Shown here piece by piece: positions 1-64,000 of a stretch of DNA of 64,000 nucleotides. The DNA comes from Nanobdellota archaeon (GTDB lineage Archaea > Nanobdellota > Nanobdellia > Woesearchaeales > SKGA01), in NCBI GenBank assembly GCA_051819805.1, contig JBNJHD010000001.1, forward strand, positions 8,962-72,961, read 5' to 3'. The notes below the pieces were generated by a model. The model was given only the letters and a program-made list of their open reading frames with translations, ran no database searches and was not told where the DNA came from. The position numbers were made by a program, and so were the translations under genes. How positions within the stretch are numbered: the first letter of the stretch is position 1; every line of letters begins with the position of its first letter.

Positions 1-274
1 CAGAGAATGTTTTTATCACCTGAATATCGCTTGATTTTCGTTCCCTATAATATTGTTTTAACGCGGTCCTGTAACCTCTAATCGCTCCTTTGTAATGTTC
101 GAAAAAAGTTTCATAGAATTCTTCAGGCTTTGAGCCATTGCACTTGGTCTCGAAAAACTCGTTCGTGAAACGGATGCCGAACTCGCCTAACACTTTCCTG
201 TGGATCCTGAGATGGAACGGGATGGAATTCACAAGAGTCCCATCGAGATCGAAAATCACTGCTCGTTTAGTCAT
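1..274 (-). CDS. HAD-superfamily hydrolase (beta-phosphoglucomutase-like), partial; N-terminus at 274, C-terminus runs off the window start
   Basis: Reverse-complement translation from ATG (274-272) gives MTKRAVIFDLDGTLVNSIPFH..., the canonical HAD motif I DxDGTL. Not present in the supplied ORF track because it is truncated. Confidence 0.6.
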   Translation of the reverse strand, partial: MTKRAVIFDLDGTLVNSIPFHLRIHRKVLGEFGIRFTNEFFETKCNGSKPEEFYETFFEHYKGAIRGYRTALKQYYRERKSSDIQVIKTFS

Positions 275-301
275 TCTACACTCTCCTCACTACTATGTTA
301 T

Positions 302-2923
302 TCATTCCAAGATGATTGCAGGTTTACCAGGGGACGCCTGCTGCGCCTTGCTTTCACTGCTGTTTTCACCACGCTCGATAATAACTTCTGCACCGAACTC
401 GCTTTTCAATTCTTCACTCAGTTCATCAAGAGCTTCGCGTTCTTTCTCCTGGCCGAGAAGCACCTCAGGAATCTTGGAAGGATCCTTGAGACAAGCAGGG
501 ATGAGCTTTGTGATCTGCTTACCATGAGTTCTCAACTCGCTTCTCATGATTTCAGGAACGATATCTTTAGGATTGCGCGTCTTCTCAATAAGACTTTTGA
601 ACACATTAAAGAACTCGTACTTCCACTCTGGCGAGATGATGAGCTTGATCTTCGAGGGATCGCTGATGTTAGCGATAGAAATGAGATTCTTGAGATCAGC
701 TTTGACGTTAGCGTGGAACTTCTCGACATACTCTGCAGTATCGTCGATGAGTTCGGGATTGAACTCCGGCCATGTCGCCTTGCTGATGTACGGCTCGTTA
801 CCGAGCTGCTCCCACCACTCCTCTGTAATATGGGGACAGATTGGATTCAAGAGGATAAGGAAGCTTTCAAGATCTTCCTTAGCGATCTCCTCATCAAACG
901 AAGAGAAGAGCTCTCTGATCTTGATAGTTGCCATATTATAACGGAACTTATCAATATCCTCGCTCACATCACGAATTGCACGTTGCACTTTGCTTTTAAC
1001 CTTGTCAGAAGAAGAGCCGAGCTTGACAGACTGCATGTACTTGTCAACACGATTGATGAACTTCAGACTACCTTCAATACCTGCTTCGCTCCAATCGATA
1101 TCCTTATCCGGTGATGCGACGCTGACAAGAAAGAAACGAGCAGTGTCAATGCCATATTTCTCTGAGACCGTTTCTGGAAGCTTGACATTACCCTTGCTCT
1201 TAGACATCTTGTTACCATTCTCACCGTGAAGCATTCCCTGATGAAACAATCGCTGGGTCGGCTCGTCAAACGTGAGAAGTCCTATGTCGCGAAGGAATTT
1301 CGTGTAGAAACGGAAATAGATCAAATGCATGCATGCATGCTCAGCACCACCTATATACTGGTCGACAGGAGCCCAGTAATCAGCTTTCTCAGGATCGAAG
1401 ATCGTATCATCATTATGCGGGTCCGTATAACGGAGGAAATACCATGATGAATTAACAAAAGTATCCATCGTGTCAGTCTCACGCTTGGCAGGAGATGCGC
1501 ACTTAGGACAAGATGTGTTGACAAATTCTTCATTTGTTTCAAGCGGGTTGCCCTCGCCGAACGTGACGTCATGAGGAAGCTCGACAGGTAAATCCTCTTC
1601 AGGGACAGGAACTGAGCCGCACTTGTCACAATGGATGATCGGAATCGGAGTTCCCCAGTAACGCTGTCTGGAAATGCCCCAGTCACGAAGCTTGAAGTTA
1701 ATAGTCTTTCTCGCAACATTTTTTTTCACGAGAGAGTCGGTAATCTTCTCTTTAGCTTCGTCGTTATCAAGACCGTCGAAGTCACCGGAATTCATGAGCT
1801 TGCCAGCGTCAGTGAACGCTCTCGTTTCAGTAAGATCTCCATCAATGACTTGCTTGATGTCAATACCGTACTTCTTAGCGAATTCGAAGTCACGTTGATC
1901 GTGAGCAGGGACAGCCATGACCATGCCAGAACCATAATCAGCAACGACGAAGTTACCAGCATACACTGGAACCTTCTCACCATTAGCAGGGTTGGTCGCA
2001 TACGCCCCAGTAAATACTCCTTCCTTCTCCATAGTATCAAGCTCTTTCTCAGAGACGCTATGGAGTTCTTTCAGGAATGCATTGACGTGCTCTTTCTGAT
2101 CGTCAGTTGTGATATCAAGAAGCCGTGAGTGTTGTGCGGAGATGACCATGAACGTCACACCGAAGATAGTGTCAGGACGCGTAGTGAACACAGGCCACTT
2201 TTCGCCGTTGATATCAAACTCAATCTCAGTGCCGTGGGACTTCCCGATCCAGTTCTTCTGCATCGCCTTGGTCCGCTCCGGCCAGTTTTTGAGGTTATCG
2301 ATATTATCATACAACTCTTCAGCGTAAGCGGTCGTCTTGAGAAACCACTGCTTGAGATGCTTGACCTCGACATCAGTATCCTCGTGACGCCAGCACTTGC
2401 CGCCTTCAACCTGCTCGTTAGCAAGAACGGTGTTACACTCAGGACACCAGTTGACCGCAGAGGTCTTCTGATACGCGAGACCTTTCTCGAACATCTTGAT
2501 AAATATCCACTGATCCCACTTGTAATACTCAGGGTCAGCAGTGCTTACGACACGACTCCAATCGTAGCTCAAGCCTAGACTCTTCTGTTGCTTGATGTAA
2601 TTCTTGATGGACTTGTCAGTATATTCTTTAGGGTGCTCACCAGCCTTGACTGCAGCATTCTCCGCAGGAAGGCCTAGGGAGTCATAACCCATAGGATGAA
2701 GGACGTTGAAACCACGAAGAAGCTTGTTACGAGCGTGAATGTCGCCGATAGTATAATTGAGAGCGTGACCCATGTGAAGGCCAGAGCCTGAAGGATAAGG
2801 AAACATCTCCAGCATGTAATACTTCTCTCTAGAATCATCTTTGACAACTTCAAAGACCTTGTCTTCATCCCACTTCTTCTGCCATTTCTTCTCGATAGCC
2901 TTGAAATCCATCATGAACACCAC
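302..2923 (-). CDS. leuS: Leucyl-tRNA synthetase (archaeal/eukaryal type)
   Basis: 873-aa ORF. N-terminus MMDFKAIEKKWQKKWDE matches LeuRS; HMGH (HIGH-class) motif and KMSKS motif are present (..NGNKMSKSKGN..), plus a CP1 editing-domain-like region. Confidence 0.9.
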   Translation of the reverse strand: MVFMMDFKAIEKKWQKKWDEDKVFEVVKDDSREKYYMLEMFPYPSGSGLHMGHALNYTIGDIHARNKLLRGFNVLHPMGYDSLGLPAENAAVKAGEHPKEYTDKSIKNYIKQQKSLGLSYDWSRVVSTADPEYYKWDQWIFIKMFEKGLAYQKTSAVNWCPECNTVLANEQVEGGKCWRHEDTDVEVKHLKQWFLKTTAYAEELYDNIDNLKNWPERTKAMQKNWIGKSHGTEIEFDINGEKWPVFTTRPDTIFGVTFMVISAQHSRLLDITTDDQKEHVNAFLKELHSVSEKELDTMEKEGVFTGAYATNPANGEKVPVYAGNFVVADYGSGMVMAVPAHDQRDFEFAKKYGIDIKQVIDGDLTETRAFTDAGKLMNSGDFDGLDNDEAKEKITDSLVKKNVARKTINFKLRDWGISRQRYWGTPIPIIHCDKCGSVPVPEEDLPVELPHDVTFGEGNPLETNEEFVNTSCPKCASPAKRETDTMDTFVNSSWYFLRYTDPHNDDTIFDPEKADYWAPVDQYIGGAEHACMHLIYFRFYTKFLRDIGLLTFDEPTQRLFHQGMLHGENGNKMSKSKGNVKLPETVSEKYGIDTARFFLVSVASPDKDIDWSEAGIEGSLKFINRVDKYMQSVKLGSSSDKVKSKVQRAIRDVSEDIDKFRYNMATIKIRELFSSFDEEIAKEDLESFLILLNPICPHITEEWWEQLGNEPYISKATWPEFNPELIDDTAEYVEKFHANVKADLKNLISIANISDPSKIKLIISPEWKYEFFNVFKSLIEKTRNPKDIVPEIMRSELRTHGKQITKLIPACLKDPSKIPEVLLGQEKEREALDELSEELKSEFGAEVIIERGENSSESKAQQASPGKPAIILE

Positions 2924-3010
2924 TGTGTATATACTATATCAGTATCAAGAGCTGTAGTGGACAGTTATTTAAAACTATTGTGTTAGTTTTCCACGGACAG
3001 AATCGACACA

Positions 3011-3024
3011 AACCTTTAAAAATC
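3011..3024 (+). promoter_or_regulatory. Putative archaeal TATA/BRE element upstream of tRNA-His
   Basis: AACCTTTAAAAAT lies ~35-45 nt upstream of the predicted tRNA 5' end. The spacing is typical of archaeal promoters. Confidence 0.3.
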
Positions 3025-3055
3025 GTCTAAAGTTACCAGAGCATACTTTGCTACT

Positions 3056-3181
3056 GGTGGCGTTAGTGTAACCTGGTTAGCACAAGGGACTGTGGCAGCG
3101 TATAAGCGGAGCTCATACGGACTTTCGCACATCGCATGCAGAAATCCCTTAGTCTGGGTTCGAATCCCAGGCGCCGCCCCA
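3056..3181 (+). tRNA. tRNA-His (anticodon GUG) with genomically encoded G-1 and a 48-nt intron at the canonical 37/38 position; CCA encoded
   Basis: Hand-folded. Acceptor g(-1)GTGGCGT pairs with GCGCCGC+C73 with two G-U pairs. D-arm GTGT/AACCTGGTTA/GCAC. Anticodon stem AGGGA...TCCCT with loop CU-GUG-G[intron 3096-3143]A. T-arm CTGGG-TTCGAAT-CCCAG; 3' CCA at 3179-3181. Confidence 0.65.
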
Positions 3182-3490
3182 TTCTTAATTTTAATATAAT
3201 ATGGCGAGGCATGGCTCGAAAACGAATGTTTTCAACTGCCAGGCGCTGCCCTCTTTTTGTTCTCTAATTTCAGGCAAAACCACAGGTTTTATAAATCAGA
3301 TATTGTTTCCCGCACCTGTTGAGTTAGCATTTCCCGAGTTCACGCGTGGAGGGAACAAGAAATCACACAACCCGATAGACGGGCGATACTTGTTCTACAC
3401 GCGAGATACGAACGGCAACTACGGTGCTGTAATCCACCTGAAAGGGTTGTCGTTTCACAATCAATAGGAAAAGATAACGGTTGAATCACA

Positions 3491-4021
3491 ATGGTACAGA
3501 AGAAAGCTTCATCCAAAAACGCATCACAAGATGCTTCTAAGGGGACACAAGTCGCTTCTAACGATGAATTCAGACACATCGTACGAGTAGCGAACACAGA
3601 CCTGAAAGGAGAGAAACCGCTCTTTCTCGCACTCCAGAAAATCAAAGGGGTCGGTGAGAACTATGCTCGAACCATCTGTAAATTGTCAAGATATGATATC
3701 ATGACAAAAACAGGGGATCTTTCCGAAAAACAGGCAGCTGAGATAGAGACTGTAGTCAAGGATCCTGCACAAGCGGGAATTCCTGAATGGATGTATAACA
3801 GTCAGAAAGACTACGAATCAGGAGAAGATATGCATCTTCTACACTCTGATCTTAATTTCAAGCAAGATAATGATATCAAGCGAAAGAAGAAGATGAAATC
3901 CAATGTCGGTCTCAGGCATCAATGGAGATTACCTGTACGAGGACAACGGACTAAATCTCACTTCCGGCCTAACGCTGGCAAAGGATCAGCAGTCAAGAAA
4001 CGGTCAACGGTCAGAAAATAA
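3491..4021 (+). CDS. rps13: 30S ribosomal protein S13 (uS13)
   Basis: FRHIVRVANTDLKGEKP...IKGVGENYARTICK matches the S13 family. It occupies the conserved position before S4-S11-RpoD. Carries a K/S-rich N-terminal extension. Confidence 0.8.
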   Translation: MVQKKASSKNASQDASKGTQVASNDEFRHIVRVANTDLKGEKPLFLALQKIKGVGENYARTICKLSRYDIMTKTGDLSEKQAAEIETVVKDPAQAGIPEWMYNSQKDYESGEDMHLLHSDLNFKQDNDIKRKKKMKSNVGLRHQWRLPVRGQRTKSHFRPNAGKGSAVKKRSTVRK

Positions 4022-4042
4022 TTAGAAGGTAGGCGTTAGAAA

Positions 4043-4765
4043 ATGGGACAACCAAAACGAATCAGGCGAAAATATGATACTCCGATCCACCCGTGGATCA
4101 AATCACGAATCGATGATGAGAAACGATTGGCAAAAACGTATGGTACGAAGAACAAGAAAGAGATCTGGAGAATGGAAACTGTTCTCAAGAAGTTCAAGAG
4201 CCAAGCGAAACATCTTATTGCAGCAACAGGGGATCAAGCGGAAATAGAGAAAGAACACCTCTTACGAAGAGTTAAGAATCTTGGTCTGGCAGGAAGCGAT
4301 GTTAATTTTGATAAGATTCTTGGAATGTCAATCGATAACGTTATGGAACGGCGATTACAGACAGTAGTATTCAAGAAAGGCCTTGCACGATCAGTCAAGC
4401 AAGCACGACAATTCATCACTCACGAGCATATTCTTGTAGACGGGAAGACAATCACGTCTCCAGCATACCTTGTAACAGTAGCTGAAGAAGCTCAACTGGA
4501 GTTCTCACCAAGTTCATCGCTTTACAGCGAAGAACATCCTGAGCGAGGATCACCAGAAACCAAGGAAAATGCAAAGGCAAAAGCTCCGAAAATGGAAGAG
4601 GAGAAAGCTGAAAGCACTGTCGTGACTGAAGATAAATCAGATGATTCATCCGAAAAATCTGAAGAACAAAACGCTGATGACGAAAAAACTGAGAAGCAGA
4701 AAGCAGATGTCGCGGCTGAAGAACAATCCGAAGAGAAAACTCAAAGCAAAGGTGAGAACAAATGA
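4043..4765 (+). CDS. rps4: 30S ribosomal protein S4 (uS4) with long acidic/Lys-rich C-terminal tail
   Basis: [11 protein letters not shown]-terminus and S4 RNA-binding domain ([18 protein letters not shown]). A ~80-aa E/K/D-rich C-terminal extension follows. Confidence 0.85.
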
Positions 4766-5163
4766 GATTCGATAAGAATGTCAGATGGGCAGTCGCTCAC
4801 ATCTACGCATCATACAACAATACTATCATCCACATTACAGATGTCACAGGAACAGAATCGTTGGCTCTGACAAGTGGTGGTCAAGTAGTCAAGAGCCACA
4901 GGTTAGAGTCAAGTCCGACAGCAGCTATGAGAGCGGCAAAGCAAGCTGCTGAAGTAGCTAAAGAGAAAGGCATCGGCGGACTGCATATCAAGGTGCGAGC
5001 GCCCGGAGGACATAACGGTCCAATGAATCCAGGACCCGGAAGCCAGGCAGCAGTACGAGCACTATCCCGAATGGGACTACGAATTGGATTCATCGAAGAC
5101 GTCACTCCAGTACCACACGGCGGATGCCGTAAAAAAGGAGGACGACGAGGACGAAGACCTTAA
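4762..5163 (+). CDS. rps11: 30S ribosomal protein S11 (uS11)
   Basis: [24 protein letters not shown]... matches S11. Its ATG overlaps the S4 stop (ATGA). Confidence 0.85.
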
Positions 5164-5195
5164 AGTTAAGGTCTCCGCTTGACAGGTGTCTAGCA

Positions 5196-5978
5196 ATGAA
5201 ACTTTCAGTCCAGAAAAAATCCGACGAGAAGCTGACGTTCACGCTCAACGGTGTGACTTCAGCATATGCCAACACGCTCCGACGACTCATGATCGGCGAG
5301 GTCCCGACCATGGCAATCGAAGACGTGACATTCAACAAGAACGACTCAATATTATATGATGAGATCCTCGCTCACCGACTGGGACTTGTTGTATTGACAA
5401 CGGATCTAGATTCGTACAATATGACTAGTGTGTGCAAGTGCAAAGGTGCAGGTTGCGCACAATGCCAGCTCAAGGTGACGCTAAGCGTAGAAGGTCCGAA
5501 GGCAGTCTATGCCAAGGACTTGAAAAGCGCTGATCCGAAGGTGAAACCGGTCTATCCGGACACTCTGCTCGTAAAACTCCGAGAAGGACAAAAATTAGAG
5601 TTTGAAGCGATAGCGACTCTCGGAACAGGTAAAGAGCATAGCAAATGGAATCCAGCACTTGTGTGGTATTACCACGAACCGACCATCAAGGTCAATAACA
5701 AGCATAAGGATTTCCAGAAGTTCAAGGATAAGTATCCGCCCCAAGTATTCAATAGTAAAGGGGAAATAGAAGTGGAGAGGATTTCGACACCACAACTCAT
5801 TGATGCAGTTGCTGACGTTAATAATGATATTGTCAACGTCAAGCTCAATAAGGATGCATTCGTGTTTACTGTGGAGTCATTCGGTGCAATGCCAGCACAG
5901 GAGATCGTTGCTCGGGCACTAAAAGTGTTCGATAACCATATAAAGGAATTTGAAAAGCTTGCGAAAAGCGAGCTTTAA
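5196..5978 (+). CDS. rpoD: DNA-directed RNA polymerase subunit D (Rpo3)
   Basis: Conserved position after S11. Cys cluster CKCKGAGCAQCQ (4Fe-4S/Zn-like domain 3 of archaeal Rpo3). Confidence 0.85.
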   Translation: MKLSVQKKSDEKLTFTLNGVTSAYANTLRRLMIGEVPTMAIEDVTFNKNDSILYDEILAHRLGLVVLTTDLDSYNMTSVCKCKGAGCAQCQLKVTLSVEGPKAVYAKDLKSADPKVKPVYPDTLLVKLREGQKLEFEAIATLGTGKEHSKWNPALVWYYHEPTIKVNNKHKDFQKFKDKYPPQVFNSKGEIEVERISTPQLIDAVADVNNDIVNVKLNKDAFVFTVESFGAMPAQEIVARALKVFDNHIKEFEKLAKSEL

Positions 5979-6024
5979 ACATTGATTCCATCAGCACGAC
6001 AATCACCAGATTGATATTTTTCGT

Positions 6025-6158
6025 GCGGGAGTGCCGGAGACGGTCGCTGTGTTCGATAATTCATTCGATCGTAGTGCTCGCCGGAGTGGTCAAACGGGCA
6101 CGGTTGAGGGCCGTGTGGCTTAGTGCCTGCGAGGGTTCGAAACCCTTCTCCCGCACCA
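6025..6158 (+). tRNA. tRNA-Leu (anticodon GAG), class II with long variable arm, carrying a ~47-nt intron at a non-canonical D-arm position; CCA encoded
   Basis: Acceptor GCGGGAG (6025-6031) is perfectly complementary to CTCCCGC (6148-6154), followed by A73 and CCA. D-arm CCG/GAGTGGTCAAA/CGG and anticodon arm CACGG-UUGAGGG-CCGUG. Variable stem GGC..GCC. T-arm GAGGG-TTCGAAA-CCCTT. A 47-nt insertion flanked by duplicated CCGGAG separates positions 8-9 from the D-arm. Confidence 0.6.
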
Positions 6159-6250
6159 TTAATTTCACTGATGATAAAACACACGTCAACTGGTGATTGG
6201 AACACACTGGTGGAAATATACACTAACAAGATACAAAGAAAGCGATTGTT

Positions 6251-6616
6251 GTGATCAAGATGAAACGAATCAAGAACGACTATGTGGAGGAGCTCATCAG
6301 AGAGCTGAAAACTCTTGCTATCAAGAAGGAAACGCCTCTCTGGAAGCGGATAGCTGTAGAGCTCGAAAAGCCCACGAGACAGAAAAGGGAAGTGAACGTC
6401 TTCAAGATAGAGCAATACGCTCGAGACGGAGAGACGATTATCGTCCCTGGTAAAGTGCTCGGTAGTGGGGCTATCAACAAGAAGGTCACTGTGGCAGCAC
6501 TGAACTTTTCAGACAGCGCACGTGACAAGATCCTCTCGAAAAAAGGGGAAGCACTCAGCATCCAGGCTCTCATGGACAAGAATCCGGACGCAAAGAAAGT
6601 CCGCATCATGGGGTAA
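6251..6616 (+). CDS. rpl18e: 50S ribosomal protein L18e (eL18)
   Basis: Conserved position and composition; KRIKNDYVEELIRELK...TPLWKRIAVELEKP resembles archaeal L18e. Confidence 0.75.
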   Translation: MIKMKRIKNDYVEELIRELKTLAIKKETPLWKRIAVELEKPTRQKREVNVFKIEQYARDGETIIVPGKVLGSGAINKKVTVAALNFSDSARDKILSKKGEALSIQALMDKNPDAKKVRIMG

Positions 6617-6621
6617 GAAAA

Positions 6622-7032
6622 ATGATAGTCATAGATGCAACCAATGTGATCCTAGGAAGACTCTCAACTTATGCAGCAAAACAAGCATTGCTGGGTCAAG
6701 ATGTGAGAATCATCAACGCTGAAAAAGCGATCATCTCAGGAAAGAAAGCGAACACTATCGCAGATCTTTCGGCAAGAAATGATAAAGGAATCCCTGCAAA
6801 GGGTCCGTTCATGCCGAAGATGCCTGACCGGTTCGTTCGAAAGACCATCCGGGGAATGCTTCCTTACAAGCAACCGAAAGGAGCAGAAGCATTCAAGCGA
6901 ATCATGTGCTACAGTGGAGTTCCTGAGGAATTGAAAGACGCAAAGCCTGTAGAGCTGAAGAATGCTACTGCAGAAAAGCTGCCGACACTCAACAAGATAC
7001 AAGTCGGTGAAGCTCTTAAGAGGTTTAGGTGA
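6622..7032 (+). CDS. rpl13: 50S ribosomal protein L13 (uL13)
   Basis: MIVIDATNVILGRLSTYAAKQALLGQDVRIINAEKAIISG matches the L13 N-terminus. Confidence 0.85.
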   Translation: MIVIDATNVILGRLSTYAAKQALLGQDVRIINAEKAIISGKKANTIADLSARNDKGIPAKGPFMPKMPDRFVRKTIRGMLPYKQPKGAEAFKRIMCYSGVPEELKDAKPVELKNATAEKLPTLNKIQVGEALKRFR

Positions 7033-7433
7033 GATTCATGAAATCAATCATCGCATCAGGAAAACGTAAGACTGCTATTGCACGCGCAACGCTCAAGTCA
7101 GGTTCTGGCAAGGTCACTATCAATAACTTGTCACTCGATGCTTTCACGCCAGCAATGGCACGACTCAAGCTTAAAGAACCGATCATCCTTGCAGGAAACG
7201 ACGCTTCAAAAGTCGATATTTCCATCAATGTGCATGGTGGGGGAATTATGAGTCAGACAGATGCTGCTAGACTTGCAATCGGTCGAGTACTTGTAGAGAA
7301 GTACCCTAAGCTGAAAGAGACATTCACTGATTATGACAGGCAACTACTTGTAGCTGATGTCAGACGACGTGAAGTATCCAAGCCAAACAGCCAAGGTAAT
7401 CCTCGTGCTAAGCGGCAGAAGTCCTACCGTTAA
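7029..7433 (+). CDS. rps9: 30S ribosomal protein S9 (uS9)
   Basis: GKRKTAIARATLKSGSGKVTIN...; C-terminal RAKRQKSYR is typical of S9. Start overlaps the L13 stop. Confidence 0.85.
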   Translation: MRFMKSIIASGKRKTAIARATLKSGSGKVTINNLSLDAFTPAMARLKLKEPIILAGNDASKVDISINVHGGGIMSQTDAARLAIGRVLVEKYPKLKETFTDYDRQLLVADVRRREVSKPNSQGNPRAKRQKSYR

Positions 7434-7446
7434 CCAAATATCGGTG

Positions 7447-7477
7447 TCGAAAGGTCTTTTCTTTCGATATTTTTTTA
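7447..7477 (+). terminator. Hairpin plus oligo-T terminator-like element after rps9
   Basis: Perfect 7-bp inverted repeat TCGAAAG..CTTTCGA followed by TATTTTTTTAT. Archaeal termination uses T-tracts. Confidence 0.4.
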
Positions 7478-7533
7478 TACTTATCATTTTTTTTGGGACA
7501 TATACAATAAAGGAATTCCTTTGAGGTTATACA

Positions 7534-7731
7534 ATGATCATTCCAATCAGATGCATCAGCTGCGGAAAGCCGATCGGACATCTCTGGGAGAAATACCAGG
7601 ATAAGGTCGCAAGAGGAGAAGACAAGAAGAAAGTCATGGACGAGCTAGGGCTGGAGCGATACTGCTGCAGGTCAGTGTTCATGGGGCATGTCGATCTCAT
7701 GGATACGGCATCCGCGTTCAAGAAGTTTTAA
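7534..7731 (+). CDS. rpoN: DNA-directed RNA polymerase subunit N (Rpo10)
   Basis: MIIPIRCISCGKPIGHLWEKYQ...RYCCR zinc-binding Rpo10 signature. Confidence 0.8.
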   Translation: MIIPIRCISCGKPIGHLWEKYQDKVARGEDKKKVMDELGLERYCCRSVFMGHVDLMDTASAFKKF

Positions 7732-7812
7732 GGGCGTATTCGCTCTCACTCTTTTTTATCTCTTTTCTCTTCTATCTATCTCTATTGTAGATTAATCATT
7801 GGTGGAATATTT

Positions 7813-8367
7813 TCACTTTTTCGCAAATTCATTTATTTCTTCAACTATTGCTTCAGGGGTCTTATCCTTCACATAAACTATTCGCTCTGCAATAGTATCA
7901 ATAACAGGTTTCAGTTTCAAGAAATCCTTTCTCACTTTATTCTTTAATTTTTCTTTGTTCATTTCTTTGAAATGCTCTCGTTGCACTTCTCTCTTAAAAA
8001 GCAAAGCAACACTCTCATCAGCATCAATAGTCGGTAATAATGCTACTATTAGTGTTTGAGTTCTAATAAACTCTATAACTTGTTGGCAGACGCCTAATTG
8101 AAAACCTCTTCTTGCACTTATAGAACCGCCTGAAAGATCAAACACGATATCTTCCTGATCAAGCCCTTTTCTCACGACTTCTGGACCTTTTTTCATAATA
8201 GTTTCTGTGTGACTGCTCTTGATTGCCTTATCAAGACCACCGTACTCTTTCATTTTTTCATCAATCAATCTGTCGACTTCGACATGCTTCAAACCAAGTC
8301 GTTTTGCAAGAAGTCTTGAGATAGTTGTTTTTCCTGAAGAGCGAGGTCCGACTATCGTGATTTTCAT
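7813..8367 (-). CDS. P-loop nucleotide kinase (shikimate kinase/AAA_33-like fold)
   Basis: MKITIVGPRSSGKTTISRLLAKRLGLKHVEVDRLIDE resembles the AroK/gluconate-kinase family N-terminus (Walker A GxxGKT plus LAKxLG...D motif). Confidence 0.5.
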   Translation of the reverse strand: MKITIVGPRSSGKTTISRLLAKRLGLKHVEVDRLIDEKMKEYGGLDKAIKSSHTETIMKKGPEVVRKGLDQEDIVFDLSGGSISARRGFQLGVCQQVIEFIRTQTLIVALLPTIDADESVALLFKREVQREHFKEMNKEKLKNKVRKDFLKLKPVIDTIAERIVYVKDKTPEAIVEEINEFAKK

Positions 8368-8514
8368 AAGAATAATAATTGCAAACTCATTTTATAAGTT
8401 ATTCGTTGAATTCCTGTATGTGAAAAATGGTTCTCACCAACCATATTATTATCTTTTTTCACTATTGCTTATACCGTTAGTTTTAAATATCTCTCTTTAT
8501 CCGGAAGCTTCACA

Positions 8515-9210
8515 ATGGTAAATTCAAAACTTGTAATGATAAGTGTTCTGGTGCTTTCCATCCTCTTCATGGTTGGATGTAGTGCTATAGACCAAGAAGA
8601 GACAAACAAGACTGATTCGCTTACGATAGATTCTGAGAATCAGGATGCTGATGTCCCTGATATTACAGGGCAAGTAATAGCAACAGTGAACGGGGAAGAG
8701 ATTTATTCTCAGGAAGTGGCTCAGGTACAACAATCACTCCAGAGCCAGGGACAGAATATCTCGCAGGAAGAAGTTCTCGGTCAGTTGATCGATCAGAAGA
8801 TACTATTCCAAGAAGCTCAACAAGAAGAGTATATCCCTAGTGATGAGGAAGCTGAATCAGTTATCGTTTCCCAACTTGAACAACAAGGTCAAGGAATGAC
8901 TCTCGAAGAATATAAGACGCAGCTTCAATCAATGGGACTCTCTTATGAGAATGAACTACAAGGTGTCAAAGAACAACTCGCTGTCCAGAATTATATCGAA
9001 ACAGAAACTCTCAATGAGAGTTTTGAAGTGACTGAAGAGGAGATCGAAACGTTCTATACTCAATATAAAGAACAATCTCCACAAGAGATTCCATCACTTG
9101 AAGAATTGAAACCTCAATTAGAAGCGACTTTGAAACAGCAGAAGCAACAAGACTATATCTTTTTGTTGATTCAAGACCTTAAAGAGAATGCAACTATCGA
9201 AATCAATTGA
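8515..9210 (+). CDS. Secreted/lipoprotein-like protein with SurA N-terminal-domain-like region
   Basis: Signal peptide with lipobox-like LFMVGCSA. ATVNGEEIYSQEV...LGQLIDQKILFQEAQQ...IPSDEEAE matches the SurA_N chaperone-domain pattern (VNGExI...LI...L..QEA..G..VSDEE). Confidence 0.4.
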   Translation: MVNSKLVMISVLVLSILFMVGCSAIDQEETNKTDSLTIDSENQDADVPDITGQVIATVNGEEIYSQEVAQVQQSLQSQGQNISQEEVLGQLIDQKILFQEAQQEEYIPSDEEAESVIVSQLEQQGQGMTLEEYKTQLQSMGLSYENELQGVKEQLAVQNYIETETLNESFEVTEEEIETFYTQYKEQSPQEIPSLEELKPQLEATLKQQKQQDYIFLLIQDLKENATIEIN

Positions 9211-9320
9211 TAGTTGATTATTTTTATTTTTTTCTTTCATAATCACATTCTGTTCTTAATTTTGCATCGCGATTTTGTTCTCAGCAAGTTTTTTATAGCA
9301 GATGTCTTCAGTAAACATAT

Positions 9321-9479
9321 ATGGTTTTATCACTGAAAAGACGAATAGGTTTGGCTTCAGCACTCATCGGTGCTCTGATGTCATTCATAGCGTCACTCAC
9401 TAAAACTTCCAATATAGTATTATTAGTGGCTTCCACTCTTCTCATCATCATCGGGATTATCTTTTGGTTCTTGGGATGA
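9321..9479 (+). CDS. Possible small membrane protein (52 aa, two hydrophobic segments)
   Basis: ATG..TGA ORF not in the supplied track (<60 aa). MVLSLKRRIGLASALIGALMSFIAS...LLVASTLLIIIGIIFWFLG; hydrophobicity only. Confidence 0.2.
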   Translation: MVLSLKRRIGLASALIGALMSFIASLTKTSNIVLLVASTLLIIIGIIFWFLG

Positions 9480-9552
9480 TGCGAGTCTTAAGTATGAAGT
9501 AGTAAGATTTATATTGTCTTCATTATGTTTTTTCCAGATTAAGGTGATATTT

Positions 9553-10107
9553 ATGAGAAAAATACTTTTATTGTTGTCCATCTTCAGTCTTCTGATCCTT
9601 AGTGGTTGTGTTGTCTCTGAAGAAAAATATACTTCTTTAGAGAATGATTTTCAATCTCTAGAACAAGAAAACTCTGTTCTTAAGGAACAAACTTCTTCTC
9701 TTAAGACAGAATTGTTGTCAACTGAAGAAGAACTTTCTTCAACAAAAAATGAATTGAATGTCACAAAAACTAACTTGGCTATTTCACACGATTATATCGA
9801 ACTTTACCAATATCTTGTGACTGCTTCATACATCGAAGGTTCTTTGGATCATCAATATTGGCAGATATATAATGATCCTGATGGTATTTACCCCTCTATT
9901 TTCAAAGATGAATACAATGAGTACAAATCTCATGTTTCAACAACAGAAGATAAGATTGATCGTCTGATTGAAAAAATGGATGCTGAATCTGTTTCTGAGA
10001 AAGGATTACCAAGGGATCTTAATTCAATTTCTGATTTAGAAGATCTAAAAGCAGGTTTTGACCTTAATAAGGATACTTACAAAGATGAAGTTGATGATTT
10101 CAACTGA
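9553..10107 (+). CDS. Lipoprotein-like secreted coiled-coil protein
   Basis: MRKILLLLSIFSLLILSGCVV signal/lipobox-like segment followed by heptad-rich sequence. No recognisable enzymatic motif. Confidence 0.4.
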   Translation: MRKILLLLSIFSLLILSGCVVSEEKYTSLENDFQSLEQENSVLKEQTSSLKTELLSTEEELSSTKNELNVTKTNLAISHDYIELYQYLVTASYIEGSLDHQYWQIYNDPDGIYPSIFKDEYNEYKSHVSTTEDKIDRLIEKMDAESVSEKGLPRDLNSISDLEDLKAGFDLNKDTYKDEVDDFN

Positions 10108-10158
10108 TTAGAGTTCGTTATTTCTTTTTTTTTATTGTTATGTATGTTCTACTTTTAT

Positions 10159-10917
10159 TCATTTTTTAGTGAACCATGGTATTAAGAGACTGGTTTTTCT
10201 CTTATACTCTTGATATCGTTTTCGAGATCCCCATTTCTTATCAGCATACTGTTCAAGCTGTGGAACTCCTGTAACAAACAATAATAATATCGTAATATAT
10301 AAGGGACTGATAAGACCAATGCTCTGTTGGATGATAGTCAAGGAAGGGAGTGATGCCATATATACTCCGACCCAACAAAGGATTTCTCCAAAATAATTAG
10401 GGTGGCGAGAATATTTCCACAAACCTGTAGAAATGAACAATCCGTTATTATGTGCTGAATTCTTGAACACGAATTTCTGATAATCAGCAATACTCTCTAT
10501 GAGAATGCCTATGATCCATATAATGACTCCTGGCCAAAATATGTTTTTCTCAGAAGAGAATATGAACATCAAAGCTGGAAGAAGAATAATCCAGACACTC
10601 GCTCCTTGAAGTATCCAGAACTTGAGAAAACCAGTGAATGATTCTCTCATATCATCAAATCGCTTATCTTTTTTCATCTTGTTGATACGAATGAAAAGAA
10701 ACATTCCTAACCTCAATGACCAGAGAAGGATCATAAATCCAATAACTACGTTCGGAAATGAAAACCTTTCACTACTAAGCGCAATGATGCTAAGAAGAAT
10801 AAATGACAGGGCATAACTTAAATCTGTCAACTTATCCGTCTTAAAGAAAAATGCGGGTAAGAACATCAATATATTCAAACCAACACTTGCTAAAAATAAA
10901 ATGAGTAAAGAGTTCAT
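10159..10917 (-). CDS. Polytopic membrane protein of the ICMT/PEMT/DUF1295 (steroid 5-alpha-reductase-like) methyltransferase superfamily
   Basis: Multiple TM segments; C-terminal RHPNYFGE...W motif characteristic of isoprenylcysteine carboxyl methyltransferase-like enzymes. Confidence 0.5.
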   Translation of the reverse strand: MNSLLILFLASVGLNILMFLPAFFFKTDKLTDLSYALSFILLSIIALSSERFSFPNVVIGFMILLWSLRLGMFLFIRINKMKKDKRFDDMRESFTGFLKFWILQGASVWIILLPALMFIFSSEKNIFWPGVIIWIIGILIESIADYQKFVFKNSAHNNGLFISTGLWKYSRHPNYFGEILCWVGVYMASLPSLTIIQQSIGLISPLYITILLLFVTGVPQLEQYADKKWGSRKRYQEYKRKTSLLIPWFTKK

Positions 10918-10983
10918 ACTACTTCATTGGTTTGCTCTCTTAAATATTTTGTGAACTTAGTTTATTCTCACAAACTCTATATT

Positions 10984-11424
10984 TCACTTCAGACTCTTCT
11001 CAAGCCAGATGGCAGAGTGAGAACCCCACTCGTTGATCTTGAAACCGACAATATCAAAACCCAACTTCAAGGTTAGACGAAGCATGTTCTTCCACCTATT
11101 GGATGTTTTCAAGAAAAATACCTCGTACTCTGATTTTTTAGCGTAATCCATCTGTTCCTCAATGATCTGCTGACCCAAACCCTGCTTGCGATAATCAGGA
11201 AGAACACCAAGCATCCAGAAATAGAACTTACCCTTCTCTTCATACCCTATACCATAACCGGCTAATTTCTCATCAACTCTTGCCAGGGTGATATGAGGAT
11301 TCTTGAACAAGGATAACTTCCGCTTGATCTGCTCGGGAGTCTTCGCCTTATCAAAAATGACTTTGTCGAGTTTAACAGTATCTTTCAAATCATCAAATGT
11401 CCCTGTCGAGATTACAGTTGCCAT
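10984..11424 (-). CDS. GNAT family N-acetyltransferase
   Basis: Motif A region ...RKQGLGQQIIEE... (R/Q-x-x-G-x-G/A) in a 146-aa protein. Confidence 0.7.
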   Translation of the reverse strand: MATVISTGTFDDLKDTVKLDKVIFDKAKTPEQIKRKLSLFKNPHITLARVDEKLAGYGIGYEEKGKFYFWMLGVLPDYRKQGLGQQIIEEQMDYAKKSEYEVFFLKTSNRWKNMLRLTLKLGFDIVGFKINEWGSHSAIWLEKSLK

Positions 11425-11478
11425 GGTAACTTGCTTTTTTTGGTTCTATATTTTAATAAACCTGTCGGTAAGGTCAAG

Positions 11479-11856
11479 ATGTCTTTTGATACCAAAGATT
11501 TTTATGTGACAAGTCTCCTTATGATGGACAAGATGCCTCGAGGACGACCAACATACAGTTTAGTGAGAGAACGATTGAAGCAACTGCTCTATCTGCTCGG
11601 GCCACTCACAGCCTATGACGCGCACAAGCATTACACCAAGCTATTCGCAAAGACCTCGCGGCGAAACGTCTATTACCAACTATCGAAAGGAGAAGAGATG
11701 GGACTCTTCAAGATAGACCGAGTCGAAGAGGAACAGGGCGACTATTCATGGGGATCGATATCGAGAAAAGTCTATTACAAGCTTGCAGGGAAAACGCCAG
11801 TAAATATTGAAGACCGCGTTCGAAATTATGCACAGAAAGAAAAAGCAAACGAATGA
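11479..11856 (+). CDS. Small putative winged-helix DNA-binding protein (PadR-like pattern)
   Basis: AYDAHKHYTKLFAKTSRRNVYYQLSKGEEMGLFKI resembles the PadR wHTH recognition helix/wing (GYDI.K....TS...VY..L..LE..G). Weak. Confidence 0.3.
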   Translation: MSFDTKDFYVTSLLMMDKMPRGRPTYSLVRERLKQLLYLLGPLTAYDAHKHYTKLFAKTSRRNVYYQLSKGEEMGLFKIDRVEEEQGDYSWGSISRKVYYKLAGKTPVNIEDRVRNYAQKEKANE

Positions 11857-11866
11857 GTGTGAAACG

Positions 11867-13045
11867 ATGAAACTGAAACGGATGCAACAATTAGCGATCA
11901 GGAACAAACGAGTATTCCTGAGAGTGGATTTCAATCTGCCACTTGACAGCAAGCAGAACATCACCAGCGATTACAGGATCAGAAACGAACTTAAGACGAT
12001 AGAATACATCCTGAAACGGCAACCAAAACAGCTCATCATCGCAACACATCTCGGACGACCGCATGGCAAGCCTGATTCGAAACTATCGCTCAAACCAGTG
12101 GCAAAACGACTGGAACACTATCTCAAGCGACCAGTACACCTGCACGAAGAACTCACGAAACGAGTGCCGGAAAACAAGAACATCGTACTCCTTGAAAACC
12201 TGAGATTCGATCCAGGGGAGAAGAAAGGACTCCTCAGTTTCGCACGAAAACTGGCTGTGAATGCAGATGTTTATATCAACGACGCCTTCGGAACAGCACA
12301 CCGAAAGGACGCGTCAGTCTACAAGCTGCCGCAACTGCTGCCGCACGGAGCAGGATATCTCATCGAACACGAGATCGAAGAAGTGCATCTCAATCATAAG
12401 CGACCGCTCATAGCGCTCTTTGGAGCTGCAAAAATAGCTGACAAGTTGCCGCTGTTCACGAAACTGCTACGGCAAGTCGACAAGCTCATGCTCGGCGGCG
12501 GAGTCGTGTTCACATTCCTCAAAGCAGGAGGGCTTGAAGTCGGACGATCACTCGTTGAAGAAGAGATGGTGGAAACAGCACGAAAGCTCATGGACAAGTA
12601 CGGTAATAAGATTGTCTTTCCGGTTGATGTGATGGTCACTGGCAAGAGTAACCTCAAACGGTTCAATACCATGACGGTGCCTGAGAGAAAAAAACTCATA
12701 GAGACAGTTCCAGTCGAGAAGATACCGAAACAACGAGCTGCATTCGATGTGGGGCCGAAGACGATCAAGCTCTTCACGAACGTCATACTCGAATCAAAAA
12801 CAGTCATCTGGAACGGACCACTGGGACTCTTCGAGATCAAGCCGTTTGACACGAGCACGAGAAAACTGGCAAAAGTGCTCGCAGAACACGATGTGACGAC
12901 AATAGTGTGTGGTGGCGACACGGCAGCAGCACTCAGGCAGACTCCGTACAAGCAGAAGATGGATCATATCTCAACAGGTGGCGGGGCGAGTCTGGAACTC
13001 CTTGCGGGCAACAAGCTGCCAGCTCTGGAAGTGCTCAAGAAGTGA
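11867..13045 (+). CDS. pgk: Phosphoglycerate kinase
   Basis: RVFLRVDFNLPLD N-terminal signature. Length ~390 aa from the internal Met start (MKLKRMQQ...); C-terminal GGGASLELLAG motif. Confidence 0.85.
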   Translation: MKLKRMQQLAIRNKRVFLRVDFNLPLDSKQNITSDYRIRNELKTIEYILKRQPKQLIIATHLGRPHGKPDSKLSLKPVAKRLEHYLKRPVHLHEELTKRVPENKNIVLLENLRFDPGEKKGLLSFARKLAVNADVYINDAFGTAHRKDASVYKLPQLLPHGAGYLIEHEIEEVHLNHKRPLIALFGAAKIADKLPLFTKLLRQVDKLMLGGGVVFTFLKAGGLEVGRSLVEEEMVETARKLMDKYGNKIVFPVDVMVTGKSNLKRFNTMTVPERKKLIETVPVEKIPKQRAAFDVGPKTIKLFTNVILESKTVIWNGPLGLFEIKPFDTSTRKLAKVLAEHDVTTIVCGGDTAAALRQTPYKQKMDHISTGGGASLELLAGNKLPALEVLKK

Positions 13046-13047
13046 AT

Positions 13048-13533
13048 TTATCGTTTTTCTCTCCGGAGTCGGTTACCGATGTCGGTGATGTTACGGAACA
13101 TGTGCTGGCCACCGCTTTTCATGGGCTTGGCAAGTCCTACTACTTCTTCGTTAGTGTCAAGAACAAGAACTAAACCTTTCGGAGTCTTGATGCTTTTCTC
13201 TTCAACAATATTTTTCGAGAAAACATCACGACCGCACACGAACAGCCACGCGGCTTTCTCGTTGAGAACGATCTTCTTATCAGTCAAAGGAGTTAACCGT
13301 TGGAGGAGCGTAGCACCGGCATGGAATACGCCGTCTTTTACATGACCGAGATACAAACCCTGACTCGATGGTTCTTCACGAGCAGTAGAGACCAACTCCC
13401 TGATGGGTTTTGGGACAAGATAATACTCTCCTTGAGAACTCACGATATCGTTTTCAGAGAATAATTCCTTGTCAGTAAATCGTTTGATGAAATCAGCTAG
13501 TATATCAGTCATATCACTATGGATTTGAACCAA
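13048..13533 (-). CDS. PUA-domain protein (NIP7-like ribosome biogenesis factor)
   Basis: C-terminal ...KGLVLVLDTNEEVVGLAKPMKSGGQHMFRNITDIGNRLRRE is PUA-like. Size and layout resemble archaeal NIP7/UPF0113 homologs. Confidence 0.4.
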   Translation of the reverse strand: MVQIHSDMTDILADFIKRFTDKELFSENDIVSSQGEYYLVPKPIRELVSTAREEPSSQGLYLGHVKDGVFHAGATLLQRLTPLTDKKIVLNEKAAWLFVCGRDVFSKNIVEEKSIKTPKGLVLVLDTNEEVVGLAKPMKSGGQHMFRNITDIGNRLRREKR

Positions 13534-13568
13534 GTTTTTTATACTTTTAGGTATTTCTAAGGATAATA

Positions 13569-13901
13569 ATGGTCAAAAAACCTGTAAAGAAACGCTATTC
13601 AGCAATAAAAGATCGTCAGAATAAAATTGCAAAAAACCACGTCAGAGAACTGTATAATGAACAGAGAAAGCAACTCTACAGCGATAAGAAACTTGCTCAG
13701 CGCTATTCGGACCTAATAAGACGTATAAGTATGAAATTCAGACTGAAACTCCCTCGAGAAGTCAAACATTCCTATTGCAAGCATTGTAAGACTGTTTTTA
13801 TTCCAGGAGAGAATTGTAGAATTCGTCTTCAAGGAAAAAAGGTTGTTTACTATTGTTTCGAGTGTAAGAACTATACACGACTCCCTTATTGGAAACGATA
13901 A
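13569..13901 (+). CDS. rnp4: RNase P protein component 4 (Rpp21/Rpr2 family)
   Basis: Basic N-terminal helices followed by zinc ribbon CKHCKTVFIPGENCRIRLQGKKVVYYCFECKNY (CxxC...CxxC) typical of Rpr2/Rpp21. Confidence 0.6.
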   Translation: MVKKPVKKRYSAIKDRQNKIAKNHVRELYNEQRKQLYSDKKLAQRYSDLIRRISMKFRLKLPREVKHSYCKHCKTVFIPGENCRIRLQGKKVVYYCFECKNYTRLPYWKR

Positions 13902-14319
13902 GGTTAAACAGCTCCTCATAATATGATCTTCTTTTTTTCTCATTCAATAAAGAAACGAATCAAAATATAGCGTTTCAAACACATAGTTATGAACATATAT
14001 GATGCGTTAGATTTATATGTGCTGACATCTACCTCGTAGGTCCTTCAGCATATATACTAATTCACTATAAAGTAATAACAATTCGAAACATTTAAATAGT
14101 ATTTATTACTGAATAATAGTATAATGGAGCGAATCCGTATAGATCTTGGGAAAGGCGTGGTGCTCTCGGCACCGATCAAGCCGAAGATGACGGTGAGGAA
14201 TGGAAGAAGATGACTGACTACATCAACCAACTACTGGAAAAAAATGTTACTGATGAAAATGCATTCGTCATGATAGGACGTTCCGAATAATACAAAAAAA
14301 TCACACGGGTGAGGTCAAG

Positions 14320-14619
14320 ATGGATTACTACGAAGAAGAACAAATGGAAGATACTTATGATCCAGACCTTTACGAAGAGTTTGGAGAAGGGTTTGAAGAT
14401 GATTTCGATGCGGTAAGCGAACAATCCTATGAGGACGCGTTCGATCGTGCAAAAGCAGAGGAAGAAGGTCTGAAACAAAATGTAGAGGCAACCTCGGGCG
14501 AAGATTACGAGTATGATGCAATCGTCGGTGGAAGGGATAAGAAACCGGTCATGAGCATCCTTAACAAAGGAAAATTATCCAAATACGAAATGGACGACCT
14601 GCTTAACACGGTTGAGTAA
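14320..14619 (+). CDS. Small highly acidic protein (D/E/Y-rich), unknown function
   Basis: 99 aa with extreme acidic composition (DYYEEEQMEDTYDPDLYEEFGEGFEDDFD...). Coding status inferred from length and codon usage only. Confidence 0.35.
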   Translation: MDYYEEEQMEDTYDPDLYEEFGEGFEDDFDAVSEQSYEDAFDRAKAEEEGLKQNVEATSGEDYEYDAIVGGRDKKPVMSILNKGKLSKYEMDDLLNTVE

Positions 14620-14790
14620 GGTCGCTTCTCTTTTTTTCTGTATAGGACTATTCTCTAAGTAGTTGTTGCTGTATTGATATTCATGAAAGTATGTCGAAGA
14701 GACAAGTTAATTAGAAAATTGACTTGATCCTTGATTGCGACGATTCTTCAAAACAAGTATTTAAATATCTCTAAATCAATTAAACTATAT

Positions 14791-15588
14791 ATGAAGATTG
14801 ATTTCACTAAATTATTCGCAACTATATGCTTTGTTGGTGTTCTGGTAGTGAATTATTTAGCGAATGCTCTTCCGATCAATAATACAACAACAGGAGACAT
14901 ATCTAACTCCTATCCTAATCTGTTCGCGCCTGCAAGCATAACTTTTTCAATCTGGGGAGTGATATATTTATTATTAGGATTGTATGTCTTGTATCAATTC
15001 TCTGTTTTCGGCGATGTCAAGAAGAATTCCTTGCTTAAGAGAGTAAATGCTTATTTCATCATCACATCCGTAGCTAACATGCTTTGGATATTCGCATGGC
15101 ATTTTGATTACATAGGTATATCAATCATTTTCATGTTACTATTATTATTTTCTTTGATTAAGATTTCAATTATATTATTCAATAAATCAAAACATCTAAC
15201 TTCAAAAGAATACTTCTTCATAAAGTTACCCTTCAGCGTTTATTTCGGATGGATAACTATTGCAACGATAGCGAACATCACGACCTTTCTTGTAAAAATC
15301 AATTGGAATGGATTCGGTTTGACAAACCAGTTATGGACGGTGATAGTATTAATTGCAGGATTACTGATAGGTGCGATAACCGGTTTCAGTAAGCAAGATA
15401 TAGCATACATAGCAGTTCTCATCTGGGCTTATGCAGGGATACTATTAAAACACATAACAGAATTCAACAGTGAATATACAGGTGTACTACTGGTTACACT
15501 TTTGTCTATTGCAATATATATTGTATTAATAGGACTTGTTCTAAAAAAAAACATCCGAGAAAGCACAACATCAACCCCTGAAAAATAA
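14791..15588 (+). CDS. Polytopic membrane protein, TspO/MBR-like (tryptophan-rich sensory protein family) candidate
   Basis: 5-6 TM segments with W-rich loops (SIWGVIYLLLGLYVLY, NMLWIFAWHFDY, YFGWITIATIAN) resembling TspO signatures. Confidence 0.4.
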   Translation: MKIDFTKLFATICFVGVLVVNYLANALPINNTTTGDISNSYPNLFAPASITFSIWGVIYLLLGLYVLYQFSVFGDVKKNSLLKRVNAYFIITSVANMLWIFAWHFDYIGISIIFMLLLLFSLIKISIILFNKSKHLTSKEYFFIKLPFSVYFGWITIATIANITTFLVKINWNGFGLTNQLWTVIVLIAGLLIGAITGFSKQDIAYIAVLIWAYAGILLKHITEFNSEYTGVLLVTLLSIAIYIVLIGLVLKKNIRESTTSTPEK

Positions 15589-15657
15589 AACAATCATGGA
15601 GGAAAGGGGTCACATCAGATATTTATTTAAAACAACACACATTCTATTTCTTCCATC

Positions 15658-16260
15658 ATGGCAGAAGAACTCTCCAGAGGAGCGGAAGCGATCATAACTC
15701 GAGACGGTGAGTATGTGTTCAAAGCACGCACAGCGAAATCATACCGGCTCAAGGAGCTAGATGATAGTCTGCGAAAAAGCAGGACGAAACGGGAGAAGAA
15801 AGCCATCCTCAAAGCGAAAGAGCTTGGTATCAGCGTACCGGATCTCTACGACCATGATGATAAGACAACGATAAAAATGAGTTATCTCAAGGGTCAACGC
15901 CTACGGGATGAACTCCTCGAAAACCCTCAGAACAAGCACCATCTCAAGACAGTAGGGAAGTTTCTGGCAACGCTTCACGAGAACGATATCATACACGGTG
16001 ATCTCACGACATCAAATGTCATACACACGCCAACTGACGAACTCGTGCTCATCGATTTCGGTCTCTCGTTCTTCTCGACAAAAATTGAAGATAAGGCGGT
16101 GGATCTTCACCTACTCAAGCAAGCGCTGGAAAGCACACATTACAAGCATACTGATGACTTCTATGACGAGTTTATGAGTGGTTACAGACAGTATGTCAAC
16201 TTCGAGCAAGTGCTGGAACGATTAAAAGATGTAGAAGCCAGAGGGCGTAACAAGCATTGA
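15658..16260 (+). CDS. bud32: KEOPS complex kinase Bud32 (RIO-like atypical kinase)
   Basis: GAEAIITRDGEYVFKAR...KELGISVPDLYDHD...IIHGDLTTSNVIHTPTDELVLIDFGLSF (catalytic HGDL..N and DFG motifs) at ~200 aa. Confidence 0.75.
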   Translation: MAEELSRGAEAIITRDGEYVFKARTAKSYRLKELDDSLRKSRTKREKKAILKAKELGISVPDLYDHDDKTTIKMSYLKGQRLRDELLENPQNKHHLKTVGKFLATLHENDIIHGDLTTSNVIHTPTDELVLIDFGLSFFSTKIEDKAVDLHLLKQALESTHYKHTDDFYDEFMSGYRQYVNFEQVLERLKDVEARGRNKH

Positions 16261-16306
16261 GCTCGCTTCCCGTAGTTTTTTATATGATGAGGAATTCTAC
16301 TGTCAA

Positions 16307-18265
16307 ATGATAACTATGGTCTCTTCACGAAAAACAGTATTATTGCTATTCTCGCTACTCTTTGTCATGACACTCCTCACGACAACGAGCGTTTCAGCAG
16401 TCCACACTGCTGATACGCAGGAAATAACGTTGTTGTCAGTCAAGCGACTGTCTAACGGCACATATCAGGGTGGAACGGCAACGTTGACACTTGATGTGAG
16501 AGAAGGAAGTGGCGCTGTTTATATACAATCATTTCCTACATCGCAAGTTGATACTCAGACCGCAACAAGGATTGCGAACGAAGTGGCATGTGATTTATCG
16601 ACTGCAGATTGCCATAATTATGATTTCTTCTACACGATAGAGGCAGGAACCTCGCTCATCGGAGGACCGAGCGCTGGAGCTGCGACAGCTCTTCTCACGA
16701 TGTCAGCGCTTGAAGATATACTGCTTGATGATGATATGGCGATAACTGGAGCGATCACATCAGGAGGTATCGTCACGCCTGTTGCAGGAATCAAGGAGAA
16801 AGTCAAAGCCGCAGATGAAGCAGGTTTGGATACAGTCTACATCCCAAAGCTTTCGATTATGCAACCCTCCACTCTCAATCTTTCACGATTACCATACAAT
16901 CAGACCTTACCGAATGCGACGGTAAATGAGACAATTCCTCTGGTAAACGATACAGTAGCTAATGTCACTGACGGGACTGCACCTGAAGAAGATATTCTTG
17001 AAGAGCTCGAAGAATTCGATATAGATGTCGTGGCTATACTCTCGATCGAAGAAGCGATGATACATGCTTCAGATGGAAAATATACGATGTCTTCTTCAAA
17101 GGAAGTCATAGCGCCAAAAGAATATGTCGACCGGATGAAAACGACAGCGGATAAGCTCTGCAAACGATCACAACAACTCTTGAGTGATGTCCCTGAACAC
17201 AAGAAAAATACTTTGCTCTATAATTACTCGCTGGATTTCTACGCGGACTCGCAACAAGCGGCGACTGATAACGAATATTATTCACGAGCATCATTCTGTT
17301 ACACGACAAACCTCCGTCTCAGGGAGTTGCTTTTGCAGAATGTCACTCAACCGGTATTGAACGAAAACTATAATCGTCTCCTCAAGGCTCATGAACTATT
17401 CGAACAACAAATTGATGATCGGAAGCTAGAGACTTTTTCTGATTTGGAGACGTATGTTATCGTCAAGGAGCGATTGCTTGAAAGCAAGAACTATCTTGAT
17501 CAGATCAACCAATCGAATATATCCTCAACACTTCTCGCCTACTCCATAGAACGATATTACAGCAGCGTTTCATGGAGCGGTTTTTTCGGCATGTCTGGAG
17601 AGAAACTCCAGCTTGATGAACGATCGATACATGTTGCGGCTGTTCGTGAACTGCACAATGTCGAAACAAGACTCAATTACTTGAGAACATTCATACCGGA
17701 AATCCTTCTGCGTGATGTATCTTCAGAAGTTGAACAAGTTTATGATTATATGGAAGAGAAAGAATATGCACTGGCGCTGTTCAAAGCATCAAAAGCGAAA
17801 GCGCAAGCTGATCTTTTCATGTCATCAATCAGTCTCAAGGAAGGATTGGAGAGTGAAATCCACGAAGCGAAAGTCAATAGGACGCAACAATTGATCCATG
17901 AGCAACAGGATAAAGGGTTTTTTCCAATACTCGGTTACAGCTACATGGAATATTCTAAACGACTGGTTGAAGATGATCCTGTCTCAGCACTGCTATTCAG
18001 CGAATATGCCTTGCAGCTCAGCGATCTCGCCAGATACTTTCCTCATGACAAGGTAAGTCTGCGATGGGAGATCACTGAAGAACATATAGTGAGTTTCATT
18101 AGTGGATTTGCTACAGCCCTCATCATTGTGATGGTCATAGGATTTGCAACTGCACGAAAACGAACTTCACAACGGCAAAAGAGACGTAATCCTAAAAAGA
18201 TAAGATCAAAACGCTCTCAGAACGGAAAAGCACGTCCTGTGAAGAAAACTTCTTCTAAGCGATAA
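16307..18265 (+). CDS. Membrane-anchored Lon-like S16 peptidase-domain protein lacking an AAA+ module
   Basis: Signal/TM N-terminus and S16 proteolytic domain (IGGPSAGAATALLTMSAL...GIKEKVKAADEAGLDTVYIP with Ser-Lys dyad). Long helical region, C-terminal TM and basic tail. No Walker motifs. Confidence 0.6.
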   Translation: MITMVSSRKTVLLLFSLLFVMTLLTTTSVSAVHTADTQEITLLSVKRLSNGTYQGGTATLTLDVREGSGAVYIQSFPTSQVDTQTATRIANEVACDLSTADCHNYDFFYTIEAGTSLIGGPSAGAATALLTMSALEDILLDDDMAITGAITSGGIVTPVAGIKEKVKAADEAGLDTVYIPKLSIMQPSTLNLSRLPYNQTLPNATVNETIPLVNDTVANVTDGTAPEEDILEELEEFDIDVVAILSIEEAMIHASDGKYTMSSSKEVIAPKEYVDRMKTTADKLCKRSQQLLSDVPEHKKNTLLYNYSLDFYADSQQAATDNEYYSRASFCYTTNLRLRELLLQNVTQPVLNENYNRLLKAHELFEQQIDDRKLETFSDLETYVIVKERLLESKNYLDQINQSNISSTLLAYSIERYYSSVSWSGFFGMSGEKLQLDERSIHVAAVRELHNVETRLNYLRTFIPEILLRDVSSEVEQVYDYMEEKEYALALFKASKAKAQADLFMSSISLKEGLESEIHEAKVNRTQQLIHEQQDKGFFPILGYSYMEYSKRLVEDDPVSALLFSEYALQLSDLARYFPHDKVSLRWEITEEHIVSFISGFATALIIVMVIGFATARKRTSQRQKRRNPKKIRSKRSQNGKARPVKKTSSKR

Positions 18266-18526
18266 GTTACTTTTTTCAAAATTAATTGCAAGAATCAAGT
18301 CTTAAAAAAACCCTGAGAAGACCACGCTAAAAGCGCGGTCCTCCCGGGAAAAAGAGGTGAGTGCTTATGATTAGTAAACACTTCAATGGGAATTTGACTT
18401 CCCACTACTCTAAAGAAGTGACGAACTACTATATAAATATTTCTTTACTGTAATCATTATATAGTGGTTGCTTTTTAAGGTGTGTTCTCCGATACGAATA
18501 AAAACAACTGTTCATTCGCCACCCAC

Positions 18527-19045
18527 ATGCCTCAAAAGATGTATCGTTCAGATGTCACAGAGCAGGACTATACTGCCGAAGAATTCCTGAGGATGGCGCA
18601 GAAGAGACTCAGAAAGCAACTCAGGCAGACAAAAGAGTTAGATGTCAGGAAACGGTATGCTATCATCAAAGAACACTCTGGTGATGCACTGCTTCTCCTA
18701 GACCTTCTCAAAAAGATCTTTGACGGGAGACTGGATGTTGATGTAGCGGACTCAGAAGACGTGAATCGTATCCCTCTGCTCGCTAGGCCGCTCGAGACGC
18801 ACGCCAAAAGAGGATTGGATTATTTCATCAAGCATAAGGACTTGAATGAGTTAGAAGATGCAAGAGCCAATCCGTTGCGTCACTTCACGATACACGAATG
18901 CAAGCAACTGGCAAGCCTCCTTGGTATTGAAGGTGAGATGTCAGAATCCACGAATGAGATGTTTGAAGCGATGCACGAGGACTATCCGCAGACGAAATCG
19001 AGCCTACTCAAGAGCATTGACGAGATCAAACGGCAGCTTGAGTGA
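18527..19045 (+). CDS. Hypothetical cytoplasmic protein
   Basis: ORF with coding-like composition and no recognisable motif. Start ambiguous (GTG 18482 or ATG 18527). Confidence 0.3.
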   Translation: MPQKMYRSDVTEQDYTAEEFLRMAQKRLRKQLRQTKELDVRKRYAIIKEHSGDALLLLDLLKKIFDGRLDVDVADSEDVNRIPLLARPLETHAKRGLDYFIKHKDLNELEDARANPLRHFTIHECKQLASLLGIEGEMSESTNEMFEAMHEDYPQTKSSLLKSIDEIKRQLE

Positions 19046-19115
19046 ACGTGTCCGGAATACTTCCGGAAAAATCTCACGAGAGTTTTTAATGAACACACTA
19101 TGTTAAGCTTATTCT

Positions 19116-20105
19116 ATGAACGCGAAGCGGAAGCGGGTACTGCTCTATTCAGGATTAGTCGTTCTCTATCTCATTTTCCTGCTAGTCTCGAATGGAAACC
19201 TGCATCTGAATACTGAAACGACCGAATTCACTGACACGGGAAGCGCGGATTACTTCAGTTGTCACGATCATGACTGTGCATACATACTCAACACGTTACT
19301 CAATCAATCACGAGAAGCGAGATGTGCATTCTATGAACTTGATCACTCACTTATCACCCTACCAGATCATGTTGAAACGCTTATCTATGAGGAGAACCAT
19401 GAAGGCACTACTGATTCTAGTGTCAAGGCAGTTCCCAGCAAAGGATTGATGCACCACAAATTCTGCATATTCAACAACAAGACAGTGCTGACAGGAACGT
19501 GGAATCCGACAATGAGAGGAACCTATGTGAACGATAACTCGATAGTGCTCATCAGATCGAAAGTCATCGCAGAACTGTATGACAAGGAATTCGAACGACT
19601 GGAAGCTCGAATCGATTCGTCTATGAAAATGCCTTCTCATCCACAAAGCGAGTATCACATCAACTTATCAGGAACTCCTATACGCTTATGCTTCAGCCCG
19701 GTACAGGACTGTGAAGGGGTGATGATCGAAGAATTAAGAGTTGCAGAAGAAGAGATTCGCATTCTTGCCTTCATGCTCACAAGTGACGCAGTCGGCGATA
19801 CGCTGGCACGGTTGACTGGAAACGTAACTATTCAAGGAGTGTTCGAAGCGACAGGAGTAAGTCGCTACAGTGAGTATGAAAAGCTACTTGATGCAGGAGC
19901 GACTATCTATAAGGATGGAAATTCAGCATTCATGCATCAGAAATTAATGGTACTTGATGAGGAGAAACTTCTCATAGGATCATACAATCCGACAAAAAAC
20001 GCTCGTGAACGCAATGATGAGAACCTGCTTATCATAAAAGACCGAAGCTTAGCTTCTAGCGCTATCAGGGAATATGAACGAATTATGACTATTGCACAAG
20101 GCTGA
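19116..20105 (+). CDS. Phospholipase D-family protein with two HKD motifs and N-terminal signal/TM (nuclease or phospholipid-transferase)
   Basis: HHKFCIFNNKTVLTGTWNPT and HQKLMVLDEEKLLIGSYNPT both fit HxK(x4)D(x6)G(S/T)xN. N-terminal hydrophobic segment VLLYSGLVVLYLIFLLV. Confidence 0.7.
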   Translation: MNAKRKRVLLYSGLVVLYLIFLLVSNGNLHLNTETTEFTDTGSADYFSCHDHDCAYILNTLLNQSREARCAFYELDHSLITLPDHVETLIYEENHEGTTDSSVKAVPSKGLMHHKFCIFNNKTVLTGTWNPTMRGTYVNDNSIVLIRSKVIAELYDKEFERLEARIDSSMKMPSHPQSEYHINLSGTPIRLCFSPVQDCEGVMIEELRVAEEEIRILAFMLTSDAVGDTLARLTGNVTIQGVFEATGVSRYSEYEKLLDAGATIYKDGNSAFMHQKLMVLDEEKLLIGSYNPTKNARERNDENLLIIKDRSLASSAIREYERIMTIAQG

Positions 20106-20329
20106 TTCTATTCTGTCAAGTGCTTTATAAGAACAATTGTCAGAGAACAACAAGCTTTAAATACTAATTCTTGCTTTAGGACTACACTACAGTGGCTTTC
20201 AAGCTGCTGTTATGGAGAGAGGGAAACGAAACAGGGGTGTAAGTCACTGGAAATGCACGTTATAGTCATCTTCGGTGGCTTTCTTTCTCCAATCAATACT
20301 GATCCATAATACTAGGAGGACGAATATCA

Positions 20330-20782
20330 ATGGCAATTTTGAACTTTGGATTCACAAAGATAAATGTAGAAAAACACAAGAAACCGACTACACAAGTCAA
20401 CATCCAATCAGGACTCAACATCAAGGATGTGAAAGAGTCTAATGTTGTGAGAGGAAGCAAGCAAAAAGCATTCTCTATCATATTCTCGTTCGAGACAAAA
20501 TATGAACCTTCAGTCGGCGCTATCAATCTTGAAGGAGAACTCCTTTTCTTGGCTGAAGAAGGGAAAGCAACAGAGATAGAGAACACCTGGAAGGAGAAGA
20601 AATCTTTGCCAAAAGACATCGCGCTTAATATCTTCAACAAGATCCTTCACCATTGCAATGTGGAAGCGCTTATCCTGAGCAAGGAAATCAACCTCCCACC
20701 ACCGATCCAGATGCCGAAAATCAAGGATCAACAGGGAGCATCAAAACAGACTGCTCAAAAACAAGGGTCTGGCAAGAAATAA
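20330..20782 (+). CDS. Hypothetical protein
   Basis: 150-aa ORF; Lys-rich; no recognisable motif. Confidence 0.3.
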   Translation: MAILNFGFTKINVEKHKKPTTQVNIQSGLNIKDVKESNVVRGSKQKAFSIIFSFETKYEPSVGAINLEGELLFLAEEGKATEIENTWKEKKSLPKDIALNIFNKILHHCNVEALILSKEINLPPPIQMPKIKDQQGASKQTAQKQGSGKK

Positions 20783-20937
20783 AACTACTTGCCACTATTT
20801 TTTTTTAAGTTGTTTCATTCGGTTCTATGAAGAATTATTTCTCAGGCAATGTTCCATAACTTATAAGAATGAGAACTACTTAACAATCCACAACATTCGT
20901 GTTATAAAAATAAAAAATACATGACTGGTGCAATACA

Positions 20938-23166
20938 ATGGCAGAAAACCAGAAAATCCACTTGAAAGTCGTTGAAGCGATACAGGAAGATGTCAATAAA
21001 GGGATAGTCCGACTTGACAGTTCATACATGAGAAAAATAGGTGTTACGCCGGGAGATTTCGTCACCATAGCAGGTGAACGGGAAACGGTAGCACTTGTTG
21101 AACGATCACTACCTGGAGATATAGGGCTGAATATTGTCAGGATGGATGGTCTTGTCAGAAGAAATGCCAAAACGAGTATTGGAGAATACGTCACGGTAGA
21201 ACACGCTGACATCCAAGAAGCGAAGAAAGTCACGATTGCACCAGCACGGGAAGGTATAAAAATCAAAGTCGATAATCCTGTTTTTTTCAACAGGGCGCTG
21301 CTATCACGTTCAATGCAGAAAGGAGACCTCATCTCGCTTGGAGGAAGCTTCTCCAGATTCGGACTCGGAGATATAAAATTCATCACAGTAGATACTGATC
21401 CAAAAAAAGTTCCTGTTCTGGTCACTGAAAACACTGAAGTTGAATGTCTCAGCGAGGCAGTGGAGCTCAAGGAAGAACCTGATGTTCCTGAAGTCTCATA
21501 CGAAGATATAGGAGGACTTGGAGAGGAAGTCAAGAAAGTACGGGAAATGGTGGAATTACCGCTCAAGCATCCAGAACTATTTGAACGACTAGGCATTGAA
21601 CCACCGAAAGGAGTGCTTATGCACGGACCACCTGGAACTGGAAAAACCTTGTTGGCAAAAGCCGTGGCTAACGAGACAAACAGCAATTTCTATGTTATCA
21701 ACGGACCGGAGATCATGAGCAAGTTCTACGGACAATCAGAAGAGAACTTGAGAAAGATATTCGAGGAGGCGGAAGAGAATGCTCCGTCAATAATTTTTAT
21801 TGATGAGATCGACGCAATCGCACCTAAGCGTGAAGAGTCAAAAGGAGAAGTCGAACGACGAGTAGTTGCTCAGCTCCTTGCGATTATGGACGGTCTGAAC
21901 ACGAGAGGGAAAGTCGTTGTCATGGCAGCGACAAACATTGTCAACTCCATCGATCAAGCTCTCAGGCGACCAGGACGCTTTGACAGGGAGATCGAGATAG
22001 GAGTCCCATCAGTGGAAGGAAGGCACAATGTCCTCAAGATCCACACGCGAAACATGCCTCTTTCAAAGAATGTCGATCTGGAAGCGTTATCACGGATAAC
22101 TCATGGTTTTGTAGGAGCAGACTTAGCCGCACTATCAAAAGAAGCGGCGATGGTGGTGCTCAGAAGGTTATTACCTGATCTTAAGCTCAGCGAAGAGGAT
22201 TCGATACCGCAAGAAGTGCTTGATAAAGTGGAAATCAAAAAATCAGACTTTCACGAAGCGCTCAAATCAGTGCGTCCGAGTGCTATGAGAGAAGTCCTTG
22301 TCCAGACACCGAATGTCAAATATGACGATATAGGAGGGCTTGATGAAGTCAAACAAGAACTCATCGAAGCCGTGGAATGGCCGCTCAAGCACAAGAAACA
22401 ATTTCAGGAACTGGGTGTGAAACCACCAAAAGGTGTATTGATATACGGACCGCCGGGAACTGGAAAGACGATGCTGGCGAAAGCTGTATCAAAAGAAAGC
22501 GAGGCTAATTTTATCGCTGTCAAAGGACCAGAACTCCTTTCTAAATGGGTAAATGAAACGCCACAACTCGTCAAGAAACTCTTTGAGAAAGCACGGCAAG
22601 TATCTCCTTCAGTCATCTTCATCGACGAGATTGACGCAATCACTGCCAACAGAAGCGCAGAAAAGAATGTGGCTTCAGATAGTGGTATGAATGCAGTCAA
22701 CCAACTGCTCACGGAACTGGATGGGTTACAGGAACTTACTGATGTTGTTGTCATCGCAGCGACGAACAGGCCGGATGTGATGGATACGGCACTCTTGAGA
22801 CCCGGAAGATTCGATCGTATTATCCTTGCAGGAATTCCTGATACGAAAGCGAGAGAATCAATTTTCAAAGTGCATCTTGATAAGATGAAACTCGCAAAAA
22901 ATATTGATGTAAAAGAACTCGTTGATAATACTGAAGGATATGTAGGCGCGGACATCGAAGCGATCTGCAGGGAAGCAGTCATGATAGAGATGCGACGAGA
23001 TATCAATACGAAAGAGATTTCAAAAGATTCCTTTGAGAAAGCGCTCAAGAAGGTCAAGCCAAGCGCGTCCAAGGAGATACAGGATGCGTATGAAGAATTG
23101 AAGGACCAGTTTTCAAGCGCCAAAGGTAAAGAGATGAAAGCCCAGAAACCAAGTTATTACGGCTGA
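20938..23166 (+). CDS. cdc48: CDC48/VCP-like AAA+ ATPase (N domain plus two AAA cassettes)
   Basis: Two Walker A GPPGTGKT and two Walker B IIFIDEIDA/VIFIDEIDA motifs, SRH regions, and a CDC48 N-terminal double-psi barrel-like region. 742 aa. Confidence 0.9.
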   Translation: MAENQKIHLKVVEAIQEDVNKGIVRLDSSYMRKIGVTPGDFVTIAGERETVALVERSLPGDIGLNIVRMDGLVRRNAKTSIGEYVTVEHADIQEAKKVTIAPAREGIKIKVDNPVFFNRALLSRSMQKGDLISLGGSFSRFGLGDIKFITVDTDPKKVPVLVTENTEVECLSEAVELKEEPDVPEVSYEDIGGLGEEVKKVREMVELPLKHPELFERLGIEPPKGVLMHGPPGTGKTLLAKAVANETNSNFYVINGPEIMSKFYGQSEENLRKIFEEAEENAPSIIFIDEIDAIAPKREESKGEVERRVVAQLLAIMDGLNTRGKVVVMAATNIVNSIDQALRRPGRFDREIEIGVPSVEGRHNVLKIHTRNMPLSKNVDLEALSRITHGFVGADLAALSKEAAMVVLRRLLPDLKLSEEDSIPQEVLDKVEIKKSDFHEALKSVRPSAMREVLVQTPNVKYDDIGGLDEVKQELIEAVEWPLKHKKQFQELGVKPPKGVLIYGPPGTGKTMLAKAVSKESEANFIAVKGPELLSKWVNETPQLVKKLFEKARQVSPSVIFIDEIDAITANRSAEKNVASDSGMNAVNQLLTELDGLQELTDVVVIAATNRPDVMDTALLRPGRFDRIILAGIPDTKARESIFKVHLDKMKLAKNIDVKELVDNTEGYVGADIEAICREAVMIEMRRDINTKEISKDSFEKALKKVKPSASKEIQDAYEELKDQFSSAKGKEMKAQKPSYYG

Positions 23167-23566
23167 TCAGGGCCTGTGGACGGCCATACAGTGTACGGGG
23201 AGTTGCGGTCAGCTGTGCAATGTTCTGTGGTCAGCTGCACTGGTAAAGCGTTGTGTTTAACGGGTGCTGGGAACTGCGATCTGCTGCGCTGTGTTTCAGA
23301 GGACGGTTTTCTGTGAATGGCTGTACTGGGTTCAGGGAGTAACTGTACAGAGAGCATGGTCCTGCTATACAATTTTTTTATCTTAATATTTATAAATAAC
23401 TTTGTATTCTTCTTGATTTCATATGACTACCTACAATTCCGTCAAGGGAAGAAGCTAAACTCTCACTCTCGTTCTAAAGGTCAGTAGGTATAGTGTTTTT
23501 CACACATCAACTTTTATTTTTTACTCTTCACATCAATTCCAAATGATACTAAGAAGGTAATTTACA

Positions 23567-24529
23567 ATGGTATATGTTAAGGATTTCAACTGGAAACAAG
23601 GGATGACAGTCAAGGATCTCGTCGATAGTTACAACTCTATAGGATTCCAATCGGTAGAACTCAAGAAGGCAAGTGACGTGTTTGTCAAGATGAAAAAGAC
23701 TAATGCGAAAGTCTATCTCACGTTCACCTCGAACATGGTGACCTCGGGACTACGAGGGTTTTTTGCACAACTCGTCAAGCTCGGCATGGCAGACGTCCTC
23801 GTCACTACGGCAGGCGGTATCGAAGAGGATATCATGAAAGCGAAAGGCGACAAGTTCAAAGTAGGAACATTCGCACAGGACGATGTCGAACTCCACGAGC
23901 AAGGCGTGAACAGGGTCGGAAACCTCATGATCGAGAACGAAAGCTACATGCATTTTGAAGACAATATCAAGCCGATGCTCAAGAAACTCTATGAAAAGCA
24001 GAAGCGATGGACGGTCTCAGAACTGCTCAAAGAAATAGGATTGCAACTTGATGACGGGAACTCCATCCTGTATCAGGCGGCAAAGAACGACATTCCTATC
24101 TTCTGCCCGGCAATCACGGATGGTGGAATCGGTTTTCACTTATACCTCTTCCAACAGGATCACAAGGACTTCATCGTCGATACAGTCAAGGACTTCGGAA
24201 ACATACTATTCACATCAACTCATGACGAAGAGAAGGCAGTCATCGCACTCGGCGGTAGCATCTCAAAACACCACGCGATCCTTGCAACACTCCTCAACGG
24301 CGGAGCGAACTACGCGGTGTACATGACAACAGCACAACGAAGCAGTGGGTCAATGAGCGGAGCGACAACAAACGAAGCGAAGTCATGGGGAAAAGTCAAG
24401 GATGAAAGTGATGTCGCCACAGTCATCGGAGATGTCACGATCACTTTTCCGATAGCAATGATCAGCGCACTTGAAGAACTGGCTGAAGACGGTATTATCG
24501 AACCCGCACAGACATCAACAGGTGAGTGA
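23567..24529 (+). CDS. dys: Deoxyhypusine synthase
   Basis: 320 aa; ...VYLTFTSNMVTSGLRG...DVLVTTAGGIEEDIMK... conserved DHS blocks. Start/stop overlaps the following decarboxylase and agmatinase genes. Confidence 0.75.
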   Translation: MVYVKDFNWKQGMTVKDLVDSYNSIGFQSVELKKASDVFVKMKKTNAKVYLTFTSNMVTSGLRGFFAQLVKLGMADVLVTTAGGIEEDIMKAKGDKFKVGTFAQDDVELHEQGVNRVGNLMIENESYMHFEDNIKPMLKKLYEKQKRWTVSELLKEIGLQLDDGNSILYQAAKNDIPIFCPAITDGGIGFHLYLFQQDHKDFIVDTVKDFGNILFTSTHDEEKAVIALGGSISKHHAILATLLNGGANYAVYMTTAQRSSGSMSGATTNEAKSWGKVKDESDVATVIGDVTITFPIAMISALEELAEDGIIEPAQTSTGE

Positions 24530-25569
24530 AAATGGAACAAGCGCATTTCACACTATCAAAACAAGTCATACTCGAACAATATGGTCGCGTCGAGAAGATA
24601 AGCGATGTGGTGTCCTACAGTTCAAAAACAAATCCCAAAGTCACACCTATCCTCGAAGAGAAGACTGACTGCTTGTTCAGCGTACACCTGACAAACGAGC
24701 TCAAAAACGTCAAGGATATGTCGCGAGTGCTCTTTCTCGCACAAGGACTTAATGAGCACCAGCTTGATGAACTCTTTGACAAAGGAGTGCGAAACCTTGC
24801 TATAGATAATGAGTATGACCTCAAGCAATTCAAGACTTACATCGAAACGCACGATGTGACTGTGGATAGGTTATTCATGCGTATGAAACTCAAAGAACGC
24901 TCTGTAAGGACAGAGAAATACTTCGTCTTCGGACTGGAATCGACACGTATCAATGAGGAAGTCAGGGAACTCTGGACAAATGATAAGATAGCTTCGCTCG
25001 GTGTGCACGTGCACAGGAAGACGCAAAATATTGCTGAATGGAATTTCAAGGAAGATTTGTACGAATACCTTGATGAGGATGTACTCGAGATACTGGATGT
25101 CATCAATATAGGAGGAGGACTGCCAGCACTCTATGCGAACACGAACAAGAAAGTATTTGAAGGGATATTCAGGCGGATCGACGAATTCAAGGAACTGCTC
25201 AAGGAGAAAAACATCAAGCTCATGATAGAACCTGGACGCTACATTGCAGCACCCGCAGGGAAACTCCATACGAGAATCATAGCGAAGTATGAGAACAACA
25301 TCATACTCAACGCGTCAGTGTATAACAGCGACATGGACGCGCTCATCGTACCAGTTAAACTTTTGGTTGAAGGAGAACTCGACAAAGGACAGGGAGAACC
25401 GTATGTGCTTAAAGGAAAGACACCATGCTCGATGGATCTCTTCAGATATAAGGTATATTTCGACGACCCAAAAATCGGTGATGAGATCGTATTTCTCAAC
25501 GCAGGAGCATACAACTTCACGACAGACTTCTGCAGTCTGGAAACGCTCGAGACAAAGGTGGTGGAGTAA
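24526..25569 (+). CDS. PLP-dependent fold-type III decarboxylase (Orn/DAP/Arg decarboxylase family), short form
   Basis: SYSSKTNP (PLP-Lys region, compare FYAVKCN), IGGGLP (Gly-rich), EPGRYIAAPAG (EPGR motif), GAYNF (GAY motif). Confidence 0.6.
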   Translation: MKMEQAHFTLSKQVILEQYGRVEKISDVVSYSSKTNPKVTPILEEKTDCLFSVHLTNELKNVKDMSRVLFLAQGLNEHQLDELFDKGVRNLAIDNEYDLKQFKTYIETHDVTVDRLFMRMKLKERSVRTEKYFVFGLESTRINEEVRELWTNDKIASLGVHVHRKTQNIAEWNFKEDLYEYLDEDVLEILDVINIGGGLPALYANTNKKVFEGIFRRIDEFKELLKEKNIKLMIEPGRYIAAPAGKLHTRIIAKYENNIILNASVYNSDMDALIVPVKLLVEGELDKGQGEPYVLKGKTPCSMDLFRYKVYFDDPKIGDEIVFLNAGAYNFTTDFCSLETLETKVVE

Positions 25570-25571
25570 AT

Positions 25572-26357
25572 ATGGTCAGAATAACATCAATACCTTTTGA
25601 CGCGGCGGGACTCGGACACGGACAAGGAGCACGGCATGCGCCTGAATCTATCAAAAAAGCGCTTGAAGAACTTTACGCCACTGAAAGCGGTCACGAACCG
25701 ACTTTCGAACACGACACTGTCGAGGTCGATAACGCCAACGTGACAGAAAGCCACGGTGCGATAGAGAAACACATTAGTGGTGTGACTGAAAAAGCTATAC
25801 TTCTTGGCGGTGATCATAGCATCAGTTATCCAGCAATCAAAGGATTCGCACAGAACAATCCGGACTTCAAACTGATCGTTTTTGATGCGCATCCCGACAC
25901 GGTCAACGATTTCCATCCGCCGACACAAGAGGATTATCTCAAAGTACTCGTTGAAGAAGGTATTGTCAAGCCAGAGAATATCATAATAGTCGGCATCCGC
26001 AACTGGGACCGACTAGAAAAAGACTATCTTGATGAGAACGGAATCCGGCATTATAGGTGCAAAGAGATGTTTGATACGGGAATCAAAGCAGTCGCTGAAG
26101 AGATAAGGCAGTTTATTGACAGAACAACATATGTGTCTTTTGATATCGATGTTGTCGATCCGGTTGAAGCGATAGGAACAGGATATATAGAACACGGTGG
26201 GTTGAGTTCACGAGAAGCGATACACCTTGTGCAAACTATCATAGCGACAGGGCATGTGAAAATGGCAGATGTCGTAGAAGTGAATCCTGAAAAGGATGTA
26301 AAGCACATGACTTCAAAGCTCGCAGCGAAGATCGTCATGGAACTCAGCGAGATGTGA
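25572..26357 (+). CDS. Agmatinase/arginase-family ureohydrolase
   Basis: GGDHSISYP, FDAHPDT, SFDIDVVDP manganese-binding motifs of the ureohydrolase family. Confidence 0.8.
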   Translation: MVRITSIPFDAAGLGHGQGARHAPESIKKALEELYATESGHEPTFEHDTVEVDNANVTESHGAIEKHISGVTEKAILLGGDHSISYPAIKGFAQNNPDFKLIVFDAHPDTVNDFHPPTQEDYLKVLVEEGIVKPENIIIVGIRNWDRLEKDYLDENGIRHYRCKEMFDTGIKAVAEEIRQFIDRTTYVSFDIDVVDPVEAIGTGYIEHGGLSSREAIHLVQTIIATGHVKMADVVEVNPEKDVKHMTSKLAAKIVMELSEM

Positions 26358-26579
26358 TTATTCGACCGGCTATGTCCAGAATGGCTAAAATGTACGTTTG
26401 CAATATATTATATTTTTCCCCGCTCCGCCCCAAAACCTCTCGTTGAGAAGTTTTTTCCACTTTTGGAGCAAACTCACATTTGACTTTTTTTTTAGTATAG
26501 AAATCGATTCTTTCTTTGACAAGACCATTCGACCAAATAATTAATAAATAATGACTCTCTGAATAAGGGTGGATCAGTC

Positions 26580-26903
26580 ATGACACTCAAGAAGTATATG
26601 AAAAAACACAAGAAAGGATTCAGCATCGCAGCGATACTCACAGGAGTGCTCGCGGGAGTTGCAGCAGCAGTATTTCTGAAGAAACGATACGAACGGATCC
26701 ACGATGAAGAACCGACCTATAAAGGTTCTGCAAAGAAAAACACTTTTTCTAAAAAACAAGCAAGCAAGAACTCTTCGAAAAAGCCGAAGAAAAAATCTAC
26801 AAAGAAAGCAACGAAGAAGGCAACCAAAAAGACTGTGAAGAAAGCAAAGTCTAAGAAAACAGGTTCTGTCAAAAAAAACACAAGCCGGAAAAACAGGAAA
26901 TAA
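26580..26903 (+). CDS. Small membrane-anchored, extremely Lys-rich (histone H1-like tail) protein
   Basis: One TM helix (FSIAAILTGVLAGVAAAVFL) then a K/S/T-rich low-complexity tail (KKPKKKSTKKATKKATKKTVKKAKSKK). Confidence 0.4.
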   Translation: MTLKKYMKKHKKGFSIAAILTGVLAGVAAAVFLKKRYERIHDEEPTYKGSAKKNTFSKKQASKNSSKKPKKKSTKKATKKATKKTVKKAKSKKTGSVKKNTSRKNRK

Positions 26904-26962
26904 TCCTTTTTAAACCACTTCTCGATACTTTTATAATGGATGAGCAGTTATAGATTTCTATC

Positions 26963-28291
26963 ATGGCATCACTATCAGACATCCCGGATAACTCCAGAGT
27001 ACACATCACGACACAACACGCAAGCTACGAAGGAATACTTCTTCCCTCAGAAAGCGACTTTATTGTTCTTAAGCTTGATTCGGGTTACAACGTCGGCATC
27101 AACCAGAAACACATCAAGGAAGCGAAACTCCTTGAGAAAAAACCTGTTTCTGAAGTGCCTGAGGCTGCAAAAAAAGAGCAGGATGAGTCACTACCTAAAC
27201 TATCTATCATTCACACGGGCGGAACAATAGCATCAAAAGTCGATTATGAGACTGGAGGGGTAGTTGCACGATTCAGCCCTGAAGAACTACTAGAATTATT
27301 TCCTGAACTAGGGGATATTGCACGGATCGACAGCAAGCTCCTCGGAAACATGCACTCGGATGACTTCAACTTCTCACACTTCAACACGATAGCTTCAGAA
27401 ATACACAGGCAAGCAAAAGAAGGACAGAAGCGATTCATCGTCACATCAGGAACGGACTTTCTCCACTACCTGAGTGCAGCGCTCTCATTCATGCTCAAAG
27501 ACTTGCCAGTAGGAGTGCTCGTCGTGGGATCACAACGTTCGAGCGATAGGGGATCAAGCGATGCAGCGATGAATCTCATCTGCGCGGCACAATTCCTCTC
27601 AACAACAGAATTCCACGGCGCTGGAGTATGCATGCACGAATCAACAGAAGATAACAGCTGCCTTATACTACCTGGAACGAACGCTCGCAAGATGCACAGC
27701 TCCAGAAGGGATGCGTTCAAGCCGATCAACACGACAGCATACGCGAAAGTCAATTATGAGAACAGATCGGTCGAACTCCTGAGAGAATTGCCTACAAAAC
27801 GATCATCAAGCATGCCAAGCAAGATAGAGTTCATCGGAAAGCCAGGCAACGAAGACAAGCTCAAGATAGGAATGATCTATTCACGACCACACATGCACGC
27901 GCAAGAATTCGATATATACAAGGATTATGATGCGCTGGTTCTTGTCGGCTCGGGACTCGGACACTTCCCAGTCTCAAAAACTGAAGGTACTGGTCCTGAC
28001 AACACGAAAAACCATGAGAAGATCACAGAGCTTGTAAAGAAGATGCCTGTTGTCATGGCAACACAAACGATCTATGGGCGAGTGCATCTTAACGTCTACA
28101 GTCCTGCACGAAAAATAAAGGATGCTGGTGTGACAGGTCATCTGTCAACAATGACGCCGGAAACAGCATATATCAAGATAGCATGGCTTGTAAGCAACAA
28201 GAACAAGGAGCAAGCCGAAAACCTTTTCATGACAAACATGGTTGGAGAACTCGATAGCATTCCTGAAGAAGCATTCCTCAACACACGATAA
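26963..28291 (+). CDS. gatD: Glutamyl-tRNA(Gln) amidotransferase subunit D
   Basis: Asparaginase-like domain with HTGGTIAS threonine motif; N-terminal GatD-specific domain; adjacent to gatE. Confidence 0.85.
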   Translation: MASLSDIPDNSRVHITTQHASYEGILLPSESDFIVLKLDSGYNVGINQKHIKEAKLLEKKPVSEVPEAAKKEQDESLPKLSIIHTGGTIASKVDYETGGVVARFSPEELLELFPELGDIARIDSKLLGNMHSDDFNFSHFNTIASEIHRQAKEGQKRFIVTSGTDFLHYLSAALSFMLKDLPVGVLVVGSQRSSDRGSSDAAMNLICAAQFLSTTEFHGAGVCMHESTEDNSCLILPGTNARKMHSSRRDAFKPINTTAYAKVNYENRSVELLRELPTKRSSSMPSKIEFIGKPGNEDKLKIGMIYSRPHMHAQEFDIYKDYDALVLVGSGLGHFPVSKTEGTGPDNTKNHEKITELVKKMPVVMATQTIYGRVHLNVYSPARKIKDAGVTGHLSTMTPETAYIKIAWLVSNKNKEQAENLFMTNMVGELDSIPEEAFLNTR

Positions 28292-28308
28292 TTGCAGAGT
28301 GATATCAA

Positions 28309-30162
28309 ATGATAGCAAAAACGCCGCAACTCAAGACGACAATCACAGAAGACGATCTCAATGAACTCAAACTCACTTGCGGGCTGGAGATTCATCAGCA
28401 ACTTGAAGGGAGGAAGCTCTTCTGCCACTGCCCGACAATTATCCGCGATGACAAGCCGGACTTTGAAGTGAAACGACACTTGAGAGCGAGCGCTGGAGAA
28501 TCAGGGCTGGTGGATAAGGCAGCAGCTGCTGAGACGAAAAAGAAGAAACACTTCATATACCAAGGATACAATAACACGACGTGCCTTGTGGAACTTGATG
28601 AAGAACCACCACACGAAGTGAGCGGAAAAGCGCTTGATTCTGCATTATCACTTTCCAAACTCTTCTCGATGAACATCGTAGACCAAGTACGTTTCATGAG
28701 AAAGACAGTCGTTAACGGGTCGAACACGTCAGGATTCCAACGGACAGCAATGATCGCATCAGACGGAAATCTTGAAACAGAAAGCGGTAACAAGATTGGT
28801 GTCGAAACTATTTGTCTGGAAGAGGATTCTGCAAAGGATATCGCTACGACCGGTAAATCAAAAACATACAACCTCTCACGACTGGGAATACCTCTCATTG
28901 AAATAGCGACAGCACCTGACATACATCATCCGGAGACAGTCAAGGAAGTGGCAGAATTCATAGGGATGGCTCTACGAAGCCTTGACAATGTCAAACGAGG
29001 ACTCGGGACGATCAGGCAAGATGTCAACATCTCCATAGAGAAAGGAGTGCGCGTGGAAATCAAGGGGGCACAGGATCTCAAGATGTTATCTGCACTAGCG
29101 CGAAACGAGATGTTACGCCAACACAACATGCTCCAGATATTCAAGGAGCTGAAAAACAGGAAGGCAAACGCTGACAATCCTATCCAAGACATCACTAACA
29201 CGATCAAGAATTCAACATCAAAGGTCATACAGAGTGCTCTCAAGAACGAGAACGGAACAGTGCTTGCAGTCAAGCTGGAAGGCTATGCTGGCATTACAGG
29301 ATTGGAAGTCCAGCAAGGACGACGATACGGTTCGGAACTTTCAGACCACGCGAAAGTCATGGGAGTCAAAGGATTATTCCACGCTGATGAACTACCTAAC
29401 TACGGCATCACAGAGGAGGAGAAACAAGCGATATTCCAAACGCTTGATGCGAATCCTGCAACTGACAACTTCCTGCTTATCGCGGCAGAGAAAGAAGTCG
29501 CTACCAGAGCGATGGAAGCAGCGATCAAAGCAGCTGGAACGCTCACGCTCGAAAAATCCGTGCGCCAAGCAAGGTCTGACGGAACGACACAATACATGAG
29601 ACCTATGCCAGGAGCAGCGAGGATGTATCCTGAAACGGACGTCGAGCCGATTACGATCGACAAGGACTCCATCGCTGTGCCGGAATTATTGTCTGATAAG
29701 ATCAACAGACTCTCAAAAAAGTATGATTTATCCGAAGAGATGACAAAACGACTCCTGAAAGACGGAATCAACATCGAGAAACTCACAGAAACATATCCGA
29801 ATGTGAAACAATCAGTTATTATCGACCTCTACTATTCACTACCAGCACAGCTCAAGAAGAAAGAAGGACTCGATATTGAGATGAACCAACATGATGTTGA
29901 CTTGCTCTCACGGCTCAACGATAATATCATCACGAAAGAATCTCTCCCTGAGATCCTGAAACAGCTTGCCCGAGGAAAGAAAGTCAACTATTCAGACTTC
30001 AGGCCTTTGACGATTGAAGATGTCAAGGACGATGTGAAACAAGTGGTCAAGGAGATGGAAGGAGCGCCGATGGGAGCTATCATCGGAAAAATGATGGGCA
30101 AATATAAAGGAACAATTGATGGGAAGGAACTCAGCGAGTATGTCAAGAGTCTTCTGAAATGA
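28309..30162 (+). CDS. gatE: Glutamyl-tRNA(Gln) amidotransferase subunit E
   Basis: 617 aa; GatB/E catalytic fold (..CGLEIHQQL.., Cys cluster CHCPT) and C-terminal YqeY-like domain; follows gatD. Confidence 0.85.
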   Translation: MIAKTPQLKTTITEDDLNELKLTCGLEIHQQLEGRKLFCHCPTIIRDDKPDFEVKRHLRASAGESGLVDKAAAAETKKKKHFIYQGYNNTTCLVELDEEPPHEVSGKALDSALSLSKLFSMNIVDQVRFMRKTVVNGSNTSGFQRTAMIASDGNLETESGNKIGVETICLEEDSAKDIATTGKSKTYNLSRLGIPLIEIATAPDIHHPETVKEVAEFIGMALRSLDNVKRGLGTIRQDVNISIEKGVRVEIKGAQDLKMLSALARNEMLRQHNMLQIFKELKNRKANADNPIQDITNTIKNSTSKVIQSALKNENGTVLAVKLEGYAGITGLEVQQGRRYGSELSDHAKVMGVKGLFHADELPNYGITEEEKQAIFQTLDANPATDNFLLIAAEKEVATRAMEAAIKAAGTLTLEKSVRQARSDGTTQYMRPMPGAARMYPETDVEPITIDKDSIAVPELLSDKINRLSKKYDLSEEMTKRLLKDGINIEKLTETYPNVKQSVIIDLYYSLPAQLKKKEGLDIEMNQHDVDLLSRLNDNIITKESLPEILKQLARGKKVNYSDFRPLTIEDVKDDVKQVVKEMEGAPMGAIIGKMMGKYKGTIDGKELSEYVKSLLK

Positions 30163-30221
30163 ATATTTTTCCTGACCGATAAGCTTTTTAAAAGCGTAAA
30201 GGTTCTCTCTTTTTCAAAGAC

Positions 30222-30572
30222 GGACCCGTGGCCTAATCTGGATAGGGCAGCAGCCTCCTAAGACAGTGGTCAGGGTGCGGCTGTAGAGCAAGTACAGTTA
30301 ATTTGTCCACTGTTTCGGCGAGAGCTGAAGCTTGGGGGTTCGAAACAGCTGGTTACGCTCAGCTGGCACGCATTAAGGGTTTCGTGCGCGTTGCACACTC
30401 AATCCCTTTGGGTTTATTCCCTTTTAATTGCTGCTTACGCTCTGTTGGCATGCATGTAGGGTTTCGTGCGCGTTGCACACTCAATCCCTTGTTTTTTTCA
30501 TGTCGGCTTTAGTTCAAAGCTGGCTTACTGTGTCAAGCGATGTGACTGCTGACGAAAGTCCCCTCGGGTCCG
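30222..30572 (+). tRNA. Putative tRNA-Arg (anticodon CCU) interrupted by two or three introns, including a ~214-nt insertion in the T-loop; no encoded CCA; followed by a T-run
   Basis: 5' acceptor GGACCCG (30222-28) is perfectly complementary to CGGGTCC (30565-71). D-arm GCCT/AATCTGGATA/GGGC; anticodon stem GCAGC with loop CUCCUA.. T-stem GGGGG + TTCGAA (30334-44) is completed by T + CCCCT (30559-64) only after removing 30345-30558. Exon ttcg / intron cgaa could form the 4-bp core of a BHB-like motif. TTTTTTT follows at 30575. Confidence 0.45.
30376..30490 (+). repeat. Two identical 33-nt direct repeats (AGGGTTTCGTGCGCGTTGCACACTCAATCCCTT) separated by 49 nt, each able to fold as an imperfect hairpin
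   Basis: Exact copies at 30376-30408 and 30458-30490. Ends are inverted (AGGGTTT / AATCCCT) with an inner GTGC..GCAC palindrome. Located inside the putative T-loop intron of the tRNA-Arg locus. Confidence 0.6.
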
Positions 30573-30705
30573 CGTTTTTTTACTTCTTTTGTGTAGTGCG
30601 TATACTTCTTGCTCTTGAAAATTGTCATCCTCTTATCGTCATACTTCGTGAACCAATACTTTTATAAAAGGGTTTAATCCTATCAATTGCAGAGGGTTGA
30701 GTACT

Positions 30706-32499
30706 ATGAACAAAAGGGTGAGTGTAGCACTAGTAATTCTATCATTAGCACTATTATTCACGTTGACATCTGCAGTCGATGCTGCTGAACAACGATCGTT
30801 TGTCATTTCAAATTCAAAAGATTGGAAAGAGATTTATGTCGCTGCAGCATACGCTGGAGTCACTGAAGCTGATTACTTCTTCTTCTTCTCAGATTTGGCG
30901 GATGCTGAGATGAAAACGAAGATGATGACCAAAAACGACATGGTCACTGTATTCGAATCATCGGAACGACCTATTATCAAGAATTATGACTCGCGACTTG
31001 ATGTCAATGGATATGATTTCGTAGCCTCAAACAAATACTCTGATCTCACTGAGTTACAGGAAACAGTCTATGAAATGGTGAATCCTGAAGGTTTCGTTGT
31101 TTTCGGAACAGATTACGGTGTAGAACCTGTTGCGGCATTGCCTTTCCTGATACAAAATAAGTTCACTCCATTCTTTTACACTGAAGACAGTGCAGATTAT
31201 ATACAGAACCAAGCTGAAGAACAACGATCCATCTTTATAGGAAGAATACCTGTGCGTAATTTTGAACTTGATAATAAAGAGACGTTTCTAGGAGGCCCCA
31301 TCCAATCAACTTTTGACGTGACTGAAGAAGTCAATAGAAATATTGCCAGTAGTTGGGGTGTAATGACAAGAATCGACCAGATAGAATTTCAATCGCTTCT
31401 TACCGGAAGGCCGGTATTCCTTCATTTCGGAACGCCGTACATGGAACAACTAGCTCAAATCACTAGAGATAGCGGTATCGAACGGTTTGAAGTCATTGGA
31501 GGAGATATGGTCAGTATTGCACAAGACATCGAATCAGCAACAGGCGAGGATCTCAAATTCATGCTCAAATACGGTCGTAAAGTCACTAACTATGCTCCAA
31601 TGGCAGGAGATTCCATTCTTGATATCGATTCAATAGAGTTACCTCGACCGATTGAGTATCTGAGCATATCCGGAGCGACATATTATCCTGAACTTGACGT
31701 TTTGGCACTGAACATCCACAACCAAGGTAATATTGATGAACTAGTCTATTCGAACATGGAATTCGGCGACGAATCATTCTCTGACGAACAACCGCACCAG
31801 GTGCCAGCACAACAGAATATGACGTTCACCTACACAGTCAATATGTCTGAAGAAACTCCTGAAACAATAATTATCACATCACGATATGGATCTGAGACTC
31901 CTCTCACGATCAATATTGAAGAGAACGGGTCGCAGATCATTGAACAAGATGTTGTTGAAGATCCTTTATTCGAGAATCATAGTCTTCTATTCAATAGTGC
32001 TCGCTTGAATACGGAAAATGGTGACTTAGCTATCTCTATAAAGAATAATGCTTCAAAACAGTTAATATATTATGCAGAACTGGTTATTGATGATGGTGAG
32101 ATCATCAGATCATCAAATATCAATCTCGTGGATTCAGGAGCTGAGGATGAGGTAATTATAGGATTCCCGTACATTCCTAATGACGAATTATTGAACAAGA
32201 CTGTGGAATTGACGCTCCGTTACGGAACAAAAGATACGATACTTACTACATCAGATTCATTTATCATCAAAGCCGATGAACAAACAAGTGATGTTCCTGG
32301 AACTGTAGTAATTGCACTCGCTGTGGTCGCTGTAGTGCTCATACTGCTCTTGTTACTTATCGGCAGGAAAAAGAAGAACTCTTCGGAAAATGATGCTCGG
32401 TCAAAACCTGAAGCATCCTCTAGAAACAAAAAGAAGAGTGCTTCAACGAGGAAGAAATCCTCTTCCTCTTCAAGATCAAAACGGACGAAGAAAAAATGA
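30706..32499 (+). CDS. Secreted surface protein with C-terminal TM anchor and K/S-rich cytoplasmic tail
   Basis: Sec-type signal peptide (VALVILSLALLFTLTSAVDA|AEQ), C-terminal TM (VVIALAVVAVVLILLLLLIG) then RKKKNSSEND...SSSSRSKRTKKK. SD-like AGAGGGTTGAG precedes the ATG at 30706 (track start is TTG at 30697). Confidence 0.5.
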   Translation: MNKRVSVALVILSLALLFTLTSAVDAAEQRSFVISNSKDWKEIYVAAAYAGVTEADYFFFFSDLADAEMKTKMMTKNDMVTVFESSERPIIKNYDSRLDVNGYDFVASNKYSDLTELQETVYEMVNPEGFVVFGTDYGVEPVAALPFLIQNKFTPFFYTEDSADYIQNQAEEQRSIFIGRIPVRNFELDNKETFLGGPIQSTFDVTEEVNRNIASSWGVMTRIDQIEFQSLLTGRPVFLHFGTPYMEQLAQITRDSGIERFEVIGGDMVSIAQDIESATGEDLKFMLKYGRKVTNYAPMAGDSILDIDSIELPRPIEYLSISGATYYPELDVLALNIHNQGNIDELVYSNMEFGDESFSDEQPHQVPAQQNMTFTYTVNMSEETPETIIITSRYGSETPLTINIEENGSQIIEQDVVEDPLFENHSLLFNSARLNTENGDLAISIKNNASKQLIYYAELVIDDGEIIRSSNINLVDSGAEDEVIIGFPYIPNDELLNKTVELTLRYGTKDTILTTSDSFIIKADEQTSDVPGTVVIALAVVAVVLILLLLLIGRKKKNSSENDARSKPEASSRNKKKSASTRKKSSSSSRSKRTKKK

Positions 32500-32618
32500 C
32501 GGATAACGGGTTGCTATCTGTCTCCTTCGTATTGTTACTACTACTGTCGTAAACACTAGGTTTATAAATAAAACCTTCTCTGGTTTACATACAGGGTACT
32601 TTCGGAAACAGGGGTGAG

Positions 32619-35600
32619 TTGGTCATACTTAAGCGTACTTTAATATTTTTTATGCTGCTTAGTGTGGTGTTGTCGGGCGTAGCACTGACAATAGCTGCAT
32701 CTAGCGGGCAATCTATCAATCTATCTAGTTCTGGGACTCCTGTTTCTATCCGAATACCATCCCTGACTTCTGAAACCTTAGAACTCACCCTCTCAGGCAA
32801 TGAGTATAGTCCTATCGAGACGAAACGAGACCCTATACGCTACAACGATCCGGTCGGATGGCAGCTCATCCTTTCTAACGGCACGACCAACAAGAGTATT
32901 GACTATACCACACCCGAAATAACTGTCGATGAAAGCATTGATACGACTCCCTCGTCATGGCTTGCGACAATCACATTCTCAACACAAGCATCAACGACGT
33001 ACACTGACCTGCCATACACATTTGAAGCACCGACAACAAGAGATATAGCAACGTCCTCGCTTCTCAGTAAACTGTCAGCAGCAAATGACAGTGTAAGTTT
33101 TATACTGCCACAACTTCATTCTGAACGGACTATCATTATCACAGGAGCACTTGGTAACGGGACGTCACGAACTGCAGTGGCGGAAACTCCTGAAGGGATT
33201 TACACGATTGAGTTGAGCAGCGGTATTCCTGAGGAATTCACTGTGCAAAACGCTTCAATTTCAACCAAGCTTGAAGAACTCAGGACTAACCAGACTCTCA
33301 CTATGCATTTACACGCTCCTGTGGCACTTGATTCAGCAACGACATTCTATATCTGGAACCAAAAACAAAGCGAAAAAATTCCTCTCAGCTATTCTCTCGA
33401 ACATAATGGCACGCTGGCAATCATCAATATACCTCCTTCTCTTCTTGAAATGTTGAGCTTGCCAGAAACATCACAATACTTCTACGGGAATCTCGAACTG
33501 GCAATGGATAATGCTCGGTATTTCACATTCACCACGGATAAAGAATTCTACTTCCCTGAAGAGACAGTGACATTTAACATCCTCCCTGAGAATACGTCAT
33601 CGTTCATCTACGTGACGACTCCTTCTGGAGAACCTGAACTTATTACTGGAACAGAATACACTCCGGAAGTTCCAGGAACCTACACTGTTGATGCCTCGCT
33701 CTATCATGAGAATATCAGTGAAGAACAGGCTCTCACATTTGATGTTCTCAATGCCACTCTTGCAAATCAGACTGAGGATGAGATCGTTCTGGAATTCAAC
33801 AATACCTATGAAGGACAGCAAAAGACTATCAGAGCATCAGTCAAGATTCCTGAACATGCTCGAGACGTTGCCCAACAACTCAATACACTAGAGCAAGAAA
33901 TCAACGTCCTGAAGAAACAAGACGAATTATCAGAGTCATTGAATGCTGTTCAACAGGGATTCAGTGCAATGAGCGCATCAACGAATATGATACAGCAATC
34001 AAATGCTCCTGCTTCTGTGAAAGAACAGATTCTTCAGAAACGCCGGCTTCTCACGCAGAAACGAGAAGAGCTCAAAGAACGAGTCAACAATAGAGTAAAT
34101 GCGACAGTCAATCTCGCTAATTCATCCTCAGACAGGGTCAAATCAATCGCATTCAACAACCTGGAAATCAAGAACGACACGATCGATCTCGGATTCAAAG
34201 AAGATGTCGATATCAACGAAGCGACTTCAAGTTTTGCAGTCGATCCAGAACGAATTAATTTCACGAACGCAACTATCACAGTCAATGCGACAGGAAATTA
34301 TCTATACAAGTGTCGCGATTGGAATTTCAGCGGTCAATACTGTCCGGAACCAGTAACTACCTGTACTGGAGTCAAAGGTGTAAATAGGAGTTGCGAGACC
34401 TATGGCGGTTGGAAGAAACTCAAGAAAGTCACACCAGGACAACTCTACACGATTTCCGTAGTACCGAAAGACCCTGCGTATGCAGAGTATGATGCAACGT
34501 ACACTGCACCTTACTGTAACGTGAGCGAGTCACCATGTATCGCTAACTCGAGTGTGCTCATGTCTTCAGGCACATATACTAACCAAAATGAGCCTAACGA
34601 GCCCAATACAGTTGATGCTTGTACTGATGGTGGAAGCGGTACGTATGAGTCAGATGAGTATGTCCAGAATGTCACGATCACCAGTCTCAATAACAGCAAT
34701 TTCCAGACTGGAGACACAGTTAACGTGTCAGCATGGGTTCATATTTGGGGGACTGCTGATGATGTCGTCAACTTCGTTTACGCAAACGATGCATCAAGCC
34801 CGAGTTGGACAGTCAAGGCAGGAGATGTTCCTCTCGATGGAACCGGCTACCAGCAAGTGAGCACGACATTCACGCTTGATGAAGTGGTGGGAGACCATGT
34901 CATACGAGTGCTCAACGAGTATCAAGGAGCGGCAACGACTACCTGTGCAAGCAACGGATACCATGATAACGATGATGTCGTCTTCAAGGTTGATAGGAAA
35001 TTCAATGTAAGTAATGCCCAATATAATTCGACATTCGGAGCACCATACTGTAGTTACGGGGCAAGTCCATGTATTGCGTATTCAGAACTTCTCAAATCAG
35101 CAGGAACATACACTAATCAGGAAGAGCCGAACTATCCGAATACAATAGATGCATGTAGTGATGGTCATAGCGGTACGTATGAAGGTGATGAGTACGTTCA
35201 GAATATAACAATTGAAAGTCTGAATCATAGTACGCTGCAAGCGGGAGACACTATCAATATCACCGCATGGGTGAATGTTTATGATGCTGCAACTGATGTA
35301 GTGAATTTTGTTTACACGAATGATGCATCATCTCCTTCATGGACGGTGGTTGATGGAGATGTTCCTCTCGGAGGAACCGGCTACCAGCAAGTGAGCACGA
35401 CATTCACGCTTGATGAAGTGGTCGGAGATCATGTCATACGAGTGCTTAACGAGTACAACGGTGCAGCAACAACTACCTGTGCAAGCAACGGGTATCACGA
35501 TAACGATGATGTCGTCTTCAAAGTACAACAGGCTGATACAGCTATCAACTGGCTAAATGAAACTTGGAAGTGGAGAATGCCATTCAACATTTCCAATACA

Positions 35601-38600
35601 GCCGGAGATCTTACTGGTTTCCAAGTTCAAGTCAATCTCACGCCTAGCAACTTTGACTTTGAAAAAGCGAACGCAAACCTGAGCGATCTGCGATTCACGT
35701 ATTACGAACCTGATGCACAGACTGAAATCGAGATCCCTTACTATATAGAATCAAATACAAGTCTCGATTATAGCACAGACGCATACACTGCCAATATATG
35801 GATAAGAACTGATTTGGTCAATGATACGAACACCACACACTATGTCTACTATGGAAATCCTGATGCTCAAAGCGAATCGAATGCAAGCGCGGTCTTTGAT
35901 TATTACAATGGTTTCGAAAGCGAAGTGGGATTCACAGATGGTGATCTCACCCTGACCAGAGATACCAATTCATCAAAGAAAGGAGATTTTGGTGTCACAG
36001 GAAATGGCGGTGGCACTCATACTCAGGCATATCGGAGTGGTGTGAATAGTGGTAGGGATGTGATCTTTGAAGTCTGGACGAAGTCATATGATGATGGGGG
36101 AAGCCAGGATACATCCCTTGCCTCTATCGCATTCGGTCATCCTAATGCAGGCGCAACTACTGATGGTTATCAAGCATTCATCGATGAGAGAGACAACGGT
36201 GAAGCATTCGGTCTCAGAGAAAATTATGGTGTTGGAACTCTTACTGCTTCGGCAACACCATTGACATATTATAATACTTGGTACTTCCAACAAGCGATAT
36301 GGAAATCAAATGGAGAGCTCGTCCACAATCTATATGATGAAGATAAGAATCTTCTTGGTTCAATAACAGCGACAGACAACACCTATACGGATGGAGAGTA
36401 CGGTCTCGGTTTGTGGCAGGCAGCACACTTCGATGAGTACAGGGTGCGAAAATACGCAAATCCTACTCCTGGAATAAGCGGTACTGGTGACGGAGAATTC
36501 GTCGGAGTCATAAACGTCACTTTCGACGAACCTACTGATGGTGATAGTACAGATACGTACAACAGCTTCACGATGAACGGTACTGTCGAATGCATCCGAG
36601 GAAATGATTGCGGTAATATCAGTGTCTGGTACCAATACTACACAACAAGCACGCCAACACAATCAATCACCGAGACCACGACAGCAGACTTCGCAAGCTA
36701 TGAGAGTGAATACAACACGTCACAATCAAACGGCAAACTCTATCTGGAGAACAAGAACTCGGAAACCAGCTGGTGGGATGGTCTCTGGCTGTACAGGCAG
36801 AACTTCACAGTCTACAATCCGAACAGCGATACAATCACTGATTATCAAATCAATCTCCAACTGAACAGTTCAAACACGCAAAGCAACTTCCCATGGAGCA
36901 ACTCAGCAGAATTGCGATTCGTCGTGTATGACAATGATACTGGTGACACCACTCTGGTGGATCACTGGGTTGAATCATGGGATCAAAGCGGTCAGAACGC
37001 AAGCGTCTGGGTTGAGATTCCTGAGTTTGAAGCGCTCAATGATACGATACTGCACATATACTATGGGAACAGCGGAGCGGCAGATATCTCCAACGCTTCA
37101 GCAACAATGCTCTATCATGATGATTTTGAGGATGGAAACGATGATGGGTGGACAGAAGAGACAGGGTCGTGGAGTGTCACAAGCGGTGAATACCAACAGA
37201 CGACAGATATCACTGACTATCTCATCTCATCAGCGGGAAGCAGTTCGTGGACAGATTATACGGTAGAAGCTGATATCAACGTGACAAACGATGGATCGAC
37301 ACGACCATTCGCCGGTATCGTGACACGATTCCAAAATACTGATAATTATTATGTGGCTGTGCTTGATGACTCTACAAACCTTGCAATAAGAAATAGGGTC
37401 GGAGGGGCGTGGGATGTTCAGAACGACTACACGATAAGTTTCGATACTCTTGATTGGACGCATTTACGAGTCGATATCTATGATGATGGAGGACAAGATA
37501 CAGTCAAAGCCAGTGTCAACGGCTATACGCATGCACATAATTTTACCAATTTCAACTCTGGAAAAATTGGTCTTTTCACGCACGGCCACCAACCATACTT
37601 CGATAACGTCATCGTAAGGACATTCGCAGAACAAGAGCCGGTCATCACAGCAGGAACTGAAACAACTTTGGAGAGAGCATCACCGGGAGAATATCTCTCG
37701 GACGTGTTTGATACAGGATCATACGATGCTCAGTTCAAAGGAATAACCTGGAATGAAGAAACAGATGCTGACACGACACTCAACATATACACGAGAACAT
37801 CTCCTGATAATGTATCGTGGTCGAACTGGTTCTTAGAAATATCAGGAAATACTATCAGTTCACCAAAGGATAACAGATACATCCAATACAAGGCTGAGAT
37901 GGGCACGACCGATACTCAAAAGAGTCCCTTGCTTGATGATATCACTATCAATTACACTATTTTAAGCAAGTCATGGAAAAATATTTCTTTATCAGGTCAG
38001 ACCTTCACAACATCAAATCCTTATGAATGTGCTGTTCTCAGTGATAATTGCACACCATCATTAACTGTTCTACCAAAAGAGTTTGGTAATTATTCGCTCA
38101 GGTTCTTGGTTGATAATAATGATTATGATATTATCGATACAACAACTGAACCTCATAATATTACAGTATATCTTCAACCATCCTTTTCCTCGTTCACAGC
38201 AACAGTGAATCCGGTATCTATTAACGATACTACTGAACTCTCAGCAGTACTAGTTGATGGATCTTCCCAATCATTATCAGGATATAATATTACTTTCTAT
38301 GATGAGACACATAATGGTACTGACAGGTATGAAATAGGATCGACACTGACTGATGCTTCAGGAGTGGCAACTATTGATTATCAAGTTCCTATTGATGGAC
38401 AGCTCTCGATTCACACGCTCAACGCAAGCTATGCTGGCGACCTATCTGAGTTCAAGAAAGGAATTGAAGTTACTCGTTCTCTTACAGTCTCTTCAACACC
38501 TAAGTTCAATGCTATTTCAGTCAATCCTGAAAATATCGGTTTCGGAAAGAACCTGACAATCGCAGCCAACATCACAGATGCTGTCGGTCTTTCAACAGTC

Positions 38601-41600
38601 AAGATCAACATCACGGACGAATCAGGAACGACAACACAGTATGACATGGCATTATCAGGACAGTTGTACGAATATACATTCCCTGAAAAATGGGAGACTG
38701 AAGAATATGAGTTCATGATTATAGCAACGAATAATGATGGTATAAGATCAATTTCAGAAACTAGATCATTTGCAGTAGATGTCACTGCAGAATTCGATAT
38801 TGTTACTGAGAAGGATGAATATAAGAATGAAGAACTTGTCAATCTTAAACTAGTGAAAGATGGTTGGTATTATCTTGGATGGACACACCGGACTCCAATC
38901 ACTGTTGTAAGCCAGAACAAACTGAAAGACTTCCAGATATCGTTTGAACTAGATGAAGAGAACTTTCAATTCAATCAGGCTAATGCTGATGGAAGCGATA
39001 TACGGGTAACATATCTCAATAAAACTAGTGGAAACGAGGAAACAATTCCTCATTGGATCGACTCATTCAATAGAACGTCAGAAGAAGCAACTATCTGGGT
39101 AAAAACACCTCTTCTGGATGATGCTATTGATAATGTATTCTACATTTATTACGGAAACGATACTGCGACAACGACAAGCAACGGTACAGATACATTTCTC
39201 TACTTCGAAGACTTCGAAGGAACATTTACCTGGACTGACTATGGTTCAGGAAGCGTTGTGAAAGACTCGACAAGGTCATATGACAACACTTACTCCGGAC
39301 ATAAGATCAACAACAACGATCCTAACGGTGCATACGATGATGTTGGTTTCACGTTCGGACGTGATGTCATCATGGAATTCTGGGTGAATAGGAACGCAGG
39401 ATTTACTGGTGGAAACCAAGATAGGGTTGGTTTCATCGATAATAGCGGTAACGGTTATGGATGGGTATTTATCCATAGTGGTTCTGAAATCGCAGCAGAC
39501 AGGCGTGATTCATATACTGGAAGTAATCTTCCAGGAACAACTGCTACTGATTATACTGACACATGGGTCTTCGGTCGGTTCGTGGTCAAATCGAACGGTG
39601 TCGTAGAAGCATACCGATATGTGAATGACACGTTAGCAGGAAGTATGGCAATCACAGATAATACATACAATAGTTTCACACGAGCATATATCTTTGGTGG
39701 AAACGATTACTGGGTGGATGATATCAGGATCAGGAATTATGATGCAGGAGTCATCGAAAAACAATACAAGATGACAGAACAAGGAATCCATGGACTCCTC
39801 AACAAAGGAGATACTGAATTTGAAGGACAACTAAGAATGCTCGTCCAGGAATGGACAGGATCAAGCTGGCAGAATATCATGCCACCTGTTGTTGAAGATG
39901 AATGGACGAATGTCAGCGGATATGAAGCAATCGAACTTTCAGGTCTTTGGGATGCAAAAGGTGCTTGGAACACTTCAAACCGTGATTCAGGAACATACAG
40001 AGTATATGCTATTATGGAAGATCCTTCCTATAATACGCTATACACTACAGATGGTCAACCGCTTATCGGAACGTACAATTTCACGATCATACAATCATCA
40101 GTAGAGCTGGAAAACCTCACTCACGAGAATGAACATGAAGACACGATCAACGAATACGAAACAGGAGATGTCATCGACTGGATCAACGCGACTGTCAAAG
40201 CGTATGACAACACAGCGTACAATGCCTATGTTAACCTCTCACTCTATGATGATTCTAAACAACCTCTTCCATGGGGGCCTCAAGAAGAGCTCAAGAACTG
40301 TGGAACACTGACTGAAGGAAGCACATGCGAACGACAGTGGACGAATTCCAGCAACGGTTACATCATTCCTCAAGATGCAATTGCAGGAACCTACACCTTC
40401 TACTGGAATGTCAAGTCAGATTCCGATAATGGACCTGTCAACATCAACGACTCAACATCATTCACCATCCACAGTGTCCCATCAACAGTCTCAAGTGCTC
40501 TTGAGAAGATCCGTGTAGAAAAACCTAACTCTACACTCTACAACTTCACGTTCACGAACCCTTGGAGCGAATCGCTCACAAGTACGACTGCGACAATCAA
40601 TTGTCCGACGATGAGCGGCTTTGAGTGCGATTCACTCGTGTCAGGAACAAGAACTGAAAATATAGGTACGGTCACTTCTTCAGACACAGTTACGGTACAG
40701 TTCAATGTCTCGGCTAACGAAAGCGTACCATCCGACAACTATAACATCTCAATAGAACTCAATTACACTAACCCTGGTGCTGAAGATAAAAGCTGGTCAG
40801 GACTCGGTGAGCAGATTGTGGAAGTGAGAATCGCAGGTATACTCGAGATTACAGACTTTTACCATCCTAATAATATTACACGAGGTATCACTTATGACTT
40901 TGATTCCCATATGAACAATTCAGCAGATAATACTGCCAATAATGCATGGTTGAACTACACCTTGCCTGCATCATGGCAACTCATCTCAGGAACCTTAAGC
41001 ACAACTTTCGGTAGTCTTGCACCTGGTGAGATCGGTTGGAACAATATCTCTGCACAACCAGAAGCAGATGCACCTCTTGGACCACGTCAAGTGCGTCTCG
41101 ATTCCGGAGCCGATGATGGTAGGTATGATTTCAAGGTATATTCGGTTGATGTGTACGCTCAAACAAATATCAATGCTTCAAAAGATCGTTATATCGTCAA
41201 CAGAGGAGAGAATGTTAATCTTTCAGCAACATTATATTATGACAACTCATCAACTATCAACGGTCAAGAAATCGAATTCGTCGACACGCGAACAGCGACA
41301 ACAATCGGAACTGCAACAACTAACACGAGTGGAGTAGCGACCATCCCTTATTATATCAACTCAACATCTCCGCTTGGAACTCACACAATAAATGTGACTT
41401 TTGATGGTAGCGTGACTGACTATCTCCGTCCAAGCTATAACACCACAGATATCAATATTCATGAAGTACCTGAAATATCGAATATAGTGATTTCTCCAAA
41501 TGTGACCAGCTATGGACAGGACATATGGATTAACGCGACGATAACAGATACTGATGATGTCGATAGCGCATGGTATGAGATCACATTCCCTAACGGCACT

Positions 41601-44600
41601 GCAAAGAATTATTCGATGAACAATATTCCTCCTTCAGACTACTATTCAATATTCAATGATACGTGGCAGAACGGAACTTACTCTATAATCATCTATGCGA
41701 ATGATACAACATCTGCACGATCACAAAGCGAAGAATTATTCATCATCGACAACGCTGATCTGACACTAGGACTCTTGACAGATTATCCTTCTTACGGACA
41801 GAATTCGGATGTCAATCTGCTGCCGACCACTGCAACGACGTGGTGGAATACGAATTACGGATATAAGCGAGTGAGAAATATCACGAACACTGCAGGAAAC
41901 CTGACCGAATACCAATTCTTCATTGAAGAGAACCTGTCACAAGCATATGCAGATGACCTTATCAACGATGATTGTAAGAGTGTGAGGTTCACTTATTATA
42001 ACAGCACTTCAAGAAAAGAAGAGAGAATACCATACTATGTTGATTATTGTAACTTGACCGTCGAAGATAATGCCGGGTTCTGGGTGAAAGTTCCTTTCCT
42101 TGAAAATGATACTGACACGAGAATTTCAATGTATTATGGTAACACGCAAGCGGACTCAGAAAGCAATCTCACTGAAGTATTCACCTATGATACTAGACAA
42201 ACAATAGGTTATGTCGTTTCAGATCTCACTGCAACAAATGGAGTGACGTTGACAGGAATAACTGCTGAAGGGTCGAATGTGCAAGTGGGAGGTTCAGTTT
42301 ATACTATCGGTGAGCTCCAGACAAGAACCCCTGGTACTTTAGAAGTATATGACCCGATCAAAGCAACGAATCCTGTACAAGTCGAAGGAAATGGTGCATA
42401 TGATGGTGTTGTCGTTCCGATATCATGGGCTTCAACAGAGTTCCTGCTCGCAGGAATGAGGGGAACAGAAGATTTCTGTATGCTCAGTCCTTGGGGTGAT
42501 GCTAGTGTTGACATCTATGATGGAAGCAGTGGAACGCCTGAGTGGAGTGGCACTATCAATAACACCGGAAACTGTATCAATAACGATATTACTGAACGGA
42601 ATACCGGACGTATCACTTCGGACAAGCCAATTCTCTTATTCAAGTCAACTTCCGATAGCAATGACGCTTATCCTGTGTATCCGGCTACAGATGAAGACTT
42701 ATATCTCGCTTCACTTTCCAATCAAGGGTATGTGGCTGCGGGAACGACAAGCACGACTGTTGACTTCTACGGAAGCAGTGGTGGAACAGGTTCAGAAACG
42801 ATACAGAATGTTGATGCGAATGCTGCCACTTACCTTACTACTGGAGATTCAGGATCAGGAGATGCAGTACGGTTCTCTGCAGATAATCCTGTAGGAGCTA
42901 TCCAGCAGGCAGACCATGACGGAACCGAATCCAGTGTTGCAGTACCTCGAAAAGAGATGAGTCCTGAATTTGCAGCAGCACATGACGCGCAATATATTGC
43001 TGTAGTGTCTGGCGATCAAGATGTTTCTTGTAGCATTTACGATACGAATGGACTGGTAGCTACAAACACTACAACGGGAAGCATAGCTAATCGTGTCTAC
43101 AAGACCTGCTTCGGCTGTGGCAATGATAATATCTTTGTCAATGGTCCGTGGAAGTTGGAATGTGACAAACCAGTGTGGGCGTATTATGAAGAGAACACTG
43201 ATGATGCGGAAACGAACATGATCAGTTATAAGCAGATGAGAACGAAAGTCTATCCAGAACCTGTAGTTTCAGAAAGTGAAGAACAGCAAGTGGGATCGCA
43301 CATATTCAACGACTTTGAAGATCAGGCATCAGGATACCTCTACCTGACAATCCAGACAAACAACTCAGGAAGCTGGCAACATGTCGATACAGTCGTTGAT
43401 GACATATCAACATCCACAAAAAGGGATATTCCACTCGTCTCAGGTCTCGATCTTTCATCAATATGGAATGCCACTCCGTGGAATACTGCCAATTATGATG
43501 CAGGAACATACAAGGTGTATGGTGAATTAAGGGCTCCTGATGGTTCTGTCCTTGAAAACACTAACGGGTCTGACATCAATGGATACTGGACTTTTACCAT
43601 CGAAGAACCCGATCTCCAACTTGATCTTGATGATATAAGAATATATGATCTTTCAAATACTGATAACTCAAATTGGCATTATTATACGAACGATCTTGAG
43701 GGTTCGGGTCTGAACACAACCTATACTTTAGGAAAAGATAAAATATACAGGGTTGAGGTTGATATACTCAATTCAGGAAGTTCCACATGGGATATCAACG
43801 AGACAGATGTGGATTACAATTATTTGAATAGTGTCTGGCCTGTCAATGAGACAGATGATATATGGTATTCAGATAAAACATCAATCTCCGATCGGAGAAA
43901 CGATGCTACAAAAACAACAGGTTCATTCGATGGGAATGTCTCATGGGATACTCTTGCTGATGATGGTAGCGTGAGTTCCTCAGGAACAGCAACGTTCTTC
44001 TTCATAGTCAACACGAGCACTGAAGAGACAAGACAAGTGAACTTCAATATAGAACACAGCACGTTCATCAAGAGTGATTATTCTACGTGGGAAATTATTG
44101 ATCTTGATGAAGAAATACCTTATATCATCAATGATAATTATAACATCACTACACTTGATATCATCCGAGGTAATGATTTAACCTTATTCGGTCAATGGAA
44201 TGAAGAGATTGATATGGCTAATGCCACCTACTCCACTTCAGGTCCTTCGACATATGTCACCACAACAGACACTAATCCTGGAGGAAACTGGACGAACTTC
44301 ACGATAACAAGCTATCCGACATGGTATCTGGGAGATCATGATGCGAAGCTCACTGCAAAAGACAAGAGCGGTAATGTGAATGACACGCTCGCTTATATTC
44401 CGTTCACAATCTGGGGTCTGGCGCAGATAGAGAGTATGACGTCAGATAACGAACCAGCAACAGAGCAGGAAAACGCAGTCTATGACACAGCTTATACAAC
44501 ACCATATTGTAACTCAACACGTTCACCATGTGTCGCTAACTCGAGCCTGCTCATGTCTTCAAATTCATATACTGATCAAAATGAGCCGAACCAGCCGAAT

Positions 44601-47600
44601 ACTGTTGATGGCTGTGCTGATGGTGGAAGTGGAGGATATGAAAGTGATGAATACGTCCAGAACATCACTATAGAAAGCTTGAACCATACGCTCATCCAAC
44701 GAGGAGACACGGTCAATGTCACAGCAACTGTATATGTTTATGATACCAATTCCGATTTTGTCAACTTCGTCTATGCGAATAACGCGTCAAGTCCAAGCTG
44801 GACAGTCATGGCGGGAGATGTGGCGCTGCCTGGAACCGGCTATCAGCAAGTGAGCACGACATTCAAGCTTGATGATGTATCAGGAGACCATGTCATTCGA
44901 GTCCTCAACGAGTACAATGGAGCAGCAACGACTACCTGTGCAAGCAACGGCTATCACGATAACGATGATGTGGTTTTTACCGTAGCAGAAGAGAATATTC
45001 CATTGCGATGTAAAGTGGTCGATGCGACAGACAGCGATAGTCCTATAGAAAACTATAACGTATCATTCTATAACAATGACGGACTGCTTGACTGGAAACT
45101 GACAGATTCACAAGGATACGCATATTACAGGTATTATGATCAGTCTCCAGGACCTGAAACACTCTCCTGTAAGATAAGAAATGATACAGTCAATTATTAC
45201 AAGACAGACAGCAATAACGAAAGTTCAATCAATATCAACACACTAGAAGATATTCCGCCGACATACTCAAGCGTTTCAGGACCTACGCCGGTACACAAGG
45301 GAGATGTCATTACGCTCTCGACATTATGGCAGGATAACTATCAACTAGACACTGCAACACTCCAGATAAACACGAGCGGAGCATACGTCGATGAAGATAC
45401 TATTGCTCTCTCTGGAAATGAGAGCTGGGCGAACTTCAGCTATACAATCTCTAACTCATTGCTTCCAGGAACCTTCGGGTGGAGACAGATCGCAAACGAC
45501 ACGTCAAAGAATACGAACCAGACTCCTGATCAGACATTAGAAGTGTGGGGATACTCGCGAGTCGATTCTTCATCAATCTCGCCTTCTAGCATCCAGGAGA
45601 CGAACAGCACGACGATGACATGTACAGTGCAAGATGCAGGTGACAACAGTGGACTTCAGGACTATGCAGTCTACTTCTGGTACAAGAACTCAAGTGAAAG
45701 TACATACACGGCTCTCGGTAGCAACACTACAGATGCAAGTGGACAGGCGAGCTACTCGTTTGTCGTTAATACAGCAGCAACATATGATGTGAAATGTAAT
45801 ATCACTGACAATGCAACGCAACAATATAATGTATCAAGTCCTGATAATAGGATTGAAGAACTGAATGTTATCGTAGGTGATGATACCCGACCGCCACAAA
45901 TCATCGGAGAAAACTATACAGTCACACCATCTCTGGTTCACAGAGGAGGCTGCATCGATATTTCAGGATTATGGGATGAAAATATCAGCGAAGCGTACGT
46001 CAGATACAACCAGACATCAACTGAATATACGCAAGTGAACATCTCAAGCCCGTACACTGGCAACTGGACGAACACGACCATCTGCACGAACGAGACATGG
46101 GATCTTGATGACTATACGTTCAAACTATTTGCAAAAGATCTAGAAGGAAATCGTAATGACACGCTCTCCTACAAGACAGTCGCAGTCAAAGGGCTGGCTC
46201 AACTTGAATGGGATGCGCCGACAGGAGACCAGAACAGGACTACGCTGAATGTCAGCTGTAAGGTCATCGATAACGAGACCGCTAACCCTATATCCGGATA
46301 TCCAGTAACGTTCTACGATGGGGATAAAGGTATTTCAATAGGAAATGATGATACGAACGCTTCAGGAATCGCACAGATACAATACGATTACTCGGGAGCG
46401 CTTGTCGGACCTGATGAACTCTCATGTACATTCAGCGATGAACCATCGCTCAACTACGAAACGACAGGATCAACAACTGTCTCAGAGACAATTGACTTCT
46501 ACGGATACCTCAACGCGACAATAGCAACCCCTGTTTCCGACCAGATCCTCCACAGAGGAACTGGAGAGTCGCTAGAGGTAAACGTCGTCGACGAGTTCGG
46601 TAACACGCCGCTTGACCAAAACGGCAACACAGCAGCGCTGTCAGCGATCTGGAGAAACGCTTCTTCAGACCAGATAGCGACAGGTACGACCACTACCTGG
46701 AATGTTCCATCAAGTTACCAGCTCGGAAGCGATACTCTAGAAGTCGATGTCTCTGAGACTTATTATTACCCTGACAACGATAGCCAGAACGTAGAGATAT
46801 GGAGCTATGCGCAAGTGGACTTGACAAGCCCGACTGCAGACACATACGGTGCTGGAGTCAATCTTGATATCAACTGTACCGTGACTGACGAAGCAAGCAC
46901 TGATTCTATTTCCGGCTACGATGTCAACTTTTATGATAATGGGGCCTTGCTCGGCACAGGGACAAGTGATGCCGCTGGAGAAGCGAGCTTGACCGTCAGC
47001 ACGGACACGCTCGGAGATGGCAGTCATGACTTGAGCTGTAACATCAGCGACAATCCTATAAACTATTATGAGGCAGGAGCGAACAAGGAAGATCTCGTCA
47101 GCATAACAGTAGACGGCTCGACACCGGAAATCTCATACGCTGCCAATACGGATACGAACGGAACGTATGACAAGACATGGATACTCGTCAATGTCACGTC
47201 AGTAGAAAGCAATCCTGACACTGCACTGCTCTACTGGAACGGAGTCCCTGAAGAATTCACTTACACGGACGGAACGAACTACTGGGTCAACAAGTCAGTA
47301 CTCTCAGACGGCAATTATGAGTTCTATGCGTACATCAACGATACAGCCGGCAATGAGAACCAGACCGGACTACGGAACGTCACGCTCGATACGACAGCTC
47401 CAGTAGTCACGCTCGACAATCCGCTCAACACGACATACAACACGTCATCATTTGATCTCAATTATACAGTCGTCGAAGAGAATCCTGATACGTGCTGGTA
47501 CAAGATAGACAGCAATCCGAACCAGACGATAGCAGGCTGTTCCAACATCACGATAGGATCGCTCGGCGAGGGAACACATACAGTCGTTATAGCAGCTAGC

Positions 47601-50600
47601 GATACGGTCGGACATGTTGACGAGGACAATGTCACATTCACGATAGACCAGACACTACCACAAGTCACAATAGATAACCCAGTGCTCGGTGTTGAATACA
47701 CTGATAATGATGTCGATCTCAATTACACAGTCAGTGATGACAGGAATGTGGATGAATGCTGGTATAAGCTCAATGGTGGAACCAAAGTCGCCATGCCAAG
47801 CTGCCAGAACACGACACTTACCAGTCTATCAAACGACAACCACACGATAGAAGTCTTCGCTAACGATACGGCAGGAAACATCAACTCATCATCACTCTGG
47901 TTTGAAGTGAACTATAGCGTGCTCACAGCAACACCACTTTATCCCGATAATGATACGATCATTGCCAGTCAGACGATAAATGTCAATGTCACGACGAACA
48001 AGCAGGCGAACGAGTGTAACTACTCTCTTGACGGTGGGGCTTATACTCCGATGACAAACTATACGTTGCTGGACTGGTCAGCATCAGCAGGTCCGCTCAC
48101 TGAATCAACACATAACGTCAGATTTACCTGTACAGATGGTATCAACACGTCAACGACAGATTTGGTCTATTTCACGATCGACGTGACAGGACCGACGATC
48201 ACCTATGAACTACCTACACCGGGAGATGGTGATGGTCGAGGAGTAGATTGGGCGGTTGTCAACGTCACGCTTGACGAACCGGGAGATACAGCGCTGCTCG
48301 AATGGGAGAACAGCACAGCTATCACGAACATCACGATGAACCAGCACAATAGCACCAGCTACTGGTACAACATGTCAGGACTGGCAGATGCGACGTACAA
48401 CTACACAGTCTACGCCAATGACACGATCGGCAACATGAACAACGCTTCAACACGAGAAGTGATCATATCAACAACAGCACCAGTCATACAACTGGATAGT
48501 CCGACAGCACAGGAATACACGACTAGTGTTATCGATCTGAATGTGAGTTCGAACATGGAAATTGATGAATGGTGGTATGAGTTCAATGGACGTAATTTCT
48601 CACTGATACCTAACACCACTATCACTGCAGAAATGAACGAGAATAAAATTACTGTCTATGGTAATGATACTTTCGGAAATATAGGAAATGAAAGCGTCAC
48701 GTTCATTGTGAATGCGACATCCTGGACGGATGACTTCACTGGACTCACAGGAATTTCCAGTAGCAGTAATGTAAAAACCGGAGGGGCTGCTCAGATCGAT
48801 CCGTGCTGGCCACTCTATCACGAAGAGGACAGTGACGACTATAACAGGGATACGTGCTGGCATTATCGAAAACCAGTAACAATAAGCGCGTCATCGCAGC
48901 TTAAAGACTACCAGATGCTACTCAACATCGACTTGAGCACTGAATACTCGCAAGGAAAACTACAGGATAACTGTGAAGACCTCAGATTAAGCTATTACAA
49001 CAGCACGAGCGGCGATGACCAGAAGATCAGTCACTGGATAGAAGATTGCAGCGACAAGAGCAACATCAGCGTGTGGGTCAAATCACCGCAGATAGACACT
49101 AGCTCGACAACACTGCATGCCTATTATGGAAATGACCGGGCAGGAGATAGTTCCAACGGAACGGCAGTCTTTGAGATGTTTGATAACTTCAACACAGTCT
49201 CATCGACGGACTGGGGAAGCAATGCAGCTAACTGGAACACTGAAAAAGGAGTGGCGTATCCGACTGTATCAGGATCAAGCTCCCGACTCACTCACGACTA
49301 TTCATTCGGCAGCACTTACGCAACAGAACTCTATATGAAAGCGAACGCGACAAGCGGTTCAGCAGGTTACTACGGACTTGGTAACGGTGCAGGAACAAAG
49401 TATTTACGACTCTATCTTGAACCGTCAAATAATAGGGTAAGTCTCTACAATGGAGCGAATAATTACTACTCTCTCGATTCAGGATCGTACCAGAAATACA
49501 CTATCATCTCAGACTATACGAATGATGAATACAAACTGCTCATCAACAATTCACAAACAGCACTTGATCTCTCATCAGCAGCATCATCAAGTACATCGTC
49601 GCCCACGTTCTATTCATACTATACTAACGGTCTTTATCTTGATCACATAGCGATAAGGAAGTATGCAGGTAATACTCCTTCCATGGATGCTATTGGTGCT
49701 GAACAGCAACCGACAGTCAATGGATCAGTGGAAAGCATTGTCGTCAAACCTCTCGAACTCTATAGTTGGGATACGTTTTCAGCAACAGTAAATACTCCTG
49801 GAACGACCAGTCTCACCTTCCACCTACTTAATGAATCGGGAAGCGATCTCTGTGGTGACATCTCTGAAGCACAGATAACAAGCGGTTATGAAGTCTGTAG
49901 CGCTGCAAACTCATATGATAGTATTGTTCTTCAGGCAAACTTGACGACAGCTTCATCATCCGAAACACCGCAGATAGACTCATGGACCATCAACTGGAGC
50001 GAAACAATAACGACACAACCTGATCTCATCATCAATTCGATAAACTTCACGCCAGAAAGGTTCATCGAGAACAAGAACGTGACTGTCAATATCAACGTGT
50101 CAAACAACGGAAGCGCGGACGCAGGAGAATCAACAGTTAGGCTCAATGTCTTGCTCTGGAAAGGGAGCAGGATTCTCAAGAAAACATACGAAGAGAATGT
50201 GACTTTACCAGTAGGAGCGTCGACAATCGTCAGCTTCAACTGGACAGCAGCCATAGGAACGCACATCTTTGACGCGTATGCCGATGCAGATAATGTTATT
50301 CTCGAAAGCAATGAGACAAACAACAACCTCACAGTCAACGGTTCCACGTCAGCATGGCAGACGTTCTACGGGAACTACAGCTATACCTACTTCCTAGGAG
50401 ATGCTGATAATAGGAGTTACATGAACTGGTCAAACTTCGTCGCAAAAGGAAACATATACTATTCAGATGTGGATGCCAGCTACTATCCATTCGACCTGCA
50501 ACCGCTTGACGGAACGAACGACTTCACAGAAGCGGATACAGCACTTGGCATGACATACTTCAACGATTCCATCAGTAAAGAATTCGACAGCAATAATGAT

Positions 50601-50888
50601 GGAACAGCTGACCAGACAAGCACGTTCAACATAGGAGGGACACAGGTCGCGAATGTACCGGTCATCAACTCGACCGATGCAGGAACATTCATCACAGGAA
50701 TCCTCTGGGACAGCGCTGATGGCGGAAGCGAATACGACGGAAGCCAGGATCTGGTCATCATCACGAAACTCAACGAATCGACAGCAGGAAAATACGGTAC
50801 GTATGATTTCGAAGCGAGAGTGCCGGTACTGCTCAGGAACCAGACCGGAAATATACATCAACTGGAGCGATATGATGAATTGCAATAA
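32619..50888 (+). CDS. Giant (6,089 aa) secreted multidomain surface glycoprotein/adhesin-like protein
   Basis: Uninterrupted 18.27-kb ORF with SD (GGGGTGAG) plus TTG start and signal peptide. Contains 5 DUF2341-like modules each followed by LamG-like regions, three ~180-aa Cys-containing modules, Ig-like repeats and a C-terminal CARDB-like domain. Hundreds of NxS/T sequons. Confidence 0.8.
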   Translation: MVILKRTLIFFMLLSVVLSGVALTIAASSGQSINLSSSGTPVSIRIPSLTSETLELTLSGNEYSPIETKRDPIRYNDPVGWQLILSNGTTNKSIDYTTPEITVDESIDTTPSSWLATITFSTQASTTYTDLPYTFEAPTTRDIATSSLLSKLSAANDSVSFILPQLHSERTIIITGALGNGTSRTAVAETPEGIYTIELSSGIPEEFTVQNASISTKLEELRTNQTLTMHLHAPVALDSATTFYIWNQKQSEKIPLSYSLEHNGTLAIINIPPSLLEMLSLPETSQYFYGNLELAMDNARYFTFTTDKEFYFPEETVTFNILPENTSSFIYVTTPSGEPELITGTEYTPEVPGTYTVDASLYHENISEEQALTFDVLNATLANQTEDEIVLEFNNTYEGQQKTIRASVKIPEHARDVAQQLNTLEQEINVLKKQDELSESLNAVQQGFSAMSASTNMIQQSNAPASVKEQILQKRRLLTQKREELKERVNNRVNATVNLANSSSDRVKSIAFNNLEIKNDTIDLGFKEDVDINEATSSFAVDPERINFTNATITVNATGNYLYKCRDWNFSGQYCPEPVTTCTGVKGVNRSCETYGGWKKLKKVTPGQLYTISVVPKDPAYAEYDATYTAPYCNVSESPCIANSSVLMSSGTYTNQNEPNEPNTVDACTDGGSGTYESDEYVQNVTITSLNNSNFQTGDTVNVSAWVHIWGTADDVVNFVYANDASSPSWTVKAGDVPLDGTGYQQVSTTFTLDEVVGDHVIRVLNEYQGAATTTCASNGYHDNDDVVFKVDRKFNVSNAQYNSTFGAPYCSYGASPCIAYSELLKSAGTYTNQEEPNYPNTIDACSDGHSGTYEGDEYVQNITIESLNHSTLQAGDTINITAWVNVYDAATDVVNFVYTNDASSPSWTVVDGDVPLGGTGYQQVSTTFTLDEVVGDHVIRVLNEYNGAATTTCASNGYHDNDDVVFKVQQADTAINWLNETWKWRMPFNISNTAGDLTGFQVQVNLTPSNFDFEKANANLSDLRFTYYEPDAQTEIEIPYYIESNTSLDYSTDAYTANIWIRTDLVNDTNTTHYVYYGNPDAQSESNASAVFDYYNGFESEVGFTDGDLTLTRDTNSSKKGDFGVTGNGGGTHTQAYRSGVNSGRDVIFEVWTKSYDDGGSQDTSLASIAFGHPNAGATTDGYQAFIDERDNGEAFGLRENYGVGTLTASATPLTYYNTWYFQQAIWKSNGELVHNLYDEDKNLLGSITATDNTYTDGEYGLGLWQAAHFDEYRVRKYANPTPGISGTGDGEFVGVINVTFDEPTDGDSTDTYNSFTMNGTVECIRGNDCGNISVWYQYYTTSTPTQSITETTTADFASYESEYNTSQSNGKLYLENKNSETSWWDGLWLYRQNFTVYNPNSDTITDYQINLQLNSSNTQSNFPWSNSAELRFVVYDNDTGDTTLVDHWVESWDQSGQNASVWVEIPEFEALNDTILHIYYGNSGAADISNASATMLYHDDFEDGNDDGWTEETGSWSVTSGEYQQTTDITDYLISSAGSSSWTDYTVEADINVTNDGSTRPFAGIVTRFQNTDNYYVAVLDDSTNLAIRNRVGGAWDVQNDYTISFDTLDWTHLRVDIYDDGGQDTVKASVNGYTHAHNFTNFNSGKIGLFTHGHQPYFDNVIVRTFAEQEPVITAGTETTLERASPGEYLSDVFDTGSYDAQFKGITWNEETDADTTLNIYTRTSPDNVSWSNWFLEISGNTISSPKDNRYIQYKAEMGTTDTQKSPLLDDITINYTILSKSWKNISLSGQTFTTSNPYECAVLSDNCTPSLTVLPKEFGNYSLRFLVDNNDYDIIDTTTEPHNITVYLQPSFSSFTATVNPVSINDTTELSAVLVDGSSQSLSGYNITFYDETHNGTDRYEIGSTLTDASGVATIDYQVPIDGQLSIHTLNASYAGDLSEFKKGIEVTRSLTVSSTPKFNAISVNPENIGFGKNLTIAANITDAVGLSTVKINITDESGTTTQYDMALSGQLYEYTFPEKWETEEYEFMIIATNNDGIRSISETRSFAVDVTAEFDIVTEKDEYKNEELVNLKLVKDGWYYLGWTHRTPITVVSQNKLKDFQISFELDEENFQFNQANADGSDIRVTYLNKTSGNEETIPHWIDSFNRTSEEATIWVKTPLLDDAIDNVFYIYYGNDTATTTSNGTDTFLYFEDFEGTFTWTDYGSGSVVKDSTRSYDNTYSGHKINNNDPNGAYDDVGFTFGRDVIMEFWVNRNAGFTGGNQDRVGFIDNSGNGYGWVFIHSGSEIAADRRDSYTGSNLPGTTATDYTDTWVFGRFVVKSNGVVEAYRYVNDTLAGSMAITDNTYNSFTRAYIFGGNDYWVDDIRIRNYDAGVIEKQYKMTEQGIHGLLNKGDTEFEGQLRMLVQEWTGSSWQNIMPPVVEDEWTNVSGYEAIELSGLWDAKGAWNTSNRDSGTYRVYAIMEDPSYNTLYTTDGQPLIGTYNFTIIQSSVELENLTHENEHEDTINEYETGDVIDWINATVKAYDNTAYNAYVNLSLYDDSKQPLPWGPQEELKNCGTLTEGSTCERQWTNSSNGYIIPQDAIAGTYTFYWNVKSDSDNGPVNINDSTSFTIHSVPSTVSSALEKIRVEKPNSTLYNFTFTNPWSESLTSTTATINCPTMSGFECDSLVSGTRTENIGTVTSSDTVTVQFNVSANESVPSDNYNISIELNYTNPGAEDKSWSGLGEQIVEVRIAGILEITDFYHPNNITRGITYDFDSHMNNSADNTANNAWLNYTLPASWQLISGTLSTTFGSLAPGEIGWNNISAQPEADAPLGPRQVRLDSGADDGRYDFKVYSVDVYAQTNINASKDRYIVNRGENVNLSATLYYDNSSTINGQEIEFVDTRTATTIGTATTNTSGVATIPYYINSTSPLGTHTINVTFDGSVTDYLRPSYNTTDINIHEVPEISNIVISPNVTSYGQDIWINATITDTDDVDSAWYEITFPNGTAKNYSMNNIPPSDYYSIFNDTWQNGTYSIIIYANDTTSARSQSEELFIIDNADLTLGLLTDYPSYGQNSDVNLLPTTATTWWNTNYGYKRVRNITNTAGNLTEYQFFIEENLSQAYADDLINDDCKSVRFTYYNSTSRKEERIPYYVDYCNLTVEDNAGFWVKVPFLENDTDTRISMYYGNTQADSESNLTEVFTYDTRQTIGYVVSDLTATNGVTLTGITAEGSNVQVGGSVYTIGELQTRTPGTLEVYDPIKATNPVQVEGNGAYDGVVVPISWASTEFLLAGMRGTEDFCMLSPWGDASVDIYDGSSGTPEWSGTINNTGNCINNDITERNTGRITSDKPILLFKSTSDSNDAYPVYPATDEDLYLASLSNQGYVAAGTTSTTVDFYGSSGGTGSETIQNVDANAATYLTTGDSGSGDAVRFSADNPVGAIQQADHDGTESSVAVPRKEMSPEFAAAHDAQYIAVVSGDQDVSCSIYDTNGLVATNTTTGSIANRVYKTCFGCGNDNIFVNGPWKLECDKPVWAYYEENTDDAETNMISYKQMRTKVYPEPVVSESEEQQVGSHIFNDFEDQASGYLYLTIQTNNSGSWQHVDTVVDDISTSTKRDIPLVSGLDLSSIWNATPWNTANYDAGTYKVYGELRAPDGSVLENTNGSDINGYWTFTIEEPDLQLDLDDIRIYDLSNTDNSNWHYYTNDLEGSGLNTTYTLGKDKIYRVEVDILNSGSSTWDINETDVDYNYLNSVWPVNETDDIWYSDKTSISDRRNDATKTTGSFDGNVSWDTLADDGSVSSSGTATFFFIVNTSTEETRQVNFNIEHSTFIKSDYSTWEIIDLDEEIPYIINDNYNITTLDIIRGNDLTLFGQWNEEIDMANATYSTSGPSTYVTTTDTNPGGNWTNFTITSYPTWYLGDHDAKLTAKDKSGNVNDTLAYIPFTIWGLAQIESMTSDNEPATEQENAVYDTAYTTPYCNSTRSPCVANSSLLMSSNSYTDQNEPNQPNTVDGCADGGSGGYESDEYVQNITIESLNHTLIQRGDTVNVTATVYVYDTNSDFVNFVYANNASSPSWTVMAGDVALPGTGYQQVSTTFKLDDVSGDHVIRVLNEYNGAATTTCASNGYHDNDDVVFTVAEENIPLRCKVVDATDSDSPIENYNVSFYNNDGLLDWKLTDSQGYAYYRYYDQSPGPETLSCKIRNDTVNYYKTDSNNESSININTLEDIPPTYSSVSGPTPVHKGDVITLSTLWQDNYQLDTATLQINTSGAYVDEDTIALSGNESWANFSYTISNSLLPGTFGWRQIANDTSKNTNQTPDQTLEVWGYSRVDSSSISPSSIQETNSTTMTCTVQDAGDNSGLQDYAVYFWYKNSSESTYTALGSNTTDASGQASYSFVVNTAATYDVKCNITDNATQQYNVSSPDNRIEELNVIVGDDTRPPQIIGENYTVTPSLVHRGGCIDISGLWDENISEAYVRYNQTSTEYTQVNISSPYTGNWTNTTICTNETWDLDDYTFKLFAKDLEGNRNDTLSYKTVAVKGLAQLEWDAPTGDQNRTTLNVSCKVIDNETANPISGYPVTFYDGDKGISIGNDDTNASGIAQIQYDYSGALVGPDELSCTFSDEPSLNYETTGSTTVSETIDFYGYLNATIATPVSDQILHRGTGESLEVNVVDEFGNTPLDQNGNTAALSAIWRNASSDQIATGTTTTWNVPSSYQLGSDTLEVDVSETYYYPDNDSQNVEIWSYAQVDLTSPTADTYGAGVNLDINCTVTDEASTDSISGYDVNFYDNGALLGTGTSDAAGEASLTVSTDTLGDGSHDLSCNISDNPINYYEAGANKEDLVSITVDGSTPEISYAANTDTNGTYDKTWILVNVTSVESNPDTALLYWNGVPEEFTYTDGTNYWVNKSVLSDGNYEFYAYINDTAGNENQTGLRNVTLDTTAPVVTLDNPLNTTYNTSSFDLNYTVVEENPDTCWYKIDSNPNQTIAGCSNITIGSLGEGTHTVVIAASDTVGHVDEDNVTFTIDQTLPQVTIDNPVLGVEYTDNDVDLNYTVSDDRNVDECWYKLNGGTKVAMPSCQNTTLTSLSNDNHTIEVFANDTAGNINSSSLWFEVNYSVLTATPLYPDNDTIIASQTINVNVTTNKQANECNYSLDGGAYTPMTNYTLLDWSASAGPLTESTHNVRFTCTDGINTSTTDLVYFTIDVTGPTITYELPTPGDGDGRGVDWAVVNVTLDEPGDTALLEWENSTAITNITMNQHNSTSYWYNMSGLADATYNYTVYANDTIGNMNNASTREVIISTTAPVIQLDSPTAQEYTTSVIDLNVSSNMEIDEWWYEFNGRNFSLIPNTTITAEMNENKITVYGNDTFGNIGNESVTFIVNATSWTDDFTGLTGISSSSNVKTGGAAQIDPCWPLYHEEDSDDYNRDTCWHYRKPVTISASSQLKDYQMLLNIDLSTEYSQGKLQDNCEDLRLSYYNSTSGDDQKISHWIEDCSDKSNISVWVKSPQIDTSSTTLHAYYGNDRAGDSSNGTAVFEMFDNFNTVSSTDWGSNAANWNTEKGVAYPTVSGSSSRLTHDYSFGSTYATELYMKANATSGSAGYYGLGNGAGTKYLRLYLEPSNNRVSLYNGANNYYSLDSGSYQKYTIISDYTNDEYKLLINNSQTALDLSSAASSSTSSPTFYSYYTNGLYLDHIAIRKYAGNTPSMDAIGAEQQPTVNGSVESIVVKPLELYSWDTFSATVNTPGTTSLTFHLLNESGSDLCGDISEAQITSGYEVCSAANSYDSIVLQANLTTASSSETPQIDSWTINWSETITTQPDLIINSINFTPERFIENKNVTVNINVSNNGSADAGESTVRLNVLLWKGSRILKKTYEENVTLPVGASTIVSFNWTAAIGTHIFDAYADADNVILESNETNNNLTVNGSTSAWQTFYGNYSYTYFLGDADNRSYMNWSNFVAKGNIYYSDVDASYYPFDLQPLDGTNDFTEADTALGMTYFNDSISKEFDSNNDGTADQTSTFNIGGTQVANVPVINSTDAGTFITGILWDSADGGSEYDGSQDLVIITKLNESTAGKYGTYDFEARVPVLLRNQTGNIHQLERYDELQ
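34498..35570 (+). repeat. Tandem intragenic duplication (2 x ~540 bp) encoding a Cys-containing ~180-aa module; the 3' ~150 bp of each copy is >90% identical at nucleotide level
   Basis: GGAACCGGCTACCAGCAAGTGAGCACGACATTCACGCTTGATGAAGTGG...GATAACGATGATGTCGTCTTCAA recurs at 34839-34990 and 35378-35530. Protein copies YTAPYCNVSESPCIANS...VFKV and APYCSYGASPCIAYS...VFKV. Confidence 0.8.
44488..44990 (+). repeat. Third dispersed copy of the same ~180-aa module / 150-bp near-identical nucleotide core, ~9.5 kb downstream in the same gene
   Basis: GGAACCGGCTATCAGCAAGTGAGCACGACATTCAAGCTTGATGA...GATAACGATGATGTGGTTTTTAC at 44833-44985. Protein YTTPYCNSTRSPCVANS...VVFTV. Confidence 0.75.
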
Positions 50889-50981
50889 TCAGATAAAAAC
50901 AAGCTCATCAAGAACAGTTAGCTTTATAAATGAACTTCGCTACTTTATAAATGCGGCGTTGTGTGAACAAGAGGTGTTGTT

Positions 50982-52130
50982 GTGAAACAAGCAAGAGCGA
51001 AAAATAGAGCGGGAAAGACGGCTCTGTCAGCAACCATGACGATGGTGATGCTTCTAGTCATCGTGCTATCCTTAGCAGCGCCTTTCGCACTGACACAAAA
51101 CGAGACCAACTCTTCACAGGTTGTCGTTGAAGAACTTGGTGAAGAAGAAAATACTACTGAAGTCACTGATTCTGACTTGAATGAATCTACAAACAATGAG
51201 AACGGGACAGCCGATGTTGACGTTGCAAATGAAACCTCGAACGAGACTGATACCGAAACTACTGATGATAATCAGACAGTGAATGATTCACAAAAGAATG
51301 AAACTATCCTCTTTGGTCAAGATTCTGAATTTTCAAACTCTACTAATATCACCAACGAATCAGTCGTTGATGATAATGATACATCGCTAACTCCTGGTTC
51401 AAACGAATACGGACAGTACTATGAACTTGGCTCTGATAACCAGATGGCAGAAAACGAATCGATCACAACAGATACTGATGAGAATGATTCAATAAAGCTT
51501 GTTTCTGGAGAAGTCATTACTGATACTGATATTACGACGAATTCATCATCATATTATATAGAACTTGATGAGACTGCAGAACCACTAGAACTCAATGTTT
51601 CGGTAGATGGGACTGAACAAGGAGACGTGCAAATTGATGTGCCTGTGAAATTCACACAGGAATTGTCTGTCACGAATGTCGCTCCTTCAGAAGTCGAACT
51701 GACGATCAACCTCTGGAAACTCAGAGGCGTGGATGATGCGCTTCTCAACGACATGAACTCTCTCGAGATTACATCGAATGGAACTCTCATTTCAGAACAG
51801 TCCTTGTTTCCATTACGATTGGAAGCGAATGAATCCAAAAATCTGATGATCACTTATACGCTACCGGAAGTCACTATGACAATGGAATGCACTGAGAAAA
51901 CTATTGAAGATGTACTACCTGAAGACGCGACGATAACAGAAGCGGAACTCAATATCTCGTCAGTGCTGACCAAAGAATGCTCCGTACAGGTAGCGCATGA
52001 TGGTTCTGCTGTGTATGAGGATGTGACTATTCCTCTGGATCAGGTTGATGTGAAAGACTTGATTACAGTGATTGATGCTTCGACAGGTGACGAACTGCCT
52101 ATTATCAATGGAACTATAATGATGGATTGA
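50982..52130 (+). CDS. Secreted, highly acidic S/T/N/D/E-rich protein with N-terminal signal/anchor
   Basis: N-terminal basic region plus hydrophobic segment (TMTMVMLLVIVLSLAAPFA) then low-complexity acidic sequence with many sequons. Stop overlaps the next gene. Confidence 0.5.
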   Translation: MKQARAKNRAGKTALSATMTMVMLLVIVLSLAAPFALTQNETNSSQVVVEELGEEENTTEVTDSDLNESTNNENGTADVDVANETSNETDTETTDDNQTVNDSQKNETILFGQDSEFSNSTNITNESVVDDNDTSLTPGSNEYGQYYELGSDNQMAENESITTDTDENDSIKLVSGEVITDTDITTNSSSYYIELDETAEPLELNVSVDGTEQGDVQIDVPVKFTQELSVTNVAPSEVELTINLWKLRGVDDALLNDMNSLEITSNGTLISEQSLFPLRLEANESKNLMITYTLPEVTMTMECTEKTIEDVLPEDATITEAELNISSVLTKECSVQVAHDGSAVYEDVTIPLDQVDVKDLITVIDASTGDELPIINGTIMMD

Positions 52131-52138
52131 GATTGAAT

Positions 52139-53788
52139 ATGAAACATAAAGAACGAATTCGTGCATTGGCGTTGGTTCTTGTAGCTGTAGCGCTATTATT
52201 CACTATCTCTCAATTTTCCCAAGCTGACTCGGTTGATGTTCTCGCAGGCCGATCTTACAAAGTAAGTCTGGAAGCGAATGCTCCAAGCGGACGATGGGCT
52301 GGAGTCACGATAAGTCATAATGAAGTAGAACTTGATGAGAGTAACTTGCCCTTCGGGTCCATACGATTCGATACTCCTGAAATTGAAGCTCGTCAATTCC
52401 CAGGTAAAAATCTCAATGATGATATTCATTATTACGCAGCGATGTTCGATGAGAGTTTCAACCTGACACGAGTCCATAATGTCACTGTAGAAGATCTCGA
52501 TCCGAACGAAATGTTCGATCAAACGGACTTTCCTGATTTTTATCCAGATTATCTTTCTTATGGCGATAATCCCAAACGAACATTTGAAGGGAACACGACT
52601 GACATATTACTTGGTGGAGAGAATTTTACAGCATTTGTCATGACACTAGCTGAAGATGTCACCTACTATCTGCTCCGCTATGATGAAGGAAGCAACAAAC
52701 GACCATTGTTTCTCACGCATCTTGATTACCAAACCTGTTACAAGGGTCAGGAATGTGTTGGTGAATTCATGCTTCCTGTTTCACCGAACGAATATAATTT
52801 TTATGCATTGAACAAGTATACTTCTTATGATTACAGGATATGGGTTGATGGAGTGGAGACTAACTCCTTCAGCCAGACAGCTCTGCCATATAATCTCACT
52901 GTGGAAGTATCAAATCTTTACACCAGTCAACTGGAACCAGGAGTCGATGTTTTAGTGGGAGAGCACAATGGTCAAAATATCTTCATCCCCTATAGGATGT
53001 CAGGGTATATCAGCGACTCCTACACTGTAGGAACGGCAGATGCTGATGCAATGGAAACGTTCCTAGTTGCACCGACAGTCTATCCATCAGTAGATAATTA
53101 CACTATATTCGTAGCAGTCCTCAAAGAAGGTAATCTCTTGAGTGAAGAAGAGCTCTATGTCAATTCGAAAGACACGCTTGTACGGTTCTCAAAACCGCTC
53201 TCGCCATCAACACTATATGATAATGCAAAAGCATCAGTCAATGCAATGAGCCAGATAGCGAACTCGTTGTTCAAATGGTCAAGCCAATTCCTCTCATCAA
53301 AACGTTTCAAGATCAGCTATGATATATCCTCGGATTCATTCACTACATACGATTATGAAATCAGTAGCTATCTACCAAGTCCTATCTCGCTCAAGACAGG
53401 GGCTCCGAATGTCATTGAGACTTCTGTAACTGATGGTGGAACACCACAGTCAGATTATATGATCCGGATTTCAGAAAAGGATGGATATCTCATCATGAAT
53501 CCGTATACAGAATCATCTCCGTTGTCTGAAAAGCAGAGGTATCATCGTCAAAGCGTTCCTGTATCACAGGAATTCATTATCACGCCAACAAGCCTTGGAA
53601 AGATTGATTCGAATGTGACCTTCGAAGTCCTTGATTACAGAGGAGAAATTGTAGCTGAGAAGCAATTCAATGTCACTTCAAGTCTGGTTTATACAGGAGG
53701 CGTATATTTTAACAATGACCAGCTGAAAACGATTGTAAATGCGATGAATCAGGTCTTGAGTTCGTTGTATTATTCGTTAAATTTTTAA
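52139..53788 (+). CDS. Secreted protein of unknown function (signal peptide, sequon-rich)
   Basis: Signal peptide ALALVLVAVALLFTISQFSQA|DS; no recognisable catalytic motif. Confidence 0.5.
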   Translation: MKHKERIRALALVLVAVALLFTISQFSQADSVDVLAGRSYKVSLEANAPSGRWAGVTISHNEVELDESNLPFGSIRFDTPEIEARQFPGKNLNDDIHYYAAMFDESFNLTRVHNVTVEDLDPNEMFDQTDFPDFYPDYLSYGDNPKRTFEGNTTDILLGGENFTAFVMTLAEDVTYYLLRYDEGSNKRPLFLTHLDYQTCYKGQECVGEFMLPVSPNEYNFYALNKYTSYDYRIWVDGVETNSFSQTALPYNLTVEVSNLYTSQLEPGVDVLVGEHNGQNIFIPYRMSGYISDSYTVGTADADAMETFLVAPTVYPSVDNYTIFVAVLKEGNLLSEEELYVNSKDTLVRFSKPLSPSTLYDNAKASVNAMSQIANSLFKWSSQFLSSKRFKISYDISSDSFTTYDYEISSYLPSPISLKTGAPNVIETSVTDGGTPQSDYMIRISEKDGYLIMNPYTESSPLSEKQRYHRQSVPVSQEFIITPTSLGKIDSNVTFEVLDYRGEIVAEKQFNVTSSLVYTGGVYFNNDQLKTIVNAMNQVLSSLYYSLNF

Positions 53789-53831
53789 ACGCTTATGGCT
53801 GGACAATAGGTAAAAGAGTGTGAGTGCAAAC

Positions 53832-55625
53832 ATGAAAGCAAGGGAAATCACGAAAACAATCTTCATTCTAGTAATCATCACGCTCTTTACAGCATCAGTA
53901 ACTGCAGAATCAGGCAGTTTCATATCACAGAATCCGATGAACCCTTCCGAATATGTTCAAGCATCATCACTTTATTTCACCGGAACAAGTTCCGATCCTG
54001 GAAACCTGTATCTGGATGCGTATGGTGCTAACGAGGACATCGGAATACAACTATGCGATGTCGGACAACGATACGTAGGCGGCTTCTACGCGATGAATAT
54101 AGGAGGAGCATGGGAATCCTCGCTTGTGACGTATTCCTCGAGCAGTGAAGCACTCGCTTACACGTCAGAAGATACGGAGAGCGGCTGTTACGGCACAGTG
54201 CCTGGTTTCGTCACGATATCACCGTCTCACCTGACAACATCTGATCCGGATGTCTACAAGGCAGCTTTGCCGGGAAATCTCTGGATAGGGTATGATACCG
54301 GAGCGAACCCTGGAACTGTGAGTGATTTTGTCTTTTCAGGAGGGGATGCGAAACTACGAGGGGATTATAACGTCCAACGTTCCTTCGATCAATCAACACG
54401 ACAGATTGCTGCTCAAACTCCGCAGATACAATTCAGGACATCATCAACATCATTCTCGAAACCAGCTTCGGATTCATCATTCGGCATATCCTCTTCCAGA
54501 CAGATGGTTATGGGAGTCTGCGATGACGATTACGGACAATTCTGTTCAGACGGACAGTTATTCAGTTCTCCGACGTTCCCTGCAACTTTCGATACAGGAC
54601 TCGGAGAGAGCCAGGTGAACGACCAGCAGATACACACGAAGTATGTTGTCATGAACGGAATCGGAAAAGAGATGTGCATCGGAGCGAATCTCAAGTCCCA
54701 GATTTCTTCAGTAACTCCTGATCCTGTCTATTATAGCCAGAATCTAGAGATACAATTCGCTATCAACAATCCACGTGACACTCCGTATGAGACCTATGGC
54801 GGTAACGTCGATGTCACGACACCGTTTGACGTGCGGTTGCGGATCTATGAAGCAGCAGACCCCTCGAATGTCGTCTACACGGATACATTCACAGTGTCAA
54901 GCTCTGTGCTTTCAGAAGGGTCCTTACCATATATCATTAACTGGCCTGCCTTTGAGCATAGTGGCATCTACACGGTAGAGATTGATGCTGATATCGGTGG
55001 AGATATCACTGAGTGTAATGAAGGGGATAATATCGCTACAATGAATTTTGAGCTACTCCCGATTACTCTTCCTGAAATCAACATTGATGGTCTGGAACTG
55101 GATTCATTCCCTGTGCCTAATGTGCCGTATAATGTCACGTTCCACATGGAAAACTCTGATGGTGATGTGCTACGAAACGCTAATGTCATCATGACTGAAA
55201 AGAATGGTCTCAACCTGGCAGCACCCACACAGACTTTTGAAGCAGACATTGATGATATGGGCAATACTGAAAATCGAGGAGTGGTTTCAACGTCACAAGC
55301 TTATTTCATGACAGATTATTATGGTAATGTGAGTTTTACGTTCATACCAACATATAACAAACTCTATTTCGATGGGTCAGGAGTCAATCTCAGTGAATAT
55401 GTAGGTAATTACTCGCTCTCATTCACTGGAAACCAATCCGATGGAGAGAATTTCAAGTTCGTCCTCAATGGTTCGTTAGAGTCCGATTATCCTCTGACTA
55501 TCGACAATAAGAATTATACAGGACCATACAATCAAAAAGAGCTTCCTAACAAGAATATGGTCTCTCAAGTACTTGACTATGCATACCATGCTTATACTAA
55601 CTTTATCGAAACACTAGTCGGCTAA
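53832..55625 (+). CDS. Secreted protein with CARDB-like segment
   Basis: Signal peptide (IFILVIITLFTASVTA|ESG) and a CARDB-like stretch (VEIDADIGGDITECNEGDNIATMNFEL). Confidence 0.5.
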   Translation: MKAREITKTIFILVIITLFTASVTAESGSFISQNPMNPSEYVQASSLYFTGTSSDPGNLYLDAYGANEDIGIQLCDVGQRYVGGFYAMNIGGAWESSLVTYSSSSEALAYTSEDTESGCYGTVPGFVTISPSHLTTSDPDVYKAALPGNLWIGYDTGANPGTVSDFVFSGGDAKLRGDYNVQRSFDQSTRQIAAQTPQIQFRTSSTSFSKPASDSSFGISSSRQMVMGVCDDDYGQFCSDGQLFSSPTFPATFDTGLGESQVNDQQIHTKYVVMNGIGKEMCIGANLKSQISSVTPDPVYYSQNLEIQFAINNPRDTPYETYGGNVDVTTPFDVRLRIYEAADPSNVVYTDTFTVSSSVLSEGSLPYIINWPAFEHSGIYTVEIDADIGGDITECNEGDNIATMNFELLPITLPEINIDGLELDSFPVPNVPYNVTFHMENSDGDVLRNANVIMTEKNGLNLAAPTQTFEADIDDMGNTENRGVVSTSQAYFMTDYYGNVSFTFIPTYNKLYFDGSGVNLSEYVGNYSLSFTGNQSDGENFKFVLNGSLESDYPLTIDNKNYTGPYNQKELPNKNMVSQVLDYAYHAYTNFIETLVG

Positions 55626-55661
55626 ATGCATTTTCATCACATTCAGTAGGGGTTTTATGGG

Positions 55662-58250
55662 GTGGCAGTGATTAAAAGTATGAAACAACGACAATACCTA
55701 TCACTAACGATTTCTCTAGTCGTAGCTCTCATTCTCTTGACAGCTTTCGTTTCAGCCGTAATCCCTGAACCTGAACTCACTTACCTTAATGGAAGTTCTG
55801 TGCCTGTATTCAATTTCGACAGGAAAGGATATGATCTTGATGGCCAGCCTTACGGAAGCAACTCTTATATGGATCACAGCATAACAAATCCCGATGTAGA
55901 ATTATCGCTCTGCCACCAGAATCTCTCTGTCGGTGACGGGGTTGATCTGGTCTATTATTCAGAGAATAAATCCCTTATTGCAAGTGTTCTCAATTATAAG
56001 CCTCTCATCACGAATGTCACGACACACGCTGATGGGAATGGTACATATAACTGCACTGTTATCAATATTGATCTCTCTTCAACGAACGCTCTGTATCCTG
56101 GAAAAATCGCTCCTGTGCTCATTGACAATCACACTGCTAATACGCCTACAGAGTATGAATTCACACAAAACTCCACAGAACTCTTTGAACCGCTTGATCC
56201 GATGTTCAATGGTTCATATAAAATAGGGGTTCGTGTTGAAGGACCTCCAAAGACATATTATCTGTTTACCGAATATATTTACGATGAGAACAAGAAATCC
56301 ATCAATTCATCTGCGCAGAAACTAGTCACGAGCATTGTTGATTCCAGTCGTATTTCTGTAGCTGAAGCAATACTCAATCCTTCAGACCTGTTGGAATACC
56401 AAGATACATTTCAGGGTGGAGAGGAAGTCATTGTCAACGGACTCTCGTCACTTGAGATCAAGATGTATGATCCCTGCACTCCAATCAATGAATCAGGATA
56501 TTATATCATGAACGAGAGTATTGGTAATAGTTCTGGGCAGAATCTTAATGATACTTGCTTGGAACTCAATAATATCTCAAATGTCGTTCTCAATTTCGGA
56601 GAGGAATTCGTCACAGGTGATGATGATTCAATAGCAGGAAGCAAGAAAAATGATACTTGTGCTTTCACGATACGGAATTCTCACAATATAACCTTTGAAA
56701 GTTTCAAAACATACCAATTCTACTATGGCATTTGTGTGGAGAACAGTTCCATCAACATTTTCGGAACGCAATCATCACACAACATACATGGAGCGAAAAT
56801 AACTCATAAGAGTAAGGTGCAATTCATCGATACTCGATTCTCGAATGATGATTCAGAAATACTGGTAGAGGATGATTCTAAATTATCTTTATCGCATGCA
56901 CGATTCGAACTTGAGAACAGCGACCCACTCAATGTAACTCATCTTGATTCTGAAGCGAGTAACGTGCGGATACGGACAGTCAATCCACGACCGGTGATTC
57001 CGAATACTACAACACCTGACGGCAGAGAGCTCAAGGATATCGGTCAATACATCCGTTATGACAATCTCAGCTCAAACAATTCATTCGCACAATTAACATT
57101 TCACTTCCGGGAATATGCACAAAGTAATCTCTCAGAAAAAGTAGCTACAGACAATATCTCTATCTACAAATACAATGGGACTATGAAATCAGAAGACCCT
57201 GACTACGTCATGTCTGCTAACGAATCAGATGGTTGGATCAATGGAAATTGGTCACAAATCTATACGCTGGTCTATCCTGCAGAACAACTCATTTTAAGTC
57301 CGAACATGAGTAGTTTTTCAGTTTATGCACCACTCGGTTTCGTCACTAACAACACTAACCCTGAGCCAGTACCTGAGCCGACACCAGAGCCAACTCCTGA
57401 CCCTGTTGCGGGAAGCGATTCTGGAGGTGGAGGGACGCCTTCAAGAAACGAATTTGAAGATGAATCAGTTTTAGTCTATCCTGAACCACCTAATTTCGAG
57501 CTTGAGATACCTGATAATGTGACTCTGATGCAAGGAGAAGCAGGAGATATAAGTTTTAATATCAGCAATAAAGGACGAGCAGATTATGAAGATGTGAAAG
57601 TAGGTCCTGTACTACCCAATGGATGGGAAGGAACAAACCACACATTCTCCATGGTCGAAGCTTATTCGAATATGTCAGCAACATTCAGCATGGCATCATA
57701 TGAAAAAGCGTTACCTGGACGATACTGGGTACCTATCAAAGTCTATGTTCCAAGTGAAAACGGAACGACCGATGTCGTTACAGAATTATTGGCTGTCCAT
57801 GTCACTCCACGAAAAGACCTGCGACGACTGAAAGTGGTGGAATATCCGCCTGAAGTGGTCGTTAAACCAAATTCGCGACTGGACATATCGTTCCTTGCGA
57901 AGAATATTGGTGATTTCAACCTCTATAATATCACGATCGAGCATGAACCTGAAGAGTGTATCGAAAGAATCGAAGGACAACAGAATATCAGTGTCGGGCG
58001 GGAAAAGGATCTCACATATACCTTCTATTTCGGAGATCGGAAAGAATGTGATGCGAACCTCAAGTTCTACTCTGAAGAAGAGCTGGTAGGGTTTGTACCA
58101 GTATCGTTCAAGATCACGCCTAGAGGAATCGGAGAGTTCTATCTTTCAACAAAAGATACTTTCGTGCTGCTCGTTGTTATCGCATGGACGATACTGACAA
58201 TAATGATCATCTCAAGATGGTGGAAGAGAAGGAAATATCACACGAGCTAA
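55662..58250 (+). CDS. Large secreted protein with right-handed beta-helix (NosD/pectate-lyase-like) repeats, Pro/Thr linker and C-terminal TM anchor
   Basis: Signal peptide. Parallel beta-helix-like repeats (NISNVVLNFGEEF...NSHNITFESF...NSSINIFGTQSSHNIHGAKITH...). PEPVPEPTPEPTPDPV linker. C-terminal TM VLLVVIAWTILTIMIIS plus RWWKRRKYHTS. Confidence 0.55.
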   Translation: MAVIKSMKQRQYLSLTISLVVALILLTAFVSAVIPEPELTYLNGSSVPVFNFDRKGYDLDGQPYGSNSYMDHSITNPDVELSLCHQNLSVGDGVDLVYYSENKSLIASVLNYKPLITNVTTHADGNGTYNCTVINIDLSSTNALYPGKIAPVLIDNHTANTPTEYEFTQNSTELFEPLDPMFNGSYKIGVRVEGPPKTYYLFTEYIYDENKKSINSSAQKLVTSIVDSSRISVAEAILNPSDLLEYQDTFQGGEEVIVNGLSSLEIKMYDPCTPINESGYYIMNESIGNSSGQNLNDTCLELNNISNVVLNFGEEFVTGDDDSIAGSKKNDTCAFTIRNSHNITFESFKTYQFYYGICVENSSINIFGTQSSHNIHGAKITHKSKVQFIDTRFSNDDSEILVEDDSKLSLSHARFELENSDPLNVTHLDSEASNVRIRTVNPRPVIPNTTTPDGRELKDIGQYIRYDNLSSNNSFAQLTFHFREYAQSNLSEKVATDNISIYKYNGTMKSEDPDYVMSANESDGWINGNWSQIYTLVYPAEQLILSPNMSSFSVYAPLGFVTNNTNPEPVPEPTPEPTPDPVAGSDSGGGGTPSRNEFEDESVLVYPEPPNFELEIPDNVTLMQGEAGDISFNISNKGRADYEDVKVGPVLPNGWEGTNHTFSMVEAYSNMSATFSMASYEKALPGRYWVPIKVYVPSENGTTDVVTELLAVHVTPRKDLRRLKVVEYPPEVVVKPNSRLDISFLAKNIGDFNLYNITIEHEPEECIERIEGQQNISVGREKDLTYTFYFGDRKECDANLKFYSEEELVGFVPVSFKITPRGIGEFYLSTKDTFVLLVVIAWTILTIMIISRWWKRRKYHTS

Positions 58251-58281
58251 AGGCTCGATTCATATGAGAAGTTGATGAACT

Positions 58282-58686
58282 ATGGCTGCAAAGAAAAACG
58301 ATAAGATGTTCTCGTCATTCTTCGACGAATCAGGACAATCTCCTGAGCAAGCTAGCGAAAGCCATACTAAAAGGAAAAAAGGACGGAAAAAGAAAAAGGA
58401 CAAGGACACTCAAGAACAACACTCTACCTTTTTTGATGATATGCCTCAAGAGATGGATGATGATCTTTCAGGATCATTCTATGACACGCCGGAATCAAAG
58501 AGTGAAGAGGATTTCCAAGAGGATATGTATGAGCATAAGCCTCATAGGAAAGCAGCTAAGGATCATATGAATTCAATACTCCATCTGTTCGGTTTCACAT
58601 GGTGGGAGTTTCTCATCGTCCTCTGTGAAGTTGCTCTTATCGTCTTGACAATACTTTATTTCATGGGACTATTCACTCCTTTCTGA
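58282..58686 (+). CDS. Small tail-anchored membrane protein with disordered charged N-terminus
   Basis: 134 aa; K/E/D-rich N-terminal two-thirds; single C-terminal TM (WWEFLIVLCEVALIVLTILYFMGLF). Confidence 0.4.
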   Translation: MAAKKNDKMFSSFFDESGQSPEQASESHTKRKKGRKKKKDKDTQEQHSTFFDDMPQEMDDDLSGSFYDTPESKSEEDFQEDMYEHKPHRKAAKDHMNSILHLFGFTWWEFLIVLCEVALIVLTILYFMGLFTPF

Positions 58687-58729
58687 AATCGGGAGAGAAC
58701 TAATCACTGTCAGCTGAATATTAAGGAAA

Positions 58730-59761
58730 ATGACTATACGAATACTGCTTGTGGACGACTCATTGTATGCTCGACATACAATCATGAACGTGTTAGATTC
58801 TTCAAAAGCACTCTCTGTAGTAGCTTCTGTGTCACGAGCTTCTCAAGCGCTTGATAAGATACGTCAGACTGGTCCTGATGTTGTTCTTATGAAAGTAGCT
58901 CCGCATGATCCGCAACCAGTCAAAGAGATAAGAAGGATAATGAAGGATTGGCCTGTACCACTACTTCTTCTAGCTACTCAAGCAGATGATAACTCGCAAA
59001 AACACATTTTTGATGCGATGGATGCAGGCGCTATCGATTTTCTCATGCAACCACCCGCAAACCAACTCAACTCTATCAAGGATGAACTCATCAGGAAGAT
59101 ACAACAAGTCGCACTGGCACGCTTGCCGGAAACAAGAACTGTCACTCATAGAACAAAACCGTTATCTGGCGATTTCAGCAATTCAAAAGAAAAAATCATC
59201 GTTATAGGATCATCAACCGGTGGTCCGAGAACGCTAGAACGACTTCTTGGTGAAATTCCTGCAAATATCCCTGCACCGATTCTTGTCGTGCAACACATGC
59301 CAAAAGGGTTCACTAAATCATTCTCTGAGCGACTCAACAAGCTCTGCTCCTTGGAAGTGAGGGAAGCAAAAGATGGTGAACCAGTAAAAAAAGGCGTGGC
59401 ACTCATAGCGCCAAGCGGTCAACATATGCTGCTTGAAGAAGATTATCTTGATACTGCAAAAGTACGATTGACCGATGATCCTCCCGAACTTGGTGTTCGT
59501 CCTACAGTCAATAAACTATTTAAATCAGCGGCTTTGGTCTATGGATCGAAGGTAATAGGGATAGTACTTACAGGAATGGGTTTTGATGGAACTCTAGGTG
59601 CCAAAGCGATAAAGGAACGTCATGGTACGATCATAGCACAATCAAAAGAATCATGTGTCATCTACGGGATGCCGAAATCAATTGTGGATAATGGTTTTGC
59701 CGATGAGATCGTTTCGCTCGATCAGATGACTGTGGCACTCATACAATTACTGGAATTATAA
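58730..59761 (+). CDS. cheB: Chemotaxis response regulator protein-glutamate methylesterase CheB
   Basis: N-terminal receiver (ILLVDDS) and C-terminal methylesterase domain (GSSTGGP..., catalytic S/H/D context). Confidence 0.85.
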   Translation: MTIRILLVDDSLYARHTIMNVLDSSKALSVVASVSRASQALDKIRQTGPDVVLMKVAPHDPQPVKEIRRIMKDWPVPLLLLATQADDNSQKHIFDAMDAGAIDFLMQPPANQLNSIKDELIRKIQQVALARLPETRTVTHRTKPLSGDFSNSKEKIIVIGSSTGGPRTLERLLGEIPANIPAPILVVQHMPKGFTKSFSERLNKLCSLEVREAKDGEPVKKGVALIAPSGQHMLLEEDYLDTAKVRLTDDPPELGVRPTVNKLFKSAALVYGSKVIGIVLTGMGFDGTLGAKAIKERHGTIIAQSKESCVIYGMPKSIVDNGFADEIVSLDQMTVALIQLLEL

Positions 59762-59805
59762 TACTATACATTCATTACTAAAGGCAAAAAATAAGAGGTG
59801 GTCAT

Positions 59806-61782
59806 GTGGATCTATCAAAATATAAAAAGGAGTTCGTCATGGAAGTGCGCGAACACCTTGACAGTCTTAATCAGAATCTTCTTGATTTAGAGGATGCTCC
59901 TCAAGATGAAGATACCATAAATAATATTTTCAGATCATTTCACACGCTTAAAGGAAATGCTGCGACAATGGGCTATACGAAATTTTCCGACCTTGCTCAT
60001 TCGCTTGAGAATGTTCTTTCGAAAATCAGGGATGGTGAGTTCAAAGTCACACAAAATGTCATGAACTCATTATTTGAAGGATGCGATGTTATGGAAGACG
60101 GTCTGGAAAAAATAGAGAATGATACTCCTGATGACATTCATGTGGAAAATCTTATCAACGAATTGAGTTCTTATCTGGATGTCGATACTCATAATAACCA
60201 CTCTGTCGCTATAAACGAAACAATCGAGCTTGATGCTGGAGAAAAAAAGAAAATCTCTGAACTGAAAAAGAAAAAATACTCTGTTTATCGCTTGGTGGCT
60301 TTGTTTGATAGTGATAATCCTCTCAAGGCTGCAAAAGCACAGATTCTCATCAGGGATATAGGTGATAAGAATATTATCAAGACAACTCCTACTATTGATG
60401 AGATCAAAAAGGCAAAATTCAATACTGAAATAGAGATAGTGCTTTCCAGCAAGAAGAAAAAAGAGGATGTGAAACAATCTATAGGTACAATTTCAGGAAT
60501 CAAGAATATTTCAGTGCTTGATTTGGATGAAGCGTATAAGAAAGATGAAAAATTCAAGCATGAAGAGAATGAACGGGCTAAGCATCATATTGCAAAAAAG
60601 CATCATGATGAAGTGACTAGACAGATACAATCAGTGAGAGTAGATATGGATCGTCTTGATAAGATAATGAATGTTATCGGAGAACTGCTCATCTATAATA
60701 TCCGATTACAGGATCTTCATCAGAAGAAAGACTACAAGTCACTTGATACTATAATGTCAGGTATCAATGGTTTTGTTCTCGATCTCAAGAGCAAGATGCT
60801 TGATATACGAATGGTGCCGATGGAAAATATTTTCAAACGATTTCCTCGGATGGTCCGTGATCTGGCACAGAAAGAAAATAAGAAAGTTGATTTCCAGATA
60901 GAAGGTGGGGAGATAGAGCTTGATAGGACTATTCTTGATAAGATCGGAGAACCGCTGGTCCATATACTCCGAAATAGCGTCGATCACGGAATCGAAACTC
61001 CCTCTGATAGGAAGAAAGCTGGTAAGCAAGAACAAGGGAACGTCCGACTCATAGCACGACGAGAGAAGAATAATGCTGTTGTCGAGATTACTGATGATGG
61101 TGCAGGAATCGATGCTGATGCACTGAAAGAAAAATGTTTGAAGAAAGGTATTATCACAAAAGAGCAAGCGAACAAGATGTCTGAACAAGATCTTCAGATG
61201 CTCGTATTCTCGCCAGGAGTGAGTACCAGCGATAATGTCACGGAAGTCTCCGGTCGAGGTGTGGGTATGGATGTTGTGATGAGCTCAGTCAAAGAACTAG
61301 GTGGAGATGTGAAAATATCTTCCGAACTAGGTAAAGGCTCAACTATAACGCTCCAACTACCGCTCACGATTGCAATCGTATCAGTACTGCTTGTCAATGT
61401 GGCACATCAGCCCTATGCACTACCATTGTCCAATATCAACCAGATTCTTGAGGTTAAAAAAGAGGATGTGAAGACTATACAGGGAAAAGAAGTTTTTATC
61501 ATGAGAGGTTCGGAAGTGCCTCTGCTTTGGCTTGATGAGTTCGTAGGTGAAGGTCGGAAAAGCGGTGCTGATTCTGGACGATTCACTGTTGTCGTTGTAG
61601 AACACTCTGATAAGAAAATAGGATTAGTCCTTGATTCGATTATCGGACAACGACAGATACTTATCAAGAGTCTTGATGGTATGGTCAAAGGAGTGAAAGG
61701 CTTTGCAGGAGCGACAATCCTTGGAGACGGGCGTATAGCTCTCGTCTACGATGTGCCTGGTTTTTTCAGAGCGCATATCTGA
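59806..61782 (+). CDS. cheA: Chemotaxis histidine kinase CheA
   Basis: GTG start with SD. HPt domain FRSFHTLKGNAATMG; dimerisation, HATPase_c (DDGAGID, GRGVGMD) and C-terminal CheW-like domain. Confidence 0.85.
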   Translation: MDLSKYKKEFVMEVREHLDSLNQNLLDLEDAPQDEDTINNIFRSFHTLKGNAATMGYTKFSDLAHSLENVLSKIRDGEFKVTQNVMNSLFEGCDVMEDGLEKIENDTPDDIHVENLINELSSYLDVDTHNNHSVAINETIELDAGEKKKISELKKKKYSVYRLVALFDSDNPLKAAKAQILIRDIGDKNIIKTTPTIDEIKKAKFNTEIEIVLSSKKKKEDVKQSIGTISGIKNISVLDLDEAYKKDEKFKHEENERAKHHIAKKHHDEVTRQIQSVRVDMDRLDKIMNVIGELLIYNIRLQDLHQKKDYKSLDTIMSGINGFVLDLKSKMLDIRMVPMENIFKRFPRMVRDLAQKENKKVDFQIEGGEIELDRTILDKIGEPLVHILRNSVDHGIETPSDRKKAGKQEQGNVRLIARREKNNAVVEITDDGAGIDADALKEKCLKKGIITKEQANKMSEQDLQMLVFSPGVSTSDNVTEVSGRGVGMDVVMSSVKELGGDVKISSELGKGSTITLQLPLTIAIVSVLLVNVAHQPYALPLSNINQILEVKKEDVKTIQGKEVFIMRGSEVPLLWLDEFVGEGRKSGADSGRFTVVVVEHSDKKIGLVLDSIIGQRQILIKSLDGMVKGVKGFAGATILGDGRIALVYDVPGFFRAHI

Positions 61783-61880
61783 ACCACTGTGGAGAAGTAG
61801 CACAGCTTTAAAAATGAATACTTCTCAGGAATTGAAATAAGAGAGTGTTATGATATAATGATCAATCTAATTATTGGGGT

Positions 61881-63887
61881 GTGTGTATAGTGAATCTGAA
61901 AAATATAAGTTTGAAATGGCAGATATTAGTTCTTGTGGTCTTACTTATTATTGTTCCAACACTCGTTGTAGGAATGATAGGATATAATACTGCAAATCAA
62001 GAGATGGTCAACTCGGTAGAAGGTGATTTGACACAAAAATCCCTTCTGGTAAGGGATCATGTGGAAACAGCTTATAATCTACAGAAAAGCAAAGTGACTG
62101 ATGCTCTCAATCTGTTCATAGAAGAGATTACGGTCTCTGGTCTGGATTTCGCTTCAGGAACAGAAACTCTTGTTATAGAAGGTTCTGGAGAGAGAATTGA
62201 TTTTACACCTCTAGAACTCAAAGGACAAGACTTGTTGCTTTCAGACTATATATATGGCCAAGCAGAATCACTCTCGTCAGACACCTTGTTTTACTTTCGG
62301 ATTACAGATAATGGTCTTCTCAACATCCCTCTCACTAATCAAGAGACTGCTTTTCTTATTCCAGATAATGAACAAGAATACACCTCTCTGACCTCGAACG
62401 GTTTTTACGGAGTAATCAATCTCAATAACACTGATTACATACTCGGTTGTGCTGTTCTTGAAGCAGAAAATAAAGATGAAGCTGTATTGTGTGAAGGTAC
62501 GGAAAAAGCAGCGCTTGCAAAACCGATCAAAGAACAACTTTCCGATTTTGTCATTGGGGAAACAGGATACATTGCACTACTCAATTCGGAGGGTGATTAT
62601 GTTCTTTCAAAGAATATGGAGCAGGATGGAAAAAATATATGGGGTGCAACTGATGATGATGGAGAATTGTTCGTCCAGCAAGTCATCAATGATAGCTTGA
62701 CATTCTCATCATCTGATGATTCAGGTATTGTCTATTATTCATGGAAAAATCCTGGTGAGCTATTCGCTCGACAGAAAGTAGGAGCTTACACTTATTTTGA
62801 ACAGTTGGATTGGGTCATCTGGCCTAACGCTTACCATAGTGAATTCCTGTCCGGAATGAATCGTATCAGAGCAGTCACTGTACTGGTCATTGTCCTATCG
62901 GTGCTTATTGCAGGAGGATTAGCATATCTTTTTGTCAGTCGATTCACAAGTCCTTTCAAGAAGATCATTGATTCGATGAAACAAGTAGCTGATGGTGATC
63001 TCACGCAGAAATCAGCTCTTAATGGTAACAAAGAGTTCGAGATGTTAAGTGATTCTTTCAACAAGATGGTCGATAATCTGAAATCACTCATCAAGAAACT
63101 GCAAGAGACTGTGTCTGTCACGGCATCATCCTCGCAACAACTCTCTGCGAGTTCAGAACAAGTCAATACTGCAACTAATCAGGTCAGCACGACAATTCAA
63201 GAACTGGCTAAAGGATCAGAAACTCTTTCAAAATCATCAGAAGATGCAAAACATGCTTCTCAAGAAACAGCTGCTAATGCTGAACAAGGAAAGGCGTCTG
63301 CAAGTCAGATCACTGATAGGATGAATTCGATCTCACAGATCACTACTGAAAGTGCCCAGCAGATAAATGCGCTTGGAGAGAAATCCGATCAGATCAGCGA
63401 GATAGTCTCGACAATTGAGGATGTTTCGAAACAGACGAATCTGCTTGCTCTCAATGCAGCTATCGAAGCGGCCAGAGCTGGCGATGCAGGAAGAGGATTT
63501 GCAGTAGTAGCGGATCAAGTCAGGAAACTTGCTGAAGAGACTCAGGAAGCTACAGGGAAAATTTCAACGCTTATCACAGGCATACAGGGTCAGATCCATG
63601 ATTCTGTCGATAGTATGGATAAGAACTCCAAAGAGGTCGCTGAGAGCACTGATAAAGTCCAACAAGCGATCAGCTTGTTTGAACAGATTCCTGAACTCAT
63701 CAACAAAGCGAATGGTGCTCTTAATGACATGGCTTCAGTAGCTGAAGAGAATGCAGCGGGAACAGAAGAAGTTTCAGCTTCAATCGAAGAAGTCTCATCC
63801 TCGATGAATCAAGTGAGTTCGACGGCTCAGCAACTGACTAGCCAAGCAGAAAATCTCAAGGATCTTGCGAATAAATTCAAGGTATGA
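61881..63887 (+). CDS. Methyl-accepting chemotaxis protein (transmembrane sensor with extracellular ligand-binding domain, HAMP and MCP signalling domain)
   Basis: N-terminal TM, ~270-aa periplasmic domain, second TM, HAMP ([14 protein letters not shown]) and conserved MCP signalling core (...[40 protein letters not shown]...). Confidence 0.8.
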
Positions 63888-63916
63888 TTATTTTGGACTT
63901 TCAGGAGTGATACATA

Positions 63917-64000
63917 TGCTAGAACAAAAAAAGGAAGATACAACCTCTCAAGAGAAAGAATATCAGCTAGTGATCTGCAAGCTCAATGACGAAGAATTCG
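63917..64000 (+). CDS. cheW: Probable CheW adaptor, 5' fragment (runs off window)
   Basis: MLEQKKEDTTSQEKEYQLVICKLNDEEF resembles the CheW N-terminus (QYLTFxLxxEEYG pattern). Position immediately after MCP. Confidence 0.45.

Follow-up and report, generated by a model that had tools for sequence, protein, structure and literature searches.

Probable lineage-specific gene conversion within a repeated four-Cys module of a giant surface-type protein gene from a DPANN-related archaeon

The window, a 64,000-nt stretch of archaeal DNA, carries a giant open reading frame on the + strand (32619..50888) that starts with TTG and encodes a protein of 6,089 amino acids. The protein is of the secreted or surface type, with a signal/TM-like N-terminus, a pI of 4.1, and 223 NxS/T sequons. 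Its Pfam domains include five DUF2341 stretches, CARDB, and several Ig-like (Big) domains, and there is no VirB4/TraG-like ATPase domain among the Pfam matches to either half of the protein. The host is a DPANN-related, Nanobdellota-like archaeon. Because its housekeeping proteins are not acidic, the host is not a halophile.

Within the giant frame are three in-frame copies of a 510-nt module encoding a 170-residue, predicted beta-sandwich domain with four cysteines (C12, C19, C47, and C155). Module A occupies 34482..34991 (residues 622-791), module B follows it in tandem at 35016..35525 (residues 800-969; 534 nt from start to start), and module C lies 9,459 nt beyond B at 44475..44984 (residues 3953-4122), all on the + strand. 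A preliminary description of this DNA had correctly placed two copies in tandem and a third ~9.5 kb away, with coordinates for B and C that were a few nucleotides out of register. Its four-Cys unit ending in ...VIRVLNEY(N/Q)GAATTTCASNGYHDNDDVVF matches the translated modules.

The 3′ third of each module, codons 119-170, encodes the last three beta-strands and forms a homogenized core, located on the + strand at 34836..34991 in A, 35370..35525 in B, and 44829..44984 in C. The tract of low synonymous divergence begins ahead of these core bounds, at about codon 109-114 of the module. The longest exact run shared by A and B is 50 nt (34839..34888 and 35373..35422, + strand); it marks a younger sub-tract and is the longest potential recombination substrate among the copies. 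The longest A-C run is 26 nt (34932..34957 and 44925-44950, + strand), and B and C share no exact run longer than 22 nt (35385-35406 and 44844-44865).

Across the 156-nt core, A and B are 89.7% identical in nucleotides, A and C 84.6%, and B and C 85.3%. Outside the core, the modules are only 63-70% identical across the three pairs, so the surrounding sequence has diverged as first described; the accompanying figure of more than 90% DNA identity approximates the A-B pair and overstates the other two. The core has a synonymous divergence (pS) of 0.35-0.43, compared with 0.70-0.75 for the N-terminal part of the module (N-part), and a dN of 0.03-0.08, compared with 0.22-0.32. Third codon positions account for 14/16, 17/24, and 17/24 of the core mismatches in the three pairs (70-88%), and these are synonymous. 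A and B share 21 consecutive identical codons (p = 8e-4). Pairs involving module C are individually non-significant in the max-chi2 test (p = 0.33 and 0.16) and in run tests (p about 0.3), so the evidence for C is drawn from pS, from null models that scan the copies jointly, and from the contrast with an ortholog.

One explanation that dispenses with recombination is purifying selection on a constrained C-terminal peptide, combined with codon bias. The core proteins are indeed 88-96% identical among the copies, their differences are mostly synonymous third-position changes, and identical residues alone yield about 75-80% nucleotide identity. In a null model that keeps the amino acids and resamples codons according to the usage of the gene itself, however, the best 52-codon window reached a mean identity of 0.750 +/- 0.015 and a maximum of 0.806. 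The observed value of 0.876 exceeds all 3,000 simulations (p about 3e-4), and the signal goes beyond chance and beyond constraint on the protein. A second null model, which permutes codon columns among positions with the same invariant residue, gave p = 0.001; both p values (~0.0003-0.001) are corrected for the window scan. Codon bias was rejected as a cause, as CAI-like codon adaptation in the core (0.71-0.76) equals that of the N-part (0.72-0.74). Across 223 module instances, conservation is about the same in the core as in the N-part (2.30 vs 2.25 bits), as is identity among paralogs (0.51 vs 0.50), and the near-identity of the window cores is therefore not a family-wide constraint. Selection on the peptide is thus largely refuted and is a decidedly unlikely account of the cores.

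The giant gene has a syntenic ortholog in a Nanobdellota MAG (locus L001, protein P0001), where the upstream order is DS, ODC, arginase, GatD, GatE, an unknown gene, and then the giant gene. The N-termini of the two giant proteins are alignable. The ortholog carries two tandem modules, P1A and P1B, at positions matching A and B, and its contig ends ahead of the position of module C. The comparison is based on this one ortholog (n=1) from metagenome and genome scans; a scan of the genome collection with window-only patterns and a metagenome scan returned no match. Exact-protein look-ups with four genes of the window gave no matching record either.

The core of the ortholog's A module shares 79-81% of its residues and 67-69% of its nucleotides with the window cores, at a pS of 0.85-0.90. 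Across P1A and P1B, core identity to the window is 0.65-0.69 in nucleotides and 0.67-0.81 in protein, whereas identity within the window is 0.85-0.90 and 0.88-0.96, respectively. A core that is about 80% identical in protein can thus differ widely in DNA, which again argues against peptide constraint. For the N-part, pS is 0.70-0.76 both within and between genomes. GC3 differs strongly between the genes (0.22 in the ortholog vs 0.43 in the window), and for this reason the silent sites compared between genomes tell only that there is no conservation.

The two segments of the module also have different phylogenies. In neighbor-joining trees of the N-part, winA, winC, and P1A group together with 81% bootstrap support, and winA with winB in only 8%. 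In trees of the core, winA and winB group at 99%, and winA, winB, winC, and P1A at 85%, with P1B outside. The core of module B is therefore A-type by phylogeny, and its GC3 (0.50) is near that of A (0.54) and unlike that of B's own N-part (0.29). Orthology between the N-part of B and P1B is suggested by position and a few signature residues, with a bootstrap value of 43%.

The synonymous mosaic, an ortholog core that is alike in protein and not in DNA, and the switch in topology between segments together favor gene conversion, a claim of the preliminary description that is well supported. Most likely, the last ~156 bases of the three modules were homogenized by lineage-specific partial gene conversion. 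It is an old event for the most part, since the cores have accumulated ~0.5 synonymous substitutions per site. The conversion had been called recent, which does not agree with a core dS of ~0.47-0.63; only the A-B sub-tract of 50 exact nucleotides and 21 codons looks younger. Unequal crossing-over, offered as another route, is neither needed nor indicated, as this tandem pair is found at the corresponding position in the ortholog too.

A different history would have whole modules duplicated recently, with the N-parts then diverging under fast diversifying selection and the core staying constant. Duplication is the commonest origin of similar repeats (PMC5120217), and the dN of the N-part is far above that of the core. 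This scenario is nevertheless very unlikely: synonymous sites in the N-part are saturated, beyond the reach of selection on the protein, the A-B tandem is already in place in the ortholog, and the N-part tree puts winA with P1A and not with winB. Mis-recruitment of reads from one copy during assembly or polishing, leaving a partly homogenized consensus, would be a concern if this is a metagenome assembly; repeats are prone to consensus mixing, and a 650-nt exact tract in another family member, L003, could likewise be an artifact. Such an origin is highly improbable for cores that differ at 10-15% of sites in the codon-aware manner of real evolution, within a reading frame that is unbroken across 18 kb.

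The excess of silent-site identity is limited to a block of ~150 nt, as would be expected if a structured RNA, an internal regulatory site, or a recombination signal had been retained three times. The folding z-scores of the cores (-0.2, -0.5, and +1.2) are nonetheless no better than those of shuffles or N-part controls, and the orthologous cores are not conserved in DNA, so that a functional element at the nucleotide level is extremely unlikely. Rfam has no match anywhere in the giant gene, and open reading frames overlapping the cores in other frames or on the opposite strand are short and inconsistent in length. Diversity-generating retroelements (DGRs) are known in DPANN archaea and have template and variable repeats (TR/VR pairs) comparable in size and identity to ~150-nt repeats. 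The size of the window repeats (~150 nt, ~85-90% identity) and the host clade recall such pairs. The mismatches, however, are not adenine-specific and comprise all substitution types, mainly at third codon positions; each of the copies is coding sequence inside the gene, and no reverse transcriptase was found among open reading frames of at least 150 aa in the 64-kb window. The mismatch spectrum and the lack of a reverse transcriptase in the window rule out a DGR target, and the probability that a DGR or another programmed mutagenesis system produced the repeats is negligible.

The gene carries three paralogs of an Ig-like/CBM-like beta-sandwich domain. After the split from the lineage of the MAG with the syntenic ortholog, homologous recombination of the non-reciprocal kind probably overwrote the modules between about codon 109-119 and codon 170, the 3′ third that codes for the last three strands. 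Each copy would thereby have gained one A-type sequence, with replacement of module B's original B-type core. The cores have since collected ~0.5 synonymous substitutions per site, and a further, more recent conversion probably affected a shorter A-B tract (about codons 114-136). We infer RadA-dependent conversion without crossover as the molecular mechanism, and the donor direction and functional consequence in the same way.

The repeats are spaced 534, 9,459, and 9,993 nt apart, each distance being divisible by three, which confirms the earlier arithmetic for in-frame deletions of ~0.5 kb or ~10 kb. Purely by inference from the sequence, the cores could serve as substrates for RadA-mediated in-frame deletion, the proposed route to length variation of the protein. 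Frequent fixed deletion or expansion at A-B would be disfavored, as the two-module tandem has been kept across a deep divergence. It has also been considered that selection keeps the cores similar as in-frame recombination cassettes for surface variation, which is improbable. If true, an episymbiotic DPANN archaeon would shuffle or delete ~0.5-kb or ~10-kb blocks of a host-contact protein at the population level, constituting a recombination-based surface-variation system in Archaea, and the conversion tracts of L003 would reflect a shared strategy.

Alpha C/Rib-type surface antigens of bacteria contain repeats that are near-identical in DNA over their full length and vary in copy number between strains. 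The window gene is similar in that in-frame repeats of a surface protein could recombine with loss or gain of units. It differs in the low identity of its modules beyond the core (63-70%) and in an A-B copy number that the ortholog shares. Giant proteins of the nanohaloarchaeal 'SPEARE' type differ between related strains by a 529-aa tandem Ig-like block, which indicates that domain-block length change occurs in DPANN giant proteins (PMC10266531). Like these, the window protein is acidic (pI about 4) and secreted, exceeds 5,000 residues, is made up of Ig- or lectin-like domains, and comes from an archaeon with a small genome. Unlike them, it lacks a Pfam-detected VirB4/TraG-like ATPase, its host is not a halophile, and its domain set consists of DUF2341, CARDB, and the unannotated four-Cys module.

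The homogenization of the cores is a known kind of phenomenon, intragenic concerted evolution, and in this sense the conversion is real but ordinary. Three of its signs are present here: higher identity among paralogs than to the ortholog, a clustered reduction of pS, and conflicting phylogenies of neighboring segments. Persi, Wolf and Koonin (2016) found that homogenization of repeats within proteins is species-specific and proposed gene conversion or unequal crossing-over as its drive (PMC5120217). The window core fits the operational criterion of that study, in that identity within the window exceeds identity to the ortholog. In contrast to the repeats described there, each window repeat is homogenized over only one third of its length and is thus a mosaic; one copy stands ~9.5 kb away from the other two and not in a contiguous array with them; and the host belongs to the DPANN-type archaea, which were not sampled in that study. 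The case is a documented example, controlled by an ortholog, of partial gene conversion involving dispersed copies of a domain in a DPANN giant surface-protein gene. It is useful background on the repeat architecture and assembly of such genes, and as an expected kind of evolution it is of modest interest.

The module belongs to a family of 1,153 representative proteins, comprising archaeal giant proteins and bacterial multi-domain proteins with 1-5 copies each. In the member L003, two modules share the 650-nt exact tract and its flanks are diverged, a probable fresh conversion which suggests recurrence of this process among family members. Sequence searches of the 170-aa module against Pfam, NCBIfam, and PDB gave only noise (E >= 0.01, each with one member), and a word-indexed protein search with module A as query gave no match. 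A confident structural model predicts an Ig-like/CBM-like beta-sandwich fold, whereas a model built by AlphaFold from a 3-sequence alignment was uninformative (pLDDT 54). Match scores to GH2 beta-sandwich domains, the Wzt carbohydrate-binding domain, and FnIII are fold-generic, and these domains have no counterpart of the module's N-terminal Cys-rich 60 residues. This widespread, unannotated four-Cys beta-sandwich domain merits definition as a family and is the more reusable by-product of the analysis.

The giant surface-protein gene is one uninterrupted ORF of 6,089 aa (32619-50888, forward strand), and self-comparison reveals a single substantial repeat family: a module that occurs in three copies, whose starts lie 534 and 9,459 nt apart. 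In ungapped register, module A spans 34482-34991 (aa 622-791), module B 35016-35525 (aa 800-969), and module C 44475-44984 (aa 3953-4122). Each comprises 170 aa with cysteines at positions 12, 19, 47, and 155. DNA identity varies with position in the module: codons 1-118 (the N-part) are 63-70% identical among the copies, whereas codons 119-170 (the core, 156 nt) reach 89.7% for A-B, 84.6% for A-C, and 85.3% for B-C. The preliminary description of three copies with a conserved core and a diverged remainder is right in substance. Its figure of more than 90% core identity approximately fits A-B and is too high for both pairs with C, and it placed B and C a few bases out of register.

The core feature is real and statistically supported. 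Within the modules, core pS (Nei-Gojobori) is 0.35-0.43 and N-part pS 0.70-0.75; dS is about 0.47-0.63 in the core and saturated in the N-part. In simulations that fixed the amino acids and drew new codons at the frequencies of this gene, the top-scoring stretch of 52 codons averaged 0.750 +/- 0.015 identity and never exceeded 0.806, whereas the real value is 0.876 (p about 3e-4). A second null, in which real codon columns were swapped among positions at which the same residue is invariant, yielded p = 0.001. Between A and B, 21 identical synonymous-capable codons follow one another without a break (p = 8e-4), and there is an exact run of 50 nt (34839-34888 and 35373-35422). Tests of the individual pairs with C (A-C, B-C) show no significance; for C, the argument therefore draws on pS and the joint tests. 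Codon preference is no stronger in the core than in the N-part, nor is the core better conserved than the N-part across the module family. The GC3 of the B core (0.50) is like that of A (0.54) and unlike that of B's own N-part (0.29).

The best match to the module profile, P0001, is encoded on L001, a 13.7-kb contig of a Nanobdellota MAG. Both contigs carry the upstream order DS, ODC, arginase, GatD, GatE, unknown gene, and giant gene. Over ~1,100 aa the two giant proteins are collinear (46% identity), and both carry two tandem modules at the same positions (P1A and P1B in P0001). P0001 is, by synteny and alignment, the positional ortholog of the window protein; its contig ends before module C. 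The P1A core is 79-81% identical to the window cores in protein but only 67-69% in DNA (pS 0.85-0.90). N-part pS is 0.70-0.76 within and between genomes alike. The DNA identity within the window is therefore due neither to selection on protein nor to a conserved nucleotide element. Because giant-gene GC3 differs strongly (0.43 at window 32619-50885 versus 0.22 at L001 9945-13663; genome-fragment GC 0.43 versus 0.36), the in-gene N-part serves as the main baseline. Neighbor-joining trees show a topology switch: the N-part groups winA, winC, and P1A (bootstrap 81%; winA with winB, 8%), while the core groups winA with winB (99%) and all three window copies with P1A (85%), leaving P1B outside.

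Together, the pS contrast, both nulls, the ortholog control, the topology switch, the B-core GC3, and family-wide core conservation indicate lineage-specific gene conversion, in which B's original core would have been replaced by A-type sequence and C also homogenized. Recent whole-module duplication is contradicted by the saturated N-part pS and by the presence of the A-B tandem in P0001. Maintenance of core identity by RNA structure is rejected, as folding of the cores shows no excess and Rfam gives no match, and an assembly artefact is made less likely by core differences that follow a codon-aware pattern. A DGR was also considered and discarded: the mismatches fall at third positions, are synonymous, and show no adenine specificity, and no RT occurs among window ORFs of 150 aa or more. 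Other reading frames over the cores hold no meaningful ORFs.

Old, partial intragenic gene conversion best explains the cores, bearing out one of the two mechanisms proposed earlier but not its recency, since a core dS of about 0.5 implies that the main homogenization event is not recent. In sliding windows, pS reaches its minimum at codons 109-144 (A-B 0.11-0.20, A-C about 0.3, B-C 0.33-0.47) and climbs to about 0.5 at the module 3' end; all 16 A-B core differences lie beyond codon 135. This profile suggests an old three-way homogenization followed by a younger A-B tract. Intragenic gene conversion as such has been described before (PMC5120217), and what is new here is the host and gene. A second low-pS patch occurs at module codons ~13-48 (window 34518-34625 and 44511-44618; L001 ~11841-11948), where, in a small sample, pS is 0.30-0.37 for winA-winC and also low, at 0.37-0.54, for winA-P1A, though between-genome silent sites are otherwise saturated.

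In principle, in-frame deletions of 178, 3,153, or 3,331 codons could arise through the cores. P0001 has the identical tandem architecture, which speaks against frequent fixed changes at A-B. In another DPANN MAG, a giant gene of the same module family (contig L003) contains two module copies, separated by 1,392 nt, that share a 650-nt tract at 100% identity (9528-10177 and 10920-11569), while identity in the flanks is only 50-70%. The tract is either the product of fresh conversion or an artefact of assembly; in the former case, it suggests that module copies in such genes undergo conversion repeatedly.

Searching with a profile built from the three modules gives 1,153 representative proteins with E at or below 1e-3, of which 163 reach 1e-30 or lower; many are giant proteins of archaea or multi-domain proteins of bacteria, carrying 1-5 copies each. 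The family set (A, B, C, and 150 fetched proteins, P0001-P0150) has the consensus ...EPNxPNT(I/L)DxCxDG..G.Y..DES...YDD.DDLVF.V, and AF2 confidently models the 170-aa module as a beta-sandwich. With no match in Pfam, NCBIfam, or PDB sequences, the four-Cys module is a widespread domain lacking annotation, and is a more reusable result than the conversion finding. The C-terminal ~100 residues of the giant protein (aa ~5985-6089; ~50570-50885) are found again at the C-terminal ends of many family members that otherwise differ, P0002, P0004, P0006, P0007, P0009, P0013, and P0018 among them. With the pattern ...NVPVINST..G.F.TGILWDS.DG...Y...QDLV.IT..N....GKYGTYDFE..VP..L, these residues appear to form a conserved terminal domain for anchoring or sorting.

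Adjoining the giant gene upstream is a 600-aa ORF without a Pfam match (30697-32499, forward), kept in synteny at L001 8092-9774 with 48% aa identity, which may encode a partner of the giant protein. Directly 3' lie four co-directional ORFs of 382, 553, 601, and 862 aa (50982-58250, forward), the first two overlapping by 4 nt. Pfam gives no significant match for any of them and only a sub-threshold NPCBM_assoc hit for the 862-aa ORF. Together with the giant gene, the four may constitute an operon. Deoxyhypusine synthase retains 92% protein identity between the window and L001 despite the compositional shift. Rfam detects a 122-nt tRNA (3057-3178, forward; 39.7 bits) that ARAGORN missed, consistent with an intron-containing archaeal tRNA. 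A chemotaxis cluster encodes CheB, CheA, and a Cache/HAMP methyl-accepting protein (58730-63887, forward); the MAG closest to this contig by synteny belongs to the Nanobdellota (DPANN), a group in which chemotaxis genes would be unusual.
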